Shown in pieces: positions 1 to 64,000 of a DNA stretch of 64,000 bases (positions within the stretch are counted from its first letter, which is position 1; the number at the start of each line of letters is the position of its first letter). The translations under genes and the position numbers were made by a program. The stretch is from Candidatus Deferrimicrobium sp. (lineage in GTDB: Archaea; Asgardarchaeota; Lokiarchaeia; Helarchaeales; HEL-GB-A), in the NCBI GenBank assembly GCA_035531115.1, contig DATKTP010000172.1:18965-82964 (forward strand). The letters are read 5' to 3'. Under the pieces are notes generated by a model. That model did no database searches. It saw only the letters and a program-made list of their open reading frames with translations, and was not told where the DNA came from.

Positions 1-1015
1 TAATTATGGGTTCACCGGTCTTTCTTAAAAACTCAAATGCGTCTTGAATTGCTTTAAATGAAAATCTATGGGTAATCAACTTTTTAACATTGACCTGTTT
101 TTTTTCCAATAACGAAATCGCTATTGGATACGTATTGGCATACCGAAAAGAACCCAGTATATCTATTTGGTTATCTACTATTTTCGCTAAGGGCAATGGA
201 ATGTATTGCTCATGAGGAACGCCAATTTGAAGGATTTTCCCCCCCCTTTTAACAACTTCTAGAGCGTCTTGAATCGATTTTGTTGCTCCAGATGCTTCAA
301 AAACGACATCTACACCATCTTGTTGTGTTTGATCTAATATTAATGTTCGCGGATCTTGATTTCGTGCATTAATTTTAACAACTTTTTCATCGATAAGGTC
401 TAATCGACCTTGTGATATATCTGTCACAAAAATCTCAGAAATTCCATAGGCTAATACAACGGCTAACGTAACTCTTCCAATGGGTCCTTGCCCAAAAATT
501 GCTATTTTGTCATTATGACGCAAATTAGCTCTATCTACCGCATGAATGCCTACGGAGAGCGGCTCAATCATGGCTCCCTCCTCACAACTTACCGCTGGAG
601 GGAGTTTATAAACAAGATGACTTGGCATTACAAGAAATTCACTAAATGCCCCATTTACAGGGCTAGCTGCTAAAAAGATTACATCTGGACACAGGTTATA
701 ACGTCCTGTCTTACAATAAATACACCTTCCACAGGTGCGTCCTGGTTCAATTGCAACTCTATCGCCAATTTTCAATCCGGCGACTTCTGCCCCAATTTTG
801 ATTATTTCTCCAGCAGCTTCATGTCCTAGTATGAAAGGCTCAGAAAAAGCGTAGGTTCCGCATATACCTGTTTTGTAATATTGAAAATCAGAACCGCATA
901 TTCCTACTGCTTTTATTTTAATTAAAACTTCTTCATGCTCTGGACTAGCTATTTCTCGTTCCTCTATCCTAATATCTTGAACCTTGTGTAAAACTGCTAC
1001 TTTCATTCTTGCCAT
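1..1015 (-). CDS. Zn-dependent alcohol dehydrogenase family (threonine/sorbitol dehydrogenase-like), 3' end runs off window
   Basis: Manual translation of minus strand from ATG at 1015: MARMKVAVLHK...GICGSDFQYY...GHEAAGEI...CGRCIYCKTGRYNLC...GQGPIGRVT; GroES-like and Rossmann motifs of MDR Zn-ADH. Confidence 0.8.
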   Translation of the reverse strand, partial: MARMKVAVLHKVQDIRIEEREIASPEHEEVLIKIKAVGICGSDFQYYKTGICGTYAFSEPFILGHEAAGEIIKIGAEVAGLKIGDRVAIEPGRTCGRCIYCKTGRYNLCPDVIFLAASPVNGAFSEFLVMPSHLVYKLPPAVSCEEGAMIEPLSVGIHAVDRANLRHNDKIAIFGQGPIGRVTLAVVLAYGISEIFVTDISQGRLDLIDEKVVKINARNQDPRTLILDQTQQDGVDVVFEASGATKSIQDALEVVKRGGKILQIGVPHEQYIPLPLAKIVDNQIDILGSFRYANTYPIAISLLEKKQVNVKKLITHRFSFKAIQDAFEFLRKTGEPII

Positions 1016-1054
1016 TACAGGTTCCTACCTTTAATTTCTTTCTTTAACGAATAA

Positions 1055-2233
1055 TTATAAATAATCTATCAATTTAATACCAGATAAGAAGTAATTTGCT
1101 AAAAGATCTTCCGCATAGATTTTATGAAATGATTTCGGCAAATCTCTATACGTTATATCAGGTGATTTTAGGTCTGATATCTCTCTGGAATTGTACGTAT
1201 TCCAAAAGAGGATCATTTTGTCCATTATATCCTTTTGTTTAACGAAATTGATAAGCCCTGCAAAACATTTCGCAGTATAAGTGGTATCTAAAAGAATATT
1301 TTCGGTTTTTTTCATTAATTCTAATGCATCTACTCCTTCAGGAGTAATTTTCCCATATTCCCCTCCATAATATTCATCGAGAACCAGCGGTTTTTCTTGA
1401 AATCTAACATTGGGGATTGATTCATCTCGTTTCCGTAAATATTTAAGCGTTTTTTTCGCTAGTTTCCTAACTGCATTTGCATAAGAAAACGTCCGGTTGT
1501 ATAATGAAAAAATTTTTGGCACGACGCGGACTCCAATGAGATTTATATCTAAATTTGCCAGTTTGAAGCCTAGTAATAATCCTGCCATTGTACCTAAGGA
1601 TCCACATGTAATAAATACATAATTTGGTTTTTCTACTCCATTTTCTATCTGAGATTTTAATTCAAACGCCGCATTTACGAATCCCACTACGCCTAGCGGG
1701 GAAGACCCGCCTCCTGGTAAGAAGTATGTATTTTTTCTTAAACGTCGAAAAACCAAATAATGCCCTAATCCCCAAAGTTCTCCATATGGCCCCAGCATTT
1801 CTGCGTCGAGTGAACGAAAAATCAGCAATTTTTTTTGCACATCTGCAGTAATTGGCTGATAAAACAGTATAAGAACGGGATTCAAATTCAACTTCTTGGA
1901 AAAAATAGCTGTTGCTAAACAATGATTAGATCCTAACCCCCCTAATGTTAATATATCTGTTTTTTTCTTTTCTATAGCATCTGCCAGCACGAATTCTAAT
2001 TTCCTGGGCTTATTTCCCCCGTAATCTGCGGTAGATTGGTCATCCCGTTTAATATAAAGGTGTGGATAATTAAGTTCCGCCCCTAACGATTTCAATTGTT
2101 GCACATCTGTTTTATTAATCAATGAAATATGCGGTAATTTTTCTCCCAATCTTGGATACTCTTCAAATATGAGTGGTGGTTTTTGCGCCATTTTTCCCAG
2201 ACCCGAAAATTCATTCATTTTACTTTTTTTCAC
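1055..2233 (-). CDS. PLP-dependent D-cysteine desulfhydrase / ACC deaminase family enzyme
   Basis: 392 aa ORF; motif YIKRDDQ...GGNKPRKLE typical of ACC-deaminase/D-Cys desulfhydrase PALP family. Confidence 0.7.
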   Translation of the reverse strand: MKKSKMNEFSGLGKMAQKPPLIFEEYPRLGEKLPHISLINKTDVQQLKSLGAELNYPHLYIKRDDQSTADYGGNKPRKLEFVLADAIEKKKTDILTLGGLGSNHCLATAIFSKKLNLNPVLILFYQPITADVQKKLLIFRSLDAEMLGPYGELWGLGHYLVFRRLRKNTYFLPGGGSSPLGVVGFVNAAFELKSQIENGVEKPNYVFITCGSLGTMAGLLLGFKLANLDINLIGVRVVPKIFSLYNRTFSYANAVRKLAKKTLKYLRKRDESIPNVRFQEKPLVLDEYYGGEYGKITPEGVDALELMKKTENILLDTTYTAKCFAGLINFVKQKDIMDKMILFWNTYNSREISDLKSPDITYRDLPKSFHKIYAEDLLANYFLSGIKLIDYL

Positions 2234-2299
2234 AATAATTTATTATACATAATGATTGAATTATTATACATTTCTCATAACTATTAAAAGGAGTTTGAA

Positions 2300-3151
2300 A
2301 TGATGCGAGAATTTGAGACGATTAAATTTGAACAACGGGACAATGGACTGAGTATTTTAACCTTGAATCGACCGAACAAGCTAAATGCGCTGTCGATTCA
2401 ACTTTTGGAAGAGTTTAATGAAGTTCTGGATTATTTAAATTGGAATTTTGATTGTCGTGTTTTAATTATTACAGGTGCAGGGCGAGCTTTTTGCTCAGGA
2501 ACTGATCTTAACGAAGCTCCCGATTTACAAAAAGGAAGATCGAAACGATACGAGCATCTCCAATTCCTCAATATGCATGATCCAATCAAATCAAACTTCT
2601 ACGGACAGAAATGGGCTGCAAATACGATAATCAAATTAAGAATGATCCCCCAACCGATTATTGCCGCTGTGAATGGTGCCGCTTCAGGTGGGGGTTTTGC
2701 AATAACAATGGCATGTGACATCCGCATTGCTTCTACAGAAGCCCGATTCAACAATGCTTTTATCAAGATTGGGGTCTCGGGATGTGACTTCGGAAGCTCG
2801 TATTTTCTGCCACGCTTAATAGGGCTCTCCCGCGCTTCTGAAATACTATATACCGGGCGATTTTTTGATGCCGCAGAGGCTGAACGCATCGGATTCGTCT
2901 CACAAGTAGTACCCCCTGAAAAATTAATGGATACCGCACTCACTTTAACAGAGGACATGCTCCTAACAAAGAGTCCACTCGGCTTGCGTCTTACAAAGGA
3001 AGGAATTAATATGAACATCGATGCTCCCTCTCTTGAAGCTGCTGTGTTCTTGGAAAACCGGAATCAAGTTCTTACCGCTAATACGAAAGACGCTTCGGAA
3101 GGCGTGATCTCTTTCTTCGAGAAACGCAAACCAAAGTATGGACTTCGATGA
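2300..3151 (+). CDS. enoyl-CoA hydratase/isomerase (crotonase) family
   Basis: AAVNGAASGGGFAITMACDIRIA oxyanion-hole region, crotonase fold signature. Confidence 0.85.
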   Translation: MMREFETIKFEQRDNGLSILTLNRPNKLNALSIQLLEEFNEVLDYLNWNFDCRVLIITGAGRAFCSGTDLNEAPDLQKGRSKRYEHLQFLNMHDPIKSNFYGQKWAANTIIKLRMIPQPIIAAVNGAASGGGFAITMACDIRIASTEARFNNAFIKIGVSGCDFGSSYFLPRLIGLSRASEILYTGRFFDAAEAERIGFVSQVVPPEKLMDTALTLTEDMLLTKSPLGLRLTKEGINMNIDAPSLEAAVFLENRNQVLTANTKDASEGVISFFEKRKPKYGLR

Positions 3152-3249
3152 AATTATCTTTTATTTCCAACGGATGGAGTTTCTTCTTTAGATTTTTAGT
3201 TTCCAAAAAAGAGGAGGCTTTAAATATTTACAACATTAACAATATTGTA

Positions 3250-3435
3250 ATGGCAGCTATAAAAAGAATTCCTGTTTCCGAAGAAATCTGGAAGGAATTA
3301 TCCGGACTTAAAAAGCCAGGTCAAACCTTCGACCAGCTCCTCAATGAAATTATCGAACGAGAAAAAAAATATAGATTGCGACAAGAAATGAAGAAAATTG
3401 AAGCGGAGGAGGAATTTGTGGAGCTGGATCATTGA
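3250..3435 (+). CDS. putative antitoxin of RelE/ParE-type TA pair (start probably internal Met of the 3148 ORF)
   Basis: Small acidic protein; its stop overlaps the start of the downstream RelE-like ORF in ATGA. Confidence 0.45.
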   Translation: MAAIKRIPVSEEIWKELSGLKKPGQTFDQLLNEIIEREKKYRLRQEMKKIEAEEEFVELDH

Positions 3436-3713
3436 CCTATAGGCTTCTTATAAGTAAAAAAGCACTTAAATTTATTAATGGTCTTCCTGAAAAAAGTCAG
3501 CGAATTGTAAGGGATACGATTACAATCCTCTATGAGAATCCTTATCCAGATAAAGGAGGCGATAAGGAGAAATTGAATTTATCAGGTTATGAACTTTATA
3601 GAATGCATATAGGAAGAATTTTTACAGTATTTTATAGAATATTTGAGAATGAAGTAAGAATTTTAGATATTATGACAATTGAAAAGGCTCATAAAATATA
3701 TGGCCGACTGTAA
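3432..3713 (+). CDS. RelE/ParE-family toxin
   Basis: 93 aa, basic, RelE/ParE-like pattern; 4-bp overlap with upstream small ORF. Confidence 0.55.
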   Translation: MTYRLLISKKALKFINGLPEKSQRIVRDTITILYENPYPDKGGDKEKLNLSGYELYRMHIGRIFTVFYRIFENEVRILDIMTIEKAHKIYGRL

Positions 3714-3948
3714 TCTTCATATAAATCCATTTTAGGGTGGTAAAATCGATCCGCCCGCCCGTCAACCTTTCCACTTTGAATTTTTTAGTTTGAAATATAA
3801 TCAATAATAGAACTATTAGAAAGCCTTAAGACAATGAAGTAAAAAAAGAATATAATTTTCAGCCTTATTATTAATAGTAAAAAATACTATACAATGCAGA
3901 GAGAAACGGTTGAACGAAGAAAAGAGAAAATATACTAGATGACTTATA

Positions 3949-5844
3949 ATGGATCAGCCAATAAATTCAAAAGAAGAGAAGAAAAAAGTAGAAAAAGCCA
4001 CCGAACGCATAGAAAAACGGTTAAAAGAAGAAAAAAAATCATATCTTAAATTAAGTATATTTGTTGTTATTATTGTTGATTTCTTAATATTTACAAGTGT
4101 ATTATTTCTTACTCAAAGCCCTTTTGCAATTGTCTTAGTGTATGGTTTTGTAATAATCACAACGTTAATAGCACTTATACCTGTAATGATCGAAGAATAC
4201 GAAAGAGTAGGACGGAAGCCTCCCGCTCTTGCCCGTCTTTTCAATTATTTTCTTAAAAAAGTACTTCCTATAGATCGGACTGTTATGCGAACAGGTCCTT
4301 CTGTTCTCCTAAGCTACATATTTCTCCTTACTATCGGAGGATTTCTTACTATAGGTATATATATTTTCGCTGATTTTATTACTCAGAATCCTAATATTTA
4401 TGATTATTTAATTAGCTCATCTGATCCAACCCAATTTGGATTCTTTAGTTTCGTTCAAAATTCAACAGCTAATTCATTCATACCCTCTATTCTTTGGTAT
4501 CTAATTATTTTTATACCCGTAATTTTCTGCTGCTTATTCTTAATAGCATCTGTTTATTATCGCAACACAGAGCCTTCAAAACTACTTAGTGTTGTTATTT
4601 TTTCTCCTGTTATGGTACTCTTGCCTTTAATTTTAAATCTCTCTTCTATTACTAGTCCTGCCCTAGTGATTTCCCTTATATTTATTGGAGGCTGGATTGT
4701 TACACTCTTAGTTTGGTATCGATTTACAAAGAGATCTGCTTTAATGTGCCTATCAATTTTATTTGCTCAGGTACTTGCATCTTTTATGATTTTATATGGT
4801 TTCATTTTTTATGAGGTCCGGGATACTTCCCATTATACTTCGAATTCCATTAATATTTCTTCATATTATAACCCGTTATTCCTTTTACTTTGGTTTGGAA
4901 TTCTTGTTTTCATACCACTTATTATAAAGGCTTTTGATCTTTTTTGGAAAGGGAAACTGAGGATCCTTGGCGTATTATTTTCAATAGGAGCGGCGGTTAT
5001 ATTCCAGTTCTATTTTTTCAATCTATTCAGTACTTCTGTATACGATGCATATCTACCTTGGGGCAATTTGGATGCCGCTGAAATTTTTGTGGGATCTGGG
5101 TTTTTCTTCTTTTATATCTATTTAATCCTTATACCCCTCTTTTTTATATTCGGCTATTTCCAAATTGGGATTGCTCGATGGCTCTATCGTTCTTTTCGAA
5201 ATTTTGGACATAAAAAGAATCATCCGAATGCTTTTCGAATTCTTGGAAGTTTATTTGCCACTTTATTCATTGTAGGTATTGTATTTGTCTATTATTTCTT
5301 CCTTTATAGTTCGGAGGATTATCAAAATATGTTTGCTCATATTACTTCTCTCTATAATGGGCAAATTATTCGATATTTGACGTTAGATCCTGCGGTGGTT
5401 CCGACCTTAATTTCGATAAAAAGCTATGCAGAATTATTCAATGTGTCTTCACTCGCAATCACGGTTGGGTTATTTGCATATTCTTCATACCGATCTGCTT
5501 ATAATTTTGCCCTCTCAACTGATAAAATCGAAGACCCAGATATTAAACGCTTCGGCGTTTTTAATTTTGTCATTTTTACCAGCCCTCCTGCTCGGAAAAC
5601 TCGCGTGATCTTCGGAATTTCTTTAATTTTTCTTTTTCTCGGAGTTCTAGCAATCTTCGCCTTTTTAAAAATACATACGGTCTTATTCAAGGACTTGATA
5701 GCATTTAATCAGGTACCCCCCAGTCTTATCATCTTCGCAAGCTTCGATGCCCTGAAACTCGGTGTCTCCATAATTGGTATGTTCGTTGCAATTGTGATTT
5801 TCTTCTTTATTCTCTCTAAAAGAAGAAAATTGCATAAAATTTAG
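3949..5844 (+). CDS. large polytopic membrane protein, unknown function
   Basis: 631 aa, more than 12 hydrophobic segments, K/E-rich N-terminus, no recognisable catalytic motif. Confidence 0.55.
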   Translation: MDQPINSKEEKKKVEKATERIEKRLKEEKKSYLKLSIFVVIIVDFLIFTSVLFLTQSPFAIVLVYGFVIITTLIALIPVMIEEYERVGRKPPALARLFNYFLKKVLPIDRTVMRTGPSVLLSYIFLLTIGGFLTIGIYIFADFITQNPNIYDYLISSSDPTQFGFFSFVQNSTANSFIPSILWYLIIFIPVIFCCLFLIASVYYRNTEPSKLLSVVIFSPVMVLLPLILNLSSITSPALVISLIFIGGWIVTLLVWYRFTKRSALMCLSILFAQVLASFMILYGFIFYEVRDTSHYTSNSINISSYYNPLFLLLWFGILVFIPLIIKAFDLFWKGKLRILGVLFSIGAAVIFQFYFFNLFSTSVYDAYLPWGNLDAAEIFVGSGFFFFYIYLILIPLFFIFGYFQIGIARWLYRSFRNFGHKKNHPNAFRILGSLFATLFIVGIVFVYYFFLYSSEDYQNMFAHITSLYNGQIIRYLTLDPAVVPTLISIKSYAELFNVSSLAITVGLFAYSSYRSAYNFALSTDKIEDPDIKRFGVFNFVIFTSPPARKTRVIFGISLIFLFLGVLAIFAFLKIHTVLFKDLIAFNQVPPSLIIFASFDALKLGVSIIGMFVAIVIFFFILSKRRKLHKI

Positions 5845-5884
5845 ATCAAATGTATCCTCTCTTTTTTATAAGAAAGGAATTGAT

Positions 5885-7135
5885 TTAGGGATACAACCCT
5901 CGAACTCTAATTGCTTCCGCGATGCGACCCACAGCAATCATGTAGGCTGCCGTTCGGAGCGGGACATTTTTCTGCTTTGCCAGATTATAGACTTCATGAA
6001 ATGCTTTTGTAATGTGCATCTTCAATTCTTGATTCACGCGTTCAAAATCCCAGAAATATGAGTGTAGATCCTGCACCCATTCAAAATAACTTACAACAAC
6101 TCCACCGGCATTTGCTAAAATATCTGGAACTACTGTGATTCCCTTCTTTTCAAGGATATTATCTGCTTCTGGTGTTGTTGGACCATTGGCTCCTTCCATT
6201 ACTATTTTTGCTTTGACTTGTTCTGCATTTTTCTTGGTAATTTGATTCTCAATTGCAGCAGGAATGAGAATATCACATTCAAGAGCAAGGAGGTCCTCAT
6301 TGGTTATCGGTTTTGTCCTAGGAAAATTAATGATTGAACCCGTTTCTTTTTCATGCTGCTTTAAAAGAACTGGATCAATCCCTTCAGAATTGTAAATTCC
6401 CCCCTTGATATCACTGATACCAATTATCTTACAATTCATCTCCTTTGCAAGAATATCCGCGACTACTGATCCCACGTTTCCGAATCCTTGCACTGCAACA
6501 GTTGTTTGTGCGTCTAACTTTATTCCTAATTTTTTACAGATCTCAGCAGTTACATAAGCTAAACCCCTTCCTGTTGCTGTTTCACGACCTTCAGAACCTC
6601 CAATAGAAATGGGCTTTCCAGTAACTACTCCTAGAGTTGTTTCACCGACACCCATTGAATAAGAATCCATAATCCATGCCATAATTTGTTTGTCTGTGTT
6701 CATATCAGGCGCAGGAATATCTTTATGCGCACCTAGAATATTTATTATTGCATAGGTATATCTCCGCGTTAAGCGTTCCAGTTCGCTTCTGGATAACGTT
6801 TTGGGATCACATACTATTCCTCCTTTGGCACCTCCATATGGTAATCCAACAACCGCGCATTTCCAGGACATCCACATACTCAGGGCTTTCATTTCATCCA
6901 TTGTGACTTTAGGAGAATAGCGAATTCCCCCTTTGGTGGGACCGAGCGCGCTATTATGTTGCGCTCGAAATCCCTCGAACACCTTCACAGATCCATCATC
7001 CATCTTAATGGGAATGGATACGACTGCAATTTGCATACAGTATTTTAGGATTTCATGAATCCAAGGTTCTAAGTTTAATTGGTTCGCAGCAATTTCGAGT
7101 TGTTTTAAGGCAATCTTGTACGGATTTTCCTCCAT
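5885..7135 (-). CDS. gdhA: glutamate dehydrogenase (Glu/Leu/Phe/Val dehydrogenase family)
   Basis: KGGIRYSP...GLPYGGAKGG motif, Rossmann GFGNVG. Confidence 0.9.
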   Translation of the reverse strand: MEENPYKIALKQLEIAANQLNLEPWIHEILKYCMQIAVVSIPIKMDDGSVKVFEGFRAQHNSALGPTKGGIRYSPKVTMDEMKALSMWMSWKCAVVGLPYGGAKGGIVCDPKTLSRSELERLTRRYTYAIINILGAHKDIPAPDMNTDKQIMAWIMDSYSMGVGETTLGVVTGKPISIGGSEGRETATGRGLAYVTAEICKKLGIKLDAQTTVAVQGFGNVGSVVADILAKEMNCKIIGISDIKGGIYNSEGIDPVLLKQHEKETGSIINFPRTKPITNEDLLALECDILIPAAIENQITKKNAEQVKAKIVMEGANGPTTPEADNILEKKGITVVPDILANAGGVVVSYFEWVQDLHSYFWDFERVNQELKMHITKAFHEVYNLAKQKNVPLRTAAYMIAVGRIAEAIRVRGLYP

Positions 7136-7277
7136 TTCATCTCACCATATAAATTCTCGAATTAAACTTCCTTAAATTTCTAATGTTTCACAGTTATAAA
7201 ATATTCAAACAAAACCCATAAAATAATCTATGTATTGCTATTAATTATTTTCAGAACTCTCTTTAATTTTTGCATAG

Positions 7278-8033
7278 GTGATACCCACGAATCAAGAAGA
7301 TAAAAAGCAGGAAAAAGTAAGAACACAATTAAATCCAAAACAAGCTCGTAATGTGAAAATCTTTTGCGTTATTATGATAATTGCCAATGTACTCTGTGCT
7401 GTCTTAATGATAATTTTTTGGACTATTCCCGATTATTTTATTATTCTTGGATTAGGCATGTTGGGCTCCGTACCTGCCTTTTTTGCCAATGCGGGTATGA
7501 CATTCGCAGGCACCTTTCACGGTTCTGGGCATCCAATAGATGGGGGTAGGATGTTTAGAGATGGGAAACGTGTCTTTGGTGAGGGTAAAACATGGAAAGG
7601 CTTAATTGGTGGAATAATTATCGGATCTACTCTCAGCTTCTTAATGATCTTCGTTTATATCGCTCTTGAGCAGGGTATTTTAGGAGGGTCTCCTCACTGG
7701 AGTGATCTAAAACTAATAACCCTTCAGGAGGTTCTCTTTTTCATACATCCGTCTCCTCTTAATCTCATCATGCGGACAGTTCTCCTTTCTGTCGGTGCGT
7801 GTTTTGGGGACTTGATCGGATCTTTTTTCAAACGAAGAACAGCCCGAGAACGTGGGACACCATTTCCTCTTCTCGATCAATTAGACTTCCTTCTCTTCGC
7901 TTATTTATGCGCATATGCCTTCTTCCCCCTCCCGTGGTACTATATACTGGTAATTTCGCTTTTCACTCCCTTAGTAGCTGTCTTGGCAAACATCGTTGCG
8001 TATTACCTTAGAAAAAAGCACGTTCCCTGGTGA
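7278..8033 (+). CDS. carS: CDP-archaeol synthase-like membrane protein (CarS/DUF46 family)
   Basis: Polytopic; segment GSGHPIDGGRMFRDGKRVFGEGKTWKGLIGG resembles CarS cytoplasmic loop; GTG start. Confidence 0.5.
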   Translation: MIPTNQEDKKQEKVRTQLNPKQARNVKIFCVIMIIANVLCAVLMIIFWTIPDYFIILGLGMLGSVPAFFANAGMTFAGTFHGSGHPIDGGRMFRDGKRVFGEGKTWKGLIGGIIIGSTLSFLMIFVYIALEQGILGGSPHWSDLKLITLQEVLFFIHPSPLNLIMRTVLLSVGACFGDLIGSFFKRRTARERGTPFPLLDQLDFLLFAYLCAYAFFPLPWYYILVISLFTPLVAVLANIVAYYLRKKHVPW

Positions 8034-8191
8034 ATCTTTCACCAAAAAACAGCCACCCAGAATACTTTCGGGTATCTCTCTAGAAACGCAGTAGTCGGTT
8101 AAACGGACACACATCGACGCATAGTTTTTAAAATGCGCAATCGAACGTTCTTCTATATAATTTGAAATAACATATACAATGGGCAAATTGG

Positions 8192-10438
8192 GTGGCTCTG
8201 GACTTGGACGCTTGGTTGTTGGATTTGAATGTGGAAGGCGATCGAATTGCACTATGGCTAAAACATCCGACAAAAGTGATCCGTAAATTAATCGAGTACA
8301 AGCCCTCGTTTTACGTTGTGCCTCAAAGGAAGGCATTACATGAAACAAAACAGGTTTTAGAATCGCATCCCGATATAGATCGCGTAGAAATTGTTCAGCG
8401 ATTTCATCCTATTCAGTCTCATGAAAAACGTCCTGTTTTACTAATCACCTGCGACCGATTATCAACGTTCGCTCGTACTTGGCATGATATCGAAAATTTA
8501 GAAAAAGTAGAAGTATGTAATGTCGATTTTCCACTGGAACAAAAGTGGCTCTACGAAACGGGCTTCTTTCCCATGGCGAAACTCAAATATACTGCTGGTG
8601 ATACCCTCAGTGCGTTGGAACTATGTGACAGCCAAGAGGCAATTCACTATGAAATTCCTGACTTGACACGTGTGAAACTTGAAGTTGGCATCAAAACGCA
8701 GTACGCCGTCGCCCGCCCTCAAGATTCGTTAAGCTGGATCCGGCTTCATAACGGCGAGGAAATCCTGCTCGATAAAATGAACGAACACGACATGATCCTT
8801 GAATTAATAAAAACCGTCCACGACTTGGATCCTGATATTATTGAAACCGATAACGGAGATAATTTTCTGTTTCCCTATTTGATCACCCGCGCTTCGAAAT
8901 ATGCCCTCTTAAATACCATCACATTCTCCCGCGATGGCATTCCGCTCCATAAATGCCTTCAACAATTTCACGGATCGGGCTCCTATTTCTCATATGGCGT
9001 CATGTATTACCGCCCTTCTCGTCAGGTTTGTCTGCATGGGCGCATTCACGTTGATATCGGAAGTGGCACACATGCCTTTCCCTTGCAGGGGCTTCCGGGG
9101 ATGGTCGAGGTCGCCCGCGTAACGCTTTCGCCCCTTCAGAAAGTTTCGCGGATCACGATTGGGCAGGCGATGTCCTCTATGCAATTTTATAAAGCACACC
9201 AGTTGGGTCTTCTCATCCCTCTAAGCAAAACGAATACCGCTGAGTATTTCAAATCTGGATTGAAGATGTTGGAAAGTGATCGAGGTGGGTTTGTTTATTC
9301 TCCCATCGTTGGGTTCTTTGAAAAGGTAGCTGAAACTGATTTCGCGTCCATGTATCCCAGCATCATGCTTACCCGGAACATCTCCCCCGAAACCATCCTG
9401 TGTTCCTGCAAGGATTCGCCCCTCCAAGTCCCCGAATTAGGTTACAATGTGTGCAACAGGCGAATTGGGCTTATTCCCCAAGCTTTGGAACTCATCTTAA
9501 CCAAGCGGAAGACCTACAAATTACTCGCAAAAGCTGGTTCCGACAAGGAACGCTATTCTAGCATGGAGAAAGCGCTGAAGTGGATATTAGTAACTTGCTT
9601 TGGTTATACAGGCTACCGCAATGCTCGCTTTGGGCGGATCGAAGCCCACGAATCGGTAACTGCATGGGCCCGGAAAATATTGCTGGAAGCCGCTCAAATT
9701 GCGGAAGGATTTGGGTTAGAAGTCATTCATGGGATCGTCGATTCTCTGTGGCTGAGTGGATCCGAGAATGAGCACATTTATGAACAATTTTGCGAGGCGG
9801 TAACCGCGGCAACTGAGATCGAAATGCAGTCCAAAGGGATCTACAAGTGGGTAGTGTTTCTTCCAACAAAAGCATCCCCTGCCGTGGGCGCCCTGACGCA
9901 TTATTATGGCGTTTTCCGTGATGGGACCATTAAGGTTCGTGGGCTCGAATTGCGGCGACACGACACGCCCCTTTTAATAAAACAGGCGCAAGATGAAATA
10001 ATGGGACTTCTAGCAAAAGCGAATAACTGGTATCAATTCCAGAAGTTGCTACCACACGCCCAGCGAACTTTACAGCAGTACATCGACCGCGTTATGCACG
10101 GAGATGTCGCCCTTTCCGATCTACTTGTCACAATGCGAATTTCCCGCCACCCCGAAGCATATAAGAATTATTCACGCCAAGCTATTGCAGCGTGGCAAGC
10201 GAAACGATTAGGTATGGAACTCCAGCCCGGGCAAATGGTGCACTACCTTATTACCAATGCCCGCGCCAAGCGCCCCCAAGAACGGGTTCTCATTGCCCAG
10301 CTACTTGATCGAACCACCCCGCGTTATGATCGCGATACATATCGTAAACTCTTGGACCGGATGTTTGAAAATATGTTGCTCTTTATGCCACTGCAGAAGC
10401 GAAAGTCGTTGTTATTCAGAAATAAGTGTTTGGTTTAA
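8192..10438 (+). CDS. family-B DNA polymerase homologue with substituted exonuclease and polymerase active-site residues (PolB2-like, probably inactive)
   Basis: N-term like PolB; Exo II NGDNFLFPYL (D->L); motif A DFASMYPSIM; motif B KWILVTCFGYTGY; motif C HGIVDS instead of YGDTDS; no FDIET. Confidence 0.7.
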   Translation: MALDLDAWLLDLNVEGDRIALWLKHPTKVIRKLIEYKPSFYVVPQRKALHETKQVLESHPDIDRVEIVQRFHPIQSHEKRPVLLITCDRLSTFARTWHDIENLEKVEVCNVDFPLEQKWLYETGFFPMAKLKYTAGDTLSALELCDSQEAIHYEIPDLTRVKLEVGIKTQYAVARPQDSLSWIRLHNGEEILLDKMNEHDMILELIKTVHDLDPDIIETDNGDNFLFPYLITRASKYALLNTITFSRDGIPLHKCLQQFHGSGSYFSYGVMYYRPSRQVCLHGRIHVDIGSGTHAFPLQGLPGMVEVARVTLSPLQKVSRITIGQAMSSMQFYKAHQLGLLIPLSKTNTAEYFKSGLKMLESDRGGFVYSPIVGFFEKVAETDFASMYPSIMLTRNISPETILCSCKDSPLQVPELGYNVCNRRIGLIPQALELILTKRKTYKLLAKAGSDKERYSSMEKALKWILVTCFGYTGYRNARFGRIEAHESVTAWARKILLEAAQIAEGFGLEVIHGIVDSLWLSGSENEHIYEQFCEAVTAATEIEMQSKGIYKWVVFLPTKASPAVGALTHYYGVFRDGTIKVRGLELRRHDTPLLIKQAQDEIMGLLAKANNWYQFQKLLPHAQRTLQQYIDRVMHGDVALSDLLVTMRISRHPEAYKNYSRQAIAAWQAKRLGMELQPGQMVHYLITNARAKRPQERVLIAQLLDRTTPRYDRDTYRKLLDRMFENMLLFMPLQKRKSLLFRNKCLV

Positions 10439-10915
10439 GGCAGGTGCGCTTTTCTCATTCAAGCTTAACGCGTAATAGGCTTGTATAATTCCACAGATGA
10501 TTGTGATATAAAGGATAAATTTTAATGGAAAAAAATTAACCACGATCCCCGTCAGTCCAAAGATGATCCAAAAAATTCCACCAAAGAAATGTAATAATGC
10601 ACTTGCCATAATGAAACATGGCACTCCCAGATTAAAAATAAAGATATCTATCTTAAATTGGAGTTGTTCAGGCCTCCCTTTCATTATATATTTAAGTAAA
10701 TAATAAAAAAAGCCCCAAATCAAGAAAAATAGTAAAAATTCTTGTAAAATATAGATGCTTAATCCTTGCCAAATACCATATTGTTCCATTAATTGCTGGA
10801 TTACTAAATTTCCTTCATCACTAATTTCATTTATGAAAATGTATGTCGCTATTACATCAAAAAAGGTCATAATTATATAGATACCAATCCAAAATCGCAT
10901 AGATTTGAGATGCAT
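10412..10915 (-). CDS. small integral membrane protein, unknown
   Basis: 167 aa, 4-5 TM segments. Confidence 0.4.
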   Translation of the reverse strand: MHLKSMRFWIGIYIIMTFFDVIATYIFINEISDEGNLVIQQLMEQYGIWQGLSIYILQEFLLFFLIWGFFYYLLKYIMKGRPEQLQFKIDIFIFNLGVPCFIMASALLHFFGGIFWIIFGLTGIVVNFFPLKFILYITIICGIIQAYYALSLNEKSAPALNQTLISE

Positions 10916-11040
10916 GCATCCACCTGCCTTGGAACCAACTGGTTTGAGGGTAAAAATAAGTTGATACTATCCTATTTAATATCCACAAAAAGAATTCAAC
11001 CGCCGAGAAGGTTAAGTTTCAAGTAAAAAAAAGGGTCTAG

Positions 11041-11781
11041 TTAAGGGATAAATTCTTCAATTAGCCGTAGCACTTCTTCAAAATCCAAATTCTCCATGCG
11101 AATTACATTTGAATTGAGAATAGTCTCCAAAGAAGTAAATTTAACACTTTTACCAACCAGAATCCCTCTGCCTGCTTTATTCAACATCAAAAAATCATTT
11201 TCAGAATCCCCAATTGCAATTATCTGAGATCTGCTATATCCCAGCGATTTTGCAATTCGCAACATTATTCTGTCTTTATAGAAACCATCTTCATGCCCTT
11301 TTATTGCCTTTAATTGTTCATTCTCATCAAATTGAAACGTAGTTGTAGAGAAATAATCGTTAAACTGGAGAATTTCCTTTGCCAATGCACAAAATTCCCA
11401 TGGTGTTCCTGAGATCACATAGACCATATAATTTAATCGGCAGCGTTGTACAAAATTCTTTGCGCCTTCCTTTATTTTTAAATGCTGCTTAAAAAAAGTA
11501 ATGAAAAATTCTTTATTCAGTTTATAAAGGGTCGTTTTATTTAAGTCTCTCCATCGTAGGAAGATCTTCTGTGCCCATAAGGCATATTTCGACATATCCC
11601 TCATGAATTCTTCATATAAGAATTCATCCTCTTCTTTCGTCATACCCATTTCTAAGTTCAGATTCTTCCAAAAAGATACTTCTTCCGTTAATGTTCCCTC
11701 TAAATCGCAAAAAATGATCCCCTTCTTCTGATTTTTTGAATCCGGAAATTGAACTTTCCGATTCTCTTGCGTTAATTCCAT
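11041..11781 (-). CDS. HAD-superfamily hydrolase
   Basis: IAIGDSENDFLML motif (HAD motif IV). Confidence 0.6.
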   Translation of the reverse strand: MELTQENRKVQFPDSKNQKKGIIFCDLEGTLTEEVSFWKNLNLEMGMTKEEDEFLYEEFMRDMSKYALWAQKIFLRWRDLNKTTLYKLNKEFFITFFKQHLKIKEGAKNFVQRCRLNYMVYVISGTPWEFCALAKEILQFNDYFSTTTFQFDENEQLKAIKGHEDGFYKDRIMLRIAKSLGYSRSQIIAIGDSENDFLMLNKAGRGILVGKSVKFTSLETILNSNVIRMENLDFEEVLRLIEEFIP

Positions 11782-11916
11782 CTTTATCGAATCCCCTTTT
11801 TATTGTTAATTTATGATGTTTTCAGTTTTATCTATATCGACAATTTATCATTCGTTATGTTTTAAAGTTATTATAACCACTATAGTTACTGTAAATATTA
11901 TCATCTAAATAAGGAT

Positions 11917-12195
11917 GTGAAAATGATAACAACCACTATTCAAATATCAGATGAAGTACAGCGCAAATTATTTCAACTTATTAATAAAATGGAAAAAGAA
12001 TTAGGACGAAGAATTTCCTATAATGAAGCTATACAATATTTGCTGGACAAACAAAAATCAAAGGTGGATAAAAAACACTTTATTAAAAATTTAGAAAAAT
12101 TTCGGGGAACTCTAAAACCGGGTGAGGGGAAAGAATACTTAAAAGAAATGAGGGCATTAGAAAATGAGCGAGATAAAAGGATCGATCGCCATTGA
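11917..12195 (+). CDS. VapB-like (RHH/CopG-type) antitoxin
   Basis: 92 aa, overlaps downstream PIN gene by 32 nt. Confidence 0.5.
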   Translation: MKMITTTIQISDEVQRKLFQLINKMEKELGRRISYNEAIQYLLDKQKSKVDKKHFIKNLEKFRGTLKPGEGKEYLKEMRALENERDKRIDRH

Positions 12196-12589
12196 TACGG
12201 GTGTTCTAGTTGAATATATAGAGGATTCGGCACTCGGGAAAAAATTTAAAGAAAAAATTCTCGAAAATGACACCTTTGAAGAATTTCATATTAGTCCTTT
12301 AGTATATACAGAGATTCTGTATATTTATTGCCGAAGTATAGGATTTGATCAAGCAAAATTAACTGTTCAAAGTTTTTTAAAAGATTTTATTATCGCAGAT
12401 GAATTGCAATTACGAAACGAGGCAGCAAAATTAAAGTGTGAATATGCAATCTCAATTGCCGATTGTTATTCTATTGCTCTAGCAATAAGTAAGAATCTCT
12501 CTCTCTATATGAAAAAAGAGGCTGAACTGGAAAAGGCATTAATAAAAGCTAAATTTCCAATTGAAATCATATTTATTGATAATCTTTAA
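12164..12589 (+). CDS. PIN-domain ribonuclease (VapC-like toxin)
   Basis: IAIDTGVLVEY N-terminal acidic strand, SIADCYSIALA motif. Confidence 0.65.
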   Translation: MSEIKGSIAIDTGVLVEYIEDSALGKKFKEKILENDTFEEFHISPLVYTEILYIYCRSIGFDQAKLTVQSFLKDFIIADELQLRNEAAKLKCEYAISIADCYSIALAISKNLSLYMKKEAELEKALIKAKFPIEIIFIDNL

Positions 12590-12949
12590 TTTAAGATATT
12601 GTAAAATAATTTTTATTCAGTAACTATCAAACTATTCTTTTGTGTATAGCCTCGATTTATGTATAACGGATCGGTGCAATCAAGATTGCCCTCATTGTTA
12701 TGTTATTTCTATTGCTGTTGTAGTCGCGGTCGCGGTGGTAGGGGGTATTCTAATAGGCTGGCGACTCCGGCGGCGTTCATAAATATTAGGTTAAAGGTGA
12801 AAAAAAATTATTTGAACTTATTTAAGGAAATATGCAGTGAAAATGATTTGAATATCCATTGCGCAAATAGGCAACGCAGATTTATATATTACCCTTACCA
12901 TTCTTAAATTGATAATAATATATTAGATTTACTTCTGAAGGGGTTCTAT

Positions 12950-13792
12950 ATGGAAGATAATATTAAAAATCTGATACGGCAGGGGCAAGAAGCGCAGAAT
13001 AGGGGAGAGTTAGGTAATGCATTGGAATTCTTTCAACGCGCAAAAGAACTTGCGCAGAAAGGGGGATATATTCTACTTAGCTCAACCTGCCTCGATTTTA
13101 TCGGTATCATATATACGGTGAGGGCAAATTACAAAGAAGCACTTACTTATTTCCAGCAATCTATGCAAATAAAAGAAAGGACAGGCGATTTATTAGGACA
13201 GAGCAGACTTTTTAACAAAATTGGCGTTGTATATCATGCATGGGGGAAATATAGTGAGGCAATCTCTTATTATAACCAAGCATTACAGATGAAGAAAGAG
13301 TTAAGGGATTTAAAGGGGCAGAGCACGCTCTTGAACAATATTGGAAATCTATATAAACTTCTGGGGAAGTATAAAGAGGCACTTGATTCTCTCCGGAAAT
13401 CATTGCAAATAGCAAAAGAATTAAGTGATTTGAAGGGGCAAGTCACGATTCTCAATAATATAGGCGAAATCTATCGGGTATTAGGGAAGTATGAAGAAGC
13501 ATTTGATTATTATTGCCAATCTCTAAGGATAGCAGAAGAAACTGAAAATAAACAAGGACAAAGCACTGTCCTCAATAACATTGGTCTTGTATATTATGCA
13601 TGGAGAAAGTATGAAGAGGCGCTTACCTATTTTCACCAATCGCTGCAAATGCAAGAAGAACTGGGGCAGGAAACGGCGCAAAGCGTAACATTAACCAATA
13701 TCGGTGATGCCTATCGGTCACTAGGGAAGATTAAAGAGGCGCAAATATATTCTGAAAAGGCAATACAAAAAGAAAATGAATTGAAAAGTTGA
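12950..13792 (+). CDS. tetratricopeptide (TPR) repeat protein
   Basis: Six to seven 40-aa repeats LGKYxEAxxYxxQSLQI...GQSxxLNNIG; visible about 120-bp periodicity in the DNA. Confidence 0.8.
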   Translation: MEDNIKNLIRQGQEAQNRGELGNALEFFQRAKELAQKGGYILLSSTCLDFIGIIYTVRANYKEALTYFQQSMQIKERTGDLLGQSRLFNKIGVVYHAWGKYSEAISYYNQALQMKKELRDLKGQSTLLNNIGNLYKLLGKYKEALDSLRKSLQIAKELSDLKGQVTILNNIGEIYRVLGKYEEAFDYYCQSLRIAEETENKQGQSTVLNNIGLVYYAWRKYEEALTYFHQSLQMQEELGQETAQSVTLTNIGDAYRSLGKIKEAQIYSEKAIQKENELKS

Positions 13793-13812
13793 ATGGATAA
13801 TAACATCGATCT

Positions 13813-14274
13813 TTAATATAACCGATGAAACGCATGACTCTTAAAAAGCCAAATCTCTGAAGTAAATCCAGAAAGGTCTTCATTTTTTAGACGGCGTAAA
13901 TAATGGAATAGGTTTTTCTTCTTTTCTTCATCAGCAAGAAAAGATTGTATGATATTTCTAATTATTGATTCGAAGAGCGGTATGAGAACGAATACCTTTG
14001 AAAAATGCAACTCTCGCGCACTAGTGAATATGTTGGGGATGTTTGTATAATCTTGAATTGCAATGGTGAATATATTGCTACCATTCACGTGATTAAATTG
14101 AAAATGACCATCGTTATCAATAAAGAATTGATCAAATAAATCTGAATGTTTTTGTAATTCCATCCAGAAGGCCTTAGTGAAACAAATATTATTTCCCACG
14201 TACCTGAGAATATTGTAATTAATACCCACTTGTATATATTTAAAATCCTTTTTGGATAACACGATTGGCGACAT
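13813..14274 (-). CDS. hypothetical protein
   Basis: 153 aa ORF, no motif. Confidence 0.35.
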   Translation of the reverse strand: MSPIVLSKKDFKYIQVGINYNILRYVGNNICFTKAFWMELQKHSDLFDQFFIDNDGHFQFNHVNGSNIFTIAIQDYTNIPNIFTSARELHFSKVFVLIPLFESIIRNIIQSFLADEEKKKNLFHYLRRLKNEDLSGFTSEIWLFKSHAFHRLY

Positions 14275-14610
14275 ATTCCATTAAGAAACCCTTTGTAAAA
14301 AGATACGCTGCGATAGTATTTAAATTAACTCATTAAGAACCCCTACTGATCAATGAATTAATTATAAAATTCTTTTTCCGACTAAATTTTAATAAAGTTC
14401 CAATTTAGTTCAATTTTTAATTACAGCGTATTTTCTATTCCGCCGTGCCGACACAAAAGCGGCAGATTTATTAGGGGGGTTAAAGGGGGCTGTGTATGTC
14501 AGGTACGAGCTCGAAACTTAAATTTATAAAAACACGTTCAATCCCTGATTTCACTAATATAACCCCTCGATCCTAGTCCAAGGTTTCCTTTTCACTGATC
14601 GAGAAGGTCA

Positions 14611-15387
14611 ATGACTCAACTCCTATTGAAAAAATCGTCCATCGCTTATGACGATTTTGAATGGCTCCAGAAAGTCAATCCTTTTGTTGGTTTTTCGCTC
14701 CATGGCCCCAAAGAAATTCACGATGCCTTCTGCCAGATGGAAGGCAGCTATGACAAGACGCTGGCTTCGCTTAAAACCTCTATTAAGATGAACATTAATG
14801 CAGGGGTTATAACTTGTGTTACTAAATTAAATTATAATTATTATTACACATGGATCCAATCGCTTGTTGGATTAGGCATTTCAACTTTTTTTATTCTCTA
14901 TTTTTCCCCCCTTGGACGTGGAAACGGGCGTCATGATTTACAATTATCAAATGAAGAATGGATGTCACTGTATTTAAGTTTAAAAGACTATGTATTATAC
15001 TCAAACCTGCCACTAAATATCTACTTTGAAACATCAGTTTTTCAATCTCCTCCCCCTCTTTCCAGAGGCGCACGCACTTCCTGTTATATCTTCTACAATT
15101 CTAATTGTGTTGTAGATGCAAATGGCGATGTCTATCCTTGTATTCTTTTGCTTAGAAATCCGGAATTTCGATTGGGAAATTTCAAAATAAATTCAATGTA
15201 CGAGATTTGGAGTCGATCAAACCCTGAATTATGGGATACTAAGCTTCAATCAACATCAAAATGTGATGTTTGCTCTTCTCTTCCCATATGCAGAAAAGGA
15301 TGCCCCGCGTATTACAGTGCAGGATTAGACTTCCGGTGTGATGGAAAACATATTCCAATCTGCCCTTTATATACCGAATTATTATAA
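14611..15387 (+). pseudogene. radical-SAM/SPASM-domain protein remnant lacking the N-terminal CxxxCxxC/GGEP half
   Basis: Starts in the mid-rSAM motif VGFSLHGPKEIHD; C-terminal SPASM Cys cluster CDVCSSLPICRKGCPAYY; in-frame TGA 12 nt upstream of the ATG; no rSAM core in any upstream frame. Confidence 0.5.
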
Positions 15388-15438
15388 TTTCTTTCCAATA
15401 CTATTTAAAGGATAAATTTCCATAAGTACTCGGATAAA

Positions 15439-16257
15439 ATGTCAAAAGAAGGGAAAAAAACAGATAATGAGGAAAAAAAGGCTCGTATTTGGAAAATACG
15501 GGATTTAATTCAAGACCTTGAGGATGTTAAGGATAAAATTATTACGTTTTTGACTCAGGACGCCGAAATAGATAGTTCAACTCAGAACATTTGGGGAACA
15601 GATGTGAAGGAAGTATATTATAACATTGTTGCTGCTTGGGAGATGCTTGATGCTGCAGCTGGAGGCGAAATAAAATATGCCGAATCTTCTGAGGGATTCT
15701 TAGCAACTGCAAAAAGTCGGTTCGCACAGTGCTCAAGCGAATTAAAAGTGTTTGGGGATGAAGGATTACAACTTGATTCAGAATTAACTAATACTTTCGA
15801 AAAATGTTGTACTGCACTCAATATTGAATTAAAACCCTTAATTGCCCAGAAGGAACTAACCCCTCCATCTAAGAGGATAATCAAAGTCAGTGAAACGGAA
15901 TACAAACTACCTTGCTCGGTCTGTGGAGAAATTGCTGTATCTTTCTGGACTGGTATTCCGCAATTTTCTGATAAAGAATCGTTAATTTGTAGTGGTATTG
16001 TCCATCGCGCTGGTATTGCCCTCTCTGCCGCTAAACAAATATTTTCTTGGTTAGATCATGATCAAATTGCTGAAGTGCATTCCTATCTAGAGAAAAACAC
16101 TGTAGTCTTCGAAGAAGGGATTGATGCCTATTGTCCTGAGTGTGATAAAATCTATTGTTACTCCCATTATGATACTCGTGAAGAATGGGACGAGGGCTTC
16201 TATGATTGCACGTATGGAACTTGCCCAAAAGGGCATACCCGAATAATACACGATTAA
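15439..16257 (+). CDS. hypothetical protein with C-terminal Cys-rich zinc-ribbon-like region
   Basis: CSVCG...CPECDKIYCYSHY...CTYGTCPKGH. Confidence 0.45.
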   Translation: MSKEGKKTDNEEKKARIWKIRDLIQDLEDVKDKIITFLTQDAEIDSSTQNIWGTDVKEVYYNIVAAWEMLDAAAGGEIKYAESSEGFLATAKSRFAQCSSELKVFGDEGLQLDSELTNTFEKCCTALNIELKPLIAQKELTPPSKRIIKVSETEYKLPCSVCGEIAVSFWTGIPQFSDKESLICSGIVHRAGIALSAAKQIFSWLDHDQIAEVHSYLEKNTVVFEEGIDAYCPECDKIYCYSHYDTREEWDEGFYDCTYGTCPKGHTRIIHD

Positions 16258-16337
16258 TTATTATACCCCCTTTTTTTCCTTTTTTATCTATAGATTTCAA
16301 GGAAATTTCAAAACTGGCTGAGAGAGATCTCAGAAAT

Positions 16338-16812
16338 TTATAATTCTATTTCTCCTGCTCTTTTCAAAATTTCATTGATTAGTTCTTTATCGAGATAATA
16401 ACCCGCAGTTATAAATTTGAGAATGTAATCCTTTATAGAATTGATTAAGCCACTTTTTTTAGCTTTAATAAGAATTCCCAGAGTTCCTTGAATTTTTAAA
16501 TTAAGAGATTTAGCTATTTTACGCCCTTTCTTCTCATCAAGTAAAATTGGAGCTTTCATTTCATTAGCTAGGGTAATTGTTTCGGCTTCCCCTTCATCAA
16601 GTAAATTTATTAGCATTTTTAAAATATCGGACTTTTTAACCTCAACAACTTTTATCCAGTTCGTGTTAACTATCTTCTGCCCCTCAAGATTTTTTCAGTA
16701 ACTCAAGTTGAACCGCTTTAGGTATTATTATTTCTCTATAAAGTTCTTTTAAGAGCCAGAGAAGAGATATCTCATGAAGGACTATAAGGGGGCCTGTATT
16801 CGAAACTTTCAA
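16338..16812 (-). pseudogene. PIN-like DUF3368/COG2405 toxin, frameshifted
   Basis: N-part (frame A) ...LWLLKELYREIIIPKAVQLELLKKS* and C-part (frame B) WIKVVEVKKSDILKMLINLLDEGEAE...GTLGILIKAKKSGLI; frames switch at the T6 run 16690-16695; TTG start overlaps antitoxin stop. Confidence 0.55.
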
Positions 16813-17039
16813 GTCAAATCCTCGAGTTCTTCTCTTAAATCCTCCACATTAATATTGGTAAAAGAAATCTTCATTTTCCCAAGTTCATGAAGGAAATCCC
16901 AAAGTGATATTTCTGCTAGATCCGCCGCTTGTTTTAAGGTGATTTCTCCCTCATTAAATAAATTTGCAGCGACATGAATCTTGACTTTTTTTTCAGAAAT
17001 CTCAGCTGGAACTTTTATAATGATTGTTTTAGTAGTCAT
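16809..17039 (-). CDS. UPF0175-family antitoxin (partner of DUF3368)
   Basis: 76 aa, motif AADLAEISLWDFLHELGK. Confidence 0.55.
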   Translation of the reverse strand: MTTKTIIIKVPAEISEKKVKIHVAANLFNEGEITLKQAADLAEISLWDFLHELGKMKISFTNINVEDLREELEDLT

Positions 17040-17164
17040 CCTATATCCCTTTTTATACTAAAATAGTACGATTTTATCAAGAATAAAGTTTTTTTATATC
17101 TCAATTGTGTCTTAATATAAGTAAGATCTCGATAAAAATTAGTCGTTTATTTCGCTTCTATTAA

Positions 17165-17713
17165 TTAGAATTTACCTGGTGGAAATTCATTAAAGGATTC
17201 AAAAAACAGCCTTTTGAGGTCATTAAAAATAAGCTCTCTATTTTGAATTGTTAAATTAAATACTCTCACATCATTCCGTTGATATACTTTAGTAACAAAA
17301 GGATGCGTGATTTGCCCAATAGTCCCTAGTACTTTTTGGTAGTTCAAGGCATCCCAGACCGTCTCTTGAAATTCTTCAGAAACTAACTCCATTTTTCCAA
17401 TTTCATCAATTATAATTAACGCTACGTTTTTTTCAATAGATCTTTTTATCCCTAATACTCCAATCCGGTTAAGATCCTCTAACTTTACTCGATAACTTGC
17501 GACTTTTGGACCTTCTTTTTGATTGATATGCGCCAAGATACCTCGTTCGCCAGTCATCATGTCTACAATTTCAAAACCCAATCGACTTCGCTCTCTTATT
17601 TCAGGAGTATAGATACCTCCTAAAGTTTTTCCTTTTCGTTTAAATAGATCAACCAATTTTTGGATTAGGGTGCTTTTTCCGCTCCGGGGCTTCCCTCGTA
17701 TTAGAATATTAAT
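17165..17713 (-). CDS. THEP1-type nucleoside triphosphatase; probable ATT start
   Basis: IGVLGIKRSIE...IIIDEIGKMEL matches THEP1; Walker A (KPRSGKSTLIQK) lies in-frame upstream of the first canonical start (TTG 17656); frame opens at ATT 17713 preceded by AGGAGG. Confidence 0.65.
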   Translation of the reverse strand: MNILIRGKPRSGKSTLIQKLVDLFKRKGKTLGGIYTPEIRERSRLGFEIVDMMTGERGILAHINQKEGPKVASYRVKLEDLNRIGVLGIKRSIEKNVALIIIDEIGKMELVSEEFQETVWDALNYQKVLGTIGQITHPFVTKVYQRNDVRVFNLTIQNRELIFNDLKRLFFESFNEFPPGKF

Positions 17714-17724
17714 TAAGGATCCTC

Positions 17725-17946
17725 CTAACCATATTTCATCTTTAAAACGACATTACAGGTCGGACACTTTTTATTCAAATCAACAGTATACACGGAAAAC
17801 GTTCGCTGGCAGGTTTGACAGATTAGGATCGTTTGGAGAAGTGCCCCACAAGCTGGACATTCTTCGGTCTTTATTTGATCTGATAAAAAAAATTTTTTGC
17901 ATTGATCACAATACTTTTCAAATTGCGGTAATTTAAACGAAGCCAT
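17725..17946 (-). CDS. small zinc-ribbon protein (four CxxC pairs)
   Basis: CDQC...CPAC...CQTC...CPTC. Confidence 0.5.
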   Translation of the reverse strand: MASFKLPQFEKYCDQCKKFFLSDQIKTEECPACGALLQTILICQTCQRTFSVYTVDLNKKCPTCNVVLKMKYG

Positions 17947-17950
17947 ACCA

Positions 17951-18766
17951 TCAGGCCACCTTTTTACTCATAAAATCCGTTAAAGTTCGTTGCATTTTAA
18001 TTTCATGATAAGGAAGTCTCATATTTCTTTTAAATTCATTTGCATCTTGAGGTGAAAACCCTCTAAAATGATTGTTGAAGTTCACCAACGCTTCATGAAC
18101 CTCTGGGGATCGTTCAAAGCTGTTCAATTTCCGCTTCACTTCTTCCAGAATCTGATCTTGAGCACGTTGAATTCGGTTAAACTCCGTTAATTCACGATCT
18201 CCAACAAGCCTAATATAATAGGTACTTTGATTCGGTAAATAAATTGGCTGCACGCCTTCTTTATAATTGGTTACTAGCACAACATGCGATCCGTCTATAA
18301 AAGTAGTTAGGATCTCTGGATCAAACCAAGCAATATCGCGAAATTCTAGAAAAAGTGGTTTTTCTGTTGGTATTTCTTCTAATATTTTGGTTAAATATTT
18401 ATAATTCGCTTCAGAATATTTGAACCTAGGAGGGAATTGTAATAAATATCCTCTAATTTTAGGTTCAAGAACTTCTAATCGTGTGAAAAAGGATTCTATT
18501 AACGCTGATTTTTGAGTTCCCCCTTTCTCATGCGTAATTTTTTGCCATACTTTGACCGAAAACCGAAAACTCTCTGGAGTGCTACTCATCCATTGTCTGA
18601 CTACATTTTCGGCTGGGAGATTATAGAAAGTTGAATTAATCTCGGTAAAATCGAAGAATTTAGCATAATATGATAAGAAATGATCTTTTTTTAAGGTTTT
18701 TGGATAGAATGGGCCAATCCAATCGTTATAAGACCAGCCAGCACACCCAACTATGATTTTTAGCAT
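17951..18766 (-). CDS. DUF72 (UPF0759, YecE-like) family protein
   Basis: GCAGWSYNDW...FYP...YYAKFFDFTEINSTFY family pattern. Confidence 0.65.
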   Translation of the reverse strand: MLKIIVGCAGWSYNDWIGPFYPKTLKKDHFLSYYAKFFDFTEINSTFYNLPAENVVRQWMSSTPESFRFSVKVWQKITHEKGGTQKSALIESFFTRLEVLEPKIRGYLLQFPPRFKYSEANYKYLTKILEEIPTEKPLFLEFRDIAWFDPEILTTFIDGSHVVLVTNYKEGVQPIYLPNQSTYYIRLVGDRELTEFNRIQRAQDQILEEVKRKLNSFERSPEVHEALVNFNNHFRGFSPQDANEFKRNMRLPYHEIKMQRTLTDFMSKKVA

Positions 18767-18795
18767 GAATTATTGTTTCCTAATTTTGCTATCTC

Positions 18796-20502
18796 TTATT
18801 TAATATTAATTTTTTTTAAAAGGGCATTGAGTGGTAGGGTATTTAACACCTGTTGCTTTTCCAACCATCCGCGCCGTGCGACGGAAACGCCCAATTCCAT
18901 AAATTGTAGATGCTCAACGGAGTGGGAATCGGTTCCAATAGATAACAGGATTCCTTGTTGGCTGGCTTCCCGACAATTAACGTCCGATAAATCCAATCGA
19001 GGTGGATATGAATTAATCTCAAGAATTTTCCCATGTTTTCTTGCTTCTTCAAATATCTCAACTAAGTCAATATCGGATCCCGGACGTTTATTTAAAAGAC
19101 GACCCGTTGGATGTCCAAGAATCGTCAAATATCTATTAGATAATGCATGAGTAACCCGATCAGTTATTTCTTTCCTCGGCATTTTTAGTTTTGAATGAAC
19201 TGACCCAATTACAATATCGAGCTGTTTAAGAACCTCTTCCGATAACTCTAAATTTCCTTCAAGATCAATATTAATTTCAGCTCCTACAAAAACTCGAATA
19301 CCTTTTTCCTGTTTATTCAACTCATGAATATGTGAAATCTGCTCTTGAAGCTTTGTCTCATCAACCGCATTTGCAACAGCTAATGATCCTACATGATCGG
19401 TGATTGCAATGTACTCATATCCTCTTTTTTTAGCGGCTTCAATCATTTCCTCAATACTATTGGCTCCATCACTGTAATTGCTATGCATATGAAGATCTCC
19501 CTTAATATCCGCTACCTCAATTAAATGCGGCAGCGTATGGTTTTGTGCAGCCAAAATTTCTCCGCGATCTTCACGAAGCTCAGGGGGCATCCATTCCATA
19601 CCTAAAACTTTGTAAATTTCTTCCTCGGTCTTTCCTGCTACCTTCTCGTCAGTATCTTTTAAAAATAATCCATATTCATTGAGTTTATATCCCATTTGTG
19701 AGGCTATTGTGCGGAGCACTACATTATGTTCTTTCGAGCCTGTAAAATATTGTAATGCTGCTCCAAAACTATCATCTTCTACTACTCGCAGATCAACTTG
19801 GATATCTTTTTTCACGATCACTGTCGATTTCGTTGGTCCTTTTAGAGAAACTTCTTTAATCATTTCCAAAGACGTAAATACCTGCATAACTTTCTCTGAT
19901 TTATCTGAAGTAACTAATATATCTATATCGCGGATTGTATCTTTCTTTCTCCGTATGGAACCTGCCACGCTAATTTGTTTAACCTCTTTCAATTCTTTCA
20001 ATTTCTTGATTATTTCATCTGCAATAGGCAGAATTGTACCAAGTAGGGTCCGCTGCGGTTTTTTTATATTTTTAATGTTTTTGAGAATCGTCAGTTCGGT
20101 CTTGGGGCCAATTCCTTTAATTCTTTGGATTCGGTGCGATTGAGCTGCCTTTTCCAGATCATCAAGGCTTTTCAAGTGTAACGAATCATACAACAGTTTC
20201 GCAGTCTTGGGACCGATTTCTGGAATTTGAATCATTTTCAATAATAAGGGCGGTATCTGTTTTTTTAATTCCTCATAATATTCTAACTTTCCAGTCGTTA
20301 CTAGTTCTTTTATTTTCTCTTCAAGCGCTTTTCCTATTCCCGGTAATTTCTCTTTTCCCAAAACTTCTGCAATATTTTGACTTAAGCTCTCAATCGTCCG
20401 AGCTGCACGGCGATATGCTAAAAACTTCCATTGAATCTCTCCCTGAATCTCAAGGAGCTCCGAAATCTCATATAATATATCTACAATCTCTTGATTTCGC
20501 AT
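18796..20502 (-). CDS. polX: DNA polymerase X family with C-terminal PHP domain
   Basis: Pol-beta-like N-terminus (HhH, GSIRRKKDTIRDIDILV) plus PHP HMHSNYSDG. Confidence 0.85.
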   Translation of the reverse strand: MRNQEIVDILYEISELLEIQGEIQWKFLAYRRAARTIESLSQNIAEVLGKEKLPGIGKALEEKIKELVTTGKLEYYEELKKQIPPLLLKMIQIPEIGPKTAKLLYDSLHLKSLDDLEKAAQSHRIQRIKGIGPKTELTILKNIKNIKKPQRTLLGTILPIADEIIKKLKELKEVKQISVAGSIRRKKDTIRDIDILVTSDKSEKVMQVFTSLEMIKEVSLKGPTKSTVIVKKDIQVDLRVVEDDSFGAALQYFTGSKEHNVVLRTIASQMGYKLNEYGLFLKDTDEKVAGKTEEEIYKVLGMEWMPPELREDRGEILAAQNHTLPHLIEVADIKGDLHMHSNYSDGANSIEEMIEAAKKRGYEYIAITDHVGSLAVANAVDETKLQEQISHIHELNKQEKGIRVFVGAEINIDLEGNLELSEEVLKQLDIVIGSVHSKLKMPRKEITDRVTHALSNRYLTILGHPTGRLLNKRPGSDIDLVEIFEEARKHGKILEINSYPPRLDLSDVNCREASQQGILLSIGTDSHSVEHLQFMELGVSVARRGWLEKQQVLNTLPLNALLKKINIK

Positions 20503-20566
20503 CTCAGTCTTTCCTTTTTCCTTTCTAATTTAGATATTTAACTTTCTGCTTTAAAAAAATTTATTC

Positions 20567-20580
20567 AAAAAAAAAAAAAA
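20567..20580 (-). terminator. oligo-T tract (T14 on minus strand) downstream of gene ending at 20607
   Basis: A14 run on plus strand 27 nt past the minus-strand stop; archaeal oligo-T termination signal. Confidence 0.35.
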
Positions 20581-20606
20581 TGAATAGACCTACAATCCCC
20601 CTTTTT

Positions 20607-21062
20607 TTAAGGCAGTCCGGAGAAGACCGTGTAAGTTGAGATATTTATTGCTACTGGTAATAAATTGGTGACAGTCGTTTCTACATAAATCAATATTAAA
20701 ATGGAAGTAGTGGATAATATGAATGAAGGAATGTATAGTGGATCCATTTCAATTGTTAAAGTGCTCGAATAGGTGGTTCCCGGTTCCAATGTCGGAATTT
20801 GCTTTTGCGCCGTTCCTAAGTGTAGTCCTGGCTCCAAAATTATACTCGTGGTATCATTCACATAGAGATCAAGCTTAAATTTGATATCCTGAATGGGTAG
20901 AAATCCCCCATTATCTACAGTAAAATTATAGATGATGTCTAATGTATCATCATCAAAAATAAACGGGGTTCCGTTGTCATTATATACATACCCAGGTGGC
21001 TCATCAACAGATCCCCCAATCTGGGTAGCTGAGAACAGGACTACCATGAAGAATGAAGCCAT
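20607..21062 (-). CDS. predicted secreted/membrane-anchored protein, unknown
   Basis: N-terminal hydrophobic signal, C-terminal TM. Confidence 0.4.
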   Translation of the reverse strand: MASFFMVVLFSATQIGGSVDEPPGYVYNDNGTPFIFDDDTLDIIYNFTVDNGGFLPIQDIKFKLDLYVNDTTSIILEPGLHLGTAQKQIPTLEPGTTYSSTLTIEMDPLYIPSFILSTTSILILIYVETTVTNLLPVAINISTYTVFSGLP

Positions 21063-21127
21063 GATGAGAAACAGGGTGGTCTCATCCGAAAGTTATCTCT
21101 GATCAAGCTGATTGGTGGAATGATGGC

Positions 21128-22333
21128 ATGAGCATAGACCCTGCAATCGCTGTTGCCCCTAACGGTGATATCCATGTAGTTTGGGAAGATACTTGTAGTG
21201 GTCCTTGGAGTGGTGATTGGGATATTTTCTATGCAAAATATTCTGCTGGGGCATGGTCAAACGCCACGGTGATTTCGGACAATGGGGCGTGGTGGAATAC
21301 AGGGAATAGTTATGAGCCTGCGATTGCAGTGGATGCCAGTGGCACCGTCCATGTTGTTTGGAAGGATGAAACCTCTACTCCATTCAGTAGCCCTACTGAT
21401 ACCGAAATCCTTTACATAAATTACACTGTTGCGACAGGGTGGTCCAATGCAACTGTGATTTCGGATAATGGCAATTGGTGGAATACAGGAAACTCGGAAA
21501 TGCCGCAGATCGCGGTGGATAGCACCGGAACCATTCATGTAGTCTGGGCAGACGAGACAGCTAGTATGTGGGGTGGTGATAAGGAAATAATGTATGTTAA
21601 TTGGACGAGTAATTCAGGGTGGTCTAACGCCACGATCGTGTCTGATAATGGAAACTGGTGGAATACTGGCGATTCTACATACCCTTCAATAGTGCTCTAT
21701 AATGATACTCTGCATCTTGTCTGGGTAGATGATACACCCGGGGAATGGACCGGCGGAAGTGAAGAGGAAATTATGTATGCTACCTATACATCTTCTCAAG
21801 GATGGTCAAATGCTACCGTGATTTCCGATGGTTATAACGGGGTTTGGTGGCGTGATGGATCACTTTTTGAACCCGCTATTGCTGTTGATAACCTTGGAGG
21901 GCTCCATGTAGCTTGGTCTGATAGAACCCACGCTGAATGGCTCACCATCCTCCCAAGAACGGAAACCGAAATTCTCTACGTGCATTATAATTCGACGATC
22001 GGGTGGTCCAATATCACATTGCTTTCGGATAATGGCAATTGGTGGAATACAGAATCTAGTTTGAGTCCTGCTATCGCTGCCTTCAATCCCGAGGCAATCT
22101 GTGTAATATGGACTGATTCAACCGATGGTTGGTGGGGTGAAGATACAGAAATTATGGGTGCCATCTTTGGAACTTTTGCTTTACAAACAGAAGGCGGAAT
22201 TCCTGGCTTCGATCTCACCTCTTGCTTATTTGCTCTCATTCTCCTCGGAACTGCTATTCTTTTCGTGCGTTTCTTAAAATATCGAACTTACAGAAAGTTC
22301 TCCCCTTCTCTTTTTTTTATATACGTATCATAG
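21128..22333 (+). CDS. repeat (beta-propeller-like) surface protein with PGF-CTERM anchor, apparently lacking signal peptide
   Basis: About 60-aa repeats WSNATVISDNGNWWNTGNS...PAIAVD...HVVW; C-terminal GGIPGF + TM + RFLKYRTYRK. Confidence 0.55.
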   Translation: MSIDPAIAVAPNGDIHVVWEDTCSGPWSGDWDIFYAKYSAGAWSNATVISDNGAWWNTGNSYEPAIAVDASGTVHVVWKDETSTPFSSPTDTEILYINYTVATGWSNATVISDNGNWWNTGNSEMPQIAVDSTGTIHVVWADETASMWGGDKEIMYVNWTSNSGWSNATIVSDNGNWWNTGDSTYPSIVLYNDTLHLVWVDDTPGEWTGGSEEEIMYATYTSSQGWSNATVISDGYNGVWWRDGSLFEPAIAVDNLGGLHVAWSDRTHAEWLTILPRTETEILYVHYNSTIGWSNITLLSDNGNWWNTESSLSPAIAAFNPEAICVIWTDSTDGWWGEDTEIMGAIFGTFALQTEGGIPGFDLTSCLFALILLGTAILFVRFLKYRTYRKFSPSLFFIYVS

Positions 22334-23243
22334 AGGCGTCCTGGAGTTTCAACGAAAAATACTCGGCAAAATACGGATAGATTTTCGGCGTCTCCTTGCA
22401 GAGCCTAATCATCATTTTAAAGGGGTTGGTTTGCACCTCTGTGGGAATGATTATTTGTAAGCGGGAGAGATACACCCGGAAATAGCCATGTAAGAACATT
22501 TCCCACAAGATTGTGCCATGATACACTTCTCTTTCCAAGTCCTTACAGGAATACGCATACGGTTTCTTATCATTCATTGAAATGGCTAAAAAATTCTCAT
22601 CAATTTTATAATCTTGCCCGAGAATATGTTTATATAACACTGCATCTATGTGTGTATTGACGATATCGTACAGTGGAGCCTTCTTCTGAAGTGATATTTC
22701 CAAGACCTTCTCTATCTGGGTTGCAAAAATCTCATCCACGCTCTCAAATAACTTGCGAAGGAACCCATAAGTGACTGAAATATAAGCCTCGTATTCTTTC
22801 ACTGTTAATTTCTGATCTTCGAAAAGCGGTACTCTTAATAAGTCGCCTAACCCTCTATACATCTGACTATTTTTCTGGATGATGTTAAAAAATAATTTCG
22901 ATGAGTAAAGAAAGGAGGCTGCATCTCTTTTTGATTGGTTCTCAAAAAAAGTCTCAAAATATTCATAATGGCTCCGCCACTCCTCCCTCAATTCTTGTAG
23001 TGGTGAGAAAAGGATTCCCGGTAAGATGAAGAAGGCATAAGCTAAATCCCCGAAAAAAGATCGAAAAAGGGTGCTGAAAAACACATTGCGCGCAATTTTC
23101 TTCACATTAAACGACTGAATTATCTTCGGGACTTCATCCCATTCCAACCAAATAAATTCATCCATGAGTTGATTGAAGCTATTTTTATCCTCCCGCTCAT
23201 AGGCTTCCTTTAGTAACCCATAATAATCTTTTTCTTGTTCCAT
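22317..23243 (-). CDS. hypothetical protein
   Basis: 308 aa ORF, no motif recognised. Confidence 0.4.
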   Translation of the reverse strand: MEQEKDYYGLLKEAYEREDKNSFNQLMDEFIWLEWDEVPKIIQSFNVKKIARNVFFSTLFRSFFGDLAYAFFILPGILFSPLQELREEWRSHYEYFETFFENQSKRDAASFLYSSKLFFNIIQKNSQMYRGLGDLLRVPLFEDQKLTVKEYEAYISVTYGFLRKLFESVDEIFATQIEKVLEISLQKKAPLYDIVNTHIDAVLYKHILGQDYKIDENFLAISMNDKKPYAYSCKDLEREVYHGTILWEMFLHGYFRVYLSRLQIIIPTEVQTNPFKMMIRLCKETPKIYPYFAEYFSLKLQDASMIRI

Positions 23244-23729
23244 TAAAATATCCTCTAATCTCCTACTTTCTATCCCTAATTTTATTACCTTTTGATATAT
23301 TTATTTCTCTAAATAGGATGAAAAGAATACTCTCTTCCATTAAATTATAAATAATAAATTTTTAATGAAAAAAATACTCATTAGATTGTTGCTCCAAATT
23401 TATAGAAGATCCTCTCTGAACAATCAAAAAATAAACATAAAGATGTTTAAGATCCTTATATAGTAATAAATGTGAAATATCTTTATATAGAAACGAATGG
23501 TTAACTTAGATCAAACAAAATTTTTTATACTCTATAGAAATCAGTGACCGACAAGATAATTCCTCATAACATCAAAAAACACAAATAAATCATTTTAAAA
23601 ACAACAATTTTTGAAATATGGCTATAGAGTATTGAAGATCGAAAAATAAAAAATAAAAAGAAAAAAAATTAAAAAAAGTCAAATAAAAGTTGCAAATTAG
23701 AAAGGAAAAATAGACATGAAATAAAAAAT

Positions 23730-23736
23730 AAGGTGG
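23730..23736 (+). promoter_or_regulatory. Shine-Dalgarno-like AAGGTGG about 10 nt upstream of thermosome ATG
   Basis: Purine-rich GGTGG precedes ATG at 23746. Confidence 0.35.
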
Positions 23737-23745
23737 AAAAAAAAG

Positions 23746-25416
23746 ATGGCACAATTAAGTGGAACCCCAGTTCTTATTTTAAGAGAAGGAACAGAACGGT
23801 CTCGTGGAAAGGATGCACAACGGAACAATATTTCAGCAGCGAAAATTATTTCAGAGGCAGTGCGAACAACGCTCGGTCCGAGAGGGATGGATAAAATGTT
23901 AGTTGACAGTCTAGGCGATGTAACCATTACGAACGATGGCGCTACCATTTTAAAGGAAATCGATGTCCAGCACCCTGCCGCAAAATTAATGGTCGAAATT
24001 GCGAAGACGCAAGACCAAGAAGTCGGTGATGGTACGACATCTGCAGTTGTGCTCGCCGGCGAACTGCTCAAGAACGCCGAGGAATTACTGGAATCTAAGA
24101 TTCATCCAACAACCATCGCGGCGGGTTTTAAGAAAGCAGCCGCGAAGGCGAGGGACATTCTAACTAGTATGGCCATAGAGGTCGATATCAACAGCAATGA
24201 TATCAATAAGGCTGTGATGACAAGCTTGAATAGCAAGGCAATCCGCGGATTCAAAGAGAAATTCGCCAAAATTGCGGTTAATGCAGTGCATGCCGTGAAA
24301 GAAAAGCGCGCTGGTAAATGGTTCGTCGATCTCGATCAGATCCAGATTCAGAAAAAGCGGGGCAAGAGTCTCGCGGAAACTGAAATGATTGACGGAATCG
24401 TGATTGATAAGGAAATTGTCCATACCGACATGCCCAAGAGTTTAAAGAATGCAAAAGTCGCGTTACTCGATTTGGCATTGGAAATCAAGAAAACCGAGTT
24501 CGATTCTGAAATCAGGATCACGGATCCAACGCAGATTCAAGCATTCCTTGATGAAGAGGCACGAATGGTGAAAGCCTTTGTTGATAAACTCAAAGAGGTC
24601 GGTGCGACGATGGTTTTTTGCCAGAAAGGAATCGATGACGATGCGCAGCATTTCTTAGCTGTAAATGGAATGAGTGCGGCCCGACGAGTCAAGAAATCGG
24701 ATATGGAGAAGCTCCAACGTTCAACCGGGGCAATCATAGTTATGAACATCAAAGATCTCTCACCCCAAGATTTAGGGACCGCTGAACTAATAGAAGAACG
24801 AAAAATTGGCGATGATAAAGTAATATATATTACAGGTGCAAAACAATTGAAATCGGTGAGTATTGTGATTCGTGGAGGCGTAGAACATGTCGTTGATGAA
24901 GCAGAACGAGGAATTCATGATGCACTCTGCGTAGCGAAAGATATCATTCAAGAAAATAAGATTGTAGGTGGCGGTGGAGCTAGCGAAGTTGAAGTTGCAA
25001 AACAACTGCGTGCTTATGCCGCACAAGTTGGCGGACGTGAGCAATTGGCAGTAGAAGCTTTTGCTGATGCTATTGAAATCATACCAAAAACTTTAAGCGA
25101 AAATGCTGGTCTGGATCCAATTGATATCCTCGTCAAACTTCGCGCGAAACACGAATCAGACGGAAAAAATATCGGCATTGACGTTTTTGATGGCGAAGTG
25201 AAAGACATGATCCAAGCAGGCATTACTGAACCTTTAGTGGTGAAGTTACAGGCAGTGAAAACCGCAGCTGAATCAGCGAGCATGATTATTAGAATTGATG
25301 ATGTAATAGCCGCTAGGGCATCCCCAGGTGGACCCCCAGGCGGTGGAATGCCACCAGGTATGGGCGGCATGCCACCAGGTATGGGTGGCATGGGAGGATA
25401 TCCCGGGATGATGTAA
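23746..25416 (+). CDS. thsA: thermosome subunit (group II chaperonin)
   Basis: [18 protein letters not shown], equatorial ATP-binding motifs GDGTTS; C-terminal [10 protein letters not shown] tail. Confidence 0.95.
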
Positions 25417-25423
25417 GGAGGTT

Positions 25424-27082
25424 ATGGAAAAAATGTCACAATTAACAGGAACCCCAGTTCTTATTTTAAGAGAAGGCGCAGAAAGATCGCGCGGGCGAGA
25501 TGCCCAATCGTCGAACATTATGGCAGCGAAAGTAATTGCTGAATCGGTTAGAACATCGCTCGGCCCAAAGGGCATGGATAAAATGCTTGTTGACTCCTTT
25601 GGAGACGTAACTATCACGAACGATGGTGCAACAATCCTCAAGGAAATGGATGTGCAACATCCTGCTGCAAAAATCTTGGTTGAAGTCGCAAAGACCCAAG
25701 ATGACGAAGTGGGAGATGGTACGACAACCGCCGTAATCCTCACAGGCGAACTCTTGAAAAATGCGGAAGAATTGATTAAAGAAAAAATTCATCCTACCAT
25801 TATTGTTGAGGGCTATGGGAAAGCGATGGAAAAAGCCATTGAAATCTTGGATTTACTGGCAAAGGACATTGGCGTTGATAATAGAGATATCCAGAAGAAA
25901 GCAGCTATAACTGCGATGTCAAGCAAAGTAGTCGGTGAATCTTCAACATTTCTTGCAGATATTGCTGTAAAAGCTATTAATACCATTAAAGAACAGAAAG
26001 AAGGCAAGTGGGAAGCCGATTTAGATAACATTAGTATCCAGAAGAAACAAGGTGAGAGTGTAGAAGATTCCTCTCTTATTACAGGACTCATTATCGACAA
26101 AGAAATCGTGCATTCAGGCATGCCAAAAAGCATTGAAAATGCTAAAATAGCTTTACTGGAAACTGCTTTAGAAATCGAAAAGACAGAATTCGATGCAAAG
26201 ATTTCAATTACGCAAGTTGATCAAATGCAAGCATTCCTTGCACAAGAAGAAACAATGCTTCGTAATATGGCCAATAAAATCAAAGAATCTGGCGCAACAG
26301 TTGTCTTATGTCAAAAGGGAATTGATGATCTCGTGCAACACTTCTTATCAAAGGCAGGAATTGCGGCAATCAGGCGGATTAAAAAATCGGATATCGAAAA
26401 ATTGTCGAAAGCTACTGGTGCAAGAATAATCACCAACATCGACAAATTAGCTGCAAGTGATTTAGGTGCGGCTGGTTTAATCGAAGAACGGCGAATTGGG
26501 AATGATTTAATGGTTTTCGTTGAAAAATGCTCCGACCCCAAAGCAATTAGCATCCTCATTCGTGGAGGCACTCAGATGATCGTGGATGAAGCCGATCGGG
26601 CCTTGCATGATGCACTATGCATAGTACGGAATCTAATTAGTGAACCCAAAGCCGTCATTGGTGGAGGCGCACCTGAAATTGAAGTAGCAAAAGGTTTGCG
26701 GGCTTATGCAGAGACGCTATCCGGTCGAGAACAACTAGCGGTTCAAGTATTTGCCAAAGCAGTCGAAAGTATCCCACGAACATTAGCAGAGAATGCAGGT
26801 ATGGATCCAATTGATGCCCTCGTTGAACTTCGCTCGAAGCACGGAGCTGGCCAAACGACCGTTGGAGTCGATGTGATGGCTGGCAAAATTGGCGATTTGA
26901 AAGATAAGGCAATCTGGGAACCAGTAATAGTGAAGAAACAAGCAATTAAATCAGCAGCTGAAGCAGCCCAAATGATTCTACGCATTGATGACGTCATCTC
27001 CTCTTCAAAAGGTGGTGGCGGCGGTCCTCCTGGTGGTCCTGGTGGTCCAGGTGGTATGGGCGGCATGGGCGACGAAGATTAA
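25424..27082 (+). CDS. thsB: thermosome subunit, second paralogue
   Basis: Same motifs as thsA; 7-nt spacer with SD GGAGG; about 60% identical to upstream copy. Confidence 0.95.
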
Positions 27083-27086
27083 ACTC

Positions 27087-27112
27087 CTCTCTTTTTTTCT
27101 TTTTTTTTTTTA
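27087..27112 (+). terminator. oligo-T tract after thsB
   Basis: ctctctttttttcttttttttttttaat immediately after stop. Confidence 0.4.
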
Positions 27113-27177
27113 ATAGTTGAAGATTTGTTCAGAAATAGTGGTTTGAAAAGGGTTAGCGAAGGTGGAATGAACTTCAT

Positions 27178-27900
27178 ATGAAGGAAGAGAAATCCTCTGA
27201 AGTGAAGAAGGAACCCGTAAAAAAGACCGAATCTACTGAATTTGAGGAAGTAGATGTTGGTTTAGAGGATAATATGAATTCAAGTTCACACATTGATAAT
27301 GAAGTTAATAAAACTGAAGTAAAACCTCCAATTCCCGAAGAATGGAAAGGGAAATCGGAGGAAGAAATTGCTCTTCTCTGGGAAATTCAAGATCTGAAGA
27401 AAAAGTTAGAAGATACGAAGAAAGACTGGTTTGATAAATATGCGCGACTCCAAGCAGAGTTTGAGAATTTCCAAAAACGAAACTTAAAAGAGAAGGAAAC
27501 CTTTACTACTTACGCGAATTCACAATTAATATCCAAGTTACTTCCGATATTGGATAGTTCTGAAATTATGTTAAAAAGTATAGAACCGAAACTCGAACCG
27601 AAGGAGTTTCAAGGAATTAAAATGATATTTAAAGAATTGTATGGGGTGTTTGAGAAAGAAGGCTTAACCCCTATCAAAGCGAAGGGAGAGGCTTTTGATC
27701 CCTTCGTTCATGAAATTCTTTGTGTAGAATGTACGGACGAGTGCCCTGATGAAACGATTCTTGAAGAATTTCAGAAGGGCTATAAGCTGAAAGATCGGGT
27801 ACTTCGTCCTTCAAAAGTAAAAATTGCAAAAAAGAAAATCCCTGAAGCGAAAAAAACAAATTCTGAATCAGAAGAAGAAAAAATAGTTGAAGATAATTAA
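27178..27900 (+). CDS. grpE: nucleotide exchange factor GrpE
   Basis: Acidic N-term, coiled-coil, C-terminal GrpE beta-domain pattern (FDPFVHEIL...). Confidence 0.8.
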   Translation: MKEEKSSEVKKEPVKKTESTEFEEVDVGLEDNMNSSSHIDNEVNKTEVKPPIPEEWKGKSEEEIALLWEIQDLKKKLEDTKKDWFDKYARLQAEFENFQKRNLKEKETFTTYANSQLISKLLPILDSSEIMLKSIEPKLEPKEFQGIKMIFKELYGVFEKEGLTPIKAKGEAFDPFVHEILCVECTDECPDETILEEFQKGYKLKDRVLRPSKVKIAKKKIPEAKKTNSESEEEKIVEDN

Positions 27901-27918
27901 TAAGAAAATAGAATAAAT

Positions 27919-29871
27919 TTGAGAGGTTTCAATAAAATGGCAAAAATAATTGGAATAGATTTAGGAACAAGTAATTCTGCAGCAGCAGTAATGATAGGTG
28001 GAAAACCTACTCTAATTCCGAGCGCAGAAGGTGTAAGCATTGCCGGAGGTAAAGCATTTCCTTCAGTAATTGCATTCACTAAGGATGGACAGCGTTTAAT
28101 CGGAGAACCAGCGCGTCGTCAAGCCGTTACTAATCCAGAGCGAACGATTACTAAGATAAAACGGAAAATGGGAACAGACTATAAAGTCAAAATCGATAAT
28201 ACAGACTATACCCCCCAAGATATATCGGCGATGTTACTCCGCAAGATTCGGGAAGATAGTGAAGCTTTCTTGGGTGAGCCTGTTAAACAAGCTGTAATAA
28301 CTACTCCTGCGTACTTCAACGATCGTCAGCGACAAGCGACTAAAGATGCAGGACAAATTGCAGGTTTGGAAGTGCTACGGATCATCAATGAACCAACCGC
28401 GGCTTCTTTAGCATATGGCCTCGATAAAGAAAAAAAGAACATAAAAATCGCGGTCTTGGATCTTGGTGGTGGAACCTTTGATGTGACCATGATGGAAATG
28501 GGTGAGGGTGTCTTCGAAGTCATTTCTACGAGCGGTGACACGCAATTGGGTGGCACTGATATGGATATTTTAATCGTCGATTTCCTTGTTGCTGAATTTC
28601 AACGAACGCAGGGCATTAACTTGAAAAATGACACAATGGCAATAGTGCGCTTAGCCGAAGCTGCTGAAAAAGCAAAAATTGAGCTTTCAACGACAGTAAA
28701 TTCCGAAATTAATCTCCCTTACTTAACTGCCGATTCAACTGGTCCTAAGCATATGACCTATACATTAACTCGAGCAAAACTTGAGGAACTAGTGGAATCA
28801 ATTCTTAATCGGTTAGATGGGCCAATCAAAGATGCGATAAAAGGTGCAAAATGGTCCCAAAATGAGATTGACAAGATTATATTAGTAGGTGGTCCGACCC
28901 GCATGCCATCCGTTCGTGAGCGATTCAAAAGAAATTTTGGAAAAGAACCTGAACGGGGAGTCGATCCAATGGAATGTGTTGCGATGGGTGCAGCAATCCA
29001 AGCTGGAGTTCTTGCAGGGGAAGTCAAAGATATTCTCCTACTTGATGTTACTCCATTGTCCTTGGGTGTAGAAACCTTAGGAAATGTTTTTACCAAATTA
29101 ATTGAACGCAATACCACCATTCCCACGAAAAAAAGTGAAATTTTCTCAACCGCATCAGATAATCAGCCCGCAGTTGAAATTCATGTCCTTCAAGGAGAGC
29201 GCCCACGGGCTTACGATAATATAACTTTAGGAAAATTCCATTTAGTTGGAATTCCTCCCGCACCTCGGGGCATTCCCCAGATTGAAGTATCCTTCGATAT
29301 TGATTCAAACGGGATAGTAAATGTTTCAGCGAAAGATTTAGGAACCGGTCGAGAACAAAAAATTACCATAACCGGAGGTTCCAAACTACCCGATGCGGAA
29401 ATTCAGAAGAAAATTAAAGAAGCAGAGCAGTTTTCAGAAGAGGATCGGAAATTCAAAGAAAAAGTTGAGATAAAAAATCAAGCTGATTCCCTTATCTATA
29501 ATACAGAGAAACTAATTAAAGAACAAGGGGAAAAAGTCGATGCTGTTTTGAAGGAAAATGTGCAAACTGAGATTGAAAAACTTAAGAAAGCTTTAGAATC
29601 AGATGATACCGTACAAATAAAGCAAGGGGTTGAAGATCTTACGCAAGCAATGCATAAGGTCGCGGAAAAGATTTATCAACAGCCCGGTGCTGGTCCATTT
29701 CCCGGTGGTGTCCCTCCTGGCGCAGGCCCCTTTCCCGGAGGAGTTCCTCCCGGTGGATATCCTGGCGAACCTGGTGCCCAAGGTTCTTCCAAACAAGCCC
29801 CTACAGATGAAAACGTTGTGGATGCCGATTATGAGATAGTTGACGAAGATGAGGATGAGAAAAAAGATTAA
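27919..29871 (+). CDS. dnaK: Hsp70 chaperone DnaK
   Basis: [29 protein letters not shown]; C-terminal [12 protein letters not shown] x2. Confidence 0.95.
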
Positions 29872-29907
29872 TTTTCCCGCTTCCTTTTTTTAGATGTGGT
29901 CTAACTA

Positions 29908-31020
29908 ATGTCAGAAGAAAAAAAACGCGACATCTATGAGATATTAGGCGTTTCGAAAAATGCAACGAAGGACGAAATCAAGAAGGCATTCCGTCAGCTT
30001 GCTTTAAAATATCACCCTGATAAGAACCCTGATAATCGAAAATGGGCTGAAGAAAAATTTAAAGAGGTCGCTGAAGCCTATGAAATACTTAATGATAACG
30101 AAAAACGACAATTATATGATCGATTTGGCTGGGATGGCGTAAGGCGTAGCGGATTCTCTGGCTTTAGCAATGTCGATATCAGTGATATTTTTAGCCATTT
30201 CGCTGATTTCTTAGGTGGTAGTGGTGGTGGATTCGGTGATATTTTTGGTGACCTTTTCGGATTCGGAGGTCATAGAGGTCGACAGCATGTAACACGGGGC
30301 GATGACATCCGCTATGATCTAGAACTCACCTTAGAGGACGCCTTTAAAGGAAAGAAAATCGAAATCGAAATACCAAAACATATATCATGTGAAGTATGTC
30401 GTGGGTCTGGCGCAGAATCCCCTTCTGATATAAGTAACTGCTCCGCTTGCGGTGGATCAGGGCAAAGTAAACAAATTCGCTCCACTCCTTTTGGTCAAAT
30501 GATCAATGTTACTACGTGTGGTAGGTGTCGCGGAAATGGAAAAATAATTACCAAAAAGTGTAAGGAGTGCAATGGCACTGGACGGATTCGAAAAGTGCGA
30601 AAAATTTCACTTGACCTACCACCGGGCATCGATACAGGAAACCGCATGCGTGTTTCAGGAGAAGGTGAAGCCGGTCAGCAAAATGCCCCCTCAGGCGATC
30701 TCTATATAATTATCCACATCAAACCCCATCCAATTTTTGAACGACACGAATCCCATCTCGTTTGTGAGCGCAAGATCACCTTTAGTCAAGCCGCGCTAGG
30801 AGATAAATTAGAAATTAATACGTTAGATAGTGCCACGAAATTAAGTATCCCTCCCGGAACCAAGAGTGGTACTATATTTCGCTTAAGAGGACAGGGAATG
30901 CCTGAATTCCGAGGGTACGGCCGGGGCGATTTATTATGTAAAGTAGATATTGAGGTTCCTAAAAGATTATCGAAAGAGCAAAAACAAATGGTTGAAAAAT
31001 TAAAAGAGCTTGGATTGTAA
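29908..31020 (+). CDS. dnaJ: Hsp40 co-chaperone DnaJ
   Basis: J-domain YHPDKN, G/F-rich linker, four CxxCxGxG zinc repeats. Confidence 0.9.
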
Positions 31021-31025
31021 TAACA

Positions 31026-32009
31026 TTGAATGAGGATTCCCTTCAAAAAGAAATATTAGACTCTTTAATTTCAGCTGGTTATAGCGTTCTTCCGATAGGA
31101 ACCGCAAAATCAGGAAGCTGGACTAAAAATTGTTTTGATATTGCTGCCAGAAAGCAATTTCTTTTAATGATAAAGGTCAATCCAAATATCGATATAATCG
31201 CTTCAAATCTTGTTGAGGAACTTAAACTAATCTCATATTTTTTTGAGGGAACTCCTCTTATTATCGGAAAAGAAACGCGAACCACTACCCCTCTTCGCGA
31301 TGATGTGGTCTATGAACGAAAAGGAATTCCTGCAGTAAATATAACCACATTCAAACGGTTAATCTTTAATAATCAGATTTTTACAATTAGCCAAAAGGGC
31401 GGCTTTTATGTTAAAGTAAATGGCGATAAAATTCGCAGCTTGCGGGTAGAAAAAGGTTATTCGCTTCAAGAAGTAGCCTCCCAAATAGGAGTTTCACGTA
31501 AAGCTGTTTATCTATTCGAAAAAATAGATCAAATAAAAGAAGAGAATGTAATTCAATTAGAAGAACTTTTTAAGGAATCGTTCAAGTTCCCTATAGACTT
31601 ATTTAATTGGGAGATCAAGCAAAAAGAGGTGCCAATACCCCAAGAAGAAACTGAATTCCAACTCGAAATTAAGGAAGATTTCGAAGATCTTGGTTGTGAT
31701 ATAAAATGGGTTAAAAAAGCACCCTTTGATGGGATCACTTCCCCTATTGAAGAAATCACTCCAAAACCCGAAGATACCTGTTTCATGACAGGTCTCAGCC
31801 TAATTCCGGGAAAAAGAATGAATGAACGTCTAAAGCTCATAAGTGACTTATCTAAAATGTTTCATAAACTCTCTATGTTCATTATTGACGATGATAAATT
31901 TCACCCCATTGATAATGTTCTAATTATCCAGAAACAAATCCTTGAAAAAATGGATGATATTAAAGATTTGTATACGGCATTGAAACGGGTTAGACGAATT
32001 TTTTATTAG
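31026..32009 (+). CDS. archaeal putative transcriptional regulator with XRE-type HTH (COG1395-like)
   Basis: Central LRVEKGYSLQEVASQIGVSRKAVYLFEK helix-turn-helix; TTG start 5 nt after dnaJ stop. Confidence 0.45.
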   Translation: MNEDSLQKEILDSLISAGYSVLPIGTAKSGSWTKNCFDIAARKQFLLMIKVNPNIDIIASNLVEELKLISYFFEGTPLIIGKETRTTTPLRDDVVYERKGIPAVNITTFKRLIFNNQIFTISQKGGFYVKVNGDKIRSLRVEKGYSLQEVASQIGVSRKAVYLFEKIDQIKEENVIQLEELFKESFKFPIDLFNWEIKQKEVPIPQEETEFQLEIKEDFEDLGCDIKWVKKAPFDGITSPIEEITPKPEDTCFMTGLSLIPGKRMNERLKLISDLSKMFHKLSMFIIDDDKFHPIDNVLIIQKQILEKMDDIKDLYTALKRVRRIFY

Positions 32010-32683
32010 TTCCCATTTAATTTTCTCTGCTTAATCCCTTCAAGCATTTTTTTTGCAGTTATCCATGATTTCCGAACAAAGTTTGGTAACTTTTTATGTT
32101 TCTTTACCCAGTCTTCTAAAAAAGCTCGTGTTCGCGGATCACTAGTATATCCGCTTCCAAAATCTACTTCTAATTTCTGTTGTAATTTCACAATTTCTTG
32201 ATCTCTAATGACTTTCGCAATGATGGATGCTGCACTAACAATGGGATAATTTTGATCAGCTTTATGTTCTGCTACAAGGCGTGAAATTTTGACGTTTAGA
32301 CCTTTTTTTAAGTAAGAACACCAAGATTCGATATTGGTACTGGGACAGTCAATATAAAGCTCATCAATCTTGATCGTATTGGTAATCAACTTAATTAATT
32401 CTACAGCTTTATCAGCTTCCAACCAGTTTAAATTGCTATTTCTGGCTTTTAGAGCAGCATCAATTTCTTCAGGAGAAATAATAATAACTTTGTAAGTGGT
32501 TAAAATCTTTTCTAATTGAATAAAAAGCTCACTACGTTGTTTAGGTGATAATTGTTTACTATCTTTTACTCCAATTTCTCTTAAGACTGACTCATTTTTA
32601 GAATCAACAGCGGTTATTGCCATCACCATAGGACCAATGACTGGTCCTCGACCTGCTTCTTCAATTCCTGCGATAATGGGCAT
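32006..32683 (-). CDS. rnhB: ribonuclease HII
   Basis: IAGIEEAGRGPVIGPMV, DSKQLSPKQRSELF. Confidence 0.9.
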   Translation of the reverse strand: MPIIAGIEEAGRGPVIGPMVMAITAVDSKNESVLREIGVKDSKQLSPKQRSELFIQLEKILTTYKVIIISPEEIDAALKARNSNLNWLEADKAVELIKLITNTIKIDELYIDCPSTNIESWCSYLKKGLNVKISRLVAEHKADQNYPIVSAASIIAKVIRDQEIVKLQQKLEVDFGSGYTSDPRTRAFLEDWVKKHKKLPNFVRKSWITAKKMLEGIKQRKLNGN

Positions 32684-32707
32684 TCTCTCGACCGCACACG
32701 ATTTAAC

Positions 32708-33406
32708 TTATTTAAGCCATTGAGCTACAATTAAGGCATGATCTTCCGAAAAAGGATCCAGAACTATAACTTCAACGATTTTAAAATTAGCCTTTTTGAG
32801 AATTTCAATCTGTTCTTTATAGACCCGTTGCGGATCCATCGTTACATCGACACTTCGACTTTTAACAAATAAAAGGATCCACCCATTTGATTTCAGAAAC
32901 ATTTCCGCATTTGAGATAATGATTTGTGCTTGTTCAGGTTGCGCTACATCCGCATAAATTATATCAATTTGTTCAGGAATCAACATGCGATATTGATATG
33001 GATATCGAACATCTCCTAAAATGGGGATGAGGTTTGTTCGAATTTCACAGATCTGGACGAGCTCCCTAATTACCCGTGATGAAAATTCAATGCAATATAT
33101 CTTTCCCTGATCCCGCACTATATCCGATAAATGGCTACATGTTGTTCCTGACGCTGCTCCTAAATAGAGGATATGAGAATCTCTAGTAATAGGAATAGTT
33201 TGCAAATGCTTAATTATAGCCGCTGCTATTTTGCTCCGGTTTGGATTCCAGACTCTGTACTCTTTCCCGTCAATCTCCAGCAATTTCTCATCATATGCTT
33301 TGTGTCCAGGTGTGTAATTTAACGTTAATAATGTCTCAGATTCATTTAACTTTTTATACCAAAATGTATTGACTAAACTTTTATGAGCACTAAGTTCTTT
33401 CGTCAT
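32708..33406 (-). CDS. flpA: fibrillarin-like 2'-O-methyltransferase
   Basis: ILYLGAASGTTCSHLSDIV SAM-binding motif, fibrillarin fold. Confidence 0.9.
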   Translation of the reverse strand: MTKELSAHKSLVNTFWYKKLNESETLLTLNYTPGHKAYDEKLLEIDGKEYRVWNPNRSKIAAAIIKHLQTIPITRDSHILYLGAASGTTCSHLSDIVRDQGKIYCIEFSSRVIRELVQICEIRTNLIPILGDVRYPYQYRMLIPEQIDIIYADVAQPEQAQIIISNAEMFLKSNGWILLFVKSRSVDVTMDPQRVYKEQIEILKKANFKIVEVIVLDPFSEDHALIVAQWLK

Positions 33407-33412
33407 AAACCT

Positions 33413-34696
33413 CTATCCTTTATTTTTTTCTGGATTTTTCTTTTTATCCTTCTTGTATTTCTTCCATTTTTTCTTAAACTTCTTTGATTTCTTTTCCTCT
33501 GGTTGTCTTTTCTCCATTAGTTCGGGTCTCTCTTTTTTAGACTTTTTTGGAGGCGTAGGATATTTCTTTTTAATGTCATTAATACGACGATTTAAATCTA
33601 ATAGTATATTATCTCCCATATATTCCCCTGAAAAATAATCTACGCGCGCTGCAATCGAAAGTTTCCCTGCTAATGCACGTGCAATCTTACCTTTGAGCCA
33701 AAAAGATGCGCCATGAATTTCCTCCCATTGAAAAATAATTCCATGTTTTGGAGGTCTCGCACCTGTTCGGAGTGATCTGAAAAGTGCCTTTTCTGCCCCT
33801 AACACCTGAACAGTCGAAGCTGGCATCTTCGCTAAATTTTTCATACCGCCTGCTATACTAATCAGACGCGCGCCTAATAGTGACCCCACAATCGCTCGGA
33901 GATTTGGTGCTACTATTTGCATTGCCTCATCTACATAAGTTGCAAGCTCATCTCGAACACCAAATAAATCATCTGTTACTAATGAGAATTGTCGAAGTGG
34001 AGTAAGTTCAAAATCAGTAATGGATGCACCCATCGACTTTCTTGCCATATCCTCAACTTTTATGGCTTTGTCATGTGCAAATCCAATAACTTTCTCGAGG
34101 TTTTCAGCTTGAAGTTGCGAACGAGATCCAAGTCTTCCAACGATTTTAATAAAAGAAGTGTGGCTCGGAAGACTTTTATCAATTTCAGGAAAGTGTAACC
34201 CGTACCATTCTCGAATTCGCGACGCAAATATATTTAATGTTTTATCACAATCATCAACCGCATTAATTGCTTGCGCAATAAACTGATCCTTTTGTTCCGA
34301 AATGCTTTTAATTTTCTTACGTGTCAAAAGGATATTTATTCGTTGAATATATTGAAATATTTCCTCTTCGGATTTCCAGATATTGAATTCTCGAATAAAG
34401 GAGAGTAATTTCGATCGTAGAACTCTTCCGGCAATGGAAGGCGATTCAATAATGACGGGCTTATCTTTAAGATTTCGGGCTAAATTAACATCTTCTACAA
34501 CGATCTCATCAGCACCTTTTTGTATTACTTCATCAATTATTTCTTCTAATTCTGGAATTACCTTTCCCTTTTGTAACTCTAAAAATTTTTCTACTATGTC
34601 GTCAATTTTTTGTTCAAATAACTTCTTTGCCAGAATTTTATTATCCTGATCTAACCCAAAGATTCCGAATGGCGTTTCAACAATGTATATTCGAAT
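33413..34696 (-). CDS. nop5: C/D box snoRNP protein Nop5 (Nop56/58 homologue) with KKE-type C-terminal tail; probable ATT start
   Basis: NOP5NT (RIYIVETPFGIFGLD...) is in-frame upstream of the first canonical start (TTG 34327); Nop domain GLHFPE...; lysine-rich tail; in-frame TGA at 34706-34708 bounds the ORF. Confidence 0.75.
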   Translation of the reverse strand: MRIYIVETPFGIFGLDQDNKILAKKLFEQKIDDIVEKFLELQKGKVIPELEEIIDEVIQKGADEIVVEDVNLARNLKDKPVIIESPSIAGRVLRSKLLSFIREFNIWKSEEEIFQYIQRINILLTRKKIKSISEQKDQFIAQAINAVDDCDKTLNIFASRIREWYGLHFPEIDKSLPSHTSFIKIVGRLGSRSQLQAENLEKVIGFAHDKAIKVEDMARKSMGASITDFELTPLRQFSLVTDDLFGVRDELATYVDEAMQIVAPNLRAIVGSLLGARLISIAGGMKNLAKMPASTVQVLGAEKALFRSLRTGARPPKHGIIFQWEEIHGASFWLKGKIARALAGKLSIAARVDYFSGEYMGDNILLDLNRRINDIKKKYPTPPKKSKKERPELMEKRQPEEKKSKKFKKKWKKYKKDKKKNPEKNKG

Positions 34697-34856
34697 GTAA
34701 ATCCCTCATTTTTTATTGATTTTATTTCATTCTTATAATGTGGTTCTACAAATCATTCAAAGTAAAGAAAATCTTAGCTTAAAATAAAGTTTTTCTTGGA
34801 TATTTAAAATAATTTATAACTTATTATGTGATTAGTTTTTTGGAGGAAAAAATCCA

Positions 34857-35759
34857 ATGGATCTAACAACTGATCTCGCTGGTATCAAATTAAGGAATCC
34901 AACTATGTTAGCCGCAGGAATTCTGGGGATTTCCAGCTCTTTGTTGAATCGCATTTATGAAGCAGGAGCTGGATGTGTTATCACCAAATCTATTGGACCA
35001 GTTCCCCGCCCAGGATATTCCAATCCCTGTATTGTAGAAGTTCCTGGTGGTTACCTTAATGCAATGGGTCTTCCCAATCCTGGGATTGAGATTTTCTTAG
35101 AGGAACTGAATGAGTTAAATCAGATGAAAATCCCTACCGTCGTCAGCATTTTTGCAGATAATGAGACCAAATTTGCAAATATTGCACGGATTGTAGAAGA
35201 AAAGGGGGCTCTTGGCATCGAATTAAATATTTCTTGTCCTCATGCTGAGGTCGCGAGCATTGGACAAAATCCCATCATTACCAAACGAGTCGTGGAAGCT
35301 GTAAAGCATGCGGTATCCATTCCTATATTTGTGAAGCTAACACCTAATGTAACCGATATTGTAGAAATTGCAGTTGCTGCCGAAAAAGCAGGTGCTGATG
35401 GGCTAACAGCTATTAACACCGTTCGATCAATGGCATTAGACATTTATTCCAAGACTCCGATTCTTAGCAATAAATATGGGGGTCTCTCTGGTCCTGCCAT
35501 AAAACCCATTGCGATTCGCTGTATTTATGATATTTATGAAAGCGTAAAAATCCCGCTCATTGGGGTAGGTGGAATACTTTCTTGGCAGGATGCTATCGAA
35601 TTCTTTCTTGCTGGCGCTTCTGCCGTCCAGATTGGAACTGGAATTCGCTATCGTGGATTATCTATTTTCCAAGAAATTTGTAAAGGTATCCAAGAATACC
35701 TTAAGAATGAAAAATACTCAAGTCTCTCAGAAATAATTGGGGTGGCACATCGAGCTTGA
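34857..35759 (+). CDS. pyrD: dihydroorotate dehydrogenase catalytic subunit (class 1B)
   Basis: GxxNPxG motifs, FMN-binding TIM barrel pattern; SD GGAGG 8 nt upstream. Confidence 0.9.
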   Translation: MDLTTDLAGIKLRNPTMLAAGILGISSSLLNRIYEAGAGCVITKSIGPVPRPGYSNPCIVEVPGGYLNAMGLPNPGIEIFLEELNELNQMKIPTVVSIFADNETKFANIARIVEEKGALGIELNISCPHAEVASIGQNPIITKRVVEAVKHAVSIPIFVKLTPNVTDIVEIAVAAEKAGADGLTAINTVRSMALDIYSKTPILSNKYGGLSGPAIKPIAIRCIYDIYESVKIPLIGVGGILSWQDAIEFFLAGASAVQIGTGIRYRGLSIFQEICKGIQEYLKNEKYSSLSEIIGVAHRA

Positions 35760-35771
35760 GGTGATTTTACA

Positions 35772-36587
35772 ATGACTGAAATAATAAATCGTCCATCTAT
35801 GACCAAGATTACAAAAATTGAAACGGAAACACCTCTCATTAAAACCTTCTACCTATATTCTCAGCAATTGATGGAAGCTGCATCCCCCGGTCAATTTTTG
35901 ATGGCTTGGATCCCGGGAATTGATGAAATCCCTCTGAGTCTATCTCTAACAAGTCCTGAATTAGCTCTGAGTGTAAAAAAAGTTGGTGCGGCGACTGCTG
36001 TATTTCATAAATTGCAGGTTGGAGATCGCATCGGAATCCGCGGGCCTTATGGTCATGGCTTTTCATTACATGGAAAGAACTGTTTAATTGTTGGGGGCGG
36101 GATTGGAATGGCGCCTTTTCTCTTTTTAATTGATGAACTATTAAAGGATACGCGAAAAATTACTGTAATAAATGGTGCACAGACTGAAACCGAAATTGTT
36201 TTTTTGGATAAACTCCCAAAATTATATAAAAAAAATATTGAATGCATATTCACGACAGATGATGGCTCCTTTGGGGAAAAAGGGATCGCAAGTTCGATTG
36301 CGATTCAAAAGATTCAAGAAAATTCTTATGATCAAGTCTATACTTGTGGTCCTGAACCTATGATTTGGGATCTCTTTCAATTCACTGAAAAATTAAAAAT
36401 CCCAATGCAGGCAAGCCTCGAACGTTTAATCAAATGTGGAATCGGTTTGTGCGGGCACTGTTGTATAGATCCTCTTGGATATCGTATTTGCGTGGAAGGC
36501 CCTGTTTTGAGCTCTGAAACGCTTCGCAAACTTACAGATTTTGGAAAATACAAGCGCGATCTTGGGGGACATAAAATCCCGCTTTAA
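35772..36587 (+). CDS. pyrK: dihydroorotate dehydrogenase electron-transfer subunit
   Basis: FNR-like FAD/NAD domain, C-terminal CGIGLCGHCC 2Fe-2S cysteines. Confidence 0.85.
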   Translation: MTEIINRPSMTKITKIETETPLIKTFYLYSQQLMEAASPGQFLMAWIPGIDEIPLSLSLTSPELALSVKKVGAATAVFHKLQVGDRIGIRGPYGHGFSLHGKNCLIVGGGIGMAPFLFLIDELLKDTRKITVINGAQTETEIVFLDKLPKLYKKNIECIFTTDDGSFGEKGIASSIAIQKIQENSYDQVYTCGPEPMIWDLFQFTEKLKIPMQASLERLIKCGIGLCGHCCIDPLGYRICVEGPVLSSETLRKLTDFGKYKRDLGGHKIPL

Positions 36588-36613
36588 GATTTTTGAAAGA
36601 TAGGTGAGTAAAA

Positions 36614-36844
36614 ATGGATGAAGAAATTCTTCAGGTTTTAAAAGATTTATCCTTTATCAACGCGGTCATCGCTACAGAACTGATCCGAATTGCAGAAAAT
36701 ACCGCCATTATGGCAAAAGGTCCGCAAGTTGTGGAAAAGTGTGCTGCAGAACATCAACAAATCAGTGAAAAAATTCTTGAATTGGTCGAATCTTATAAAC
36801 CAAATATAATAGAAATTCTCAAAAAGCACGTGCTGAAACATTAA
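36614..36844 (+). CDS. hypothetical small protein
   Basis: 76 aa ORF. Confidence 0.35.
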   Translation: MDEEILQVLKDLSFINAVIATELIRIAENTAIMAKGPQVVEKCAAEHQQISEKILELVESYKPNIIEILKKHVLKH

Positions 36845-36911
36845 CAAACATTTCAAAAACTTTTTATTTTTTCCTTTTTTCTAATCCAATAAAAAGCGTT
36901 AGGGATGAAAG

Positions 36912-37121
36912 ATGAGCATCGAACGAAGAAGACGTCTGAAAAAGAGATCCAAAGGCGAAACGAGTCAAAAAGAAACCAAACAAAAGAAATCTCGGAGACT
37001 TATTGTTCCTAAAAAGGAATTTACGGAAGAAGAAATTAAAGCGAGAAAAAAAGCCCAACGCATTAGTATGTTCGATAAGAAAAAGAATCTTCATAAAAAG
37101 ATCACCGAAGGATCTTCATAA
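36912..37121 (+). CDS. highly basic small protein (K/R-rich)
   Basis: 69 aa, about 40% Lys/Arg, nucleic-acid-binding-like composition. Confidence 0.4.
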   Translation: MSIERRRRLKKRSKGETSQKETKQKKSRRLIVPKKEFTEEEIKARKKAQRISMFDKKKNLHKKITEGSS

Positions 37122-37155
37122 TCATTTCATAACCTTAATGTACTAAGAATCTATA

Positions 37156-38016
37156 TTGTTAATAGATGAGTTAAGTAAGAATTATTGTGATGATACAGTG
37201 ATTAGGGACATTTGGATAGTGGAAAAGGCAGGAGGTCGGTGTCTTTTTCATAGAACTTATGGGCCAATGGGTCTGGATCCTGATTTACTCTCGAGTTACT
37301 TAACTGGGATTAATACCTTTAGCGAGGCAGAACTGGGCGATACCGGTATTGAATGCATTGAAATGGGAAACATGAAATGGGTCTATATAAATTGGGAAAA
37401 TAAATTACTTTTAGTGGCAGCCGCCGATAAATTTGAGGACCCCACTGTATTGCACCATCAGTTAGACGTTGTTTGCCAGCACTTCCTAGACCATTTCAAG
37501 ATTGATAGGGACTTCTTATCTAAATGGTCGGGGAATGTAACCATGTTTTCTAAATTTGGTCCGAATATAGATGAGTTAATTAACGATTGGAAGCAAGTCT
37601 CAAAGGTTACCGATATCGCAAAAAAGATGAATCTCCTTGAGGTATATCAACAGATTTTTCATGCGTTTGCTAAAGTTGTTCCAACGATACGACCCGAAGG
37701 GCGAAAAGAATTAGCTGAGAGAATGGCGGAACTAAAAACAAGTTTTCCCCCTTACTTTGAAAAAGTTACCTATGGAAATGCTGGGTGGGATATCCTTTCA
37801 GCAGATGTAACCGATCCTCGATGCAAGGAATATAAATTAAGAGAGGAATTACAAAATTTATTAAATGCCTTTGTTTCCGAAATGAAATCTATTTTTAAAG
37901 AAGAGTTGTTTTTTGAAATTGCGAAGAAATTAGTTTATCCTAAATTATTATCCGACTGGAGCCGTATTCGAGAACTAGAAATAGATGAAGCGCTACTCCA
38001 AATTTTCTTGATTTAA
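37156..38016 (+). CDS. longin-like (SNARE-like superfamily) domain protein with helical C-terminal region
   Basis: N-term beta-alpha-beta-beta-alpha pattern IWIVEKAGGRCLF / LLSSYLTGINTF / LLLVAAADKFEDP..LHHQLDVVCQHF, comparable to longin/sigma-adaptin YLVLCEAAFPK... Confidence 0.4.
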   Translation: MLIDELSKNYCDDTVIRDIWIVEKAGGRCLFHRTYGPMGLDPDLLSSYLTGINTFSEAELGDTGIECIEMGNMKWVYINWENKLLLVAAADKFEDPTVLHHQLDVVCQHFLDHFKIDRDFLSKWSGNVTMFSKFGPNIDELINDWKQVSKVTDIAKKMNLLEVYQQIFHAFAKVVPTIRPEGRKELAERMAELKTSFPPYFEKVTYGNAGWDILSADVTDPRCKEYKLREELQNLLNAFVSEMKSIFKEELFFEIAKKLVYPKLLSDWSRIRELEIDEALLQIFLI

Positions 38017-38122
38017 ATGGTCGGGGAAATAAACCATAATTTTAATGCGAAGTCTTTTACTGTCCCTTACTGATCCCAAAAAGCGATAAAAAAAATAGTT
38101 TCTTGAATTCAGTTTTGAGAAC

Positions 38123-38485
38123 TCACCAAAACCAAACCGCACCCATGATATACTTCCAATTTCCTGATTTTTTGCTCAATATTAGTGGAGATCCGATGCT
38201 TTTTGCACCTTCTGCATCAATTTCAACTTCGGCTCTATCGCCAGAAATACTAATAGATTTTATTGCGAATTTTTTATTCCATTTCTTTCCTAAGAGGGAA
38301 ATATTTGATTTAAAGGATTTTTCAAATTCTTCTGCAGTCTCTGTGTAACTCGATCCCATCTGTTCCTTGTTGCGTTCCCACATACCTTTGAAATCTGCGT
38401 TTTTAAGATACCATTTAGTGTCTCCTTTTTAGAGCGCCTTGATATATTCTTCCGCAAACTTTCTTACGTCATCTTCTTCCGTCAT
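38123..38485 (-). pseudogene. DUF4878-like small protein interrupted by in-frame TAA
   Basis: MTEEDDVRKFAEEYIKAL*KGDTKWYLKNADFKGMWERN... continuous in one frame; TAA at 38429-38431 where Lys is expected. Confidence 0.45.
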
Positions 38486-38734
38486 ACTATTATCACTTTT
38501 TAAATTAAATCGTAATTGTTGGTAAATGTTTATGAAAATTTATTTTAAAATATTAGTCCCTAAAACTACTTATTGAAATCGTATAACTTTTCTTTTCCAT
38601 TAAAGAAGCATTGAGATTTTCTATAATTACTTCTAATAATGAATGGAAAGATTATGTCTCAGGATATGACTTAATCAATAAAAAAAAAGGTTAATACTTC
38701 TAATAGATGAAGTCCAACTCCAAATTTTCTTACT

Positions 38735-39568
38735 CTAGAGTAAAATCCTATTAAAATTATCAGTCAGTAGCTCTGCAATCGGACCAATTGAAGAATGTGC
38801 CTCTGTTATTGCATAATAATAGAAGGGGACTGCGCCTTCCCCAAATTCCCCCAGAATATCTGAAATTTGAACTTTTACGCCAGGGTTGGTCATCACGACT
38901 AACTTGGGCTCCAATCCGGGCAGCGCTATGTTATTATAAAGAAGCTCCCCGTCTTGGAGAATGGATCCTTTACGTCCGATGTTACTTAAATAAATCGCAA
39001 TTTCTTCACGAGACATCCCATGCGAAAAGAGAATAGAGTTATCAAATGAAGTGATAAAGCAGGAGTGAACCTCCTCTGGAAACTTTTCCTCTATAAGGTA
39101 GTCTGCCGCTATTCGTAATTGCTCTTTTTTATTGTAAATTATATTTTCTGCAACTGCATCGTTCAATAAACCCTCAATGAATTGCCGCTCTTCATCGGAA
39201 ATATTTGGGACTTTTCCGACGCGGATCATATGTTCATAGCGAAATAATATTTTACTGTATATCCACTGTATTTTGTAATGTACCATTTGGTGAAATTGGT
39301 AGGGATCTGTAAAGCAAAGGACCATATATTCGCCAATAAAACTATAAACTCCGTCTATTCCATAAGGATCATCGGGAAATTCAGTAGGTAGGAACCTAAT
39401 ATAGGAAATTTCCTGTTTATAATTGCTGGCAAAGGTATGGAGTGCTGAAAGAAACCCCGCAATCAAAATGGGATTCCCCTCATGGAAGGCGGAAAGTTTC
39501 TCAGACCACGCATCCAGAAACAACGGAATCCCTGTCTTGCTCTGGATCGCTACGCCAAGTATTGCCAT
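38735..39568 (-). CDS. protein with two longin-like domains
   Basis: ILGVAIQSKTGIPLF / ILIAGFLSALHTFAS / YMVLCFTDPYQFHQMV; second unit FITSFDNSILFS...LVVMTNPG. Confidence 0.4.
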   Translation of the reverse strand: MAILGVAIQSKTGIPLFLDAWSEKLSAFHEGNPILIAGFLSALHTFASNYKQEISYIRFLPTEFPDDPYGIDGVYSFIGEYMVLCFTDPYQFHQMVHYKIQWIYSKILFRYEHMIRVGKVPNISDEERQFIEGLLNDAVAENIIYNKKEQLRIAADYLIEEKFPEEVHSCFITSFDNSILFSHGMSREEIAIYLSNIGRKGSILQDGELLYNNIALPGLEPKLVVMTNPGVKVQISDILGEFGEGAVPFYYYAITEAHSSIGPIAELLTDNFNRILL

Positions 39569-39741
39569 TTTTATTTTCAGTTCCTTGTCCTATTCTTTAA
39601 ATTGTGCGATAGAAATTATTAGTGCTTGATTATTATCATTATGATTTATAAATCCGTAAAGGGTGTGTAATGATTATTAGATATAGGTAAAAACAAAAGT
39701 TATTTATCTCTTTTCACGATACTCAATAAAGGTACATAATT

Positions 39742-40770
39742 ATGACGGAAAAAATGGATACGCCCGCCGAAGACAATGAACAAGCGCTGGAAATTAATCG
39801 AGAGGAATTATACGCTCAATTGGAGAAATGGCAAGCCGCACGTAAGTTCAACCAACAGTTGCAATATCAGTACAGCCAAGAAGTGACCAAATGGCGCGAA
39901 ATGAGAGATAAGATAAAAGACGAGATCAATACGATTCGAGAAGACGCGCTCAAGGAAAAGGCAATTCGGGACAAAATAAATAACGAAGTAGCGAAGTTAA
40001 AAGAAGATCGTTCTTCCGCAAATGTTCAGATTGCTGATCTAAAACTAAAGCGTAATTCTGCTTGGGAACAAATTAAAAATATTCGATCTAAGCTTCGATC
40101 ACTTATGGAACTTAAGAGAGATGAAAAAAAGAAACTAAAATCGGTCTATCCTTTAATGCGGCGTTTTGAAGAGCTCGATTGGACAATAATGACTAAATCC
40201 ATGCCTTTTGAAAAGGAACAAACTATGATGAACGAAATAGAGCAGATAATCAGCGAAATTTCAAAACAAAAACAGGAATTGGAAATAGAGTATGATGATG
40301 TTATCATTGATTTTGATGAAGCTAAAAAACAGATTGAGGAACTTAAAGAAGTTGCGCAACAATATCACGATCTAATGATCCAAACCGTGCAAGATGGTGA
40401 GAAAATTCACGAACGGATCCTCCATGATGTGAAAGAAAGTGAGCCCCACCATCAAGCGATGCTGGAAAAATTTGCCCAAATTGATGAACTGAAAAAAGAA
40501 GAGGAAGCGGCGCATCAAAAAATGGTTGAAAACTTGAAAGAACTGGATCTCCTGCGGAAAGGGATGGATGAAATTTATCAGGAACTTCGCGCGATTGAAA
40601 AGAAATTTACCTACCTGAAAAACCTCGAAGCCCTCCAAAAACTCAAAGAACAAGAGAAGATCCTTGACAAGAAAACCGAAGAAGCCTTGGCTAAGTATAA
40701 AAGTGGCAAAAAACTTACTATGGACGAATTCAGCCTTTTACTTAAAAAAAATTTAATCAAAACTGGTTGA
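39742..40770 (+). CDS. coiled-coil protein (E/K/Q-rich)
   Basis: 342 aa, heptad-like charged repeats throughout. Confidence 0.55.
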   Translation: MTEKMDTPAEDNEQALEINREELYAQLEKWQAARKFNQQLQYQYSQEVTKWREMRDKIKDEINTIREDALKEKAIRDKINNEVAKLKEDRSSANVQIADLKLKRNSAWEQIKNIRSKLRSLMELKRDEKKKLKSVYPLMRRFEELDWTIMTKSMPFEKEQTMMNEIEQIISEISKQKQELEIEYDDVIIDFDEAKKQIEELKEVAQQYHDLMIQTVQDGEKIHERILHDVKESEPHHQAMLEKFAQIDELKKEEEAAHQKMVENLKELDLLRKGMDEIYQELRAIEKKFTYLKNLEALQKLKEQEKILDKKTEEALAKYKSGKKLTMDEFSLLLKKNLIKTG

Positions 40771-40851
40771 ACCGTTCTACAAAAAAAAATTGAATTTAGA
40801 ACTAATTTTTCTGCAATTTACGTACAACTTTGAATGCTGGACTATTTCGGT

Positions 40852-41901
40852 TTACTGATACGAAGGAATATTTCCGAAAAAGAAATCTATAAGATCAATT
40901 GCTGATTTAAATTGATTCAGTTCAAGTACATCTTGAATTAATAGGTTGTTAAATCGGTTTTCAAATTCAATTATGAATTTTTTCAAGCTATCCCGAAGAT
41001 GTTTGGAAGATTTGGAGGTTATGAGCCCTACCGTCGTATAGTTAGCTTTTATAAAGATTAAAATTCCTTGCGAAAGCTTCATTTCCTCCAATTCACCGAT
41101 ATGCAATACTTCGATACTCATCTGTTGCAACGCTGAAAGTAATCCCGCAAGCAAATCTCCATCAATTTCTGATTTCTCGAATTGATGATCATAAATTGAG
41201 ATGCCTATTTTACTATGAATAACAGTCAATCTATGAACCCTATACGGTAATATGTATAGAAGCTCTGGATTTTTCACAAGCACGTATACAAGAATTAAAT
41301 TCATAATCGCCGCATAAAAACCCGAAAGAAAAAATCCTAAACCATAAAAAATCCAGCTAAAAATATAGCTCAAACAGCCTAGAGAAACTGTTATGATGGT
41401 TAAAAATAATGAGAGCTTTTTCAGATTTTTCGGAGCCTTCAAAGTGGAGCGAACTAAAAATAAAAACAGAAAAATAAGGTAAAAATCCATTAAAAGATCA
41501 TAAAAAGCTGCAAATGGTATTGTGGGAAGTATATAACTCCGAAAAATAGTAGTATAAATTAATAAAGCTCCTATTGCACTAACAATGCTTATCTTAATGA
41601 CATTAATGGATTCTCGGGTAACATTATCAATAAAAACTAAAAATGATAAAATGGCAATTACTGTGAATATATAGACGGTGCTGTATAAAGGCCAGTTAAT
41701 GTAATACATAAAATAATTAATTAAATATACCGTCCCAAGTAAGAAATTCTGCATTGCAAATGCACCCCATGAAAGGGCTGCATAAAGAAACGGTTGTACA
41801 TTTTTTGTTTTCCACTTCCAAATAAGAAGGATTGTACAAATCACAAAGACAGAAAAAAGCGTATATGATGTTAGGACCACTTGGATATTATAATCCATCA
41901 A
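40852..41901 (-). CDS. seven-TM membrane protein with C-terminal cytoplasmic longin-like domain
   Basis: About 7 hydrophobic helices in residues 1-215; C-term IGISIYDHQF...DLLAGLLSALQQMS...GILIFIKANYTTVGLITSK. Confidence 0.5.
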   Translation of the reverse strand: MMDYNIQVVLTSYTLFSVFVICTILLIWKWKTKNVQPFLYAALSWGAFAMQNFLLGTVYLINYFMYYINWPLYSTVYIFTVIAILSFLVFIDNVTRESINVIKISIVSAIGALLIYTTIFRSYILPTIPFAAFYDLLMDFYLIFLFLFLVRSTLKAPKNLKKLSLFLTIITVSLGCLSYIFSWIFYGLGFFLSGFYAAIMNLILVYVLVKNPELLYILPYRVHRLTVIHSKIGISIYDHQFEKSEIDGDLLAGLLSALQQMSIEVLHIGELEEMKLSQGILIFIKANYTTVGLITSKSSKHLRDSLKKFIIEFENRFNNLLIQDVLELNQFKSAIDLIDFFFGNIPSYQ

Positions 41902-42058
41902 ACCACCATGATAAAAAATACTTAGTAGTAAATTAAACTCCTTTTCCTTTTTTAATTAATGATTTACTAAAATTAAATTTACATCACTGAAGAATCTTAA
42001 CTAGTACAACCTGTTTAAATGATTCAATTTTTGATTATGGAATTAATTTCTATTTTAC

Positions 42059-42832
42059 TCATGGTCCAAGTCCAATGCCTGGCCATCCAACGGTCATGTG
42101 CCATCCGATTTTATCGACAAAGATGTACATACTTGAAAGTGTTCCTCCGAGCCCATGCGAAATCGAAACCGTCAGCATATTGGGCGTCTCATAAAAGTTC
42201 CATGCCCAAAACGTGCCCGATATAAACGTGAAAGCAACCAATGGGAAATTGAAGAGGTGATAACTGCCAAATATCACCCCTGTAAAGAGGGAAATGAAAA
42301 TTCTATTTCGCCGGTCATTTCCTGGAAAAATTTTTCGTAGCCGGACATGGATGAATGAGAGAAAGAGCACCTGCTGTAGCAGTCCCCACCCAATATAATA
42401 AATGAATTGGGCAATGAAATCGATGTATATATTTTCAAAACCGAACACCTCCAGCGAAAATCCCCCACCTTCCGGCGTCGTAATCGTGCCTATTATAAGC
42501 GCAATAAGAAAAATGCTCGCCACCATGCTGGATGTTAGAACCAGAAGCACATCCTTTGCACTTTTTTTTAGATTATCAGTACGAATAAAAAGCGTCTTCC
42601 AACTTCCAAACCCTCGCTCTGCACAGGTATCTTTATGGAGATATTGAGAGAAAAACAAGATATAAAGTAATAAAATCCCGCCCAGAATATACGCACTAAG
42701 AAGCAGGGGAAAAATATGTTCAAACAGTGCCACTAATAATATGATATAAAAATATACAAATGTAACGATGATTATATCAAATGCATGCCCTTTTCGTGAT
42801 TGCCAGAAACTCTTTTTCTCATTGTTTTTCAA
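42059..42832 (-). CDS. CPBP-family (CAAX protease/Abi-like) membrane protein with substituted catalytic motifs
   Basis: Motif 2 FGSYHL present; motif 1 reads LLQQVLF (EE->QQ, R->L); motif 3 SHGLGG lacks N/D. Confidence 0.5.
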   Translation of the reverse strand: MKNNEKKSFWQSRKGHAFDIIIVTFVYFYIILLVALFEHIFPLLLSAYILGGILLLYILFFSQYLHKDTCAERGFGSWKTLFIRTDNLKKSAKDVLLVLTSSMVASIFLIALIIGTITTPEGGGFSLEVFGFENIYIDFIAQFIYYIGWGLLQQVLFLSFIHVRLRKIFPGNDRRNRIFISLFTGVIFGSYHLFNFPLVAFTFISGTFWAWNFYETPNMLTVSISHGLGGTLSSMYIFVDKIGWHMTVGWPGIGLGP

Positions 42833-42895
42833 AATATGATCACTTCTTAATGAAATAAATGTTGTTCAATGGTTTTGATGAAATTGAAAAAAAAA

Positions 42896-43372
42896 TTAGA
42901 TTGGAAGCGGCTTAGTTTTTCGGTAGATGAATAAGACAAATAACCCAAGTAGTGCAAGAACTAAGAGAGGGTTAAAACCAGGAATGGCAGGTCCCTTATT
43001 TTCAGTTAGTATATAGATTTGCACAGATACACCGCCGGGATTATGGAAATGAGCCCAATGGGTGCCATTTTCTTTTGCAGTGAATTCATAGGAGCCGCCA
43101 ACTGAATCGAGTATGGTATGAAAGACCCCCCCACTCGCATTTTCAAAGGAAACATCAACTGTGCCTCCTGAAAGGATGTTCCACCTAACATACCACCGAT
43201 CACCGGGGTCTAGATCCGAGCCTCGTCCATATGATCCGCCCGGACCAATCGAAGTGGTTATTTCCCATGCTAGACCGTTGACTGGAACCATTAAGACCGA
43301 AAATTGACATATACCAAGTAGAACTAAGCAAAGCAGAAGCTTGGAAGAAATCGTTTTTTGGTGCATGCCCAA
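42896..43372 (-). CDS. small secreted protein with PGF-CTERM anchor
   Basis: Signal peptide; C-terminal AIPGF + TM + RKTK. Confidence 0.55.
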   Translation of the reverse strand: MGMHQKTISSKLLLCLVLLGICQFSVLMVPVNGLAWEITTSIGPGGSYGRGSDLDPGDRWYVRWNILSGGTVDVSFENASGGVFHTILDSVGGSYEFTAKENGTHWAHFHNPGGVSVQIYILTENKGPAIPGFNPLLVLALLGLFVLFIYRKTKPLPI

Positions 43373-43518
43373 AATTTTCTAAGAGGATATATTTAAAATA
43401 ACACCCTTTAGCCAATGCCGTATTATACAAATTACAAATAAGTTAAATTCTGAAATTCACCATTTTACATAATATTTAAAGCGTCCATTTATTAGAAAAT
43501 TGTACGTGAATCTTGTAT

Positions 43519-44919
43519 TTAATATCGTTGACTCAAATCATAGAAGAAGCGGGCGGCGAACATTAGATTGCCAATACTCAACCGCTCATTATACCCATGA
43601 ATCATCTCTTTGAATGTCTTAGTCGTCAGCCCCTCATCTACCTGCATCGGCACAAATCCATACGCTTGTATTCCTTTTTTCCGAAAGTGGAGCAGATCAG
43701 TAGATCCAGGGGATAGAATTGGAACTAACTTTGCCTTTGGATCAAGATTCTGGATCGTTTGCTTTATTCTTTCATAAAAATCGGTATTAATAAGGGTTAA
43801 TCTTCCGGGCTGATCCTCAATTTTAACCAGTTCCACTTCCGCAAATAATTTTTTACCGAAAATCTTTTTCAATTCCTCATACAGCGTTGCTCGATCATAG
43901 CCGGGAAGTAATCTACAATCTAACGTGGTTTCACATACGCCTGGGATATTATTCTCTTTGTCTCCCGCACGTATTATTGTAGGTGTCATTTTATTTTGAA
44001 CTAAAGGAAGTACCAAATCTTTCAGTTCCTGCCCGGTCAGTTTTTCAGCAATCCAGACCGCGAATCGCACAAATCGTTTTGAAGTAATCAATTTTTTTGA
44101 GAATCCCCCCCCAGGTAAATCAATGGAATTGATTGTATCTTTAAAAATATCTTGAATAATAATTGGTTCTTTATATCGAGCCAATTTTTGAATGATCTTC
44201 ATCATTTTAACAATAGATGTTTCATTGCTATTAGGGGGAATTGATCCATGCCCCGCGATCCCTCGCGTCTTTATCTTTGTCCAATAGATACTCTTCTCCG
44301 CAATTTGAATAATGTAATTGTTATTTTTCGATTTAAGCGGCATCAGCTGTCCTCCACCCTCCGACACGACATTATCGGCTTTAATAAGGTCAAATTTATT
44401 CTCTACTAACCATCCCGGACCGAAATGTCCGCCACTTTCTTCATCTGCTGTAGCCGCAAAAACGATATCTCCCTTTGGCTTAAAGCCTTCCCGATGAAGC
44501 TGAATATATGTCATTAATTGCGGGGCGGTTACTCCTTTACAATCCACTGCCCCGCGTCCCCAAATAAACCGATCTTTTAATTCACCCGAAAATGGTGGCA
44601 CCTCCCACTTTTCAACATCTTGGGACGGGACCACATCTATATGCGAAAGTAATAAAAGTGATGGTTCTCCAGACCCCCCTTTTAATCTCGAAATTACATT
44701 CCCTCTGCCCGACGCGCTCTCCACCACCTCTGCATCAATCCCTTCTTTTGAAAGATAGGACTGTATCCATTCCGCTGCCTTCGTCTCGTTGCCCGGTGGA
44801 TTAGTTGTATCAATTCTAATCAATTCTTGTAATATCTTTATTGTTTCGGTTACAATTTCTTTCGGAAAATTATGACTCCTCGTTTCATCAATTTCCATAT
44901 TCACACAACCTCCATTCAT
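43519..44919 (-). CDS. M20-family metallopeptidase (ArgE/DapE/ACY1-type)
   Basis: HIDVVP, GRGAVDCKG, ATADEESGG metal-binding motifs. Confidence 0.8.
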   Translation of the reverse strand: MNGGCVNMEIDETRSHNFPKEIVTETIKILQELIRIDTTNPPGNETKAAEWIQSYLSKEGIDAEVVESASGRGNVISRLKGGSGEPSLLLLSHIDVVPSQDVEKWEVPPFSGELKDRFIWGRGAVDCKGVTAPQLMTYIQLHREGFKPKGDIVFAATADEESGGHFGPGWLVENKFDLIKADNVVSEGGGQLMPLKSKNNNYIIQIAEKSIYWTKIKTRGIAGHGSIPPNSNETSIVKMMKIIQKLARYKEPIIIQDIFKDTINSIDLPGGGFSKKLITSKRFVRFAVWIAEKLTGQELKDLVLPLVQNKMTPTIIRAGDKENNIPGVCETTLDCRLLPGYDRATLYEELKKIFGKKLFAEVELVKIEDQPGRLTLINTDFYERIKQTIQNLDPKAKLVPILSPGSTDLLHFRKKGIQAYGFVPMQVDEGLTTKTFKEMIHGYNERLSIGNLMFAARFFYDLSQRY

Positions 44920-46338
44920 TTAACTACACTCACTATAATACTTTAAATAATTAGCTAACGCTCGAATCCCCCGATAAAAGGAGGGAAACACGGGAACGTG
45001 AATCTCGTGAAAAGCGTCCCGAAATTTCCGGGATTTCTTCTCCAACGCTAAATTCTCGGACGTATTCAAGAGTTCCCTTAATATAACAATAATGGGAATG
45101 TTATTCTTCTCTTTGTAATTCTTGATTATCCTGAACATCAATTTTAAATCTATGACAAAATCGACAATGAAATCATATATAAGCACTTTAATATTTGGAT
45201 CGCTCATAAACACATCCAATACTTTCTTCTGGTCTCCCATATACATAGGATTGCCTATATCAAGGGGATTATTTATCGAGGTCCCCTCCAGGGGTAATAA
45301 ACTTTTGAGTTCTTCTTTTCCTTCTGATAATTTAGGAATCTTAAGCCCATACTGATTCGCAATATCACTGATCTCGATTCCTATGCCGCCTCCACCCCCG
45401 ATTACCCCGATCTTATTTGTATAATCGATCTTTTTTTCTAAACGTGGTAAATATGTCATCGCTATAGTGGTATCTAATAATTCTTCGAAACTATTTACCA
45501 TTAAGATTTTATTGCGATATTGTTGGAAAAATCCTTTCCAGACTTCGGCTTGCCCGCTCAAAAATCCTGTGTGGGACGTTGCAGCTCGTGCTCCATCTTC
45601 TGTTAACCCACTTTTCCATAATATAAGCGGCTTGCTAATTCCCCCGAGCACTTGTTTCAATTTCTCCATGTTCCTCACTCCCTCTACATATGCTGCTACT
45701 ACTTTGGTCTCCGCGTCGTTATTCAGAAATTCAAGGAAATCCGGGAGATCTAAATCCAACGCGTTTCCATAGGAAATTACTTTGCTAAATCGCAATCCTG
45801 CACTCTGTCCTAAAAGGGTGAAATTTACGGAATGTCCTCCACTTTGAGAGAGCATTGCAACATTTCCAGTTTCTCTCGGAAAATCTCCGCCTGGAAGTAA
45901 GGTGATTCCACCATTTGGATGGTAAATTCCGAAACAATTCGGACCAATAACCCGAACTCCGCACTCCTGTGCAACTTTAGCAGATTCCTCTTCCAATTGC
46001 TTTCCTTCCTCTCCCGTTTCCTTAAATCCTGCCGTCAAGATAATTACTGACTTCGTTTTTCCTTTACATTTCTCAATTTCTGTTGGTACCTGGGTCGCTG
46101 GGACCGTAATATACACTAAATCAATCGGGGCTGGAACATCTTCCAGTTTCCACGAATCTAACCCCTGTATTTTAATTCTTCTTGGATTCACCGGGTATAT
46201 TTTTCCCACATACTGAAAATCTAAGAGCGCTTTTAAAAATAGACTCCCAAATTTGAACGGTTTCGTGGATGCCCCAATAATTGCAATTGATTTCGGATGG
46301 AAAAATGGTTCTAGATTTGGAGACTCCATACATGTCAA
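44920..46338 (-). CDS. acetyl-CoA synthetase (ADP-forming) alpha / CoA-binding domain protein
   Basis: IAIIGASTKPFKFG CoA-binding, succinyl-CoA-synthetase-like ligase-CoA domain. Confidence 0.7.
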   Translation of the reverse strand: MTCMESPNLEPFFHPKSIAIIGASTKPFKFGSLFLKALLDFQYVGKIYPVNPRRIKIQGLDSWKLEDVPAPIDLVYITVPATQVPTEIEKCKGKTKSVIILTAGFKETGEEGKQLEEESAKVAQECGVRVIGPNCFGIYHPNGGITLLPGGDFPRETGNVAMLSQSGGHSVNFTLLGQSAGLRFSKVISYGNALDLDLPDFLEFLNNDAETKVVAAYVEGVRNMEKLKQVLGGISKPLILWKSGLTEDGARAATSHTGFLSGQAEVWKGFFQQYRNKILMVNSFEELLDTTIAMTYLPRLEKKIDYTNKIGVIGGGGGIGIEISDIANQYGLKIPKLSEGKEELKSLLPLEGTSINNPLDIGNPMYMGDQKKVLDVFMSDPNIKVLIYDFIVDFVIDLKLMFRIIKNYKEKNNIPIIVILRELLNTSENLALEKKSRKFRDAFHEIHVPVFPSFYRGIRALANYLKYYSECS

Positions 46339-46404
46339 TCTCTATCTGGAAATTAAAATTATTCTGAAAATATTGAAAATTGAAATTATCTATTCACAAG
46401 AAGG

Positions 46405-48084
46405 TTATTCTTCCTTCTCGCGTAACTTTCGACGGAATATCTTTCCAACGGGGGTTCTTGGAAGCGAATTTAAGAATTCAACTTTCCTTGGATATTTATA
46501 ACCCGCTAATTTATCTTTAGCCCACTGAATAATCTCCTCCTCCTTCACTTTTCCATGATACTCTTTCTTAAGCACAATAAATGCTTTAATGGTCTCACCT
46601 ATATTTGGATCAGGAATTCCTACAACCCCTACCTCTAAGATCGCTGGATGCTCACACAGTTTCTCTTCTATTTCTTGCGGCATTACTTTATAACCCTTAT
46701 ATTTAATCATATCCTTGGTGCGTCCTTCGATATAAAAATAACCTAGATCATCCATCCGTGCTAAATCCCCTGTTCGAAGCCACCCGCCCTCCAATATTAC
46801 CCTCGCTGTGGCTTCTGGTTTCTTCCAATAACCTTTCATTACTTGTGGCCCTTTGATTAATAATTCCCCTACTTGTCCAGGTTCTAATTCGTTCAAAGTG
46901 ATAGGATCTACAATTTTAGCGTCAGTATCGATGATCGGAATCCCTATGCTTTCTAATTTCTTTTCAGGAAGCCAAAGGGGTTGTATATGAGTTATAGGTG
47001 ATGTTTCTGTCAGACCATATCCCATTCCTATCTTAGAGCCCCCCGTTCCTTGTTCCCACTTCCGTGCCCACTCAGGTGGTAATGGTGCTGAACCTGAAAC
47101 ACTTGCCTGTAGGGAACTTAAATCTCTTTTTTTAAAATCAGGATGCTGAATAAGAAGGTTGAATATGAGCGGAATCCCTGCAAAAAGTCTGATTCTATAT
47201 TGCTCAATATCTGCCAAAATCTGAGCCGGATCGAAAGAATTGTATAGCAATAACATAGATCCTGCTGCCAATGCAATAATCAAAGTTTCAAATCCAAAAG
47301 TATGGCATAAAGGAAGAATTCCCAAAGCGACTGCTCGCCCAAATTCCTTCTCATATCGTTCTTTTTCCATATTGATCGAACATAAGGCATCTGCTACAAG
47401 GTTATTGTGAGTCAACATAACGCCTTTAGGAAGCCCTGTGGTCCCGCCTGTAAATAATAATGCTGCTAAATCGGTTAATGGATCTATATTAACTTGCGGT
47501 GACACTGGATCTTTATCTTGAATTAATTGCTCAAATGTAATTGCGTCATCTTTTGGCTGATCTGTGCCTAATAAAATAATATTGTCAAATTCGATGGATT
47601 GCTTTGCTTTTTTTATCACCCGATAATTGCTTTTATGCACAAAAATTGTATTTATGTTTCCAGCTTCTCTAAGAATATATTCGATATCGCTATCCTTCAA
47701 AAGTGGGTTGATTGGGGAAATTGATGCGCCGCACTGTGTGATTCCAAAAGATGAAAAGACAAATTCTGGTCTGTTGCCCGTCATAATGCCTACCGATTCG
47801 CCCTTTCTTACGCCTAATTCATACAAGGCATTTGCAACTTTATCCGCGTACCAAAAGATTTCTCGATACGTATATTTCTTATTTTCGGGAATATAGTAGA
47901 ATGCGACGTTATTTGGAATTTTCTGGGCAACTAATCGTACGTAATCATGAATGCAAATTGGATCAAACGTAATATTTTTAGGGATATTTGTAGGCCAGTA
48001 CTTCAGCCATGGTCTTTCTGGGTCAACATTGGCCGATAATGTTTTATATTCGAAAATTGGCTCCCAATTCATTTCATTTCTCAT
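46405..48084 (-). CDS. AMP-dependent synthetase/ligase (acyl-CoA ligase)
   Basis: LLFTGGTTGLPKGV, GYGLTETSP, GWLRTGDL. Confidence 0.85.
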   Translation of the reverse strand: MRNEMNWEPIFEYKTLSANVDPERPWLKYWPTNIPKNITFDPICIHDYVRLVAQKIPNNVAFYYIPENKKYTYREIFWYADKVANALYELGVRKGESVGIMTGNRPEFVFSSFGITQCGASISPINPLLKDSDIEYILREAGNINTIFVHKSNYRVIKKAKQSIEFDNIILLGTDQPKDDAITFEQLIQDKDPVSPQVNIDPLTDLAALLFTGGTTGLPKGVMLTHNNLVADALCSINMEKERYEKEFGRAVALGILPLCHTFGFETLIIALAAGSMLLLYNSFDPAQILADIEQYRIRLFAGIPLIFNLLIQHPDFKKRDLSSLQASVSGSAPLPPEWARKWEQGTGGSKIGMGYGLTETSPITHIQPLWLPEKKLESIGIPIIDTDAKIVDPITLNELEPGQVGELLIKGPQVMKGYWKKPEATARVILEGGWLRTGDLARMDDLGYFYIEGRTKDMIKYKGYKVMPQEIEEKLCEHPAILEVGVVGIPDPNIGETIKAFIVLKKEYHGKVKEEEIIQWAKDKLAGYKYPRKVEFLNSLPRTPVGKIFRRKLREKEE

Positions 48085-48138
48085 TAAAACACTTCATCTA
48101 TTAAATTATTCTATATTTTTTTAATTAATTTGTAAAAA

Positions 48139-48423
48139 TTAGATATAGCTATCAAATTGGCTAGGAATTTTTTTTTCATCAAGCCATTCACGGAACTCAC
48201 TGTCCGTCTTAAATCGTTCTTTAATGAGCCATAATAACACAGCAGGGACATTTTCTGATTTCACCGTCAGCCAATATTCATAATCACTATCGCCCCAATA
48301 TTTCTCAACGAAATCGCCAATATCATAGCCTTCCAATACAAGATTCCCTTCGTCAGTTATATACGCTTCCAGAGTTGAATGACTTGTATCCGTTTCTTTA
48401 TCGTATATCGTAATGCGTTTCAT
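48139..48423 (-). CDS. small acidic protein, tandem paralogue 1
   Basis: 94 aa; about 80% identical to the adjacent ORF. Confidence 0.5.
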   Translation of the reverse strand: MKRITIYDKETDTSHSTLEAYITDEGNLVLEGYDIGDFVEKYWGDSDYEYWLTVKSENVPAVLLWLIKERFKTDSEFREWLDEKKIPSQFDSYI

Positions 48424-48455
48424 AATTCATAATGTAATTTCTATATATTTAAGCA

Positions 48456-48740
48456 CTAAATATAATTATCAAATTGGCTGGGAATTTTTTTTGCATCGAG
48501 CCAGTTCCGAAACTCACTATCCGTCTTAAATCGTTCTTGAATGAGCCATAATAACACGGCAGGGACGTGTTCTGCCTTCACCCTCAGCCAATATTCGTAA
48601 TCACTATCGCCCCAATATTCTTTAACGAAATCGCCAATATCATAGCCCTCCAATACAAGATCCCCTTGGTCATCTATACAGGCTTCCAAGGTTGAATGAC
48701 TACTCTCTGTGCGTATATCGTATATTGTAATGCGTTTCAT
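48456..48740 (-). CDS. small acidic protein, tandem paralogue 2
   Basis: 94 aa; MKRITIYD...GYDIGDFV..YWGDSDYEYWL. Confidence 0.5.
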   Translation of the reverse strand: MKRITIYDIRTESSHSTLEACIDDQGDLVLEGYDIGDFVKEYWGDSDYEYWLRVKAEHVPAVLLWLIQERFKTDSEFRNWLDAKKIPSQFDNYI

Positions 48741-48778
48741 ACTGAATTATAGGATTTCTTGGTATTTAAGAGCTTATT

Positions 48779-49936
48779 TTATGACACTTTTTCACGCTTT
48801 TGCTTTTTCTCTAAATAAACGCAGCGGAGCCCCTGATCTCCTTGTTCTGTCAAGCACCTATTGCAGGAGATACAACCCGAACGCGAGGTTAAATTATCTT
48901 TCCATTTTGTTATTAAATCTGGCTCATGTACAAGGGGGCGCGACAGTGCTACAAAATCAACCACTCGTAATACTTCTTCCACAGTCTCTTTCGATCGGAT
49001 TCCTCCCACCAAAATGACTGGAACATTAATTTCTTTTTTAATAATTTCTGCTTGGGGAAGAAAATAAGCTTCATCTTCTTTAGATTTAATATTGACTCTT
49101 GTTGGAGAAAAATTTCCCAATAACATTGATTCATAGGCACCTCCGGAAGTTTCGATAGCTACGACCCCCTCTTCAACCATTCTTTTCGCAATAACCGTTG
49201 ATTCTTCAATTGTTAATTGCGGCTCAGTAACGAAATCCACTGTATTTAATTTCACGGTAATGGGAAACCTCTTATCTACTTCGTCTCGGATGCCCTGTAA
49301 AATTTCTTTAATAACTCGAAATCTATTCTCAAGAGATCCGCCATATGCATCTGACCGATGATTAAAATGGGGCGAGATGAATTCATTTAATAAATAGCCA
49401 TGGGCGACATGAAGCTGAACCCCATCGAATTCCGCTTCATAGGCACGTCTTGCTCCGGCAATAAAACTTTTAATGCATATTTCAATATCTTCTTGCGTCA
49501 TTTCCCTCGGCTTCACCTGAGTAGCTTGATCCCTTATTGCACTTGGTGCCATCACATCTAGTGTTTTTGCAAGTTCTTTAAAAATTTCCCTCCCGGCATG
49601 GGCTAATTGCGGAAATATTATCGTATCGGGATGATCTTTCACAGTTTTAACCAATCGCTTAAGGCCGGGCACCAACTCATCTTTATATATTCCCGTTTGT
49701 CGCCGCGTCGCCATTCCATTTTCCATGACATAAGTAAAGCCCATGGTAATCAATCCAACTTGATTTTCGGCTAATCTTTGAAATAACTCTATAAGCTTAT
49801 CACTCACAGTTCCATCCTCTTTTGCCAAGCCTTCTGCTGTAGCGGATCTAATGAATCTATTTCTAATTGTTAAATTTCCAATCTTTCCGGGTGAGAACAT
49901 TTTTAGATTTGACGGCATTTTTATCACAAATTCCAT
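48779..49936 (-). CDS. NADH:flavin oxidoreductase (Old Yellow Enzyme family)
   Basis: FMN TIM-barrel pattern HAAHGYLLNEF, GGIR..., C-terminal Cys cluster. Confidence 0.8.
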   Translation of the reverse strand: MEFVIKMPSNLKMFSPGKIGNLTIRNRFIRSATAEGLAKEDGTVSDKLIELFQRLAENQVGLITMGFTYVMENGMATRRQTGIYKDELVPGLKRLVKTVKDHPDTIIFPQLAHAGREIFKELAKTLDVMAPSAIRDQATQVKPREMTQEDIEICIKSFIAGARRAYEAEFDGVQLHVAHGYLLNEFISPHFNHRSDAYGGSLENRFRVIKEILQGIRDEVDKRFPITVKLNTVDFVTEPQLTIEESTVIAKRMVEEGVVAIETSGGAYESMLLGNFSPTRVNIKSKEDEAYFLPQAEIIKKEINVPVILVGGIRSKETVEEVLRVVDFVALSRPLVHEPDLITKWKDNLTSRSGCISCNRCLTEQGDQGLRCVYLEKKQKREKVS

Positions 49937-50032
49937 AAGATTGAAATCTGTTTAATAAAGTTATTAAAATAGATCAAAAAATTTAACTCCTATTTGCATA
50001 CCTAATGATGTTCATATGCGTAAAAGGATGGA

Positions 50033-50947
50033 TTGATGCTGAAAAACAGGTCGTTTTTAACGTTACGAGATTTTACTCCTGAAGAATTACGTTTTTTATT
50101 GGATGAAGCCAAAGATTTCAAATGTAATCGAGATATCTATAAAAAAAAGGCGCCACTCACTGGAAAAACCTTAATTATGGTGTTTCAAAAGCGCTCAACG
50201 AGAACCCGAGTGACCTCTGAACTGGCTATGACTGACTTAGGGGGGAGATCGATAGTCCTCAGCAAAGATGACATTCATTTGGGTACAAATGAGTCAATTC
50301 GGGATACCGCACTAGTATTAGGCCGAATGGCTTCTTGCATTTTAGCCCGAGTATATACTCATAAAGATCTCGTGGAATTAACGAAATATGCAGGAATTCC
50401 CGTTGTTAATGCTCTCTCCGATCTCTACCATCCACTACAAGGTTTGGCGGATCTCTTGACAATCGAAACCCATTTTGGAACCTTAGCAGAACAAAAAGTA
50501 GCATGGGTTGGGGATGGTAATAACGTCTGTCATTCGTTAATGATCGCATGTGCGAAAATGGGCGTAGATATGAAAGTAACAAGTCCGATTGGTTATGAAC
50601 CGGTCGAAGAGATTGTAAAATATTGCCAGAAACTAGGAACTGCTAAGATTTCCCTTTCAAATGATCCGAAATTGGCAGTATCCAATGCAACCGTGGTGGT
50701 TACTGACACATTTATATCAATGGGACAGGAAAATCTGCGAGCTGAAAAGCTGAACGCCTTCAAAGGATTTCAAGTGAATACTGAATTGATTAAGCATGCA
50801 AGCCATGATTATATTTTTATGCATTGCCTTCCTCGCCATCCGGAAGAAGTTACTGATGAGATTTTTTATGGAACGCACTCTAAGGTCTTTGATGAAGCTG
50901 AAAACCGCTTATACACAGCCGCTGCGGTTTTTAAAAATATTATATAA
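50033..50947 (+). CDS. argF: ornithine carbamoyltransferase
   Basis: STRTR carbamoyl-phosphate motif, HCLP motif. Confidence 0.9.
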   Translation: MMLKNRSFLTLRDFTPEELRFLLDEAKDFKCNRDIYKKKAPLTGKTLIMVFQKRSTRTRVTSELAMTDLGGRSIVLSKDDIHLGTNESIRDTALVLGRMASCILARVYTHKDLVELTKYAGIPVVNALSDLYHPLQGLADLLTIETHFGTLAEQKVAWVGDGNNVCHSLMIACAKMGVDMKVTSPIGYEPVEEIVKYCQKLGTAKISLSNDPKLAVSNATVVVTDTFISMGQENLRAEKLNAFKGFQVNTELIKHASHDYIFMHCLPRHPEEVTDEIFYGTHSKVFDEAENRLYTAAAVFKNII

Positions 50948-50971
50948 AAAATAAATATAAAAAAAAAACAA

Positions 50972-52567
50972 GTGGATTATATGAATTATGAGCAATTAAT
51001 CGATGAAGCGTTGAAAGATAACTCGATGCTACATTTATCTCTTAAAGATCTGAGAACAAGGCAAAATGCGTTGCTAGAGAGTTTCTTTAACCATCACTAT
51101 ACAAATTGTGAGAAATATCGCAAATTTTGTGAGGGGAGAGATATTAATCCAACCATGGTAAAGACTTTAGACGATATTTCAAAAATACCCCTCTTAGATT
51201 CTTTTAAAACGCTGAGAAAAACGCAATTCCGCAGTGTTAAGAGGAAAAATATTATCGCTCAATTTTCTTCGACTGGATCATCGGGAAAACCGCTTCTTTG
51301 GATTTCATTAGACCAAAAAACTATGGATTGGATGGTCCAAGGAATGGTATACCTCCTTCAAACGCATATCAAAATGAAACCAGGGGCAACGCTGATGATG
51401 CTTCCTGATGTTCCTCAATTAAAATTTGCCGCGACTTGTAAGAAAGTCATGTCGCAAATAGATAATGAGTATTTCTTCGGGCTGCGCGCTATTTTTGGAG
51501 ATGATCCAAGACCAATAATAGAACCAAATACGAAAGATATCGAAGAATTCATAAAACATCCTGCGCCTGTAAAAAATTTGATAGGTTTTCCATTTACTAT
51601 AACGCAATTATATGATTATTTAGAAGCGCATGATATCAAACTTTCGCTGGGTAAAGATGGTGTCATTGTTACGGGGGGTGGGTGGAAACCACGGCAAAAG
51701 GATAGTAAGTGGGCAAATATAACGCGTGCAGAAATGGAAAAATATATTTCAAATGCATTTGATATTCCAGTTGAGAATATCCGTGACGTATATGGATGTA
51801 CAGAAATTCTTTTAGGATATATGGAATGTTCACATAAACGGTATCACGTCCCCCCCTGGTGTTACCACGTTGCAGTCAATCCGGATGATCTCTCAATTCT
51901 AAAAAATGGTAATAGAGGTCTTGGGGTTTGTTATGATTTCGCATCTCATTCATGGCCTGCTTTCGTTTTAACAGAAGACTTTATCAAGGTATCCGATGAG
52001 CAGTGTCCTTGTGGGATTTCAGGGCAGACAATTGAATATCTTGGCAGAATTCAAGACGAAGATCCCCGGGGATGCGCTTTTAAATTTGAAGATAAATTAT
52101 TTTCAGAGGAATATTTAAGCAAAGATTCAGTGAAACCAAGTCCCCAATCAACAGATGGGCTCCTACAATTTTTGATTAAAAATAAGGCAGCGGTTTCTGG
52201 AAAATTTGTCAATGAAAATATCGATTTATTTAAAAAAGCGATAGCGATGATTAATGAAATCACCACTTTTACATCGGAAGAGCTAACTTTTGTTGAAGAA
52301 ATTGAAATCTTTAAATTTATCACGTTAGGGAAAATGCTCTGTTATAAGGAGGGAACGCCGACAATACTTTCCGAACAAGAAATCATGGAACATATGGGAT
52401 TGCCCCTTGAAGCCGTCAAAAGTATTCTCAAACTATTTGAAAAACGAGATTTTATTAAAATAGTTGAAAAAGATGGTAAGAAGCTCTATCAATATACGAA
52501 AAAAGCTGACGAATTTGGAGAAGCGTTTTATCCATTATTGGTTTGGGCAATCAAGTGGCTGAAATAG
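50972..52567 (+). CDS. adenylate-forming enzyme of PaaK/LuxE (F390-synthetase-like) family with extra C-terminal domain
   Basis: SSTGSSGKP AMP-binding-like motif near residue 100; about 150-aa C-terminal extension. Confidence 0.5.
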   Translation: MDYMNYEQLIDEALKDNSMLHLSLKDLRTRQNALLESFFNHHYTNCEKYRKFCEGRDINPTMVKTLDDISKIPLLDSFKTLRKTQFRSVKRKNIIAQFSSTGSSGKPLLWISLDQKTMDWMVQGMVYLLQTHIKMKPGATLMMLPDVPQLKFAATCKKVMSQIDNEYFFGLRAIFGDDPRPIIEPNTKDIEEFIKHPAPVKNLIGFPFTITQLYDYLEAHDIKLSLGKDGVIVTGGGWKPRQKDSKWANITRAEMEKYISNAFDIPVENIRDVYGCTEILLGYMECSHKRYHVPPWCYHVAVNPDDLSILKNGNRGLGVCYDFASHSWPAFVLTEDFIKVSDEQCPCGISGQTIEYLGRIQDEDPRGCAFKFEDKLFSEEYLSKDSVKPSPQSTDGLLQFLIKNKAAVSGKFVNENIDLFKKAIAMINEITTFTSEELTFVEEIEIFKFITLGKMLCYKEGTPTILSEQEIMEHMGLPLEAVKSILKLFEKRDFIKIVEKDGKKLYQYTKKADEFGEAFYPLLVWAIKWLK

Positions 52568-52643
52568 ATTCGACAAACCAAAAATTGAATAAATTGATTA
52601 GAATTGACACAAAATTACGTTTAAATTACGGCGAGGGCTAAAA

Positions 52644-53396
52644 ATGATTGAGCAAAACATTGAATTAAAACGTAATAACATCACACTTTCTGGAGTATTA
52701 TTTATTCCTGAAGGGAAAAAGAAAAATCCCGCAGTTATTATTGCCCATGGCTTACCAAGCACGCCTGCCCCGGTTCAAGAGAAAGGGTATGATTCATTAG
52801 GTCGAAAAATTTGTGCCTTGGGGGCGGTCTCGTTAATTTTTAACTTTTCAGGTTGTAAGGGTTCCGGTGGCTTTTTTAGTTTGAAGAACTGGACGAAAGA
52901 TCTTGAATTGGTTTCAAATTATATCTGGAATTTAGAGTATATCGATCCATCTCGGGTTGCCTTCCTTGCTTTTAGTATGGGCACCATTCCGACCATATAT
53001 TATGTAGCTCACCAAAACAAAACTACATATCCTAGATTCTTAATTATTTGTGCGTGCCCTGCTGATTTGCATGATGCCAGATTAGGCGAACTGAGACTTG
53101 GGATCCAACTTACAAACCAAATTGAAGGCATCCGAATCGAAAAGGAATATGATTCACAAATGTTACTCGAATTCAAAGAATATATGCCGGTTAAATGGAT
53201 CGCCTCTATTCTTATGCCTAAATATATCCTCCACGGGCGGCGAGATGACTTAATCAATGTAAAAAATGCCCATAGCCTCTATGAAAAAGCAATGGAACCA
53301 AAAGAACTTATTATTTTAAAGAATGCGGGGCACAAATTACGCCAAGATGCGACTGCACTCAGCCAAATCCTTAATATTTTAAGGAATAATCTGTAA
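52644..53396 (+). CDS. alpha/beta-fold hydrolase
   Basis: HGLPS, nucleophile elbow AFSMGT, C-terminal GHKL. Confidence 0.6.
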   Translation: MIEQNIELKRNNITLSGVLFIPEGKKKNPAVIIAHGLPSTPAPVQEKGYDSLGRKICALGAVSLIFNFSGCKGSGGFFSLKNWTKDLELVSNYIWNLEYIDPSRVAFLAFSMGTIPTIYYVAHQNKTTYPRFLIICACPADLHDARLGELRLGIQLTNQIEGIRIEKEYDSQMLLEFKEYMPVKWIASILMPKYILHGRRDDLINVKNAHSLYEKAMEPKELIILKNAGHKLRQDATALSQILNILRNNL

Positions 53397-53427
53397 ATAA
53401 TTTGAGAGATTGATTCCACATTAGAAC

Positions 53428-53721
53428 CTAGTCTGGTATTTCTCCCTCATAGTAATTGTCATAATCTTTATCATAATAATTTTCATAATATTTTTCTTTA
53501 CTTTTATCATGTTTATCTATTATTTTTTTCTCTTGATCAAGCCAAGGTTCAGCATATTTTTTCTTTATTTCCTTTTTTGGCTTCTCGTATTCAGCTTCGA
53601 TTTCACTTGCCTTAAAAGGGCCATATTTACTTTTCTTTTTCTCTTTAGGATGCTCATCCATTTTATCTGCATCCAAAGGGTCATATCTACTTTTCTTTTT
53701 CTTTTTAGGCTGCTCATCCAT
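53428..53721 (-). CDS. low-complexity K/Y/D-rich small protein with internal duplication
   Basis: MDEQPKKKKKSRYDPLDADK / MDEHPKEKKKSKYGPFKASE; about 60-bp direct DNA repeat at 53581-53720. Confidence 0.35.
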   Translation of the reverse strand: MDEQPKKKKKSRYDPLDADKMDEHPKEKKKSKYGPFKASEIEAEYEKPKKEIKKKYAEPWLDQEKKIIDKHDKSKEKYYENYYDKDYDNYYEGEIPD

Positions 53722-53788
53722 AGGTATATAAATAAATTTGTAAGACTTAAATGTTTTGTGAGAAAATCAATTCGTTGATGGGCTGCTT

Positions 53789-55423
53789 TTATAAGAATTT
53801 GGAAACATAGGAACCATCTCGATGGTACCCCAATTTAAAGTAATATTCTCGCACCCCAATTCCGCTAGTAACCAATATTTTTTTACAATCGTAGTCTTCT
53901 TTTGCAATCCGTTCCGCAGTCTGCAGAAGTTGTAATCCATATCCCCGATGCTGCCATATATCTGGAGTTGGGGTTAATTTTTCGAAGGGGGCAACTTGTC
54001 CATAAACATGTAATTGCCTAACAATGGCGGAAGGTACTTGAGTGATTTCAAGTCGATGCGCTTGTTCAGATGGGATACGCAGCCTCACAAATCCAATTAG
54101 TATATCTTGGCTTAAATCATCATAGGAAATAAATAATTCCTCTCCACCTGAGGCCAAATATTTCTCAACAGAGAGATCTATCTTATTTGGATCAGGCTCT
54201 CTGTTAAATTTAAGTTTAACATGCCCCACTTCTCGGCAACGAATGCAATTACATTTCAAATTTTGCTTTTCTAATTCGGCATGAACCAATTCCCGTAAAT
54301 TACTCTTATTTGGACCCGCATCAATGAGCTGTACAGGAATATCCCGTTGCACCCGCTGGATCCGAATCCACTTTGGAAATTTTTTCCAAATTTCTACTAA
54401 AATCTGAACAATTTCTTCAGTTGTATATGCTTTATAATCTCCTTTTAGCCATAAATCATATAATTCAGTTCCTTTGATGACTAAAGTCGGATAAATTTTA
54501 AGTTCGTCTGGTTTAAAAGCGGGATTGGTAAATATTGTTTCAAAGGCATCTATATCCTTTTGCCGATCACTTCTTGGCATACCCGGCATCATGTGATATA
54601 CCACTTTTAAACCCGAATCTTTGAGGTACTGGGTCGCTGCAATTACATCTTTTACACAATGCCCTCTTTTAACAAACTCATAGATATCATCTCGCACATT
54701 TTGTACCCCTATCTCCACTCGGGTTACACCCCAATTGAGCATTCGATCAATATAGACTTGATTACAAAAATCTGGTCGCGTTTCAATGGTGACGCCTGTA
54801 TTTCGATGTTTCGATTGCTCACAAACTTGTTGCACTTCAGTTAAGGTATCTGATTCATTCTGACATACAGCTTCTAAACAACGTTTCACGAACCAATCTT
54901 GATATTCTTCGGGTATCGCTAAAAATGTGCCGCCCATGATGATGAGTTCCACTTTATCAATATTATGTCCGATTATTTCAAGTTGTTTGAGTCGATTAGT
55001 TACTTGTTGAAATGGATCAAACGCATTTTGAATTGCTCGGAGCGTAGCGGGTTCTCGTCCTGTATAACTTTGAGGCGCACCTACTTCTGGACCCCCAGGA
55101 CAATAAATACATCTTCCATGTGGACAAGGATACGGTTTTGCCATAACTGCAACTACCACAATCCCTGAAATAGTCCTTACACGTTTAGTTTTTAAAATTG
55201 GGAGAACTATCGCTCTTTCTTCCTCCGTTGCAATTTCTAAAATGTCCCCATTTCTCGGTAACTTTGAAACCTTATATTTCCGACAAACTTTCATTTTGAT
55301 TCGTGCAAGCTCCGCTCTATTTTTAACATGTCCCTCAAGTATTTCTTCTATTATGTCACGACAAACCTGCTGCATTTGCGTTTCGTCTACTTCAACCAAA
55401 AATTGACCCTCAAAATTTCTCAA
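53789..55423 (-). CDS. elp3: Elongator Elp3 homologue (radical-SAM + GNAT tRNA acetyltransferase)
   Basis: CPHGRCIYC radical-SAM cluster, C-terminal GNAT GYGLQLL. Confidence 0.9.
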   Translation of the reverse strand: MRNFEGQFLVEVDETQMQQVCRDIIEEILEGHVKNRAELARIKMKVCRKYKVSKLPRNGDILEIATEEERAIVLPILKTKRVRTISGIVVVAVMAKPYPCPHGRCIYCPGGPEVGAPQSYTGREPATLRAIQNAFDPFQQVTNRLKQLEIIGHNIDKVELIIMGGTFLAIPEEYQDWFVKRCLEAVCQNESDTLTEVQQVCEQSKHRNTGVTIETRPDFCNQVYIDRMLNWGVTRVEIGVQNVRDDIYEFVKRGHCVKDVIAATQYLKDSGLKVVYHMMPGMPRSDRQKDIDAFETIFTNPAFKPDELKIYPTLVIKGTELYDLWLKGDYKAYTTEEIVQILVEIWKKFPKWIRIQRVQRDIPVQLIDAGPNKSNLRELVHAELEKQNLKCNCIRCREVGHVKLKFNREPDPNKIDLSVEKYLASGGEELFISYDDLSQDILIGFVRLRIPSEQAHRLEITQVPSAIVRQLHVYGQVAPFEKLTPTPDIWQHRGYGLQLLQTAERIAKEDYDCKKILVTSGIGVREYYFKLGYHRDGSYVSKFL

Positions 55424-55668
55424 TTTCTAACTTAATAATGTCTAAATGCCATTAAAAATTATGGTATAAGAAAGAGTCAAGTCCCAAAGCTACTTTTAGC
55501 GAAAGAAATGCAGAAGGAACGAATTACATTGTATCTTTTTGTAACCACACAAAAAATTATCACAACTTAGATTGATGATCCATTTTTTAAAGGTATAATA
55601 CCCTTATTGATAAATAAGGATTAACAAAACAGTTTTTGCTACTTAAAAATAAATAGGTCGGAATAAAT

Positions 55669-56436
55669 ATGAAATTAAGAACTTCCTTAATCTTTGGTTC
55701 CTTAATCCTCCTTTTTACCCTCTCTCTGCTTACAATTCCACTATGCAAAGCTCCAAATTTTCCCAGCGATTCATTCTGTGTTGATGACGTTCGAGATACG
55801 GATTTTATATGGGAAGTCACTCTATTGGATGATCCCGCGTATTCTGAGCCTGAATCCTTTAACGATGTAGGGGACCAATTAAAATGGAAAATTGATCAAT
55901 TTTCAACAATAACCGTCGGTGAATTTATTAGAGACCAAATTTACGGAATAGTCTCCTATAAAGCTGTATTAGATGATTCCTGGATACCAATTTCTTCGGG
56001 TAGTATTCTTCTTGGTGAGTATGCACATAGCGGCGTTACGCCCTATACTTATCATGTCGATCACGGTCCTATGGTCGCTCCAAGCAATGCCACTGCAATT
56101 TTCATGGAAATAAATGAAATTTACGATTTTGAAAATAATAACATTACAAGCTGGACTCCTTCTGGTCTTCTTATTGTAATTGGTATCTTTAATGGAACCC
56201 CTTTCCTCGAGGACGAAGAATACCAAGAACTGGCATTTAATAAGGATGGAATATTAAAGTATTGGCTAAAAGCACTCGGGAATGGAACTGCTTGGGTGCC
56301 GGTATTTCGACTAGAATATCAAGAAGCACCGGGAATTCCTGGATTTCCCATTATATCAACAATTCTAGCATTAAATTTCCTTTTAATTATCTACATAGTA
56401 ATTCCGAAGAAACAGCAGATTTCAAATACCAATTAA
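55669..56436 (+). CDS. secreted protein with PGF-CTERM anchor
   Basis: Signal peptide; C-terminal GIPGFP + TM + KKQQ. Confidence 0.55.
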   Translation: MKLRTSLIFGSLILLFTLSLLTIPLCKAPNFPSDSFCVDDVRDTDFIWEVTLLDDPAYSEPESFNDVGDQLKWKIDQFSTITVGEFIRDQIYGIVSYKAVLDDSWIPISSGSILLGEYAHSGVTPYTYHVDHGPMVAPSNATAIFMEINEIYDFENNNITSWTPSGLLIVIGIFNGTPFLEDEEYQELAFNKDGILKYWLKALGNGTAWVPVFRLEYQEAPGIPGFPIISTILALNFLLIIYIVIPKKQQISNTN

Positions 56437-56542
56437 TTTCTTTTTTCTTTTTTTGGGAATTGGCAAATTTTACCTAATTTTTTAAAAATTTCGGATTATT
56501 ACTAAGTTATAGTTATATCGAACTAGTTAATTTAACTTTCAA

Positions 56543-56941
56543 GTGATTAAAAAGATGGAACCCGAATCCCAAATAATTATCTGTATAGAATTCATTTATT
56601 CAGAGGAATGCCCCTATTGTCCCCTCGTTAAAAATATGTTACTAGAATTATTAGATTCTAAAATTGTGGGTGATCATTTAATTATTGAAGAAATTGATAT
56701 TAATAGTTCTATAGGCAAAGAACGGGCTTTAAAATATAACTTAAAAGGCGTTCCAGCAATCGCATTAAATAGAAAACTGAAATTTCAAGGCGTCCCCTCT
56801 CCAACTTTACTATTTGGCGAGGTGAACAAATTAGTTTCAGGATCTAAAAGCCTAAAGCCTCCCGTTCAACAAAAATCTCACTGTCTAAATCCCCCTGATA
56901 TATCCAAAAAAAGTGATACCGATCTCTCATTCTATACCTAA
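56543..56941 (+). CDS. thioredoxin-fold protein (glutaredoxin-like, CPYC)
   Basis: EECPYCP active-site motif near the N-terminus. Confidence 0.5.
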   Translation: MIKKMEPESQIIICIEFIYSEECPYCPLVKNMLLELLDSKIVGDHLIIEEIDINSSIGKERALKYNLKGVPAIALNRKLKFQGVPSPTLLFGEVNKLVSGSKSLKPPVQQKSHCLNPPDISKKSDTDLSFYT

Positions 56942-56948
56942 ATTATCT

Positions 56949-57305
56949 TTAGAATTCATCGGGAAAATCGAGATACCCGTTTCGCTCAAGCCAAGCCGCT
57001 TGCGCCTTGGTATACCGGTAGACGATATCTCCCCGTTCATCTTGAAATGGCCAGGGCGATACTAATACAATGTCCTCTGTGCGTATCCAGAGCCGTTTAA
57101 CAATTTTCCCCCGAATACGGCAGAGTCGAACTTTCCCATCCATACATTGTACGCGTACACGTGAACCACCAAGCATTTGATTCGCAATGCCTAGAACCTC
57201 CCCTTCTACGGGTGTTCGTGCCCTATAAAACGTTGGTTGCTCAGTAGCACCTTTTTTACCTCTATCCTTCTTTTTCTTTTTCTTATTTGGGGGAGGCATG
57301 CTCAA
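56949..57305 (-). CDS. eif1a: translation initiation factor 1A (aIF-1A/eIF1A) with lysine-rich N-terminal extension
   Basis: S1-like OB fold VRVQCMDGKVRLCRIRGK...; N-term PPPNKKKKKKDRGKKG. Confidence 0.85.
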   Translation of the reverse strand: MSMPPPNKKKKKKDRGKKGATEQPTFYRARTPVEGEVLGIANQMLGGSRVRVQCMDGKVRLCRIRGKIVKRLWIRTEDIVLVSPWPFQDERGDIVYRYTKAQAAWLERNGYLDFPDEF

Positions 57306-57454
57306 AAACCTTTCAAATTACTTCCAGCTTTTTTCACAGGGTGAAATATGGTATTTTATAAAATATCCTTTCGTAAAAAAGGACGTTTTTTTAATAAAAA
57401 GCTTTTGTTAATATTTATGAGAACTATATAAGGGACTATTTATGAGGACTAAAT

Positions 57455-59056
57455 TTATTTGAGACTCCGTTTATAGGGCACATAATCTATGAGGCTAGGG
57501 ATCTCTTTGCTAATATTATAAATATTAGAGCCAATTTGTTGAAAAATATGAGGGATCACAGCATTTGGATCTAGCTTTGTGAAGATACGATATTTTTCCT
57601 CTTCCCGTTCTTCAATTAGAAATGTTATTCCCGGTAATTTTCCCAATGCTTCGACATGGTCTGGGTTAGGCGAATTCAATTGGACTACAATTACTTTTTC
57701 ATGTAAGGGAAGCTCCCCAATCAGTTGCGTAAGCGTTCCAAACCCTAATTGCTTCCCGTCTTCGCTCAATACAAGAATATTATGACATCGCCTCAATTCA
57801 TCAGATTTACTGTATACGAAAATAGTGCTTGATATAATATCATTGATCGCTGAAATTGCATCCCACATTCTCTTTTTTTCCGTTGTATTTAACCCATTTT
57901 CAGGTTCTACTAAAAGAATAATGCTGGGCTGCGTTATTGCAGAAAATGCAAAAATCAATCGTCTTTTTTCACCGTCAGAAAGATCTTCCATTTTAAGTTT
58001 TCGTCTATTTGAAAGTCCAATTATCGATAATAAACTATTAATACGCTCCTTCATATCCTTTTTTTGTAAATTAATTCCATATTTATATAAAATGTTCTCT
58101 AAAGTTTTATTTTTCAGATTGTCAATGGTTTTCGGCGGAAGGTCGAAATCTATCAGTTTAATTTTCTCTTGCACCTTGAGTATGTCTCTTTCCCCAAATA
58201 GATTAATTTCCCCCTCGATTTTCATTGCTTTTCCCAAGAATGCATTGAATATCGCTAAAGGAATTTCCTTATTTAAACAATATATTCCAATGATATCGCC
58301 TTTCATCGCAGAGAATGATACATTTTTCGTTACTATCTGATTCTTCTCATTAATGAGTGATAAATTCTTAATTACCAAGAGTTTCTCAATATCTTTTATC
58401 CCATGCTCTGAAGTAAAGCGCTCTTCGATTTCCTGAACAATCTGAACAATGTGTGGTGGATTATGAGTATTCCAATTTCTAAGAGTTTGTAAAGATTGGG
58501 GTGATCCAAGAATCTTTTCTAATTGTTGGTGATAAATTATCTCAGGTTTCTGAGGATAATTCTTGTAATTTATTTCAAATTCAAAATTTAATTGCGATTC
58601 TAATTGATAAAAGATTCGGATATGATATTTCTTTCCCTCTACTGTTTTTGCATTATAGATTGCCTTAACAAGATTGAATTCTTCATCTAATTCATCTAAC
58701 AGGCTTTCTTTCACTTTCAACGTAGATATTCGGGACATAATTGATTCCACGGCATGAACCGCCCGAATCTGCGGATCCACGGTTTTTTGAATGATTTGAG
58801 GAATAAATTCGTAGAGATTGGCTTGTTGCCTGATATCTCGCGGCAAATTCATAATAATAGGCCTATTAGGATAATCCTCGGGAAACAGAATTTCCATATA
58901 AAGTTTACGATTTGGTGTATGGACATAGCCTGCACAACCTTGTACCCCGTTTTTTGTAATCATCCACCATCCAAAGCGCGAAATCAACTCAAGAATTTCC
59001 TTCTGTATCGTACTATTCTTACTTGGTTGATCCATCTTATTTATCTCAATATTCAA
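57455..59056 (-). CDS. fusion of two RWD/UEV-like (UBC-fold) domains with a degenerate ABC-2-type ATPase domain
   Basis: Two units with ...LFPEDYPNRPII and ...INYKNYPQKPEII (FPxxYPxxP hallmark; no HPN/Cys); ABC part keeps LSDGEKRRL signature but Walker A is CLNKEIPLA and Walker B ILLVEPE (D->V). Confidence 0.5.
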   Translation of the reverse strand: MNIEINKMDQPSKNSTIQKEILELISRFGWWMITKNGVQGCAGYVHTPNRKLYMEILFPEDYPNRPIIMNLPRDIRQQANLYEFIPQIIQKTVDPQIRAVHAVESIMSRISTLKVKESLLDELDEEFNLVKAIYNAKTVEGKKYHIRIFYQLESQLNFEFEINYKNYPQKPEIIYHQQLEKILGSPQSLQTLRNWNTHNPPHIVQIVQEIEERFTSEHGIKDIEKLLVIKNLSLINEKNQIVTKNVSFSAMKGDIIGIYCLNKEIPLAIFNAFLGKAMKIEGEINLFGERDILKVQEKIKLIDFDLPPKTIDNLKNKTLENILYKYGINLQKKDMKERINSLLSIIGLSNRRKLKMEDLSDGEKRRLIFAFSAITQPSIILLVEPENGLNTTEKKRMWDAISAINDIISSTIFVYSKSDELRRCHNILVLSEDGKQLGFGTLTQLIGELPLHEKVIVVQLNSPNPDHVEALGKLPGITFLIEEREEEKYRIFTKLDPNAVIPHIFQQIGSNIYNISKEIPSLIDYVPYKRSLK

Positions 59057-59231
59057 TTTTTCAAATCAAAGATATAAAATCTTAAACCTGATTATATCTA
59101 TTTACCAATAAATTCATTTTTATTCATATTAAATAATAACTATCTTTAAGCATAAATTTTATTTAAATCAAAACCAAAATGGGTTATATTAACCATGATA
59201 TACATTTAATGAACGTGCATGGAGGTTTTCA

Positions 59232-60224
59232 TTGACGGCAGAGGAAAAAGTAATTGATGTCAATTCGTTGAATGTGTATTACGGTGAGAAACAAATCATC
59301 AAGAATGTCTCATTCCATTGTTATAAAGGTGAGATCATCGGGATGTTCGGGATTTCTGGTGCAGGAAAAACAACAATCATCCGCGTTCTAACCTGTCAAA
59401 TTCCAGATTATAAGGGGTTTGTGAAGTGTTTTGGATACGAACCTAAAAAAAACCCGAATAAAATTATTTCTCAAATTGGCTATGTGCCTCAATTAGAAAT
59501 GCTAAATCTGTATTATGAATTTACAGCTATGAAGAATGTAGAGATTTTTGCTTCTATGTACTTAATTCCAAAGCAGGAAGCAAATAAGAGAGTTCAACGT
59601 TACTTTGAAATGCTTGAACTTCCTAAGGATGTTTGGGATTCAAAAGCGAAATTCCTTTCAGGTGGTGAAAAAAAAAGAGTTTCTATTGCTATTGGATTAA
59701 TAAATCAACCCCACATCCTATTTCTAGATGAACCTACAACAGGGGTTGATGCATCCCGTCGATATGATATTCTTAATTACCTTAAAAAATTGAATATGGA
59801 AATGAAAACTACGATGGTTATCGTTACTCATGATTTGGAGACTGCAAATATTTGTGATCGCATCGTTTTGCTCCGAAATGGTCAGGTCGTAGATTTTGAT
59901 ACCCCTAAGAATTTGATCTCTAAATTACCATCCCAAGGAAAAATTGCTAGACTGCGAATTCCCGGGTTAACTACTGAAATCCTCGGGCGTATCGCTGAAA
60001 TAGGTGCGGTTATTTATATTCTGCGTGTCGGCAAGGACGAAATTGAATTATATATTGATAGGATTGAGGAGAATTTAGAGCATATTGTCAATAAATTATT
60101 TGAAATGGGCATTGCCATTTCATCCTTAACACGTGATACGGCAAGCTTTCGCAGATTCTTTCAAATTCGGATGCAAGATATCGCCTCAAAAGAGAAATAT
60201 AAAATTATTCAAGCGATGGATTAA
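59232..60224 (+). CDS. ABC transporter ATP-binding protein (ABC-2 type)
   Basis: GISGAGKTT, LSGGEKKRVSIA, LFLDEPTTGVD, VTHD; TTG start with GGAGG SD. Confidence 0.85.
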   Translation: MTAEEKVIDVNSLNVYYGEKQIIKNVSFHCYKGEIIGMFGISGAGKTTIIRVLTCQIPDYKGFVKCFGYEPKKNPNKIISQIGYVPQLEMLNLYYEFTAMKNVEIFASMYLIPKQEANKRVQRYFEMLELPKDVWDSKAKFLSGGEKKRVSIAIGLINQPHILFLDEPTTGVDASRRYDILNYLKKLNMEMKTTMVIVTHDLETANICDRIVLLRNGQVVDFDTPKNLISKLPSQGKIARLRIPGLTTEILGRIAEIGAVIYILRVGKDEIELYIDRIEENLEHIVNKLFEMGIAISSLTRDTASFRRFFQIRMQDIASKEKYKIIQAMD

Positions 60225-60226
60225 AG

Positions 60227-63200
60227 ATGAGTGAGAAAAAGAAGAATTATAAATTAATTATTGGGATATTAATAATTTTTATTCTTCCTTTTTCTCTTCT
60301 GGTTGGTTTAATCTTATATAAACCCCCTCACCATTTTCAAACGTCTTATATTAATTCTATTATAAGTGAAACTAATAATTATGCTCTAACTTTCCAAAAT
60401 CAAGATGGTCTGTTCGTAGAGCCGGCTATTGATGTGATATATAACACAGTAGCAACTTATTTCTATTTGAATGGCACAACCCCCTTTCTATTCTCAGACC
60501 TCAACCTTTCTTACATCTCGTATTTTGCTTTAACTCGCCAAAACCTAGATGGGAGCTTTTCTGATTTTGCAGGTTCTGGGGATATGGTTTCAACGTTCAA
60601 GGCACTTATGACCATTAATTGGACTATTCCTGAAGAATTAAGCACGAATCCTGTAAAAATGAATTTGACGTACACATTTTTAAATGAATCTCGCAATTCA
60701 GATGGAGGTTATAGCATTCGCCCTCCCTTTGAACAACCAGCTGAATTTAATTTTGATATTGGTTATGGAATTCCTCTGGAGAATTTTTCAAAGGAAATCT
60801 CTTATATGGAATATACTCATGAAGCAGTCAAAACTTTTTCTCTTCTGGGGATAACTCCTCCAAACGCTCAAACGACTACCTTTTTTATTAATACTACATG
60901 TCGGCGTATTTTCATTTTTGAGCCAAACTTTCCTGCAGGTTTTGCTGCAACAAAATATACCCTCTCCCCTGATCTTCATAGCACATATCATGGTGTCGCT
61001 GCCTTGAGCGATTTAGGGTATTCAAAGAGCGATATCGATCTTTTCGGCAACATCACTCGTTTCATTGAACTCTGCTGGAATTCCACGGATGGTGGTTTCT
61101 CGATGTATCCTGGCAATGTCTCAGATGTTACCTCCACCTATTACGGAGTCGTAGCACTCACGCTCTTGGATTATAATTTTTCAACTTCTCTTGTCATAAA
61201 CCGCACTAAAATCATTGAATTTGTTGAAAACTCCCAAAATTTAGATGGAGGTGTTGGCGCACGAAATGGTCTTCCCTCGAGTTTCCAAAGTGCGCACCAC
61301 GCTGCGGCCACTATAAAATTGTTGGAATATCTGCTCGTTCCAGCAGATGTTACACCTCTTTTTTATTGGTTAACTGATCATAAGGCGCAAAATGGCTTAT
61401 ATGGAGAAAAACTCGTTGAAGCTCAATACTGGGGAATTAGATCGGCTTTCCTTGCAAACAATGAAGGGTCTTTAAATAGAAGTTCGATTTCTGCTTTTCT
61501 AATAAATTGCCAGAATCCTAATGGAGGTTTCGGATCGGTTCCAAATTCGACTTCTACGGTTGTAGATACGTATACTGCCATAGAATCATTATATCTCCTT
61601 AATAATTTATCACATATAAATACTCTCGCTGCAACTCAGTGGTTACAGTCTTTACAGACTGAAGAAGGCGGCTTTGCTTCTATAATTGGATTGAATGCCT
61701 TCTTACAGTCCTATGCGCCGCTGTATGGTTTTATTGCTGATTTGTTATTAAATGATAGCCGTCCTTCCAGTGAGGCAACCTTTTTTGCACTTGCAGCTTT
61801 AAGTAGATTAGGTGCATCGCCATTAAATAGCACATCACTACGCTTCTGGCTTCTCTCTATTCAAAACGCAGATGGCGGATTCCCATTTGCCCTCGGTATC
61901 CGAAGCGATGCTGTTTCTTCTTTTTATGCAGTACAATCTTTAGCACTTATTCGAGACGAACCTTTTTCAACGCTCTCTTGCATTCAATTCTTGAAAGGGT
62001 GCCAAGTAAGCGATGGGGGATTTACTTTCTATCCGATGATCGGTGAATATCTTAATGTTAGCTACTTATTCATATCGTATGTGGCGGCCAGAGCGATCTA
62101 TTTGCTTGCTACCCAACCCGCCGATGTATTTGGCGCGATGGATTGGTTTTTAACCTGCAAGGATGATTACACCTCTGGTTATAGCGACACCCCCTATTTT
62201 GGATCAGACTTGCGTAACTCTCCTTATCTAATCGATATCGTTCGAGAATTGAATATTGATCAATCGTTCGATCCCACTTCTTGGATACAAACGATTCTCT
62301 GGCTCCTTATAATCGAACTTGCCGCCTTAAGTGCCTTTGGAGTGGTGAAACTCAGTCGAAAATACCGGAAAGATATTGTTGGAATGAAGCGTATACAACT
62401 GAATATTGAAGAGTATCCCGCCGTCCATGTGAAAGGACTTACCATTAAGGTAGGAAAGAAGGTCATTTTAGAAGATGTAAATATGACATTACAGCATGGT
62501 GAAGTCTTAGGAGTTGTTGGTGAAAGCGGTGCAGGAAAATCTACATTTGTCAAGAGTATTTTGGGCACAAAAGGTTCGAGTGGCGAAATATTCCTATATG
62601 GGTTTGATATCCGAAAAGAGAAAAAGCGATTAAAACCTATAATTGGTTATGTACCTCAAGATCTTAGTAAAATTTATGAAAATTTCACGGTCATGGAAAA
62701 CCTCCTGCATTTTGGCAAACAATACGGCTTGGAAGAAAAAGAAATTATTCAACGTGGTGGTAAAATACTCCAAGATCTAGGGATTTTTGATAAGCGTGAT
62801 AGTTTAGTTTCAGCGCTTTCAGGTGGACAACGACGAAGGGCGTCTATTGCAGTCGGTATGATACACCAACCAACCCTTTTTATCCTTGATGAGCCTACTT
62901 CAGGGCTGGATCCCATAATCCGCGAACAGTTATGGATTACATTGCTCAATCTTGCTGAAATCCATAATACCACTCTCATTGTGATCACCCATTATCCCGA
63001 AGAGAGTAAATTTTGTACCAAAGTAGCTATATTCGGACGTAAAAGAGGTCTTATCGATTTCGGCCCCCCTCTGGAATTAATAAACAATCTTCCCGGGTCC
63101 GGTCGCGCTCTCGATGTTAATCTAAAAGAATCTATTGCGCCAATTTCTGTTGACTTATTACCGATTCTTCAAAAAGTTCCACAAATTGAATTTTTTCTCG

Positions 63201-63364
63201 AAGAGAAGAAAGGATCCCGCTATCGTATCTTCTCGAATCTCCCTGCAAAAACGCTACGAGCGATTCTTATACAAGCCCTTGGCACACCTCTTATTGAGAT
63301 AACTCAAAGTGAAGCGACTCTTGTTGATTATTTTAGAATAAAATCGTTGGAGGTTAAGGACTAG
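60227..63364 (+). CDS. fusion protein: TM - extracytoplasmic alpha/alpha-toroid (prenyltransferase/terpene-cyclase-like) repeats - TM - ABC ATPase
   Basis: N-terminal TM; eight or more QNxDGGF-type repeats (RQNLDGSF, SRNSDGGY, NSTDGGF, SQNLDGGV, CQNPNGGF, TEEGGF, IQNADGGF, CQVSDGGF); second TM; GESGAGKST, LSGGQRRRASIA, ILDEPTSGLD. Confidence 0.7.
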   Translation: MSEKKKNYKLIIGILIIFILPFSLLVGLILYKPPHHFQTSYINSIISETNNYALTFQNQDGLFVEPAIDVIYNTVATYFYLNGTTPFLFSDLNLSYISYFALTRQNLDGSFSDFAGSGDMVSTFKALMTINWTIPEELSTNPVKMNLTYTFLNESRNSDGGYSIRPPFEQPAEFNFDIGYGIPLENFSKEISYMEYTHEAVKTFSLLGITPPNAQTTTFFINTTCRRIFIFEPNFPAGFAATKYTLSPDLHSTYHGVAALSDLGYSKSDIDLFGNITRFIELCWNSTDGGFSMYPGNVSDVTSTYYGVVALTLLDYNFSTSLVINRTKIIEFVENSQNLDGGVGARNGLPSSFQSAHHAAATIKLLEYLLVPADVTPLFYWLTDHKAQNGLYGEKLVEAQYWGIRSAFLANNEGSLNRSSISAFLINCQNPNGGFGSVPNSTSTVVDTYTAIESLYLLNNLSHINTLAATQWLQSLQTEEGGFASIIGLNAFLQSYAPLYGFIADLLLNDSRPSSEATFFALAALSRLGASPLNSTSLRFWLLSIQNADGGFPFALGIRSDAVSSFYAVQSLALIRDEPFSTLSCIQFLKGCQVSDGGFTFYPMIGEYLNVSYLFISYVAARAIYLLATQPADVFGAMDWFLTCKDDYTSGYSDTPYFGSDLRNSPYLIDIVRELNIDQSFDPTSWIQTILWLLIIELAALSAFGVVKLSRKYRKDIVGMKRIQLNIEEYPAVHVKGLTIKVGKKVILEDVNMTLQHGEVLGVVGESGAGKSTFVKSILGTKGSSGEIFLYGFDIRKEKKRLKPIIGYVPQDLSKIYENFTVMENLLHFGKQYGLEEKEIIQRGGKILQDLGIFDKRDSLVSALSGGQRRRASIAVGMIHQPTLFILDEPTSGLDPIIREQLWITLLNLAEIHNTTLIVITHYPEESKFCTKVAIFGRKRGLIDFGPPLELINNLPGSGRALDVNLKESIAPISVDLLPILQKVPQIEFFLEEKKGSRYRIFSNLPAKTLRAILIQALGTPLIEITQSEATLVDYFRIKSLEVKD

Positions 63365-64000
63365 TGGCACATATCTGGAACCTCATTATCAAAGAGTTTG
63401 GGCGCATTAAAAGTGATCGTAAGGGGTTGATTATGCTCTTCCTCTTTCCGCTCATTACAATAATTATTTTCGGATTTTCCTCAGGGGGTGGTTACGAGAT
63501 CGCTTATACTGTTGGTATTATCAATCAAGATCCTACCACTCACGGTACTAATATGGTGAATGCGTTCAATAGTGCAAATACTACTATGACTGTTGTAGCA
63601 AATTTCACCACCACAAATATCGCGGAATTCCAAGCAGCCTACGAGGAGGCATATGACCTCCTAAAACATGATAAGATCGAGATGATTTGTATCATCCCGG
63701 AAAATTTTAGCGAATCTGTTGAGAATGGCTCAAATCCCGTTATAATAATCTATATTGATGGATCTGGTTTAACTTCTCAAAATGATCTCTACTTAGCCCT
63801 CACTGAGCCTTTTCTATACTTCAAAATGATTGAGGGAAACTGGAGCGGTACTATCCTAGTTTTTCCGTATCTAGAATATGACGTTCCTTCGGGATGGAAT
63901 CAAATTTTAAACTATATGGCAGGCTTAATGATTCCTCTAATCGTACTGGCTACAAGTATGAATGTTAGCTCTCTGAGTATAGTAACAGAATTACCATTAC
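63364..64000 (+). CDS. ABC-2 family transporter permease (5' part, continues beyond window)
   Basis: GTG start overlapping upstream stop; IKEFGRIKSDRKGLIMLFLFPLITIIIFGF N-terminal pattern. Confidence 0.6.
   Translation, partial: MAHIWNLIIKEFGRIKSDRKGLIMLFLFPLITIIIFGFSSGGGYEIAYTVGIINQDPTTHGTNMVNAFNSANTTMTVVANFTTTNIAEFQAAYEEAYDLLKHDKIEMICIIPENFSESVENGSNPVIIIYIDGSGLTSQNDLYLALTEPFLYFKMIEGNWSGTILVFPYLEYDVPSGWNQILNYMAGLMIPLIVLATSMNVSSLSIVTELPL

Follow-up and report, generated by a model that had tools for sequence, protein, structure and literature searches.

The question raised by this locus is what kind of protein is encoded at 40852-41901 on the reverse strand of the 64,000 nucleotide stretch of DNA analyzed here (the window), and what that protein might bring to the membrane. 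A sequence-only reading had described it as a membrane domain of seven helices fused to a longin-like domain, and had suggested that this 7TM-longin protein acts as a receptor or anchor for two soluble paralogues encoded nearby, at 37156 and 38735. The features discussed below are collected in Table 1. The ORF as first delimited opens with a TTG at 41901 and encodes 349 aa. Since the identical public protein and all of the homologues begin at MDYN, the second codon of that ORF, the real gene most likely starts at the ATG one codon downstream. A total of 864 sequence clusters match the protein at E ≤1e-3, and the gene is therefore real and under selection.

Table 1. Features of the 7TM-longin gene and the related segments of two neighboring genes (positions are those of the window).
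Feature	Position	Strand	Description and basis
7TM-longin gene, most likely extent	40852-41898	(-)	348 aa from the ATG at 41898; HUY00027.1 (P0001) is 100% identical, 348 aa
Seven-helix TM domain, predicted	41272-41901	(-)	Residues 1-210 of the 349-aa ORF; N-out, C-in; hydropathy, AlphaFold2 and K/R distribution
Juxtamembrane linker, conserved	41239-41271	(-)	Residues 211-221; family consensus P-x-L-x-Y-I-L-P-F-K
Cytoplasmic longin-fold domain, predicted	40855-41238	(-)	Residues 222-349; b1 b2 a1 b3 b4 b5 a2 a3; AlphaFold2 and Foldseek
286-aa neighbor, N-terminal longin-like domain	37207-37509	(+)	Residues ~18-118; C-domain HMM and hhalign; context only
277-aa neighbor, N-terminal stretch matching b1-b2-a1	39404-39550	(-)	Residues ~7-55; HMM and hhalign; context only

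The public record of this DNA (HUY00027.1, contig k141_2117572) carries the name Candidatus Deferrimicrobium sp., a bacterium. Genes in the window encode Nop5, fibrillarin, a CDP-archaeol synthase, thermosome subunits, an archaeal PolB and a Loki-CTERM protein. The Nop5 shares 74% identity with its counterpart in Helarchaeota Hel_GB_A, where the gene order is also conserved. Because of this archaeal gene content and the synteny with Hel_GB_A, the Deferrimicrobium label is doubtful; the contig has probably been misbinned or mislabeled, and the window is Helarchaeota-like.

Kyte-Doolittle hydropathy analysis of the 7TM-longin protein gave approximately seven hydrophobic segments between residues 7 and 209. 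When AlphaFold2 was supplied with nine close orthologues, the C-terminal domain was modeled at a pLDDT of only 52, and it was an alignment of 92 sequences, taken from the exhaustive profile search described below, that resolved this domain. With that alignment the model of the whole chain reached a pLDDT of 93.7 and a pTM of 0.88, and seven long helices were predicted at residues 4-33, 36-65, 70-96, 101-119, 131-155, 158-184 and 188-210, so that hydropathy and modeling both agree with the roughly seven hydrophobic helices that had been proposed for the N-terminal 215 or so residues. Since the model is confident over its entire length, it suggests that the helical bundle and the longin domain are held in a defined mutual orientation. 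Lysine and arginine residues cluster behind helices 1, 5 and 7 in the window's protein, and among 85 diverse relatives the mean number of K+R was 3.2, 2.1, 3.7 and 3.1 for the inner segments (loops 1-2, 3-4 and 5-6, and the region after helix 7), against 0.1, 0.2, 1.0 and 0.3 for the outer segments (the N-terminus and loops 2-3, 4-5 and 6-7). This positive-inside pattern is that of a protein with seven spans, its N-terminus outside and its C-terminus inside, and therefore places the longin domain in the cytoplasm, which is where the sequence-only reading had put it. Only 3-6 residues make up the N-terminus, and with its short outer loops the protein has almost no extracellular mass.

In the AlphaFold2 model the C-terminal domain (pLDDT 87-97) is built from strands at residues 222-229 and 235-240, a helix at 248-266, strands at 273-275, 280-285 and 289-295, and helices at 300-322 and 328-342. 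This bb-a-bbb-a-a order is that of the longin fold and not that of the roadblock fold. Roadblock domains begin with a helix ahead of b1 and end in one helix, while longin domains end in two. Only a 5-residue helix (212-216) precedes b1 in the model and two helices follow b5, and an assignment to the roadblock/LC7 proteins (MglB, LAMTOR) was rejected for that reason. In a Foldseek search of the PDB, the C-terminal domain matched longin and roadblock proteins nearly exclusively, including AP-2 sigma (6owo_S, E 6.4e-3), COPI zeta/delta, TRAPP Bet5/Trs23 (2j3t_C, TMt 0.62), Mon1-Ccz1 (5ldd), Fuzzy (9rs8_A), roadblocks of Prometheoarchaeum MK-D1 and LAMTOR; the roadblock proteins were secondary matches with shorter alignments than the longin ones. 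The probability of these matches was 1.00 and their TMt 0.45-0.64, with E values of only 6e-3 to 6e-2. At the level of sequence, the protein had no match in Pfam or NCBIfam, the curated Pfam longin families (Longin, Fuz_longin_1, Sybindin, Sedlin, Clat_adaptor_s and others) included, and a profile search of the PDB sequences found no longin, only chance-level matches to RAMP2, a BAR-domain protein and bacteriorhodopsin (E 0.5).

The modest Foldseek E values, together with the failure of the sequence profiles to reach any longin family, could be taken to mean that the longin-like fold is an artifact of prediction and that the C-terminal domain is in fact of some other, unrelated alpha/beta type. 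We consider this extremely unlikely, in view of the high pLDDT over the domain, an order of elements that is exactly that of longins, and the finding that the best 46 PDB matches were all longin or roadblock folds. In addition, one member of the family (1 of 92 relatives, E 3.5e-3, below threshold) and the related 286-aa neighbor (E 4.6e-4, under the gathering score) independently gave weak matches to Fuz_longin_1. The C-terminal domain is thus assigned, from a confident predicted model with modest Foldseek E values, as a longin at the level of fold, and the proposed architecture of seven transmembrane helices followed by a C-terminal longin-like domain is borne out by the order of elements and the structural matches.

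The sequence-only reading had called for a database search for fusions of this kind. Homologue searches that relied on a word index returned only 9, 13 and 2 matches and thereby understated the size of the family, and a profile scan of genome contigs with the orthologue alignment gave no matches. An exhaustive profile search, by contrast, yielded 864 clusters (at 50% identity) at E ≤1e-3, 443 of them at E ≤1e-10, a large family with the same architecture. Among the best 150 of the 864 clusters, nearly all match over the full length of both domains; 110 of the 150 are 300-399 aa long, nearly all of these matching both domains, and 17 are of ~410-440 aa, the majority of which end in a tail of ~80 aa that is helical, acidic and conserved. 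The same 150 include two proteins of 628-629 aa (P0111 and P0129) in which a helical linker joins the 7TM-longin module to HisKA and HATPase_c domains, and which align over both the 7TM and the longin domains with an hhalign probability of 100%; they also include one protein of 676 aa (P0044) with a long extension containing a winged-helix match. The window's own protein contains no HisKA or HATPase_c domain by Pfam. Those members that carry organism names all come from Asgard archaea (three from Lokiarchaeota/Promethearchaeota, one each from Hodarchaeota and Sigynarchaeota), and the family is apparently Asgard-specific. No Pfam or NCBIfam family covers any of the 92 members, and we found no mention of the architecture in the searchable literature, including the texts of Liu et al. 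and Tran et al.; an unremarked entry in the asCOG tables is possible. Both parts belong to known kinds, Asgard longin domains on the one hand and prokaryotic seven-helix receptors with intracellular modules on the other, but their combination is undescribed in the searchable literature, Pfam and NCBIfam.

Conservation is distributed unevenly along the protein. Mean pairwise identity within the family is 18% for the transmembrane part and 33% for the longin domain, the most conserved part, in which many positions are >90% conserved among 85 diverse members. The linker residues P212, L218, P219 and F/Y220 are each likewise >90% conserved in those 85 members. Within the transmembrane part, conservation across the family is seen at D92, E97, K103, A156-P157 and L160-K161, all of them at the ends of TM3/4 and TM5/6 that face the cytoplasm, and no polar residue of the membrane core is conserved in the family alignment. 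Since the core lacks conserved polar residues and the protein has hardly any mass outside the cell, what the family conserves as a unit is the longin domain together with the cytoplasmic face. Combined with the high pTM, this suggests that the transmembrane part and the longin domain form one structural unit.

This pattern bears on the possibility that the bundle is itself the functional unit, as a transporter, channel or membrane enzyme of, for example, a PAQR- or rhodopsin-like kind, with the longin domain merely regulating it. The helical bundle did weakly resemble microbial rhodopsins in fold (E 0.06, TMt 0.44-0.51), as well as GPCR-, PAQR- and ceramidase-like proteins of viruses (E 0.02-0.7), but every one of these matches is non-significant, the membrane core contains no conserved polar or charged residue, and conservation is concentrated in the C-terminal domain rather than in the bundle. 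We therefore regard a bundle with an activity of its own as very improbable. An identity as a microbial rhodopsin was specifically rejected, because there is no lysine in the core of TM7 and lysine makes up ≤5% of any TM7 column among 85 relatives. A ligand-sensing role likewise finds no direct support, given the very short extracellular loops and a membrane core that is not conserved, and the bundle may be only an anchor.

The sequence-only reading had suggested as partners the two soluble proteins encoded beside it, which it described as paralogues carrying the same longin-like module. BLASTP of the 7TM-longin protein against both of them gave weak scores (E 0.04-0.1). An HMM of the C-terminal domain matched the 286-aa protein at E 2.2e-6 (residues 21-118) and the 277-aa protein at E 0.013 (residues 14-55), ranking them second and third of 357 ORFs in the window, and hhalign assigned them probabilities of 58% and 46%, respectively, compared with ≤1.9% for 46 other proteins of the window that were tested. 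The Hel_GB_A orthologue of the 277-aa protein matches the C-domain profile in the same region. These results indicate that the three proteins share a remotely related module and are distant relatives: the similarity claimed earlier holds at the level of profiles, but they are not close paralogues, and the BLASTP scores are not significant.

The gene order of the region was compared with that of three syntenic relatives, namely Helarchaeota Hel_GB_A (L006/L011, which gave identical matches) and two metagenomic relatives (L012 and L013). All three share with the window a block, 61-81% identical, that encodes an M20 peptidase, an Rce1-like protease, a coiled-coil protein, the 277-aa and 286-aa proteins, two small ORFs, PyrK, PyrD and Nop5. 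In each of them only 17-23 bp separate the frames of the abutting Rce1-like and coiled-coil genes, with no 7TM-longin gene in between. Conversely, orthologues with 69-73% identity to the 7TM-longin protein (L001, L007, L009) lie in three different neighborhoods unrelated to that of the window, eight more distant members (L003, L010, L014-L019) also occupy unrelated neighborhoods, and homologues of the soluble pair were found at none of these 11 other family loci. Because the syntenic relatives do without the 7TM-longin gene and the orthologues elsewhere do without the soluble pair, its adjacency to that pair is lineage-specific and, by the comparative evidence, not functional; it looks like a lineage-specific insertion beside a conserved block containing the longin pair. 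A functional tie to the adjacent Rce1-like protease was rejected on similar grounds, as the protease is retained in the syntenic relatives that lack the 7TM-longin gene.

The presence of three remotely related longin-like modules within 5 kb, and the frequent heterodimerization of longin and roadblock domains (Tran et al., PMC10933270), would fit a model in which the 7TM-longin protein anchors the 37156 and 38735 products by pairing through their longin domains into a membrane-bound complex. Against this stand the two sets of loci just described, the location of the genes on different strands and hence not in a single operon, and the uncorrelated phyletic patterns, and we judge such a complex to be very unlikely. 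The earlier proposal that the protein recruits these two neighbors thus receives no comparative support from synteny or from the other loci. Its more general part, that of a membrane receptor or anchor, fares better: a receptor or anchor that presents a longin domain remains the best reading of the protein, but not as an anchor for these particular neighbors.

The soluble pair belongs to a conserved block of its own at 36614-40770, made up of two small ORFs (36614-36844 and 36912-37121), the genes for the 286-aa protein (37156-38016) and the 277-aa protein (38735-39568), and the gene for a 342-aa coiled-coil protein (39742-40770). The order is kept in Hel_GB_A and the two metagenomic relatives at 56-71% identity, and the pair recalls heterodimeric longin complexes such as Mon1-Ccz1 and Fuzzy-Inturned. 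On the other side of the 7TM-longin gene, the Rce1-like CPBP intramembrane protease (42059-42832, reverse strand) adjoins a gene for a 158-aa secreted-type protein (42896-43372, reverse strand) with a C-terminal Loki-CTERM signal (19.7 bits; cut-off, 19.9) and an EMP24/GOLD-like match that is weak (E 0.013); this gene, like the 7TM-longin gene, is missing in the three syntenic relatives.

As to what the longin domain might present itself to, we tentatively favor, with somewhat less than even confidence, a membrane-embedded platform for signaling or recruitment whose cytosolic partner is most likely a small Arf/Rab/Rag-like GTPase. The last helix of the bundle runs through the conserved linker into the cytoplasmic longin domain. 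The variable bundle would fix the protein in the membrane and might respond to a membrane-borne or small-molecule cue, while the longin domain and the conserved loops on the cytoplasmic side would together make up the output face to which a cytosolic partner binds. That partner would be a separate protein in most members of the family, and in the rare fused relatives the same module is joined within one chain to a histidine kinase or a winged-helix domain. A small GTPase is our leading guess for the partner, which we infer by analogy, because nearly all characterized longin/roadblock platforms, including those that give the best fold matches, engage small GTPases. Among the PDB matches of the longin domain, GTPase-binding platforms prevail (TRAPP, Mon1-Ccz1-Ypt7, Fuzzy-Inturned-Rab23, the small AP/COPI subunits and Ragulator). 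Asgard genomes are rich both in longin/roadblock proteins and in small GTPases (PMC10933270, PMC4917890, bioRxiv 10.1101/2020.10.19.343400), and the small GTPases of Lokiarchaeum have no CAAX motifs, nor does that organism encode prenyltransferases (Dey et al., PMC4917890).

Gene neighborhoods were also examined for GTPases. At locus L018 (6001-8156) the gene for a 372-aa family member (P0158) lies 45 bp upstream of a gene, on the same strand, for a 330 aa protein in which a 158-aa N-terminal domain precedes an Arf-like domain (Pfam Arf, E 5e-30); the N-terminal extension does not match the longin C-domain profile. Of 12 family loci, only this one pairs a member with a GTPase in an operon-like manner. 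Two further loci have GTPase genes 4-5 kb away, so that 3 of the 12 have one within 6 kb, which by our estimate is about what chance would produce given the density of GTPase genes in these genomes. The 64-kb window contains no small GTPase gene, and the neighborhoods of family members are not conserved. A GTPase operon was accordingly rejected for this locus, there being none in the window and a single adjacent case elsewhere that is compatible with chance. A more specific proposal is that the 7TM-longin paralogues are membrane receptors for Asgard small GTPases, each recruiting, and perhaps activating as an exchange factor, its cognate Arf/Rab/Rag-like GTPase. We think this unlikely as it stands; if true, it would represent a prokaryotic coupling of receptor to G-protein and a forerunner of the way in which eukaryotes mark membrane identity.

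The fused relatives raise a different possibility, namely that the family consists of sensors and transmitters of prokaryotic type that operate without GTPases, with the longin domain acting in the manner of a PAS or GAF domain and the stand-alone members signaling to kinases or transcription factors. The existence of kinase-fused relatives does mean that the 7TM-longin module can serve as a signal input, and these relatives fit the Asgard fusions of longin domains with two-component modules described by Liu et al. (bioRxiv 10.1101/2020.10.19.343400). Longins have also been grouped with the PAS/GAF superfamily (PMC4917890), and a response regulator lies 5 kb from a member in L015. However, the histidine-kinase and winged-helix fusions are rare (3 among the best 150 of the 864 clusters), family members show no consistent adjacency to a kinase or regulator gene, and no conserved residues of a ligand-type pocket were found. 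We therefore hold a GTPase-independent transmitter to be possible but rather doubtful.

The putative recruitment platform can be compared with several known systems. The eukaryotic longin GTPase platforms (TRAPP Bet5/Trs23, Mon1-Ccz1, Fuzzy-Inturned/CPLANE, AP sigma and COPI zeta) share the fold and the order of elements, provide the best structural matches, and are cytoplasmic and act at membranes, as is predicted for the longin domain here. They show no similarity to the 7TM-longin protein at the sequence level, however, and they are soluble, reaching membranes by way of lipids, GTPases or adaptor subunits, whereas here a membrane domain is fused; we know of no eukaryotic longin GTPase platform with a fused polytopic membrane domain. 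Membrane-tethered platforms that position or regulate small GTPases include Ragulator, with roadblock dimers anchored by LAMTOR1, and the Streptomyces conservon, which combines a membrane sensor kinase, a roadblock protein and a small GTPase, and LAMTOR is among the Foldseek matches mentioned above. Both use a separate lipidated or membrane protein as the tether, but the 7TM-longin protein combines anchor and platform in one polypeptide. Longin SNAREs (Sec22, VAMP7, Ykt6) likewise carry a longin domain on a membrane-anchored protein, and viral synaptobrevins were among the weak fold matches of the 7TM-longin model. SNAREs differ in having the longin domain at the N-terminus, followed by a SNARE coiled coil and one C-terminal anchor, where the present protein begins with seven helices and lacks a SNARE motif.

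Prokaryotic 7TM receptors with diverse intracellular signaling modules (7TMR-DISM, PF07695) were reportedly described by Anantharaman and Aravind in 2003. These follow the same logic of a seven-helix module with a cytoplasmic output, sometimes a histidine kinase. Membership in that group was rejected, since the 7TM-longin protein has no extracellular domain of the DISMED type, its output is a longin domain, and the 7TMR-DISM_7TM model matched only one of 92 members, weakly (E 2.6e-3). The longin/roadblock proteins of Asgard archaea (Liu et al.; Tran et al., PMC10933270) occur in the same organisms, belong to the same fold superfamily and show the same tendency toward domain shuffling, with longin domains also fused to GTPases (Liu et al., bioRxiv 10.1101/2020.10.19.343400; Tran et al., PMC10933270).

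Eukaryotes use small GTPases together with longin/roadblock proteins to give membranes their identity, and Asgard archaea encode many proteins of both kinds. The 7TM-longin family therefore supplies concrete and abundant candidates for the point at which the Asgard longin/GTPase machinery contacts the membrane. Should the partner not be a GTPase, the family would still constitute an undescribed class of archaeal membrane signaling proteins, with variants coupled to histidine kinases.

Several further observations were made at this and related loci. At L001, a gene for a 563-aa protein with TIR and leucine-rich-repeat domains (5483-7174, reverse strand) lies ~800 bp upstream of a 70%-identical 7TM-longin orthologue, and that orthologue is immediately preceded by two closely packed, unannotated ORFs (107 and 100 aa). 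Within the window, 60227-63364 (forward strand) encodes a 1045 aa protein that is an unusual fusion of a prenyltransferase alpha-alpha toroid (E 6e-42) with an ABC-transporter ATPase (E 2e-28), and the gene adjoins two other ABC ATPase genes. At 23746-31020 (forward strand), two thermosome (Cpn60/TCP-1) genes are immediately followed on the same strand by a GrpE-DnaK-DnaJ operon of bacterial type, and the GC content of this region is 0.40-0.45, compared with ~0.36 in the rest of the window.

Follow-up and report, generated by a model that had tools for sequence, protein, structure and literature searches.

Genes and domains at the locus

ORF calling on the window (the whole 64,000-nucleotide stretch of DNA that was analyzed) placed reading frames at 57455-59056 on the minus strand and at 59232-60224 and 60227-63364 on the plus strand, followed by a permease ORF that begins with a GTG at 63364 and runs off the window end. 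The genes listed in a preliminary description of this DNA are thus real and correctly placed. Its assignment of the region to an ABC-2 transporter was supported by matches to the Pfam families ABC_tran and ABC2_membrane_3, the former at an E-value of 2.4e-26 in the 330-aa protein and of 2.3e-28 in the fusion; in the 533-aa protein it reached no more than 5.2e-6. Coupling of the plus-strand genes is tight, with a 2-nt gap between the NBD-A stop codon and the fusion gene and an overlap of the fusion stop with the TMD1 GTG (TAGTG). A Shine-Dalgarno-like GGAGGT (59221-59226) lies 5 nt upstream of the TTG start of the 330-aa ATPase. The ENA call starts the 533-aa gene at ATG 59035, which gives 526 aa. 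The N-terminal 225 residues of this protein, which were not described previously, form two UBC-fold (UEV/RWD-like) domains. The features are as follows.

57455..59056, minus strand: gene for the 533-aa UEV-UEV-pseudoNBD-CTD protein (ORF; 15 orthologues with 49-64% identity; domain HMMs)
58712..59023, minus strand: U1, first non-catalytic UBC-fold (UEV/RWD-like) domain, aa 12-115
58382..58711, minus strand: U2, second UBC-fold domain, aa 116-225, with YPxKP and WNxxNPPHI motifs
57722..58372, minus strand: degenerate ABC nucleotide-binding domain (pNBD), aa 229-445 (Pfam ABC_tran, 5.2e-6; motif alignment against the two canonical NBDs)
57458..57721, minus strand: C-terminal domain (CTD) of the 533-aa protein, aa 446-533, motif F-I-E-E-R-x-G-E-K-Y-R-I-F (hhalign; HMM)
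59057..59231, no strand: AT-rich divergent intergenic region (sequence)
59232..60224, plus strand: NBD-A, canonical ABC ATPase of 330 aa with a C-terminal extension of ~95 aa (Pfam; motifs)
60227..63364, plus strand: 1045-aa fusion made of TM1, an extracellular double alpha/alpha toroid, TM2, NBD-B and CTD
60254..60322, plus strand: TM1 of the fusion, aa 10-32, after the Lys-rich MSEKKKNYK (hydropathy scan)
60329..62281, plus strand: ectodomain of the fusion, aa 35-685
62282..62356, plus strand: TM2 of the fusion, aa 686-710, followed by KLSRKYRKD (hydropathy scan)
62414..63361, plus strand: NBD-B and CTD of the fusion, aa 730-1045 (Pfam ABC_tran, 2.3e-28; motifs)
63364..64000, plus strand: 5' part (212 codons) of the TMD1 ABC-2 permease gene (translation)

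Transporter core and toroid ectodomain

The Walker A, Q-loop, signature, Walker B and H-loop motifs of NBD-A and NBD-B are intact in all seven loci compared (six assemblies and the window); in NBD-B they read GESGAGKS, GYVPQ, LSGGQ, ILDEP and ITH. Amongst PDB sequences, both NBDs are nearest to lipid transporters of the eukaryotic ABCA family, namely ABCA3, ABCA1, ABCA7 and ABCA4 for NBD-A (E 5e-50 to 1e-40) and ABCA3, ABCA7, ABCA4 and ABCA1 for NBD-B (E 4e-53 to 1e-46). The nearest relative of TMD1 is an insect ABCH-type 'ABCG23-like' transporter (5e-12). The count of two intact NBDs and one dead one given previously was borne out by the motifs in the window and its relatives. The single permease, in contrast, turned out to be an artefact of the window end, as two ABC-2 permease genes are found in the source contig (L001) and in every relative. 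In L001 the full-length TMD1 has 375 aa and matches ABC2_membrane_3 (PF12698) with 2.3e-36, and a second permease, TMD2, lies just beyond the window end (PF12698, 2.3e-24). Both have six TM helices and one extracellular loop of ~140-160 aa, which in TMD1 (~140 aa) follows TM1.

Every complete locus carries two NBD genes and two TMD genes, and since the second permease gene is present in the source contig and all relatives, we consider the core to be a heterotetramer of two NBDs and two TMDs. As read from the genes, the core is a predicted heterotetrameric ABC-2 transporter of the type V, ABCA/ABCH-like kind. The proposal of an asymmetric heterodimeric ATPase on one permease consequently did not hold, as two motif-intact NBD genes are present in every lineage examined, together with two distinct permeases. 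The layout had also been called non-standard; this does not apply to the core, which is a standard set of two NBDs and two TMDs, but it does apply to the toroid fusion and the dead-NBD protein, which are undescribed additions.

The alpha/alpha-toroid ectodomain of the prenyltransferase/terpene-cyclase class that had been proposed for the fusion was supported by a match to Pfam Prenyltrans (PF00432) with 5.7e-42. Repeats of ~48 aa that carry a Q-N-x-D-G-G-F motif occur about 11-12 times in the ectodomain, suggesting a pair of (alpha/alpha)6 barrels; the C-terminal third of its model (aa 594-694) is of low confidence. Its extracytoplasmic placement is likewise upheld, as it lies between TM helices at residues ~10-32 and 686-710, whose cytoplasmic flanks are positively charged. 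N-x-S/T sequons number 18 in the 660-aa loop, against 3 over the 338 aa of the NBD part; by itself this trend is weak (Fisher p=0.06). No description of an NBD with a membrane-anchored extracellular toroid was found in the searchable literature.

The UEV-UEV-pseudo-ATPase protein and its gene linkage

The tandem UEV/RWD-like domains of the 533-aa protein are the most unusual feature of the locus. The U2 profile matches the UEV domain of BRE/BRCC45 amongst PDB sequences (E 2e-3 to 5e-3), and distant relatives of U2 carry Pfam RWD (1.6e-10) and RING domains. U2-type domains also occur in many proteins that have no ABC part, some of them with RING fingers. Identity to solved UEV/RWD domains is 10-19% in structural alignments. 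Because neither an HPN motif nor an invariant Cys was found in U1 or U2, in the 16 orthologues or in the wider alignment, we class both domains as UEV/RWD-like and non-catalytic. UEV/RWD folds are generic protein-interaction modules, and the UEV-UEV-pseudoNBD architecture had no match in the literature searched.

The degenerate state of the third NBD was confirmed. In the window its Walker A reads GIYCLNKE and its Walker B LLVEPE, the Q-loop Gln and the H-loop His are missing, and the signature LSDGE is kept. Loss of Walker A, the Q-loop, the Walker B Asp and the H-loop His is common to the window and 15 orthologues from independent assemblies, indicating that the degeneracy is genuine and not a sequencing artefact. 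About 20 more distant clusters lack the same elements and, in addition, the signature motif, the D-loop and the Walker B Glu, whereas the clade of the window retains the signature (LS-D/E-GE-RR) and the Glu after Walker B. As the signature is lost in the wider family, the conserved function of the dead NBD cannot depend on an ATP sandwich. Conservation is strongest in the UEV domains and the CTD rather than at the dimer interface.

In BLASTP the 533-aa protein scored 1e-28 against the NBD-CTD part of the fusion and 6e-15 against the short NBD. Its CTD is homologous to that of the fusion (hhalign probability 97.4%, E 1.6e-11), and an HMM built on it matches the CTDs of the fusions in all loci. 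The C-terminal extension that had been ascribed to all three ATPases is therefore shared by the dead NBD and the fusion, while that of the 330-aa ATPase has the same length and no demonstrable relation to it (hhalign E 0.04-0.2). None of the three extensions has a Pfam match, DUF4162 included. Judged from these sequence similarities, the dead NBD and its CTD are a paralogue of the NBD-CTD part of the fusion, arisen by duplication of the toroid-bearing ATPase. Given two canonical NBD genes and two permeases, we regard the dead NBD as a fifth, extra subunit and not as half of the motor.

The gene set TMD1, TMD2, NBD, toroid-NBD and UEV-UEV-pseudoNBD, four of whose five genes lie in the window, is conserved in Asgard archaea and is joined in several lineages by a sixth membrane protein. 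A comparison with related genomes showed that its genes remain together in all 12 distinct loci whose flanks could be used (L001-L006, L008, L010, L011, L016, L018 and L019; L009 duplicates L008). In these 12 the UEV-pseudoNBD gene either adjoins the toroid-NBD gene or, in L006, is parted from the operon by one inserted MFS gene. Three loci from a genome collection (L012, L013 and L014) have the same adjacency, the L013 contig being of the same length as one that had already given matches. Because the whole neighborhood is syntenic in the window's own clade, only the more distant loci lend weight to the linkage. The flank on the other side differs in L004, and gene order and orientation differ in L008, L010, L016, L018 and L019; the names of the sources include Helarchaeota and Hodarchaeota. 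The UEV-pseudoNBD frame overlaps the neighboring fusion gene by 4-14 nt in L010, L018 and L019, and in L016 one base belongs both to its start codon and to the fusion stop codon. E2 and JAB genes are found 2-3 kb from the module in L019.

Proposed working of the module and comparison with known systems

The reading that we favor, with moderate confidence and from sequence comparisons, is that the module exports or extracts lipids or isoprenoids and is specific to Asgard archaea, with an acceptor domain outside the cell and a pseudo-ATPase adaptor in the cytoplasm. The two six-TM permeases would be driven by two different canonical ATPases, and the toroid would act beside the permease ectodomains as a non-catalytic binding or acceptor domain receiving hydrophobic cargo that the permeases extract or flip. 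An ectodomain of the prenyltransferase/terpene-cyclase toroid class makes a lipid- or isoprenoid-linked cargo, close to the polyprenyl- or lipid-linked one suggested in the preliminary description, a reasonable proposal; the fold resemblance and the very distant nearest characterized relatives suggest a lipid substrate class, with a polyprenyl-linked molecule or an archaeal lipid built on isoprenoids as the most likely cargo. Against this, the cargoes of ABC-2 systems also include drugs, peptides, polysaccharides and ions. The fifth protein, whose tie to the transporter is suggested by gene linkage and paralogy, is cytoplasmic and would dock on the motor by way of its pseudo-NBD and CTD. The UEV/RWD domains of this protein may recruit or sense a cytoplasmic partner, either a ubiquitin-like protein or the cytoplasmic domain of the sixth protein where that is present, and the fifth protein could thereby regulate or localize the transporter. 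A full transporter of two NBDs and two TMDs needs no third NBD, a point that speaks against such docking.

Alternatively, the dead NBD might be half of the motor in an asymmetric dimer with a canonical ATPase, as in TM287/288, CFTR or ABCG5/G8, or might form an alternative complex or an ATPase-sequestering decoy. In its favor, the dead NBD is paralogous to a real subunit of the motor, and with the signature and the Glu retained in the window's clade it could in principle complete one ATP site with the Walker A of a partner. We nevertheless find this unlikely, because two canonical NBD genes invariably occur with two permease genes, the distant clusters have lost the signature, D-loop and Walker B Glu, and conservation peaks away from the dimer interface. 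We give still less credence to a 533-aa protein that is unrelated to the transporter, namely a free cytoplasmic UEV/RWD scaffold (e.g. of a ubiquitin-like or ESCRT-related pathway) that simply lies beside the operon. Such a scaffold would fit the divergent transcription in the window, the synteny of the region among close relatives, the ABC-free proteins with U2-type domains and the E2 and JAB genes of L019, but the adjacency survives changed flanks, order and orientation from Helarchaeota to Hodarchaeota, the frame touches or overlaps that of the fusion in four loci, and the ABC and C-terminal parts derive from the family of the adjacent fusion gene.

The ectodomain could also be an enzyme that modifies the exported substrate, that is an extracellular prenyltransferase, terpene cyclase or (alpha/alpha)6 glycoside hydrolase. 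The fold family is largely enzymatic, and the invariant residues of the ectodomain family include D249, H357/H358, C225, C283 and C428. The prenyltransferase zinc triad is not kept, as D238/C240/H290 of RabGGTase beta correspond to D249/H251/S303 in one profile alignment, whose register is somewhat uncertain in a repeat protein; none of the listed loci has an alpha-subunit (PPTA) gene, and the DxDD motif of class II terpene cyclases (SHC/OSC) is absent from the ectodomain. We regard an enzymatic role as improbable. A more elaborate version of the favored reading is also rather doubtful: an extractor or flippase that delivers an isoprenoid membrane lipid or lipid-linked glycan onto an extracellular prenyl-binding toroid, while the pseudo-ATPase UEV/RWD protein reads a ubiquitin-like signal or docks a longin-type partner and so controls activity, assembly or turnover.

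No closer relatives of eukaryotes are known than the Asgard archaea, whose handling of membrane lipids and regulation of membrane proteins bear on eukaryogenesis. The conserved operon unites three parts typical of eukaryotes, namely ABCA-like ATPases, a prenyltransferase-beta-like domain and UEV/RWD domains. It adds two architectures, a membrane-anchored extracellular toroid on an NBD and a UEV-UEV-pseudoNBD protein, and gives structural and biochemical studies a defined set of five or six proteins to work on. If the ubiquitin-like-signal reading were true, the module would be a prokaryotic forerunner of eukaryotic ubiquitin/UEV-dependent transporter regulation, acting on an ABCA-like lipid transporter; if the core proved to be a common exporter of drugs or ions and the accessories mere decoration, the interest of the module would be modest.

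Compared with known systems, the core is closest to exporters of the ABCA family (ABCA1, ABCA3, ABCA4 and ABCA7), to prokaryotic ABC-2 (type V) exporters and to the insect ABCH 'ABCG23-like' transporter. It resembles ABCA proteins in its NBDs (PDB E 1e-40 to 4e-53), in the ~90-aa C-terminal domain after each NBD and in six-TM permeases with a large extracellular domain between TM1 and TM2. Unlike them, it is split over four polypeptides, one of its NBDs bears two additional TM helices along with a toroid ectodomain of 650 aa, and a dead-NBD subunit is added. The toroid itself is closest to the beta subunits of protein prenyltransferases (RabGGTase, GGTase-I and FTase beta; PF00432), with which it has the alpha/alpha barrel fold in common. 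It differs from them in being extracellular instead of cytoplasmic, about twice as large and probably made of two barrels, without zinc triad or alpha subunit, and fused to an ABC ATPase.

In TM287/288, CFTR, ABCG5/G8 and TAP1/2 the motor has two domains, one of which is the degenerate NBD. The Asgard protein is like these in being an NBD paralogue without Walker A/B and H-loop that keeps its signature (here in the window's clade), but it is a third, soluble protein, and the signature is lost in the wider family. U1 and U2 resemble in fold the UEV domains of TSG101/Vps23 and VPS37A, the tandem UEV of BRE/BRCC45, the ELF and double RWD of FANCL and the RWD of GCN2, whereas the Asgard pair is joined to a dead ABC domain in one protein and linked by gene neighborhood with a membrane transporter. 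LptB2FG-LptC, LolCDE and MacB are lipid and lipoprotein extractors with accessory membrane-anchored acceptor domains, and the extra TM helices of LptC pack against the permease. They serve us as a working analogy in which an ABC motor hands a hydrophobic molecule to an extracytoplasmic domain; their permeases belong to other fold families and their acceptors have other folds, and we claim no homology.

Gene content, host and transporter core

The locus reaches the end of the window, and its open reading frames were found at the positions given in the preliminary description:

57455-59056, minus strand: ORF of the 533-aa protein
59232-60224: ORF of the 330-aa ATPase
60227-63364: ORF of the 1045-aa fusion, starting two bases past the 330-aa ORF
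63364 to beyond the window end: permease ORF, whose GTG start overlaps the preceding stop (TAGTG)

The unusual TTG start of the 330-aa ATPase is supported by a Shine-Dalgarno-like GGAGGT at 59221-59226, 5 nt before it. In Pfam searches all three ATPase homologues matched ABC_tran, with E-values of 2.4e-26 (330-aa ATPase), 2.3e-28 (fusion) and 5.2e-6 (533-aa protein, a score that scarcely clears the threshold), and the fusion also matched the prenyltransferase alpha/alpha-toroid family (5.7e-42).

The window is identical to a section of a 110.7-kb ENA metagenome contig. Its proteins share 56-84% identity with proteins of Candidatus Helarchaeota MAGs and synteny links the region to a Helarchaeota Hel_GB_A contig, indicating that the host is an Asgard archaeon. 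The NCBI record identical to the fusion (P0001) carries the bacterial name of a 'Candidatus Deferrimicrob...' MAG. The contig under this name is Helarchaeota-syntenic and bears Asgard-type genes, and the label is probably a binning or labelling error.

Past the window end, the source contig (L001) completes the first permease and goes on to encode a second one of the ABC-2 type, which is likewise present in every relative examined. The single permease of the preliminary description was consequently an artefact of where the window stops. For both permeases six TM helices are predicted, and TM1 and TM2 are separated by a loop of 140-160 aa. In the two canonical ATPases, the 330-aa protein and the fusion, the ATPase motifs (Walker A, Q-loop, signature, Walker B, H-loop) are all intact, as they also are in six further assemblies. 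As the two ATPase (NBD) and two permease (TMD) genes are all different, the core is a heterotetramer of ordinary layout. Among sequences with solved structures, both NBDs come closest to eukaryotic ABCA lipid transporters (E 1e-40 to 4e-53) and the first permease to an insect transporter of ABCH type (5e-12); these matches assign the system to the ABC-2 / type V class and bear on class only, not on substrate.

Directly beyond the window end (L001 15711-19909), the two permeases are followed by a second conserved ABC system, also found in the relatives' loci L002, L005 and L006. It consists of a MacB_PCD/FtsX permease, a 262-aa protein with a weak winged-helix match, an ABC ATPase and, at its end, a very large beta-propeller protein (at least 1941 aa in L002). 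Elsewhere in the window, 53428-53721 (minus strand) encodes a very Lys-rich 97-aa protein with the internal repeat D-x-D/S-K-M-D-E-x-P-K-x-K-K-K-S-x-Y; the gene table of the source lists no family match for it, and relatives have an ORF of about that size at the same position. A LuxE-family acyl-protein synthetase homologue with an additional C-terminal region of ~150 aa (50972-52567, plus strand) adjoins an alpha/beta hydrolase gene. This hydrolase gene lies beside an OTCase gene in Helarchaeota relatives, and the LuxE gene was seen solely on the source contig.

The toroid ectodomain

Hydropathy analysis placed the TM helices of the fusion at residues 10-32 and 686-710. Lys/Arg-rich segments precede the first helix and come after the second, and the 650-residue loop therefore faces outward while the ATPase is cytoplasmic. 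Together with the prenyltransferase-family match, this topology bears out the extracytoplasmic alpha/alpha-toroid ectodomain proposed earlier. In most lineages checked, the loop carries N-glycosylation sequons at about three times the density of the ATPase part, a difference that is not significant in the window fusion alone (p=0.06). The ectodomain contains about eleven or twelve repeats of ~48 aa with the motif QNxDGGF, a number that would suffice for two six-hairpin barrels. An AlphaFold model built from 12 orthologues is confident over approximately residues 50-590 and poor further on.

The ectodomain family profile matched RabGGTase beta (E 9e-27). In this alignment the zinc ligands of the enzyme (D238/C240/H290) fall on D249/H251/S303 of the window protein, so the triad is not conserved. 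DxDD and DDxxD motifs are absent from the ectodomain, and no prenyltransferase alpha-subunit gene was found in any locus examined. On these three grounds we read the ectodomain as a putative non-catalytic binding module with a prenyltransferase-like cavity.

The 533-aa protein and its linkage to the operon

The last 305 residues of the 533-aa protein can be aligned to both canonical NBDs and are clearly nearer the fusion (BLASTP 1e-28, full length) than the 330-aa protein (6e-15). Its Walker A reads GIYCLNKE, and it lacks the Q-loop Gln, the Walker B Asp and the H-loop His; LSDGE and the Glu following Walker B are kept. The same losses occur in 15 orthologues from independent assemblies, confirming that the third ABC domain is degenerate and leading us to reject a sequencing artefact. 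For the final 88 residues, hhalign showed homology to the fusion's C-terminal domain (97%, E 1.6e-11) and detected none to the extension of the 330-aa protein; none of the three extensions matched a Pfam model. The C-terminal extension described earlier as common to all three ATPases is hence shared by the dead NBD and the fusion, and that of the 330-aa protein is not detectably related.

The 533-aa protein gave no Pfam match in its N-terminal half. Its two UBC-fold domains (U1 and U2) show no conserved Cys or HPN motif across the family and are therefore non-catalytic; an active E2 was rejected because the catalytic Cys is missing. As judged from sequence, the protein consists of two non-catalytic UBC-fold domains, a dead NBD and a C-terminal domain (UEV-pseudoNBD). 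The most divergent Helarchaeota-type orthologue (P0100, L004 2750-4675) has three UBC-fold domains (U1-U1-U2) owing to a near-exact internal duplication of the first.

Searching 1.84 billion representative proteins with an N-terminal profile identified 111 relatives. About twenty clusters among them share the four-part architecture, with all ATPase motifs degenerate, signature included; the remaining relatives have U2-like domains, single or arrayed, some with Pfam RWD and RING matches. A word-indexed protein search with a distant-member profile returned generic ABC ATPases alone and no new names, and a genome-collection scan with degenerate DNA patterns yielded four loci only, because the family is too divergent for such patterns. 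By their source names, members occur in Helarchaeota and Hodarchaeota.

In the window's clade (L001-L006, L012 and L013) the gene is divergent from the operon. The neighbourhood is mostly syntenic there, so linkage within this clade says little. In L004 the 533-aa-type gene remains next to the operon even though the other flank is unrelated, and in L006 the two are separated by an inserted MFS gene. A single co-directional operon, TMD1-TMD2-NBD-toroidNBD-UEVpseudoNBD, is found in L008 (a second Helarchaeota lineage), L010, L016, L018 (Hodarchaeota) and L019, with unrelated flanks, and the contig-truncated L011 and L014 preserve the order of the toroidNBD-UEVpseudoNBD pair. There are overlaps of 4-14 nt between reading frames in L010, L018 and L019, and in L016 start and stop have one base in common. 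In all, synteny analysis of related genomes showed that the toroid-NBD adjoins the UEV-pseudoNBD in 12 out of 12 distinct loci with usable flanks, counting L006, where one inserted gene separates the latter from the operon. The genome-collection loci L012-L014 agree, although the contig of L013 is as long as that of hits already found. This conserved linkage, together with the paralogy, suggests that the 533-aa protein, as a fifth subunit, is part of the transporter.

A sixth gene follows the module in L010, L011, L016, L018 and L019. Its product (268-287 aa) combines about four TM helices with a soluble domain at the N-terminus; it gave no Pfam match, and a profile run against PDB sequences gave nothing significant. 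The N-terminus may be longin-like, given its weak similarity to a window ORF with a sub-threshold Fuz_longin_1 hit. The window encodes two ~280-aa proteins with longin-like N-terminal domains (37156-38016, plus strand, and 38735-39568, minus strand). The former has Fuz_longin_1 at E 4.6e-4, under the Pfam cut-off, and is weakly similar to the N-terminus of the sixth gene product in other Asgard lineages (E 4.5e-7).

A working model and its alternatives

From the parts observed, their topology and motif states, and the conserved linkage, we favour, with some reserve, a transporter with a toroid acceptor and a docked dead-NBD protein. The two canonical ATPases would drive the two permeases, and the toroid, which its two TM helices would keep close to the permease ectodomains, would accept or present a hydrophobic cargo. 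We tentatively suggest an isoprenoid lipid or polyprenyl-linked compound, which fits the toroid fold and the ABCA-like relatives. ABCA4 transports inward, so likeness to ABCA proteins does not fix the direction of transport. The dead-NBD protein may dock through its pseudo-NBD or C-terminal domain, its UEV/RWD domains binding a cytoplasmic partner.

The preliminary description had made the dead NBD one half of an asymmetric motor. We consider this role unlikely in view of the gene count, two canonical NBDs for two permeases, and of the family-wide loss of the signature motif. Within the Helarchaeota clade the signature survives, and a decoy or inhibitory pairing of the dead NBD is possible there. 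Chance adjacency of the 533-aa gene to the operon is disfavoured by the conserved linkage, just as the missing catalytic motifs make an enzymatic ectodomain less likely and led us to reject a catalytic prenyltransferase or cyclase. Any ubiquitin link of the module seems improbable to us.

In one distant lineage, genes for an E2 (UQ_con 1.6e-25) and a JAB-domain protein are found 2-3 kb upstream of the module (L019 516-1876); in another (L010 8700-11077), genes for a VWA-RING protein and for a membrane protein of the VTT/DedA family come directly downstream. These neighbours, each seen only once, suggest a ubiquitin-like or lipid context.

We found no description of the module in the searchable literature, including surveys of Asgard transporters and of Asgard ESCRT/UEV proteins, which is limited evidence of absence. 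The ABC-2 transporter class is already well known; it is the toroid and UEV-pseudoNBD accessories, conserved as a module in Asgard archaea, that we did not find in that literature.

Follow-up and report, generated by a model that had tools for sequence, protein, structure and literature searches.

The 64-kb window (the whole stretch of DNA that was analysed) carries a minus-strand gene, hereafter the target, beside plus-strand genes of an ABC transporter. Translation and comparison with orthologues confirmed this open reading frame and its features as given in the preliminary description; it has 533 codons counted from a TTG, and its stop codon (57457-57455) is included in the coordinates. The aligned Met, which is the first residue in most orthologues, corresponds to M8 of the target, and because most orthologues begin there the protein is probably 526 aa long. 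About 40 bp upstream of the M8 ATG lies a TATA-like stretch, TTTATATC (about 59073-59080), which we infer to be a putative promoter element of the target gene. The features of the target and its neighbours are:

57455..59056 (-): whole target ORF, with UBC-like unit 1, UBC-like unit 2, a pseudo-NBD and a C-terminal domain
59033-59035 (-): probable true start, ATG (M8), from the aligned Met of most orthologues and the codons read
58721..59023 (-): unit 1, residues 12-112, predicted non-catalytic UBC-fold domain
58853-58888 (-): LFPEDYPNRPII, residues 57-68, FPxxYPxxP turn of unit 1
58391..58720 (-): unit 2, residues 113-222, predicted non-catalytic E2-variant (UEV-type) domain
58535-58573 (-): INYKNYPQKPEII, residues 162-174, YPQKP turn of unit 2
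58451-58474 (-): WNTHNPPH, residues 195-202, unit 2
57707..58390 (-): pseudo-NBD, residues 223-450, ABC-2/ABCA (DrrA-like) class
58253-58282 (-): Walker A position, YCLNKEIPLA against G(I/E)SGAGK(T/S)T in the two neighbouring canonical NBDs
57956-57982 (-): LSDGEKRRL, residues 359-367, ABC signature position
57899-57919 (-): ILLVEPE, residues 380-386, Walker B position
57887-57898 (-): D-loop, NGLN against xG(V/L)D in the neighbouring NBDs
57803-57817 (-): H-loop position, VYSKS against (V/I)TH in the neighbouring NBDs
57458..57706 (-): C-terminal domain, residues 451-533, DrrA/ABCA regulatory-domain type
59232..60224 (+): canonical ABC ATPase, 330 aa, DrrA-like, divergent from the target; conserved cluster member
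60227..63364 (+): toroid-ABC protein, 1045 aa, cluster member and closest paralogue of the target ABC half
63361..64000 (+): start of an ABC-2-type permease (frame translation), running off the window

All the strings quoted in the preliminary description were located in the target protein by a residue check, including EILELISRF (residues 20-28) and EEFNLVKAIYNA (residues 125-136), both likewise on the minus strand.

Predicted structure, fold comparison and a family profile agree that the N-terminal half of the target, as modelled, comprises two UBC-fold domains that lack an active site, which is what had been proposed for the two N-terminal units from the sequence. The fold assignment draws on structure prediction together with the family profile; the predicted model has a pTM of 0.49, and the relative arrangement of its domains is of low confidence. 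Unit 1 starts with a helix, followed by four antiparallel strands, the FPxxYPxxP turn and, at the C-terminal end, further helices. The hallmarks of the UBC superfamily are present: a sheet of four antiparallel strands, with the YPxxxP turn linking strands 3 and 4, is preceded by a helix and followed by the C-terminal helices. Those of an active E2 are lacking from both units: a check of the target residues found no HPN motif, and no Cys follows strand 4 in either unit of the target sequence. The N-terminal half has a single Cys, C41, placed in strand 2 of unit 1, away from the position of the E2 active site; it varies, not being kept in distant orthologues. Being misplaced and variable, it bears out the earlier statement that HPN and the catalytic Cys are missing.

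Two checks on the fold had been proposed, a Pfam match to RWD, UQ_con or UEV and a structural comparison with RWDs of the FANCL type. The first gave nothing directly with the query itself: no match to PF00179 (UQ_con), PF05773 (RWD) or PF05743 (UEV) was obtained at E up to 10, and Pfam and NCBIfam scans detected its ABC part only. Among unit 2 relatives, one of 76 segments matches RWD (0.0012) and one of 76 UEV (0.0046); four unit 2-type segments match Pfam BRE (PF06113), the best at 7e-4, below the cut-off; and four of the 29 unit 1 segments match RWD at sub-threshold values (best 0.013). Searched against PDB sequences, the unit 2 profile (76 segments) retrieved BRCC45 with an E of 8e-4 (22 bits, about 70 residues), and the unit 1 family profile nothing significant, its best match being L26 (E 0.18). 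The structural comparison came out in favour of the proposal, with FANCL ELF/URD among the top Foldseek matches of the two-unit model. These matches, together with Knl1-type double RWDs, span both units (7kzp_M, 3zqs_A and 8ppr_K; 172-237 alignment columns) with a marginal E (3e-3) and a high rmsd, the latter because the inter-domain geometry of the model is not confidently predicted. Profile comparison of units 1 and 2 with hhalign gives a weak relationship (E 4e-4 and a probability of 34% against alignment A4; E 4e-3 against u2_A5), and their homology rests mainly on the shared fold plus an HMM match with an i-E of 0.008.

In sequence, the unit 2 profile matches BRCC45/BRE (BRISC and BRCA1-A complex member 2) best, in an alignment across YP(x)xPP...WNxxNP plus the following helix. 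BRE is also a chain of inactive E2-variant domains serving as a scaffold, but the JAB deubiquitinase that it supports is eukaryotic and nuclear/cytosolic, and BRE is without the ABC module that the target carries; the similarity falls under the Pfam gathering score, and we take it as a possible likeness to the BRE-type UEV. Unlike FANCL, the target has no RING, which is present beside unit 2 relatives in other Asgard proteins. The ESCRT-I UEVs (Tsg101/Vps23 and the UEV-like domain of VPS37A) resemble the target units as E2 variants without a catalytic Cys; however, sequence identity is 10-16%, and the target lacks a steadiness-box, a coiled-coil and an ESCRT gene context. As for the RWD domains of GCN2, RWDD1-3, RNF25 and Listerin, the likeness is confined to the sub-threshold unit 1 matches, and in unit 2 the helix region with W...NPPH is closer in appearance to E2/UEV than to RWD domains.

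The C-terminal half is recognised as an ABC ATPase fold by PF00005 (score 27.5 bits, cut-off 25; residues 269-386), with TIGR01188 drrA as its best NCBIfam match (E 6e-16) and ABCA3 NBD2 (E 1.4e-13) and 4yer as its best PDB matches. It has the NBD plus C-terminal domain layout of the DrrA/NodI/ABCA-type NBDs (ABC-2, type V exporters), as do both neighbours, but differs from these in that the nucleotide-binding and catalytic motifs are all gone and two UBC-like domains have been added N-terminally. Besides the differences listed above, alignment with the two neighbouring canonical NBDs reveals a missing Q-loop Gln and LVEPE in place of LDEPT at Walker B. The losses of Walker A, the Q-loop, the Walker B Asp, the D-loop and the H-loop recur in 29/29 family members, upholding the earlier description of a module that, judged from its sequence, is catalytically dead, every nucleotide-handling motif having been lost. 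BLASTP aligns the target ABC half over its full length with the NBD and C-terminal domain of the 1045-aa protein (26% identity, E 2e-28) and more weakly with the 330-aa NBD (E 6e-16), and an IEER.xEKYRIF motif is common to the target C-terminal domain and the C-terminus of the 1045-aa neighbour. On these alignments, the target ABC half and the toroid-ABC NBD evidently share a common stock.

Fifteen orthologues aligning over the full length share 49-64% identity with the target, and about 16 further, more distant representatives of 50%-identity clusters have the identical architecture. All four domains contain residues invariant across 29 members: F58 is at least 90% conserved; Y167, P168 and P171 of the YPxxP turn, like W195, are either unchanged throughout or kept in at least 90%; and E482 and E487 of the C-terminal domain are invariant. 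Intact full-length ORFs were found in every lineage examined (labelled Helarchaeota, Lokiarchaeota/Promethearchaeota and Hodarchaeota), and the transporter beside which the target lies is so far known only from genomes labelled Asgard. A related-locus search with alignment A1 retrieved only three loci, two of them from close Asgard relatives and the third a spurious bacterial ABC; a word-indexed search with the N-terminal 234 aa returned nothing, an artefact of index sensitivity, as orthologues of ~60% identity exist. The unit 2 type alone accounts for at least 81 clusters at 50% identity, including multi-UBC chains, RING fusions and the ABC fusion; some of these proteins also bear RING or E2-like domains, and one homologue matches Prok-JAB.

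With respect to the neighbouring genes, two TMs of the 1045-aa protein, the first of them N-terminal, enclose the toroid, an extracellular, prenyltransferase-beta-like alpha/alpha region of about 650 aa; a canonical ABC NBD and then the C-terminal domain follow. Orthologous loci have two ABC2_membrane genes at the permease position, and two ABC-2 permease genes are seen wherever the contig extends (L001, L003, L004, L006, L007 and L011), the window holding the start of one. Two fully canonical NBDs are already encoded in the cluster alongside the two permeases, leaving no obvious free slot for a third NBD-like module. The target adjoins the toroid-ABC/NBD gene pair in the window and nine flanked loci (L001, L003, L004, L006-L009, L011 and L013), and it is likewise adjacent to this pair in a short fragment (L012). 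The toroid-ABC gene lies directly upstream of the target in L004/5, L006, L007, L011, L012 and L013, with the two genes overlapping by 4-8 bp (stop/start) in L006, L007 and L011; in the window lineage the target gene is inverted and divergently transcribed from the cluster, and in L001 an MFS gene sits between the target and the operon. The genes around the cluster are otherwise unrelated between loci. A 268-aa gene near the cluster in L003, considered as the longin-like gene of distant loci, which in Loki/Hod-type clusters codes for a membrane protein with a cytosolic domain, proved not to be homologous to it, and the longin-like N-terminal profile found nothing significant in the PDB. The adjacency expected of a toroid-ABC/ABC-2 transporter subunit is found across divergent genomes; thus, the suggested association with the adjacent transporter gains considerable, if circumstantial, support from gene order, the target lying in the cluster at all loci examined and being overlapping or apparently translationally coupled in distant genomes.

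The target is invariably found next to one set of ABC transporter genes, and we therefore take it to be a probable, hitherto undescribed adaptor subunit of their transporter. We accordingly favour, as the probable reading, a non-catalytic cytoplasmic accessory subunit of an Asgard-labelled ABC-2/ABCA-type transporter. The pseudo-NBD and C-terminal domain would be a docking module alone, imitating a real NBD, that would attach the target to the NBD/regulatory-domain layer of the transporter, most likely to the toroid-ABC protein. By analogy with BRCC45/BRE, FANCL, the ESCRT-I UEVs and RWD proteins, the tandem UBC-like domains would be a protein-binding platform, through which a partner from the cytosol or the membrane would be recruited to the transporter, or its state be reported. 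In a same-locus comparison the target has 24-35% identity and its partners 48-60%; its faster evolution fits a module released from catalytic constraint. Counting against the adaptor reading are the missing slot for a third NBD-like module, the inversion of the gene in the window lineage, the intervening MFS gene in L001, the lack of ubiquitin-system genes in the window and the low confidence of the predicted domain arrangement.

The preliminary description had held that the ABC module could supply only its signature motif to a heterodimeric site. The pseudo-NBD would then be the degenerate half of an asymmetric heterodimer with the toroid-ABC or 330-aa NBD, in which a single composite ATP site is functional and its counterpart dead. 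In the close set (the query and 14 orthologues) the signature indeed reads [LI]S[DE]GE in 12/15, the other three differing at position 2 or 3 (LPEGE, LGEGE/LGDGE, LAAGE), and G362, E363 and R366 are invariant while all other motifs are gone; the toroid-ABC NBD is the closest paralogue of the pseudo-NBD, and the translational coupling of the two genes in distant loci suggests a 1:1 assembly. However, the D-loop Asp is gone too, two fully canonical NBDs already serve the two permeases, and a canonical signature is found in 0/14 distant members (LNLSQ, LKPSE, LSDFE, LAPQE, LTRMD, LTPLE and similar). As the signature is degraded in the distant orthologues, its donation is unlikely to be the conserved function of the family; with LS[DE]GE limited to the close subfamily the proposal is weakened, and we hold it to be doubtful. 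The degenerate sites of TM287/288, TAP1/2 and CFTR resemble the target cluster in placing one incompetent NBD module beside canonical partners. There, however, the degenerate site has kept its Walker A and with it ATP binding, and each of the two NBDs is TMD-coupled, whereas the target wholly lacks Walker A and is a third, soluble NBD-like protein.

We think it unlikely that the tandem UBC-like domains are a ubiquitin/Ubl receptor or an E2/E3/JAB-binding module, with the transporter under Ub-like control or handling modified cargo. Among their nearest relatives in structure are the Ub-binding UEVs Tsg101/Vps23 and Mms2, their best sequence relative is the scaffold of a JAB/MPN deubiquitinase complex, the unit 2 relatives keep company with RING, E2-like and, in one case, Prok-JAB domains, and E2s, a UEV-like protein and an RWD-like domain have been reported from Asgard archaea (PMC6601020; PMC10936438). 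Against this, neither the conserved cluster nor the window holds a Ub, E1, E2, RING or JAB gene, and no Ub-like or further UBC-like gene occurs in the 64-kb window. Moreover, most RWD and many UEV-like domains typically bind non-ubiquitin partners, as do the kinetochore RWDs, the GCN2 RWD and FANCL. An altogether different setting, in which the target has nothing to do with the transporter but acts in translation after the manner of the eukaryotic RWD (GCN2)-GCN1-ABC-F (GCN20) system, is suggested by the presence of aIF1A immediately downstream of the target in the window and L001-L003; the cooperation of RWD proteins with ABC-type ATPases on eukaryotic ribosomes offers a lead only. It is highly improbable, since aIF1A is not adjacent in L004, L006, L007 and L011, whereas transporter adjacency is universal, and the ABC part, which carries a C-terminal domain of DrrA type, is ABC-2/ABCA in class rather than ABC-F. 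We likewise rejected a functional link to aIF1A or Elp3, this synteny being limited to closely related, broadly syntenic genomes. Finally, the loss of all catalytic motifs and the faster evolution relative to the neighbours would also be expected of a decaying, functionless duplicate of the transporter NBD with a fortuitous UBC resemblance, but the full-length ORFs in all lineages examined, the invariant residues across four domains and the conserved operon position effectively refute this, and we give it next to no credence.

Inactive E2-like domains of the UEV, RWD, BRE and FANCL types are seen as largely eukaryotic inventions. For Asgard archaea the searchable literature records no more than one RWD-like domain and a UEV-like homologue (PMC6601020); the at least 81 unit 2-type clusters therefore point to an Asgard repertoire of non-catalytic UBC domains that is much larger and more modular than documented. 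The fusion of UBC-like domains to an ABC ATPase had been put forward as undescribed, and we likewise found no account of it in the searchable literature. The reuse of a nucleotide-blind NBD as a putative docking module in a conserved transporter operon is an unusual way to attach an accessory domain. A more far-reaching interpretation, which we offer as speculative and rather improbable, is that of a coupling device, so far Asgard only, in which the pseudo-NBD plugs a eukaryote-type UBC-fold module, a relative of such tandem UEV/RWD scaffolds as BRE and FANCL, into the transporter, such that a ubiquitin-like, E2/E3/JAB or trafficking (longin-type) partner would control, or be controlled by, the ABCA-like transporter; this would make it a prokaryotic forerunner of ubiquitin-linked transporter regulation and of the eukaryotic tandem inactive-E2 scaffolds. 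The five-gene operon is a purifiable system, and it could reveal roles of UBC-fold scaffolds before or beside ubiquitin signalling.

The target gene lies on an archaeal chromosome with a GC content of ~37%, in a window whose genes include two thermosome subunits, Hsp70, PolB, PolX, Elp3 and aIF1A. It is divergent from a set of transporter genes, with 175 bp in between. The peptide strings that the preliminary description quoted from it were all found where it had placed them.

Target and transporter genes in the window
57455-59056, minus strand: target ORF, 533 codons counted from TTG
59033-59035, minus strand: ATG of M8, the likely true start, at the aligned start position in orthologs
59232-60224, plus strand: canonical nucleotide-binding domain (NBD) protein, 330 aa, the divergent neighbor
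60227-63364, plus strand: 1045-aa toroid-ABC protein, divergent cluster member
from about 63361, plus strand: ABC-2 permease, start only, divergent cluster member

Since the orthologs start at the M8 position, the start was probably misannotated at the TTG, and the product from the ATG seven codons downstream is probably 526 aa long. A TATA-like TTTATATC ~40 bp upstream of this ATG (window 59033-59100) points to transcription with a short leader from the 175-bp divergent promoter region. Elsewhere in the window, a possible gene between those for a hydrolase and Elp3 (53428-53721, minus strand) would encode 97 Lys/Glu/Tyr-rich residues with an internal repeat, MDEQPKKKKKSRYDPLDA.. / MDEHPKEKKKSKYGPFKA... 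A LuxE-type acyl-protein synthetase (50972-52567, plus strand; E 9e-42 across residues 10-376) carries a C-terminal extension of ~150 aa with no Pfam match.

Pfam and NCBIfam recognize only the C-terminal half of the target: ABC_tran slightly exceeds its cut-off at 27.5 bits, and drrA/NodI-type models match with E-values of 1e-13 to 6e-16. By sequence, this module belongs to the ABC-2/ABCA class, its best PDB matches being ABCA3 NBD2 (1.4e-13) and the Thermotoga ABC-2 NBD 4yer. Within the window it is most closely paralogous to the NBD and C-terminal domain of the 1045-aa neighbor (26% identity over the whole length, E 2e-28), with which it has an (I/L)EE(R/K)xxx(K/R)YRIF motif in common; the 330-aa NBD is more distant (E 6e-16) and matches without the C-terminal domain.

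ABC motifs in the two canonical neighbors and in the target
Walker A: neighbors GISGAGKTT / GESGAGKST; target CLNKEIPLA
Q-loop: neighbors keep the Gln; gone in target
Walker B: neighbors LDEPT; target LVEPE
D-loop: neighbors xG(V/L)D; target NGLN
H-loop: neighbors (V/I)TH; target YSKS
Signature: neighbors LSGGE / LSGGQ; target LSDGE

The losses in the Walker A, Q-loop, Walker B, D-loop and H-loop recur in 29 of 29 family members, which bears out the earlier proposal of a dead ABC ATPase; judged by these motifs, the NBD-shaped module cannot handle ATP. The residues that remain invariant in the ABC half are the structural G253, G257, F287, G288 and L348, together with E482, E487 and G509 of the C-terminal domain.

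Residues 1-225 drew no direct match in the Pfam and NCBIfam scans. We therein distinguish unit 1 (residues 12-112) and unit 2 (113-222), and built an AlphaFold2 model of both from a 16-sequence N-terminal alignment. In this model unit 1, with a pLDDT of 77-95 per 10-residue block, consists of a helix (13-28), strands at 31-35, 38-46, 51-58 and 68-70, and helices through residue 111; unit 2 shows the same order of elements at low confidence.

UBC-fold comparison
VPS37A UEV-like: 10.4
Tsg101 UEV: 9.7
GCN2 RWD: 9.1
Vps23 UEV: 8.7
Listerin RWD: 8.7
E2 enzymes: 8.5
FANCL, BRE, Knl1: lower

Foldseek searches with the two-unit model placed tandem-UBC proteins at the top (FANCL, the FANCL central domain and Knl1), in alignments covering both units with marginal E-values (3e-3). 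The family profile of unit 2 aligns with the first of the UEV domains in BRCC45/BRE (E 8e-4), its YPkkPkikf...letlknWneknPphiveiirele pairing with YPelpPdfiF...LqnLasWNpsNPecLLlvvkEL; among unit 2-type segments searched against Pfam, four match BRE below its cut-off and single ones match UQ_con (9e-9), RWD, UEV and Prok-E2_B. Unit 1 alone gave only sub-threshold tendencies toward RWD, FANCL_d1 and UQ_con, and no match among PDB sequences. It is nevertheless detected by a unit 2 HMM built without unit 1 sequences (i-E 0.008), and hhalign aligns the two units at strand 3 - YPxxP - strand 4 (E 4e-4). Both units lack an HPN motif and have no Cys beyond strand 4; C41 sits in strand 2, where distant orthologs have I, F, L, V or M. 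Together with the fold evidence, these absences make the preliminary structural reading, of tandem RWD/UEV-like domains lacking a catalytic site, correct, with the refinement that a UEV-type E2 variant fits unit 2 better than a canonical RWD.

A search with the full-length target returned 15 orthologs (516-641 aa, 49-64% identity), one labeled Candidatus Helarchaeota, and a genome scan located the closest ones in Helarchaeota Hel_GB_A. In the word-indexed protein search the N-terminal 234 aa alone gave 0 matches, while the full-length query gave the 15 orthologs covering that very region at ~60% identity; negatives of this search on short queries are thus to be treated cautiously. An exhaustive phmmer search with residues 1-234 against 1.84 billion cluster representatives recovered 81 proteins within an E-value limit of 1e-3, of which local domain mapping assigns ~16 to the unit 1 - unit 2 - ABC architecture (20-35% identity); in the remainder, one to five copies of the unit 2-type domain occur in other settings. 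Every source label given is Asgard (Helarchaeota, Promethearchaeota/Lokiarchaeota and Hodarchaeota), and the public annotation is uninformative, being either "hypothetical protein" or an unspecific "ABC-type ... ATPase subunit". In the 641-aa ortholog P0015 a tandem duplication of unit 1 places three UBC-like units ahead of the pseudo-NBD; the units are therefore separable modules. In four relatives unit 2-type domains form part of longer chains with 3-5 UBC-like domains. The order in P0020 and P0022 is E2-like, two unit 2-type domains, RWD; in P0030 and P0039 RING fingers accompany them, a FANCL-like combination of tandem UBC/RWD with RING in archaea.

The toroid-ABC protein comprises an N-terminal TM segment, a ~650-aa extracellular region with many N-glycosylation sequons (NxS/T), a second TM segment and a canonical NBD with C-terminal domain. 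The extracellular region matches alpha/alpha toroids of the prenyltransferase-beta/squalene-cyclase type (RabGGTase beta, 6e-14), and it is unusual for an ATPase to be anchored to so large an ecto-domain through one TM. Four close-relative loci (L001, L003, L008, L009) have the layout of the window, with two ABC-2 permeases further along; since synteny between those genomes is broad, this by itself is little proof. Decisive is the conservation around distant orthologs (23-35% identity) in L004/L005 (labeled Helarchaeota), L006, L007 (labeled Lokiarchaeota), L011 (labeled Promethearchaeota), L012 and L013: amid unrelated flanking genes, the cluster stays complete, with all its genes in one direction, in the order permease, permease, NBD, toroid-ABC, target, and in L006, L007 and L011 the target overlaps the toroid-ABC stop by 4-8 bp. 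At these loci identity to the window proteins is 48-60% for the partners and 24-35% for the target, which is therefore a fast-evolving but obligate member of a transporter operon. The suggested link to the adjacent transporter thus holds as a conserved gene adjacency. In L007 (MAG BAJALOKI3, 5779-6809) the ortholog of the 330-aa NBD is broken into two reading frames (180 and 134 aa), perhaps through a frameshift, assembly error or pseudogenization; between the permeases and the NBD, this locus also has an inserted gene for a TPR protein.

Directly 3' of the target, the Loki/Promethearchaeota-type clusters carry a further conserved gene of 266-287 aa, which overlaps the target in L006 and was not found in the window or the Helarchaeota-type loci.

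Positions of the 266-287-aa gene
L006: 7722-8585
L007: 11750-12550
L011: 10568-11374
L013: 3299-4105
L012: 2212-2364 (fragment)

Its ~120-aa N-terminal domain, followed by about four TM helices, looks longin/roadblock-like; it gave one sub-threshold Fuz_longin_1 match (E 0.007) and none in a PDB search. Just downstream of the L006 cluster (8700-11077 and 13152-14816) are three eukaryote-signature-like genes, for a VWA/Ssl1-like protein with a weak RING match, a VTT-domain membrane protein and an Arf/Roc-type small GTPase, an association seen at this one locus only.

The target joins two inactive UBC-fold domains to a nucleotide-blind NBD-shaped module, and is encoded, and apparently co-translated, with the toroid-ABC subunit. 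We consider it probable that the pseudo-NBD and C-terminal domain dock on the transporter: mimicking a real NBD, they would attach the target to the cytoplasmic layer of NBDs and regulatory domains, most plausibly that of its paralog, the toroid-ABC protein, leaving the tandem UBC-like domains to form a protein-binding platform, as in BRE, FANCL, ESCRT-I and RWD proteins. The preliminary description proposed that the pseudo-NBD could donate only its signature motif. This could apply to the Helarchaeota-like subfamily, where [LI]S[DE]GE is kept in 12 of 15 close members (the other three differ at position 2 or 3). As the function of the whole family it is weakened by the decay of the signature in all 14 distant members (e.g., LKPSE, LSDFE, LAPQE, LTRMD, LTPLE) and by the presence of two canonical NBDs for the two permeases, and we regard such donation as unlikely.

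The proposed coupling to a ubiquitin-like or E2-binding signal concerns what the platform binds. The BRE and UEV affinities of the UBC-like domains, and the RING and E2-like domains accompanying unit 2 relatives, would suit a Ub, Ubl, E2 or JAB partner, but a search of the cluster and the 64-kb window found no such gene, and we consider this partner rather improbable. An active E2 is rejected on the missing catalytic residues, and both a decayed functionless duplicate, at odds with the conservation and context, and a translation-linked role are contradicted by the data.

The component folds are already known: E2s, a UEV-like protein and one RWD-like domain (PMC6601020), as well as ESCRT-I UEV domains (PMC10936438), have been reported from Asgard archaea. 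As the preliminary description had supposed, we found no account of a UBC-like/ABC fusion in the open-access literature, nor of a toroid-ABC/ABC-2 transporter cluster; the search covers open-access text only, and absence of a description is therefore no proof. The architecture of the target is new, and the protein probably represents a new kind of accessory subunit for ABC transporters. Through it, inactive E2-like domains emerge as a large and modular family in Asgard archaea, and the target's cluster offers a concrete five-gene system for testing the function of such domains.

Follow-up and report, generated by a model that had tools for sequence, protein, structure and literature searches.

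Genes at the locus

The analysed stretch of DNA, 64,000 nt long and called the window here, carried a compact set of ABC transporter genes (Table 1). The gene under study was a single ORF encoding 1045 aa, with boundaries exactly as given in the initial annotation. The product, referred to as the fusion, was identical to NCBI HUY00046.1. Database naming of the family was inconsistent, with entries such as 'geranylgeranyltransferase type II' and 'phosphonate-transporting ATPase'. No RNA genes were found in the window with Rfam.

Table 1. Positions of the fusion gene, its domains and the neighbouring genes in the window.
Feature	Position	Strand	Evidence
Accessory pseudo-ATPase gene, 533 aa	57455..59056	-	Homologues beside fusion, motif check, PDB profile
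Stand-alone ABC ATPase NBD1, 330 aa, TTG start	59232..60224	+	ABC_tran E=2.4e-26; NCBIfam DrrA E=8e-61
Fusion ORF: TM1, double toroid ectodomain, TM2, linker, ABC ATPase	60227..63364	+	Pfam, hydropathy, AF2
TM1, residues 8-29, after K-rich cytoplasmic N-terminus MSEKKKNYK	60248..60313	+	Hydropathy, AF2 helix 8-29, family K/R counts
Toroid 1, units U1-U6, residues 39-365	60341..61321	+	AF2 boundaries; PF00432 matches this part alone
Toroid 2, units U7-U12, residues 372-675	61340..62251	+	AF2 boundaries, PF00432
Juxtamembrane motif D..T.G.GD.P.FG.DLRN, residues 646-664	62162..62218	+	Conservation in 23 fusion proteins
TM2, helix 684-713, then K/R-rich KLSRKYRKDIVGMKR	62276..62365	+	Hydropathy, AF2, K/R counts
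Variable, low-confidence linker between TM2 and ATPase	62366..62422	+	pLDDT, alignment
ABC ATPase domain (NBD2) 733-955 and C-terminal regulatory-type domain 956-1045	62423..63361	+	PDB, NCBIfam, Foldseek, motifs
ABC-2 permease 1 (start), 376 aa full-length, GTG start	63364..64000, continuing beyond the window end	+	Pfam ABC2_membrane_3

NBD1 was encoded directly upstream of the fusion at all loci examined. Every catalytic motif of NBD1 was intact, and its stop codon lay 2 nt ahead of the fusion ATG. On the other side, the start of permease 1 overlapped the fusion stop codon as TAGTG and a second permease followed on the source contig. Locus L001, which overlapped the window by 13,774 nt with one mismatch, showed Pfam matches of both permeases to ABC2_membrane_3 with E-values of 1e-34 and 2e-24. 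Permeases matching PF12698 and PF01061 were located directly downstream of the fusion. The two were different 6-TM ABC-2 proteins, and the extracellular loop between TM1 and TM2 measured about 140-150 aa in each. The features that define an ABC-2 (type V) system, a DrrA/NodI/RbbA-type NBD encoded together with 6-TM permeases, were present, and the arrangement was kept in eight contigs. These genes form a compact ABC-2 (type V) exporter operon in the order ATPase, fusion and two permeases, with the fusion supplying the second ATPase.

The four genes occurred together with the pseudo-ATPase gene in Helarchaeota (L001-L003) and, in another gene order, in Loki-type genomes (L004-L008). The accessory protein comprised an N-terminal domain of about 220 aa with two YPxxP units, an ABC-ATPase-like domain and a C-terminal domain. 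In the motif check, the ABC-like domain was found without Walker A, Walker B Asp and H-loop. The protein's profile matched the NBD of 4yer_A at 3e-17. Full-length homologues (27-33% identity, E-values of 1e-41 to 1e-86) were encoded directly downstream of the fusion in L004, L006 and L007. The N-terminal domain matched RWD at E=0.013 and nothing in a PDB profile search, which makes the RWD annotation a weak hint. In Loki-type genomes, a further adjacent (sixth) gene encoded a longin-like membrane protein. The PDB profile search gave no match for it, and this annotation is likewise a weak hint.

A database search for the same domain fusion, proposed earlier as a check, was successful. The fusion was represented by 13 clusters at 56-100% identity, at least 11 further 50%-identity representatives and about 55 additional clusters with PF00005 and PF00432. 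In total, about 70 or more protein clusters were obtained, and all named ones were Asgard (Helarchaeota, Loki-type Promethearchaeota and Hodarchaeota). Judged from these sequences, the fusion is real and ancient. In Helarchaeota, its members fell into two paralogous subfamilies. A homologue search with a diverse alignment returned the Helarchaeota set only. A locus search with a full-length alignment keyed on ABC motifs returned mostly unrelated bacterial ABC ATPases; L012 and L013 alone were relevant. L012 was a truncated Promethearchaeota fusion. L013 (Jordarchaeum) was rejected as a toroid fusion, being a 613-aa NBD protein with a different N-terminal extension. The nearest ectodomain-only relatives were Asgard proteins combining a toroid with 7TM_transglut and ATPgrasp_ST domains, quite a different machine. 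They were partnered by a protein with a transglutaminase core and by a further TM-anchored toroid protein. The occurrence of related toroids in this ATP-grasp machine suggests a generic extracellular module, whose ligand need not be a lipid.

Architecture of the fusion protein

Toroid repeats and an ABC ATPase had been described as sharing one polypeptide, with the repeats between an N-terminal and a second TM helix. This layout was recovered: PF00432 and ABC_tran matches fell within the single ORF, and hydropathy gave two hydrophobic segments, residues 6-30 and 685-707, the second of which included WIQTILWLLIIELAALSAFGVV. Clusters of K/R were present at the cytoplasmic ends of both TM helices in nearly all of 23 family members. 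N-x-S/T sequons were about threefold more frequent in the ectodomain (2.7 per 100 aa) than in the cytoplasmic part (0.95), and charged residues made up 14.8% and 26.6%, respectively. The K/R flanks, the sequon enrichment and the low charge support a position of the toroids outside the membrane, as the initial annotation had it, and a cytoplasmic placement was not indicated. The ABC domain must be located in the cytoplasm. The chain is predicted to start in the cytoplasm, to expose about 650 aa outside and to cross back to the NBD.

Motif cores of the type [DNE]G[GSL][FYV] were found at residues 60, 108, 159, 288, 340, 389, 432, 480, 549 and 596. Eight or more regularly spaced DGGF-type motifs had been noticed before; the ectodomain contained 10, compared with a mean of 0.34 and a maximum of 4 in 2000 shuffles. 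The spacing was 43-69 aa, except for a single gap of 129 aa that contained a degenerate unit. The secondary structure of the confident AF2 model showed 12 helix / beta-hairpin / helix units at residues 39-675, two of them with degenerate motifs (around residues 234 and 648). According to the model, these 12 prenyltransferase-beta-type hairpin repeats would suffice for two (alpha/alpha)6 toroids. The two halves, toroid 1 and toroid 2, were homologous (hhalign E=8e-32).

The assignment to the PFTB-type alpha/alpha-toroids, also made from the letters initially, is supported by Pfam and PDB. PF00432 matched the ectodomain with E=5.7e-42, and each third passed the gathering score separately. The family profile matched RabGGTase beta (2e-28) and FTase beta (1e-18) in the PDB. 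Prenyltransferase beta subunits were also the closest fold in Foldseek, a match that rests on the first model (residues 50-590 confident), since the top 50 matches of the better model covered the NBD only. Matches to SQHop_cyclase were weak. The ectodomain is an (alpha/alpha)6 toroid structure of PFTB repeats as in family PF00432.

In a wide family alignment, toroid 2 was the better conserved half and held most invariant ectodomain columns. Outside the canonical DGGF repeat motifs, the main conserved stretch was the juxtamembrane motif. Among 23 fusion proteins with 32-85% identity to the query, D654, F658, G659 and N664 were invariant and D646, G651, P656, D661 and R663 were kept in at least 90%. 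The connections between ectodomain and TM helices were shorter than 10 residues at both ends, which forces the toroids onto the membrane surface next to the permeases.

NBD2 is a complete ABC ATPase, as stated in the initial annotation. It showed Walker A GESGAGKS (765), LSGGQ (864), Walker B with the catalytic Glu, LFILDEP (884), and the H-loop (919), and matched ABC_tran (PF00005) with E=2e-28. The top PDB sequence matches were the NBDs of ABCA3, ABCA7, ABCA4 and ABCA1 (1e-53 to 1e-46). NCBIfam RbbA and DrrA matched at about 1e-45. Foldseek gave TM_1403 (TMt 0.82) and NosF (TMt 0.74), both spanning the NBD and the C-terminal domain. NBD2 is of the DrrA/NodI/RbbA/ABCA type. Direct tethering of the toroids to this motor had been claimed, which holds for the covalent link. 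Residues 714-726 of the linker had a pLDDT below 50 in an otherwise confident AF2 model, and the linker appears poorly conserved on reading the alignment. With this low confidence and variability, the connection of TM2 and NBD looks like a flexible leash and not like a rigid mechanical coupling.

Function of the ectodomain and the transporter

In the ectodomain of the 23 fusion proteins, invariance was largely confined to Gly, Phe, Asp and Gln positions of the repeats and to the juxtamembrane motif. It extended to no Cys or His, and the Zn2+ site of prenyltransferase beta subunits (Asp/Cys/His triad) is therefore absent. A conserved DxC was not found in the ectodomain. In one HMM segment covering it, RabGGTase His290 appeared aligned to Ser, with an ambiguous repeat register. 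DxDD, the motif of class II terpene cyclases (squalene-hopene and oxidosqualene cyclases), was absent from five members scanned, as were DDxxD and CGEQ. The lack of these motifs and of invariant Cys or His suggests that the toroids are probably binding modules and not enzymes. The term 'isoprenoid-binding-type', used for the ectodomain initially, is the name of a fold family and denotes a putative property here.

The preferred reading, with a probability of roughly 55%, is a heteromeric, Asgard-specific ABC-2 (type V) exporter or extractor, in which membrane-hugging toroids accept or hold hydrophobic, possibly isoprenoid-based cargo. The complex would consist of NBD1, the fusion with NBD2, the two permeases and the cytoplasmic pseudo-ATPase accessory protein. 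ATP hydrolysis by an NBD1-NBD2 heterodimer would power the permease heterodimer to pull a hydrophobic molecule out of the membrane or expel it. We infer the nature of this cargo, which may be an isoprenoid lipid or a glycoconjugate with an isoprenoid anchor. On the outer side, the toroids would take up the cargo or cap and hold it without catalysing a reaction, in a role analogous to that of the extracellular domains of ABCA proteins, LptC/LptFG, MlaD and NosD. The covalent tie of NBD2, TM2 and linker would mainly guarantee one ectodomain per complex, and force transmission through it is improbable. The subunit stoichiometry, which we infer from gene adjacency, may involve pairing of NBD1 with NBD2, of NBD1 with itself or of NBD2 with the pseudo-NBD.

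Among the alternatives, mechanotransmission fared best, although it appears unlikely. Here, nothing would cross the membrane, and ATP cycles of the NBDs would move permease loops and toroids onto an extracellular target, as in lipid-carrier stripping or shielding (BceAB), cofactor loading (NosDFY) or activation of surface enzymes (FtsEX). This is consistent with the high rank of NosF, from the ABC-2 system NosDFY, among the structures matched by the NBD and C-terminal domain, and with the sizeable extracellular loops of both permeases. A related toroid on the unrelated 7TM and ATP-grasp protein also fits a reusable extracellular module. However, the very-low-confidence linker is the sole covalent path from NBD to toroid and a poor force transmitter, so motion would have to pass via permease contacts. 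In addition, the DrrA/RbbA/ABCA type of NBD is typical of true exporters.

A receptor function is less probable still. Here, ligand sensing by the toroids outside the cell would gate the ATPase, and a possible pairing of NBD2 with the RWD-like pseudo-ATPase would signal to the cytoplasm instead of powering transport. The conserved pseudo-NBD gene, which always accompanies the fusion and whose product has an additional N-terminal domain, points in this direction. So does the architecture of toroid, 7TM and ATP-grasp, which resembles RloB/RloC (PMC11957051). Against this, NBD2 retains all catalytic motifs and is translationally coupled to NBD1 and the permeases, and a classical signalling output domain is absent.

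An elaborate exporter reading, in which an ABCA-like type V exporter would extract isoprenoid membrane lipids or dolichol-type carriers and pass them to the surface double toroid, was given the same low standing as the receptor. The RWD/UBC-like pseudo-ATPase and, in Loki-type genomes, the longin-like protein would regulate this Asgard-specific lipid machine from the cytoplasm. If true, it would represent a prokaryotic precursor-style link of ABC lipid export to eukaryote-type membrane-remodelling regulators.

Toroids acting as an extracellular prenyltransferase or terpene cyclase on substrate delivered by the transporter are very improbable. The nearest fold, that of prenyltransferase beta subunits, and the weak SQHop_cyclase matches speak for such an enzyme; the missing Zn site and the DxDD and DDxxD motifs not found in the members scanned speak against it. 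Moreover, a PPTA alpha-subunit gene was absent among the neighbours in all nine contigs examined, and prenyl diphosphate donors are cytoplasmic. An active prenyltransferase or cyclase was rejected for want of conserved catalytic residues. A glycoside hydrolase was also rejected, with conserved catalytic residues not found and lower fold scores. A thioester-type covalent trap on the cell surface (alpha-2-macroglobulin / complement TED-like), discounted already in the initial annotation, is effectively refuted by the absence of a C[GAS]EQ motif from the fusion protein and 166 related proteins collected. A fold similarity to TED far below that to prenyltransferase beta and the absence of macroglobulin domains also speak against it.

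Significance and comparison with known systems

To our knowledge, it is unusual for an ABC ATPase subunit to be joined to an extracellular domain, and a literature search for the combination of toroid and ABC ATPase found nothing relevant. The Asgard fusion adds a TM-ectodomain-TM module to an otherwise ordinary NBD, kept across the clusters described above, and all its named carriers are the archaea closest to eukaryotes. Toroids of the prenyltransferase type usually serve as scaffolds of cytosolic enzymes; here, such a toroid is placed on the cell surface and is apparently non-catalytic. Should the toroids of the preferred exporter receive isoprenoid lipids or lipid-linked glycans, ABC-driven extraction would be linked in a new way with an acceptor outside the cell, in organisms with a scarcely explored envelope biology. 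With mundane cargo, too, the four core genes, the accessory pseudo-ATPase and the Loki-type extra gene provide a defined multi-subunit structural target.

The closest relatives in fold, the beta subunits of FTase, GGTase-I and RabGGTase (PF00432), share the (alpha/alpha)6 toroid of GGF-type hairpin repeats with the fusion. These enzymes are cytosolic, single-toroid and Zn-dependent and need the PPTA alpha subunit, whereas the fusion has two tandem toroids, predicted to be extracellular, rich in sequons and flanked by TM helices on both sides, lacks the Zn ligands and has no alpha-subunit gene nearby.

In gene content, the operon is similar to the YbhFSR, RbbA(YhiH) and DrrAB exporters, where two DrrA/RbbA-type NBDs are likewise encoded together with two different ABC2_membrane_3 permeases. 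YbhF and RbbA contain two mutually fused NBDs and no extracytoplasmic domain, with a separate HlyD-type periplasmic adaptor. Unlike these, the Asgard NBDs are separate and one carries an N-terminal TM-ectodomain-TM extension. ABCA1, ABCA3, ABCA4 and ABCA7 are the closest solved NBD sequences; these exporters adopt the type V fold and bear large domains above the TMDs on the extracellular side. A single long chain carries those domains as insertions into its TM1-TM2 loops, and their fold is not the alpha/alpha toroid, whereas the large Asgard domain is a separate toroid module on the NBD; orthology is not claimed.

In LptB2FG-LptC, MlaFEDB and NosDFY, a bitopic or extracytoplasmic domain on the ABC core receives the extracted lipid or cofactor. 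The toroids may be functional analogues of the LptC, MlaD and NosD-type domains, but those have different folds (beta-jellyroll, MCE and beta-helix) and are separate proteins or permease parts, never fused to the ATPase. MacB (type VII) also combines an NBD and TM helices bracketing a large extracytoplasmic domain in one polypeptide. Its order is reversed (NBD, TM1, periplasmic domain, TM2-4) and its TM part is the entire permease, whereas the fusion has two TM helices with the ectodomain and the 6-TM permeases are separate. The Asgard proteins with toroid, 7TM_transglut and ATPgrasp_ST again couple an extracellular toroid to a cytoplasmic ATP-using domain. They differ from the fusion in having another membrane domain, an ATP-grasp ligase and no ABC-2 permease partners. 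The bacterial counterpart of this toroid/ATP-grasp pair is RloB/RloC, with an inactive periplasmic transglutaminase and a cytoplasmic ATP-grasp enzyme (PMC11957051).

Architecture and predicted topology of the fusion protein

The fusion gene encodes 1045 aa. A Prenyltransferase alpha-alpha toroid domain (PF00432, E=5.7e-42) was detected in three stretches, and an ABC transporter ATPase domain (PF00005, E=2.3e-28) at residues 748-892. A regular-expression scan located ten [DNE]G[GSL][FYV] cores at residues 60, 108, 159, 288, 340, 389, 432, 480, 549 and 596; when the ectodomain was shuffled with its composition preserved, the mean was 0.34 and the maximum 4. The repeats lie between hydrophobic segments at residues 6-30 and 685-707, and the latter segment includes the peptide quoted for the second transmembrane helix in the initial annotation. 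The C-terminal domain holds Walker A (GESGAGKS), signature (LSGGQ), Walker B with the catalytic glutamate (LFILDEP) and an H-loop. The initial annotation, which had described at least eight regularly spaced DGGF-type motifs between two transmembrane helices and a complete ABC ATPase behind them, was confirmed in every observed detail; its interpretation was supported except for the ligand class.

Each third of the ectodomain passed the PF00432 gathering threshold separately. The family profile matched solved structures of RabGGTase beta (2e-28), FTase beta (1e-18) and squalene-cyclase-type proteins (5e-14). Residues 50-590 were confident in a first AlphaFold2 model based on 13 orthologues, and the entire ectodomain in a second based on 23 family members (mean pLDDT 86.6, pTM 0.66). 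The second model comprised twelve helix/beta-hairpin/helix units in residues 39-675, ten with a recognisable motif and two degenerate, near residues 234 and 648. Twelve modelled units are the count required for two (alpha/alpha)6 toroids, and the ectodomain halves were mutually homologous (hhalign probability 99.9%, E=8e-32). Pfam, PDB profile matches and models all gave the toroid fold proposed initially.

ABC domains are necessarily cytoplasmic. Among the 23 family members, the short N-terminus carried 1-6 Lys/Arg in nearly all, the two exceptions being truncated or one residue long, and the 21 residues following TM2 carried 4-9. N-x-S/T sequons occurred at 2.7 per 100 residues in the ectodomain versus 0.95 in the cytoplasmic part, whereas charged residues made up 14.8% and 26.6%, respectively. 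In the query ectodomain, sequons were 2.4-fold above the prediction from its own composition, and several sequon positions were shared by over half of the family. The cytoplasmic ABC domain, the Lys/Arg flanks, the sequon enrichment and the low charge together show a predicted location of the repeats outside the cell, as the initial annotation had held. Since the modelled joins between ectodomain and membrane helices are shorter than 10 residues at either end, the predicted toroids must rest against the outer membrane face.

The ABC-2 operon and associated genes

The window was compared with its 110-kb source contig L001, with one mismatch over the 13.8-kb overlap. The fusion gene sits in an ABC-2 operon that is conserved and translationally coupled. 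Upstream lies NBD1, a stand-alone ATPase of 330 aa with intact motifs, its end separated by 2 nt from the fusion ATG. Downstream, an ABC-2 permease of 376 aa has a GTG start overlapping the fusion stop as TAGTG and is followed by a second ABC-2 permease. Both permeases are of the ABC2_membrane_3 family with extracellular TM1-TM2 loops of about 140-150 aa. NBD1 and the ATPase domain of the fusion (NBD2) are both of the DrrA/NodI/RbbA type. The nearest solved sequences to NBD2 were the NBDs of ABCA3, ABCA7, ABCA4 and ABCA1; NBD2 with its C-terminal domain superposed on TM_1403 (TMt 0.82) and NosF (0.74). The four-gene set recurred in two further Helarchaeota contigs and, permuted to permease, permease, ATPase, fusion, in four Loki-type contigs.

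A fifth conserved gene, encoding 533 aa, accompanies the fusion in Helarchaeota and Loki-type genomes. Its Loki-type homologues (27-33% identity, full length) directly follow the fusion gene. The N-terminal domain of about 220 aa contains two YPxxP units and a weak RWD match (E=0.013); in the ABC-ATPase-like domain, neither Walker A nor the Walker B aspartate nor the H-loop remains. The protein is a pseudo-NBD, and its N-terminal domain may be UBC/RWD-like.

Loki-type contigs carry a sixth gene, for proteins of 268-290 aa with a conserved N-terminal domain of about 100 aa and several TM helices. This domain gave weak, sub-threshold longin-type matches (Fuz_longin_1, E=9.5e-4; Clat_adaptor_s; Synaptobrevin), and a PDB profile search with the protein gave no match. 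The sixth gene was not found within the window; a 35-aa stretch of the window weakly matched by the N-terminus of the L009 protein (tblastn, E=0.002) may belong to a small gene for a related domain. The source contig also has a called gene without Pfam matches, a lysine-rich ORF of 97 aa with an internal duplication (…KKKKSRYDPLDADKMDEHPKEKKKSKYGPFKASE…). After the operon, L001 carries a second, distinct ABC system (MacB_PCD/FtsX permease, a 262-aa protein with a weak winged-helix match, ABC ATPase), followed by a very large beta-propeller protein. This arrangement is also kept in contig L002, where the latter has at least 1941 aa.

Coordinates of the fusion gene, associated genes and related loci
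Feature	Sequence	Position (strand)	Remark
Fusion gene	window	60227-63364 (+)	
Pseudo-ATPase gene	window	57455-59056 (-)	
Lysine-rich ORF	window	53428-53721 (-)	
Possible small domain gene	window	~41101-41205 (-)	
Second ABC system	L001	15711-19909	beyond window end
Sixth gene, Loki-type	L006	12702-13574	3' of pseudo-ATPase gene
Sixth gene, Loki-type	L007	12742-13548	3' of pseudo-ATPase gene
Sixth gene, Loki-type	L009	5773-6588	3' of pseudo-ATPase gene
Sister module, three genes	L010	7001-14695	
Sister module, three genes	L092	7001-15235	
Sister module, three genes	L093	7001-14596	
Sister module, three genes	L011		
Jordarchaeum NBD relative	L013	3245-7214	

Proposed function and alternatives

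NBD1 and NBD2 would form an ATPase heterodimer driving a permease heterodimer, for which YbhFSR-type systems serve as the model. The complex would extract or expel a hydrophobic substrate, which the membrane-apposed toroids would accept or hold. Solely from the kinship of the fold to prenyl-diphosphate binders, the cargo may be an isoprenoid lipid, a carrier of the polyprenyl or dolichyl-phosphate kind, or a glycan linked to a lipid. The linker between TM2 and NBD2 (residues 714-726) had the lowest confidence in the second model, N-terminal tip excepted, and was judged variable by reading the alignment, so the fusion is read as a stoichiometric leash and not a piston. Of four rival explanations, the most likely is mechanotransmission, with the complex acting on a target outside the cell. 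Next in likelihood is that the system is ligand-gated or serves in signalling, with the pseudo-ATPase taking part.

That the toroids are an enzyme ranks third. In fusion proteins sharing 32-85% identity with the query, the ectodomain has no invariant Cys or His, and therefore the Asp/Cys/His zinc site of prenyltransferases is excluded. Invariant positions were mostly structural Gly, Phe, Asp and Gln of the repeats; the remainder formed a juxtamembrane motif, D..T.G.GD.P.FG.DLRN (residues 646-664). CRR (225-227) and HH (357-358) were invariant within Helarchaeota but not across the wider family. Neither DxDD nor DDxxD occurred in the family members scanned, and no PPTA alpha-subunit gene was present in the nine genomic contexts read. 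A thioester trap is the least likely rival, as no CGEQ-type motif was found in the members scanned, in agreement with the initial annotation. From the lack of these signatures it was concluded that the toroids are probably binding or scaffolding modules and not an enzyme of known type.

Distribution and the sister module

The identical NCBI protein is HUY00046.1. The same domain fusion was found in 13 clusters at 56-100% identity, the named ones being Helarchaeota, in at least 11 further full-length representatives from an exhaustive profile search of 1.84 billion representatives, and in about 55 more clusters (both Pfam domains, 1000-1090 aa) listed by a search seeded with one further representative. 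Every named member was Asgard (Helarchaeota, Lokiarchaeota/Promethearchaeota or Hodarchaeota), and the fusion appears restricted to Asgard archaea as far as can be seen. Database names were automatic and mutually inconsistent, and a literature search found no description of a toroid-ABC ATPase architecture. The system is already in databases and uncharacterised there; it is an ABC-2 exporter of a new form, in which an NBD bears a novel ectodomain.

Helarchaeota-labelled fusions fell into two groups, P0171/P0172 and P0003-P0013, only about 33% identical in the ectodomain, and one group showed 58-59% identity to the Loki-type protein P0017. There appear to be two paralogous subfamilies in Helarchaeota, and these identities suggest two paralogous copies per lineage. 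HUY00046.1 is labelled as bacterial 'Candidatus Deferrimicrobium'. However, aIF-1A and Elp3 are encoded on L001, and every close homologue of the fusion is from Helarchaeota; L001 is probably mis-binned. In Candidatus Jordarchaeum, the closest NBD relative is a 613-aa protein with a different N-terminal extension of about 290 aa and no Prenyltrans match, its gene lying beside those of a single ABC-2 permease and a second ATPase. This suggests that Asgard classes differ in the N-terminal extensions of the NBD lineage.

The nearest non-fusion relatives of the ectodomain were proteins of 740-850 aa with an N-terminal TM, toroids and a C-terminal TM, without ATPase. Each of the four contexts examined had a second Prenyltrans-repeat protein after such a relative; in one context, this second protein was cut by the contig end. 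In the other three it had 1380-1490 aa, with a toroid ectodomain joined to a 7TM_transglut membrane domain and to an ATP-grasp domain termed 'sugar-transfer-associated' (ATPgrasp_ST), and was followed by a transglutaminase-core protein. This sister module is a second predicted architecture in Asgard with the toroid outside and an ATP enzyme inside. From its occurrence with both an ABC ATPase and the ATP-grasp module, the toroid cassette is seemingly a reusable extracellular module for two different cytoplasmic ATP-using engines in Asgard archaea. The described bacterial analogue of the sister module is RloB/RloC, in which a periplasmic inactive transglutaminase on seven TM helices is coupled to a cytoplasmic ATP-grasp enzyme (PMC11957051).
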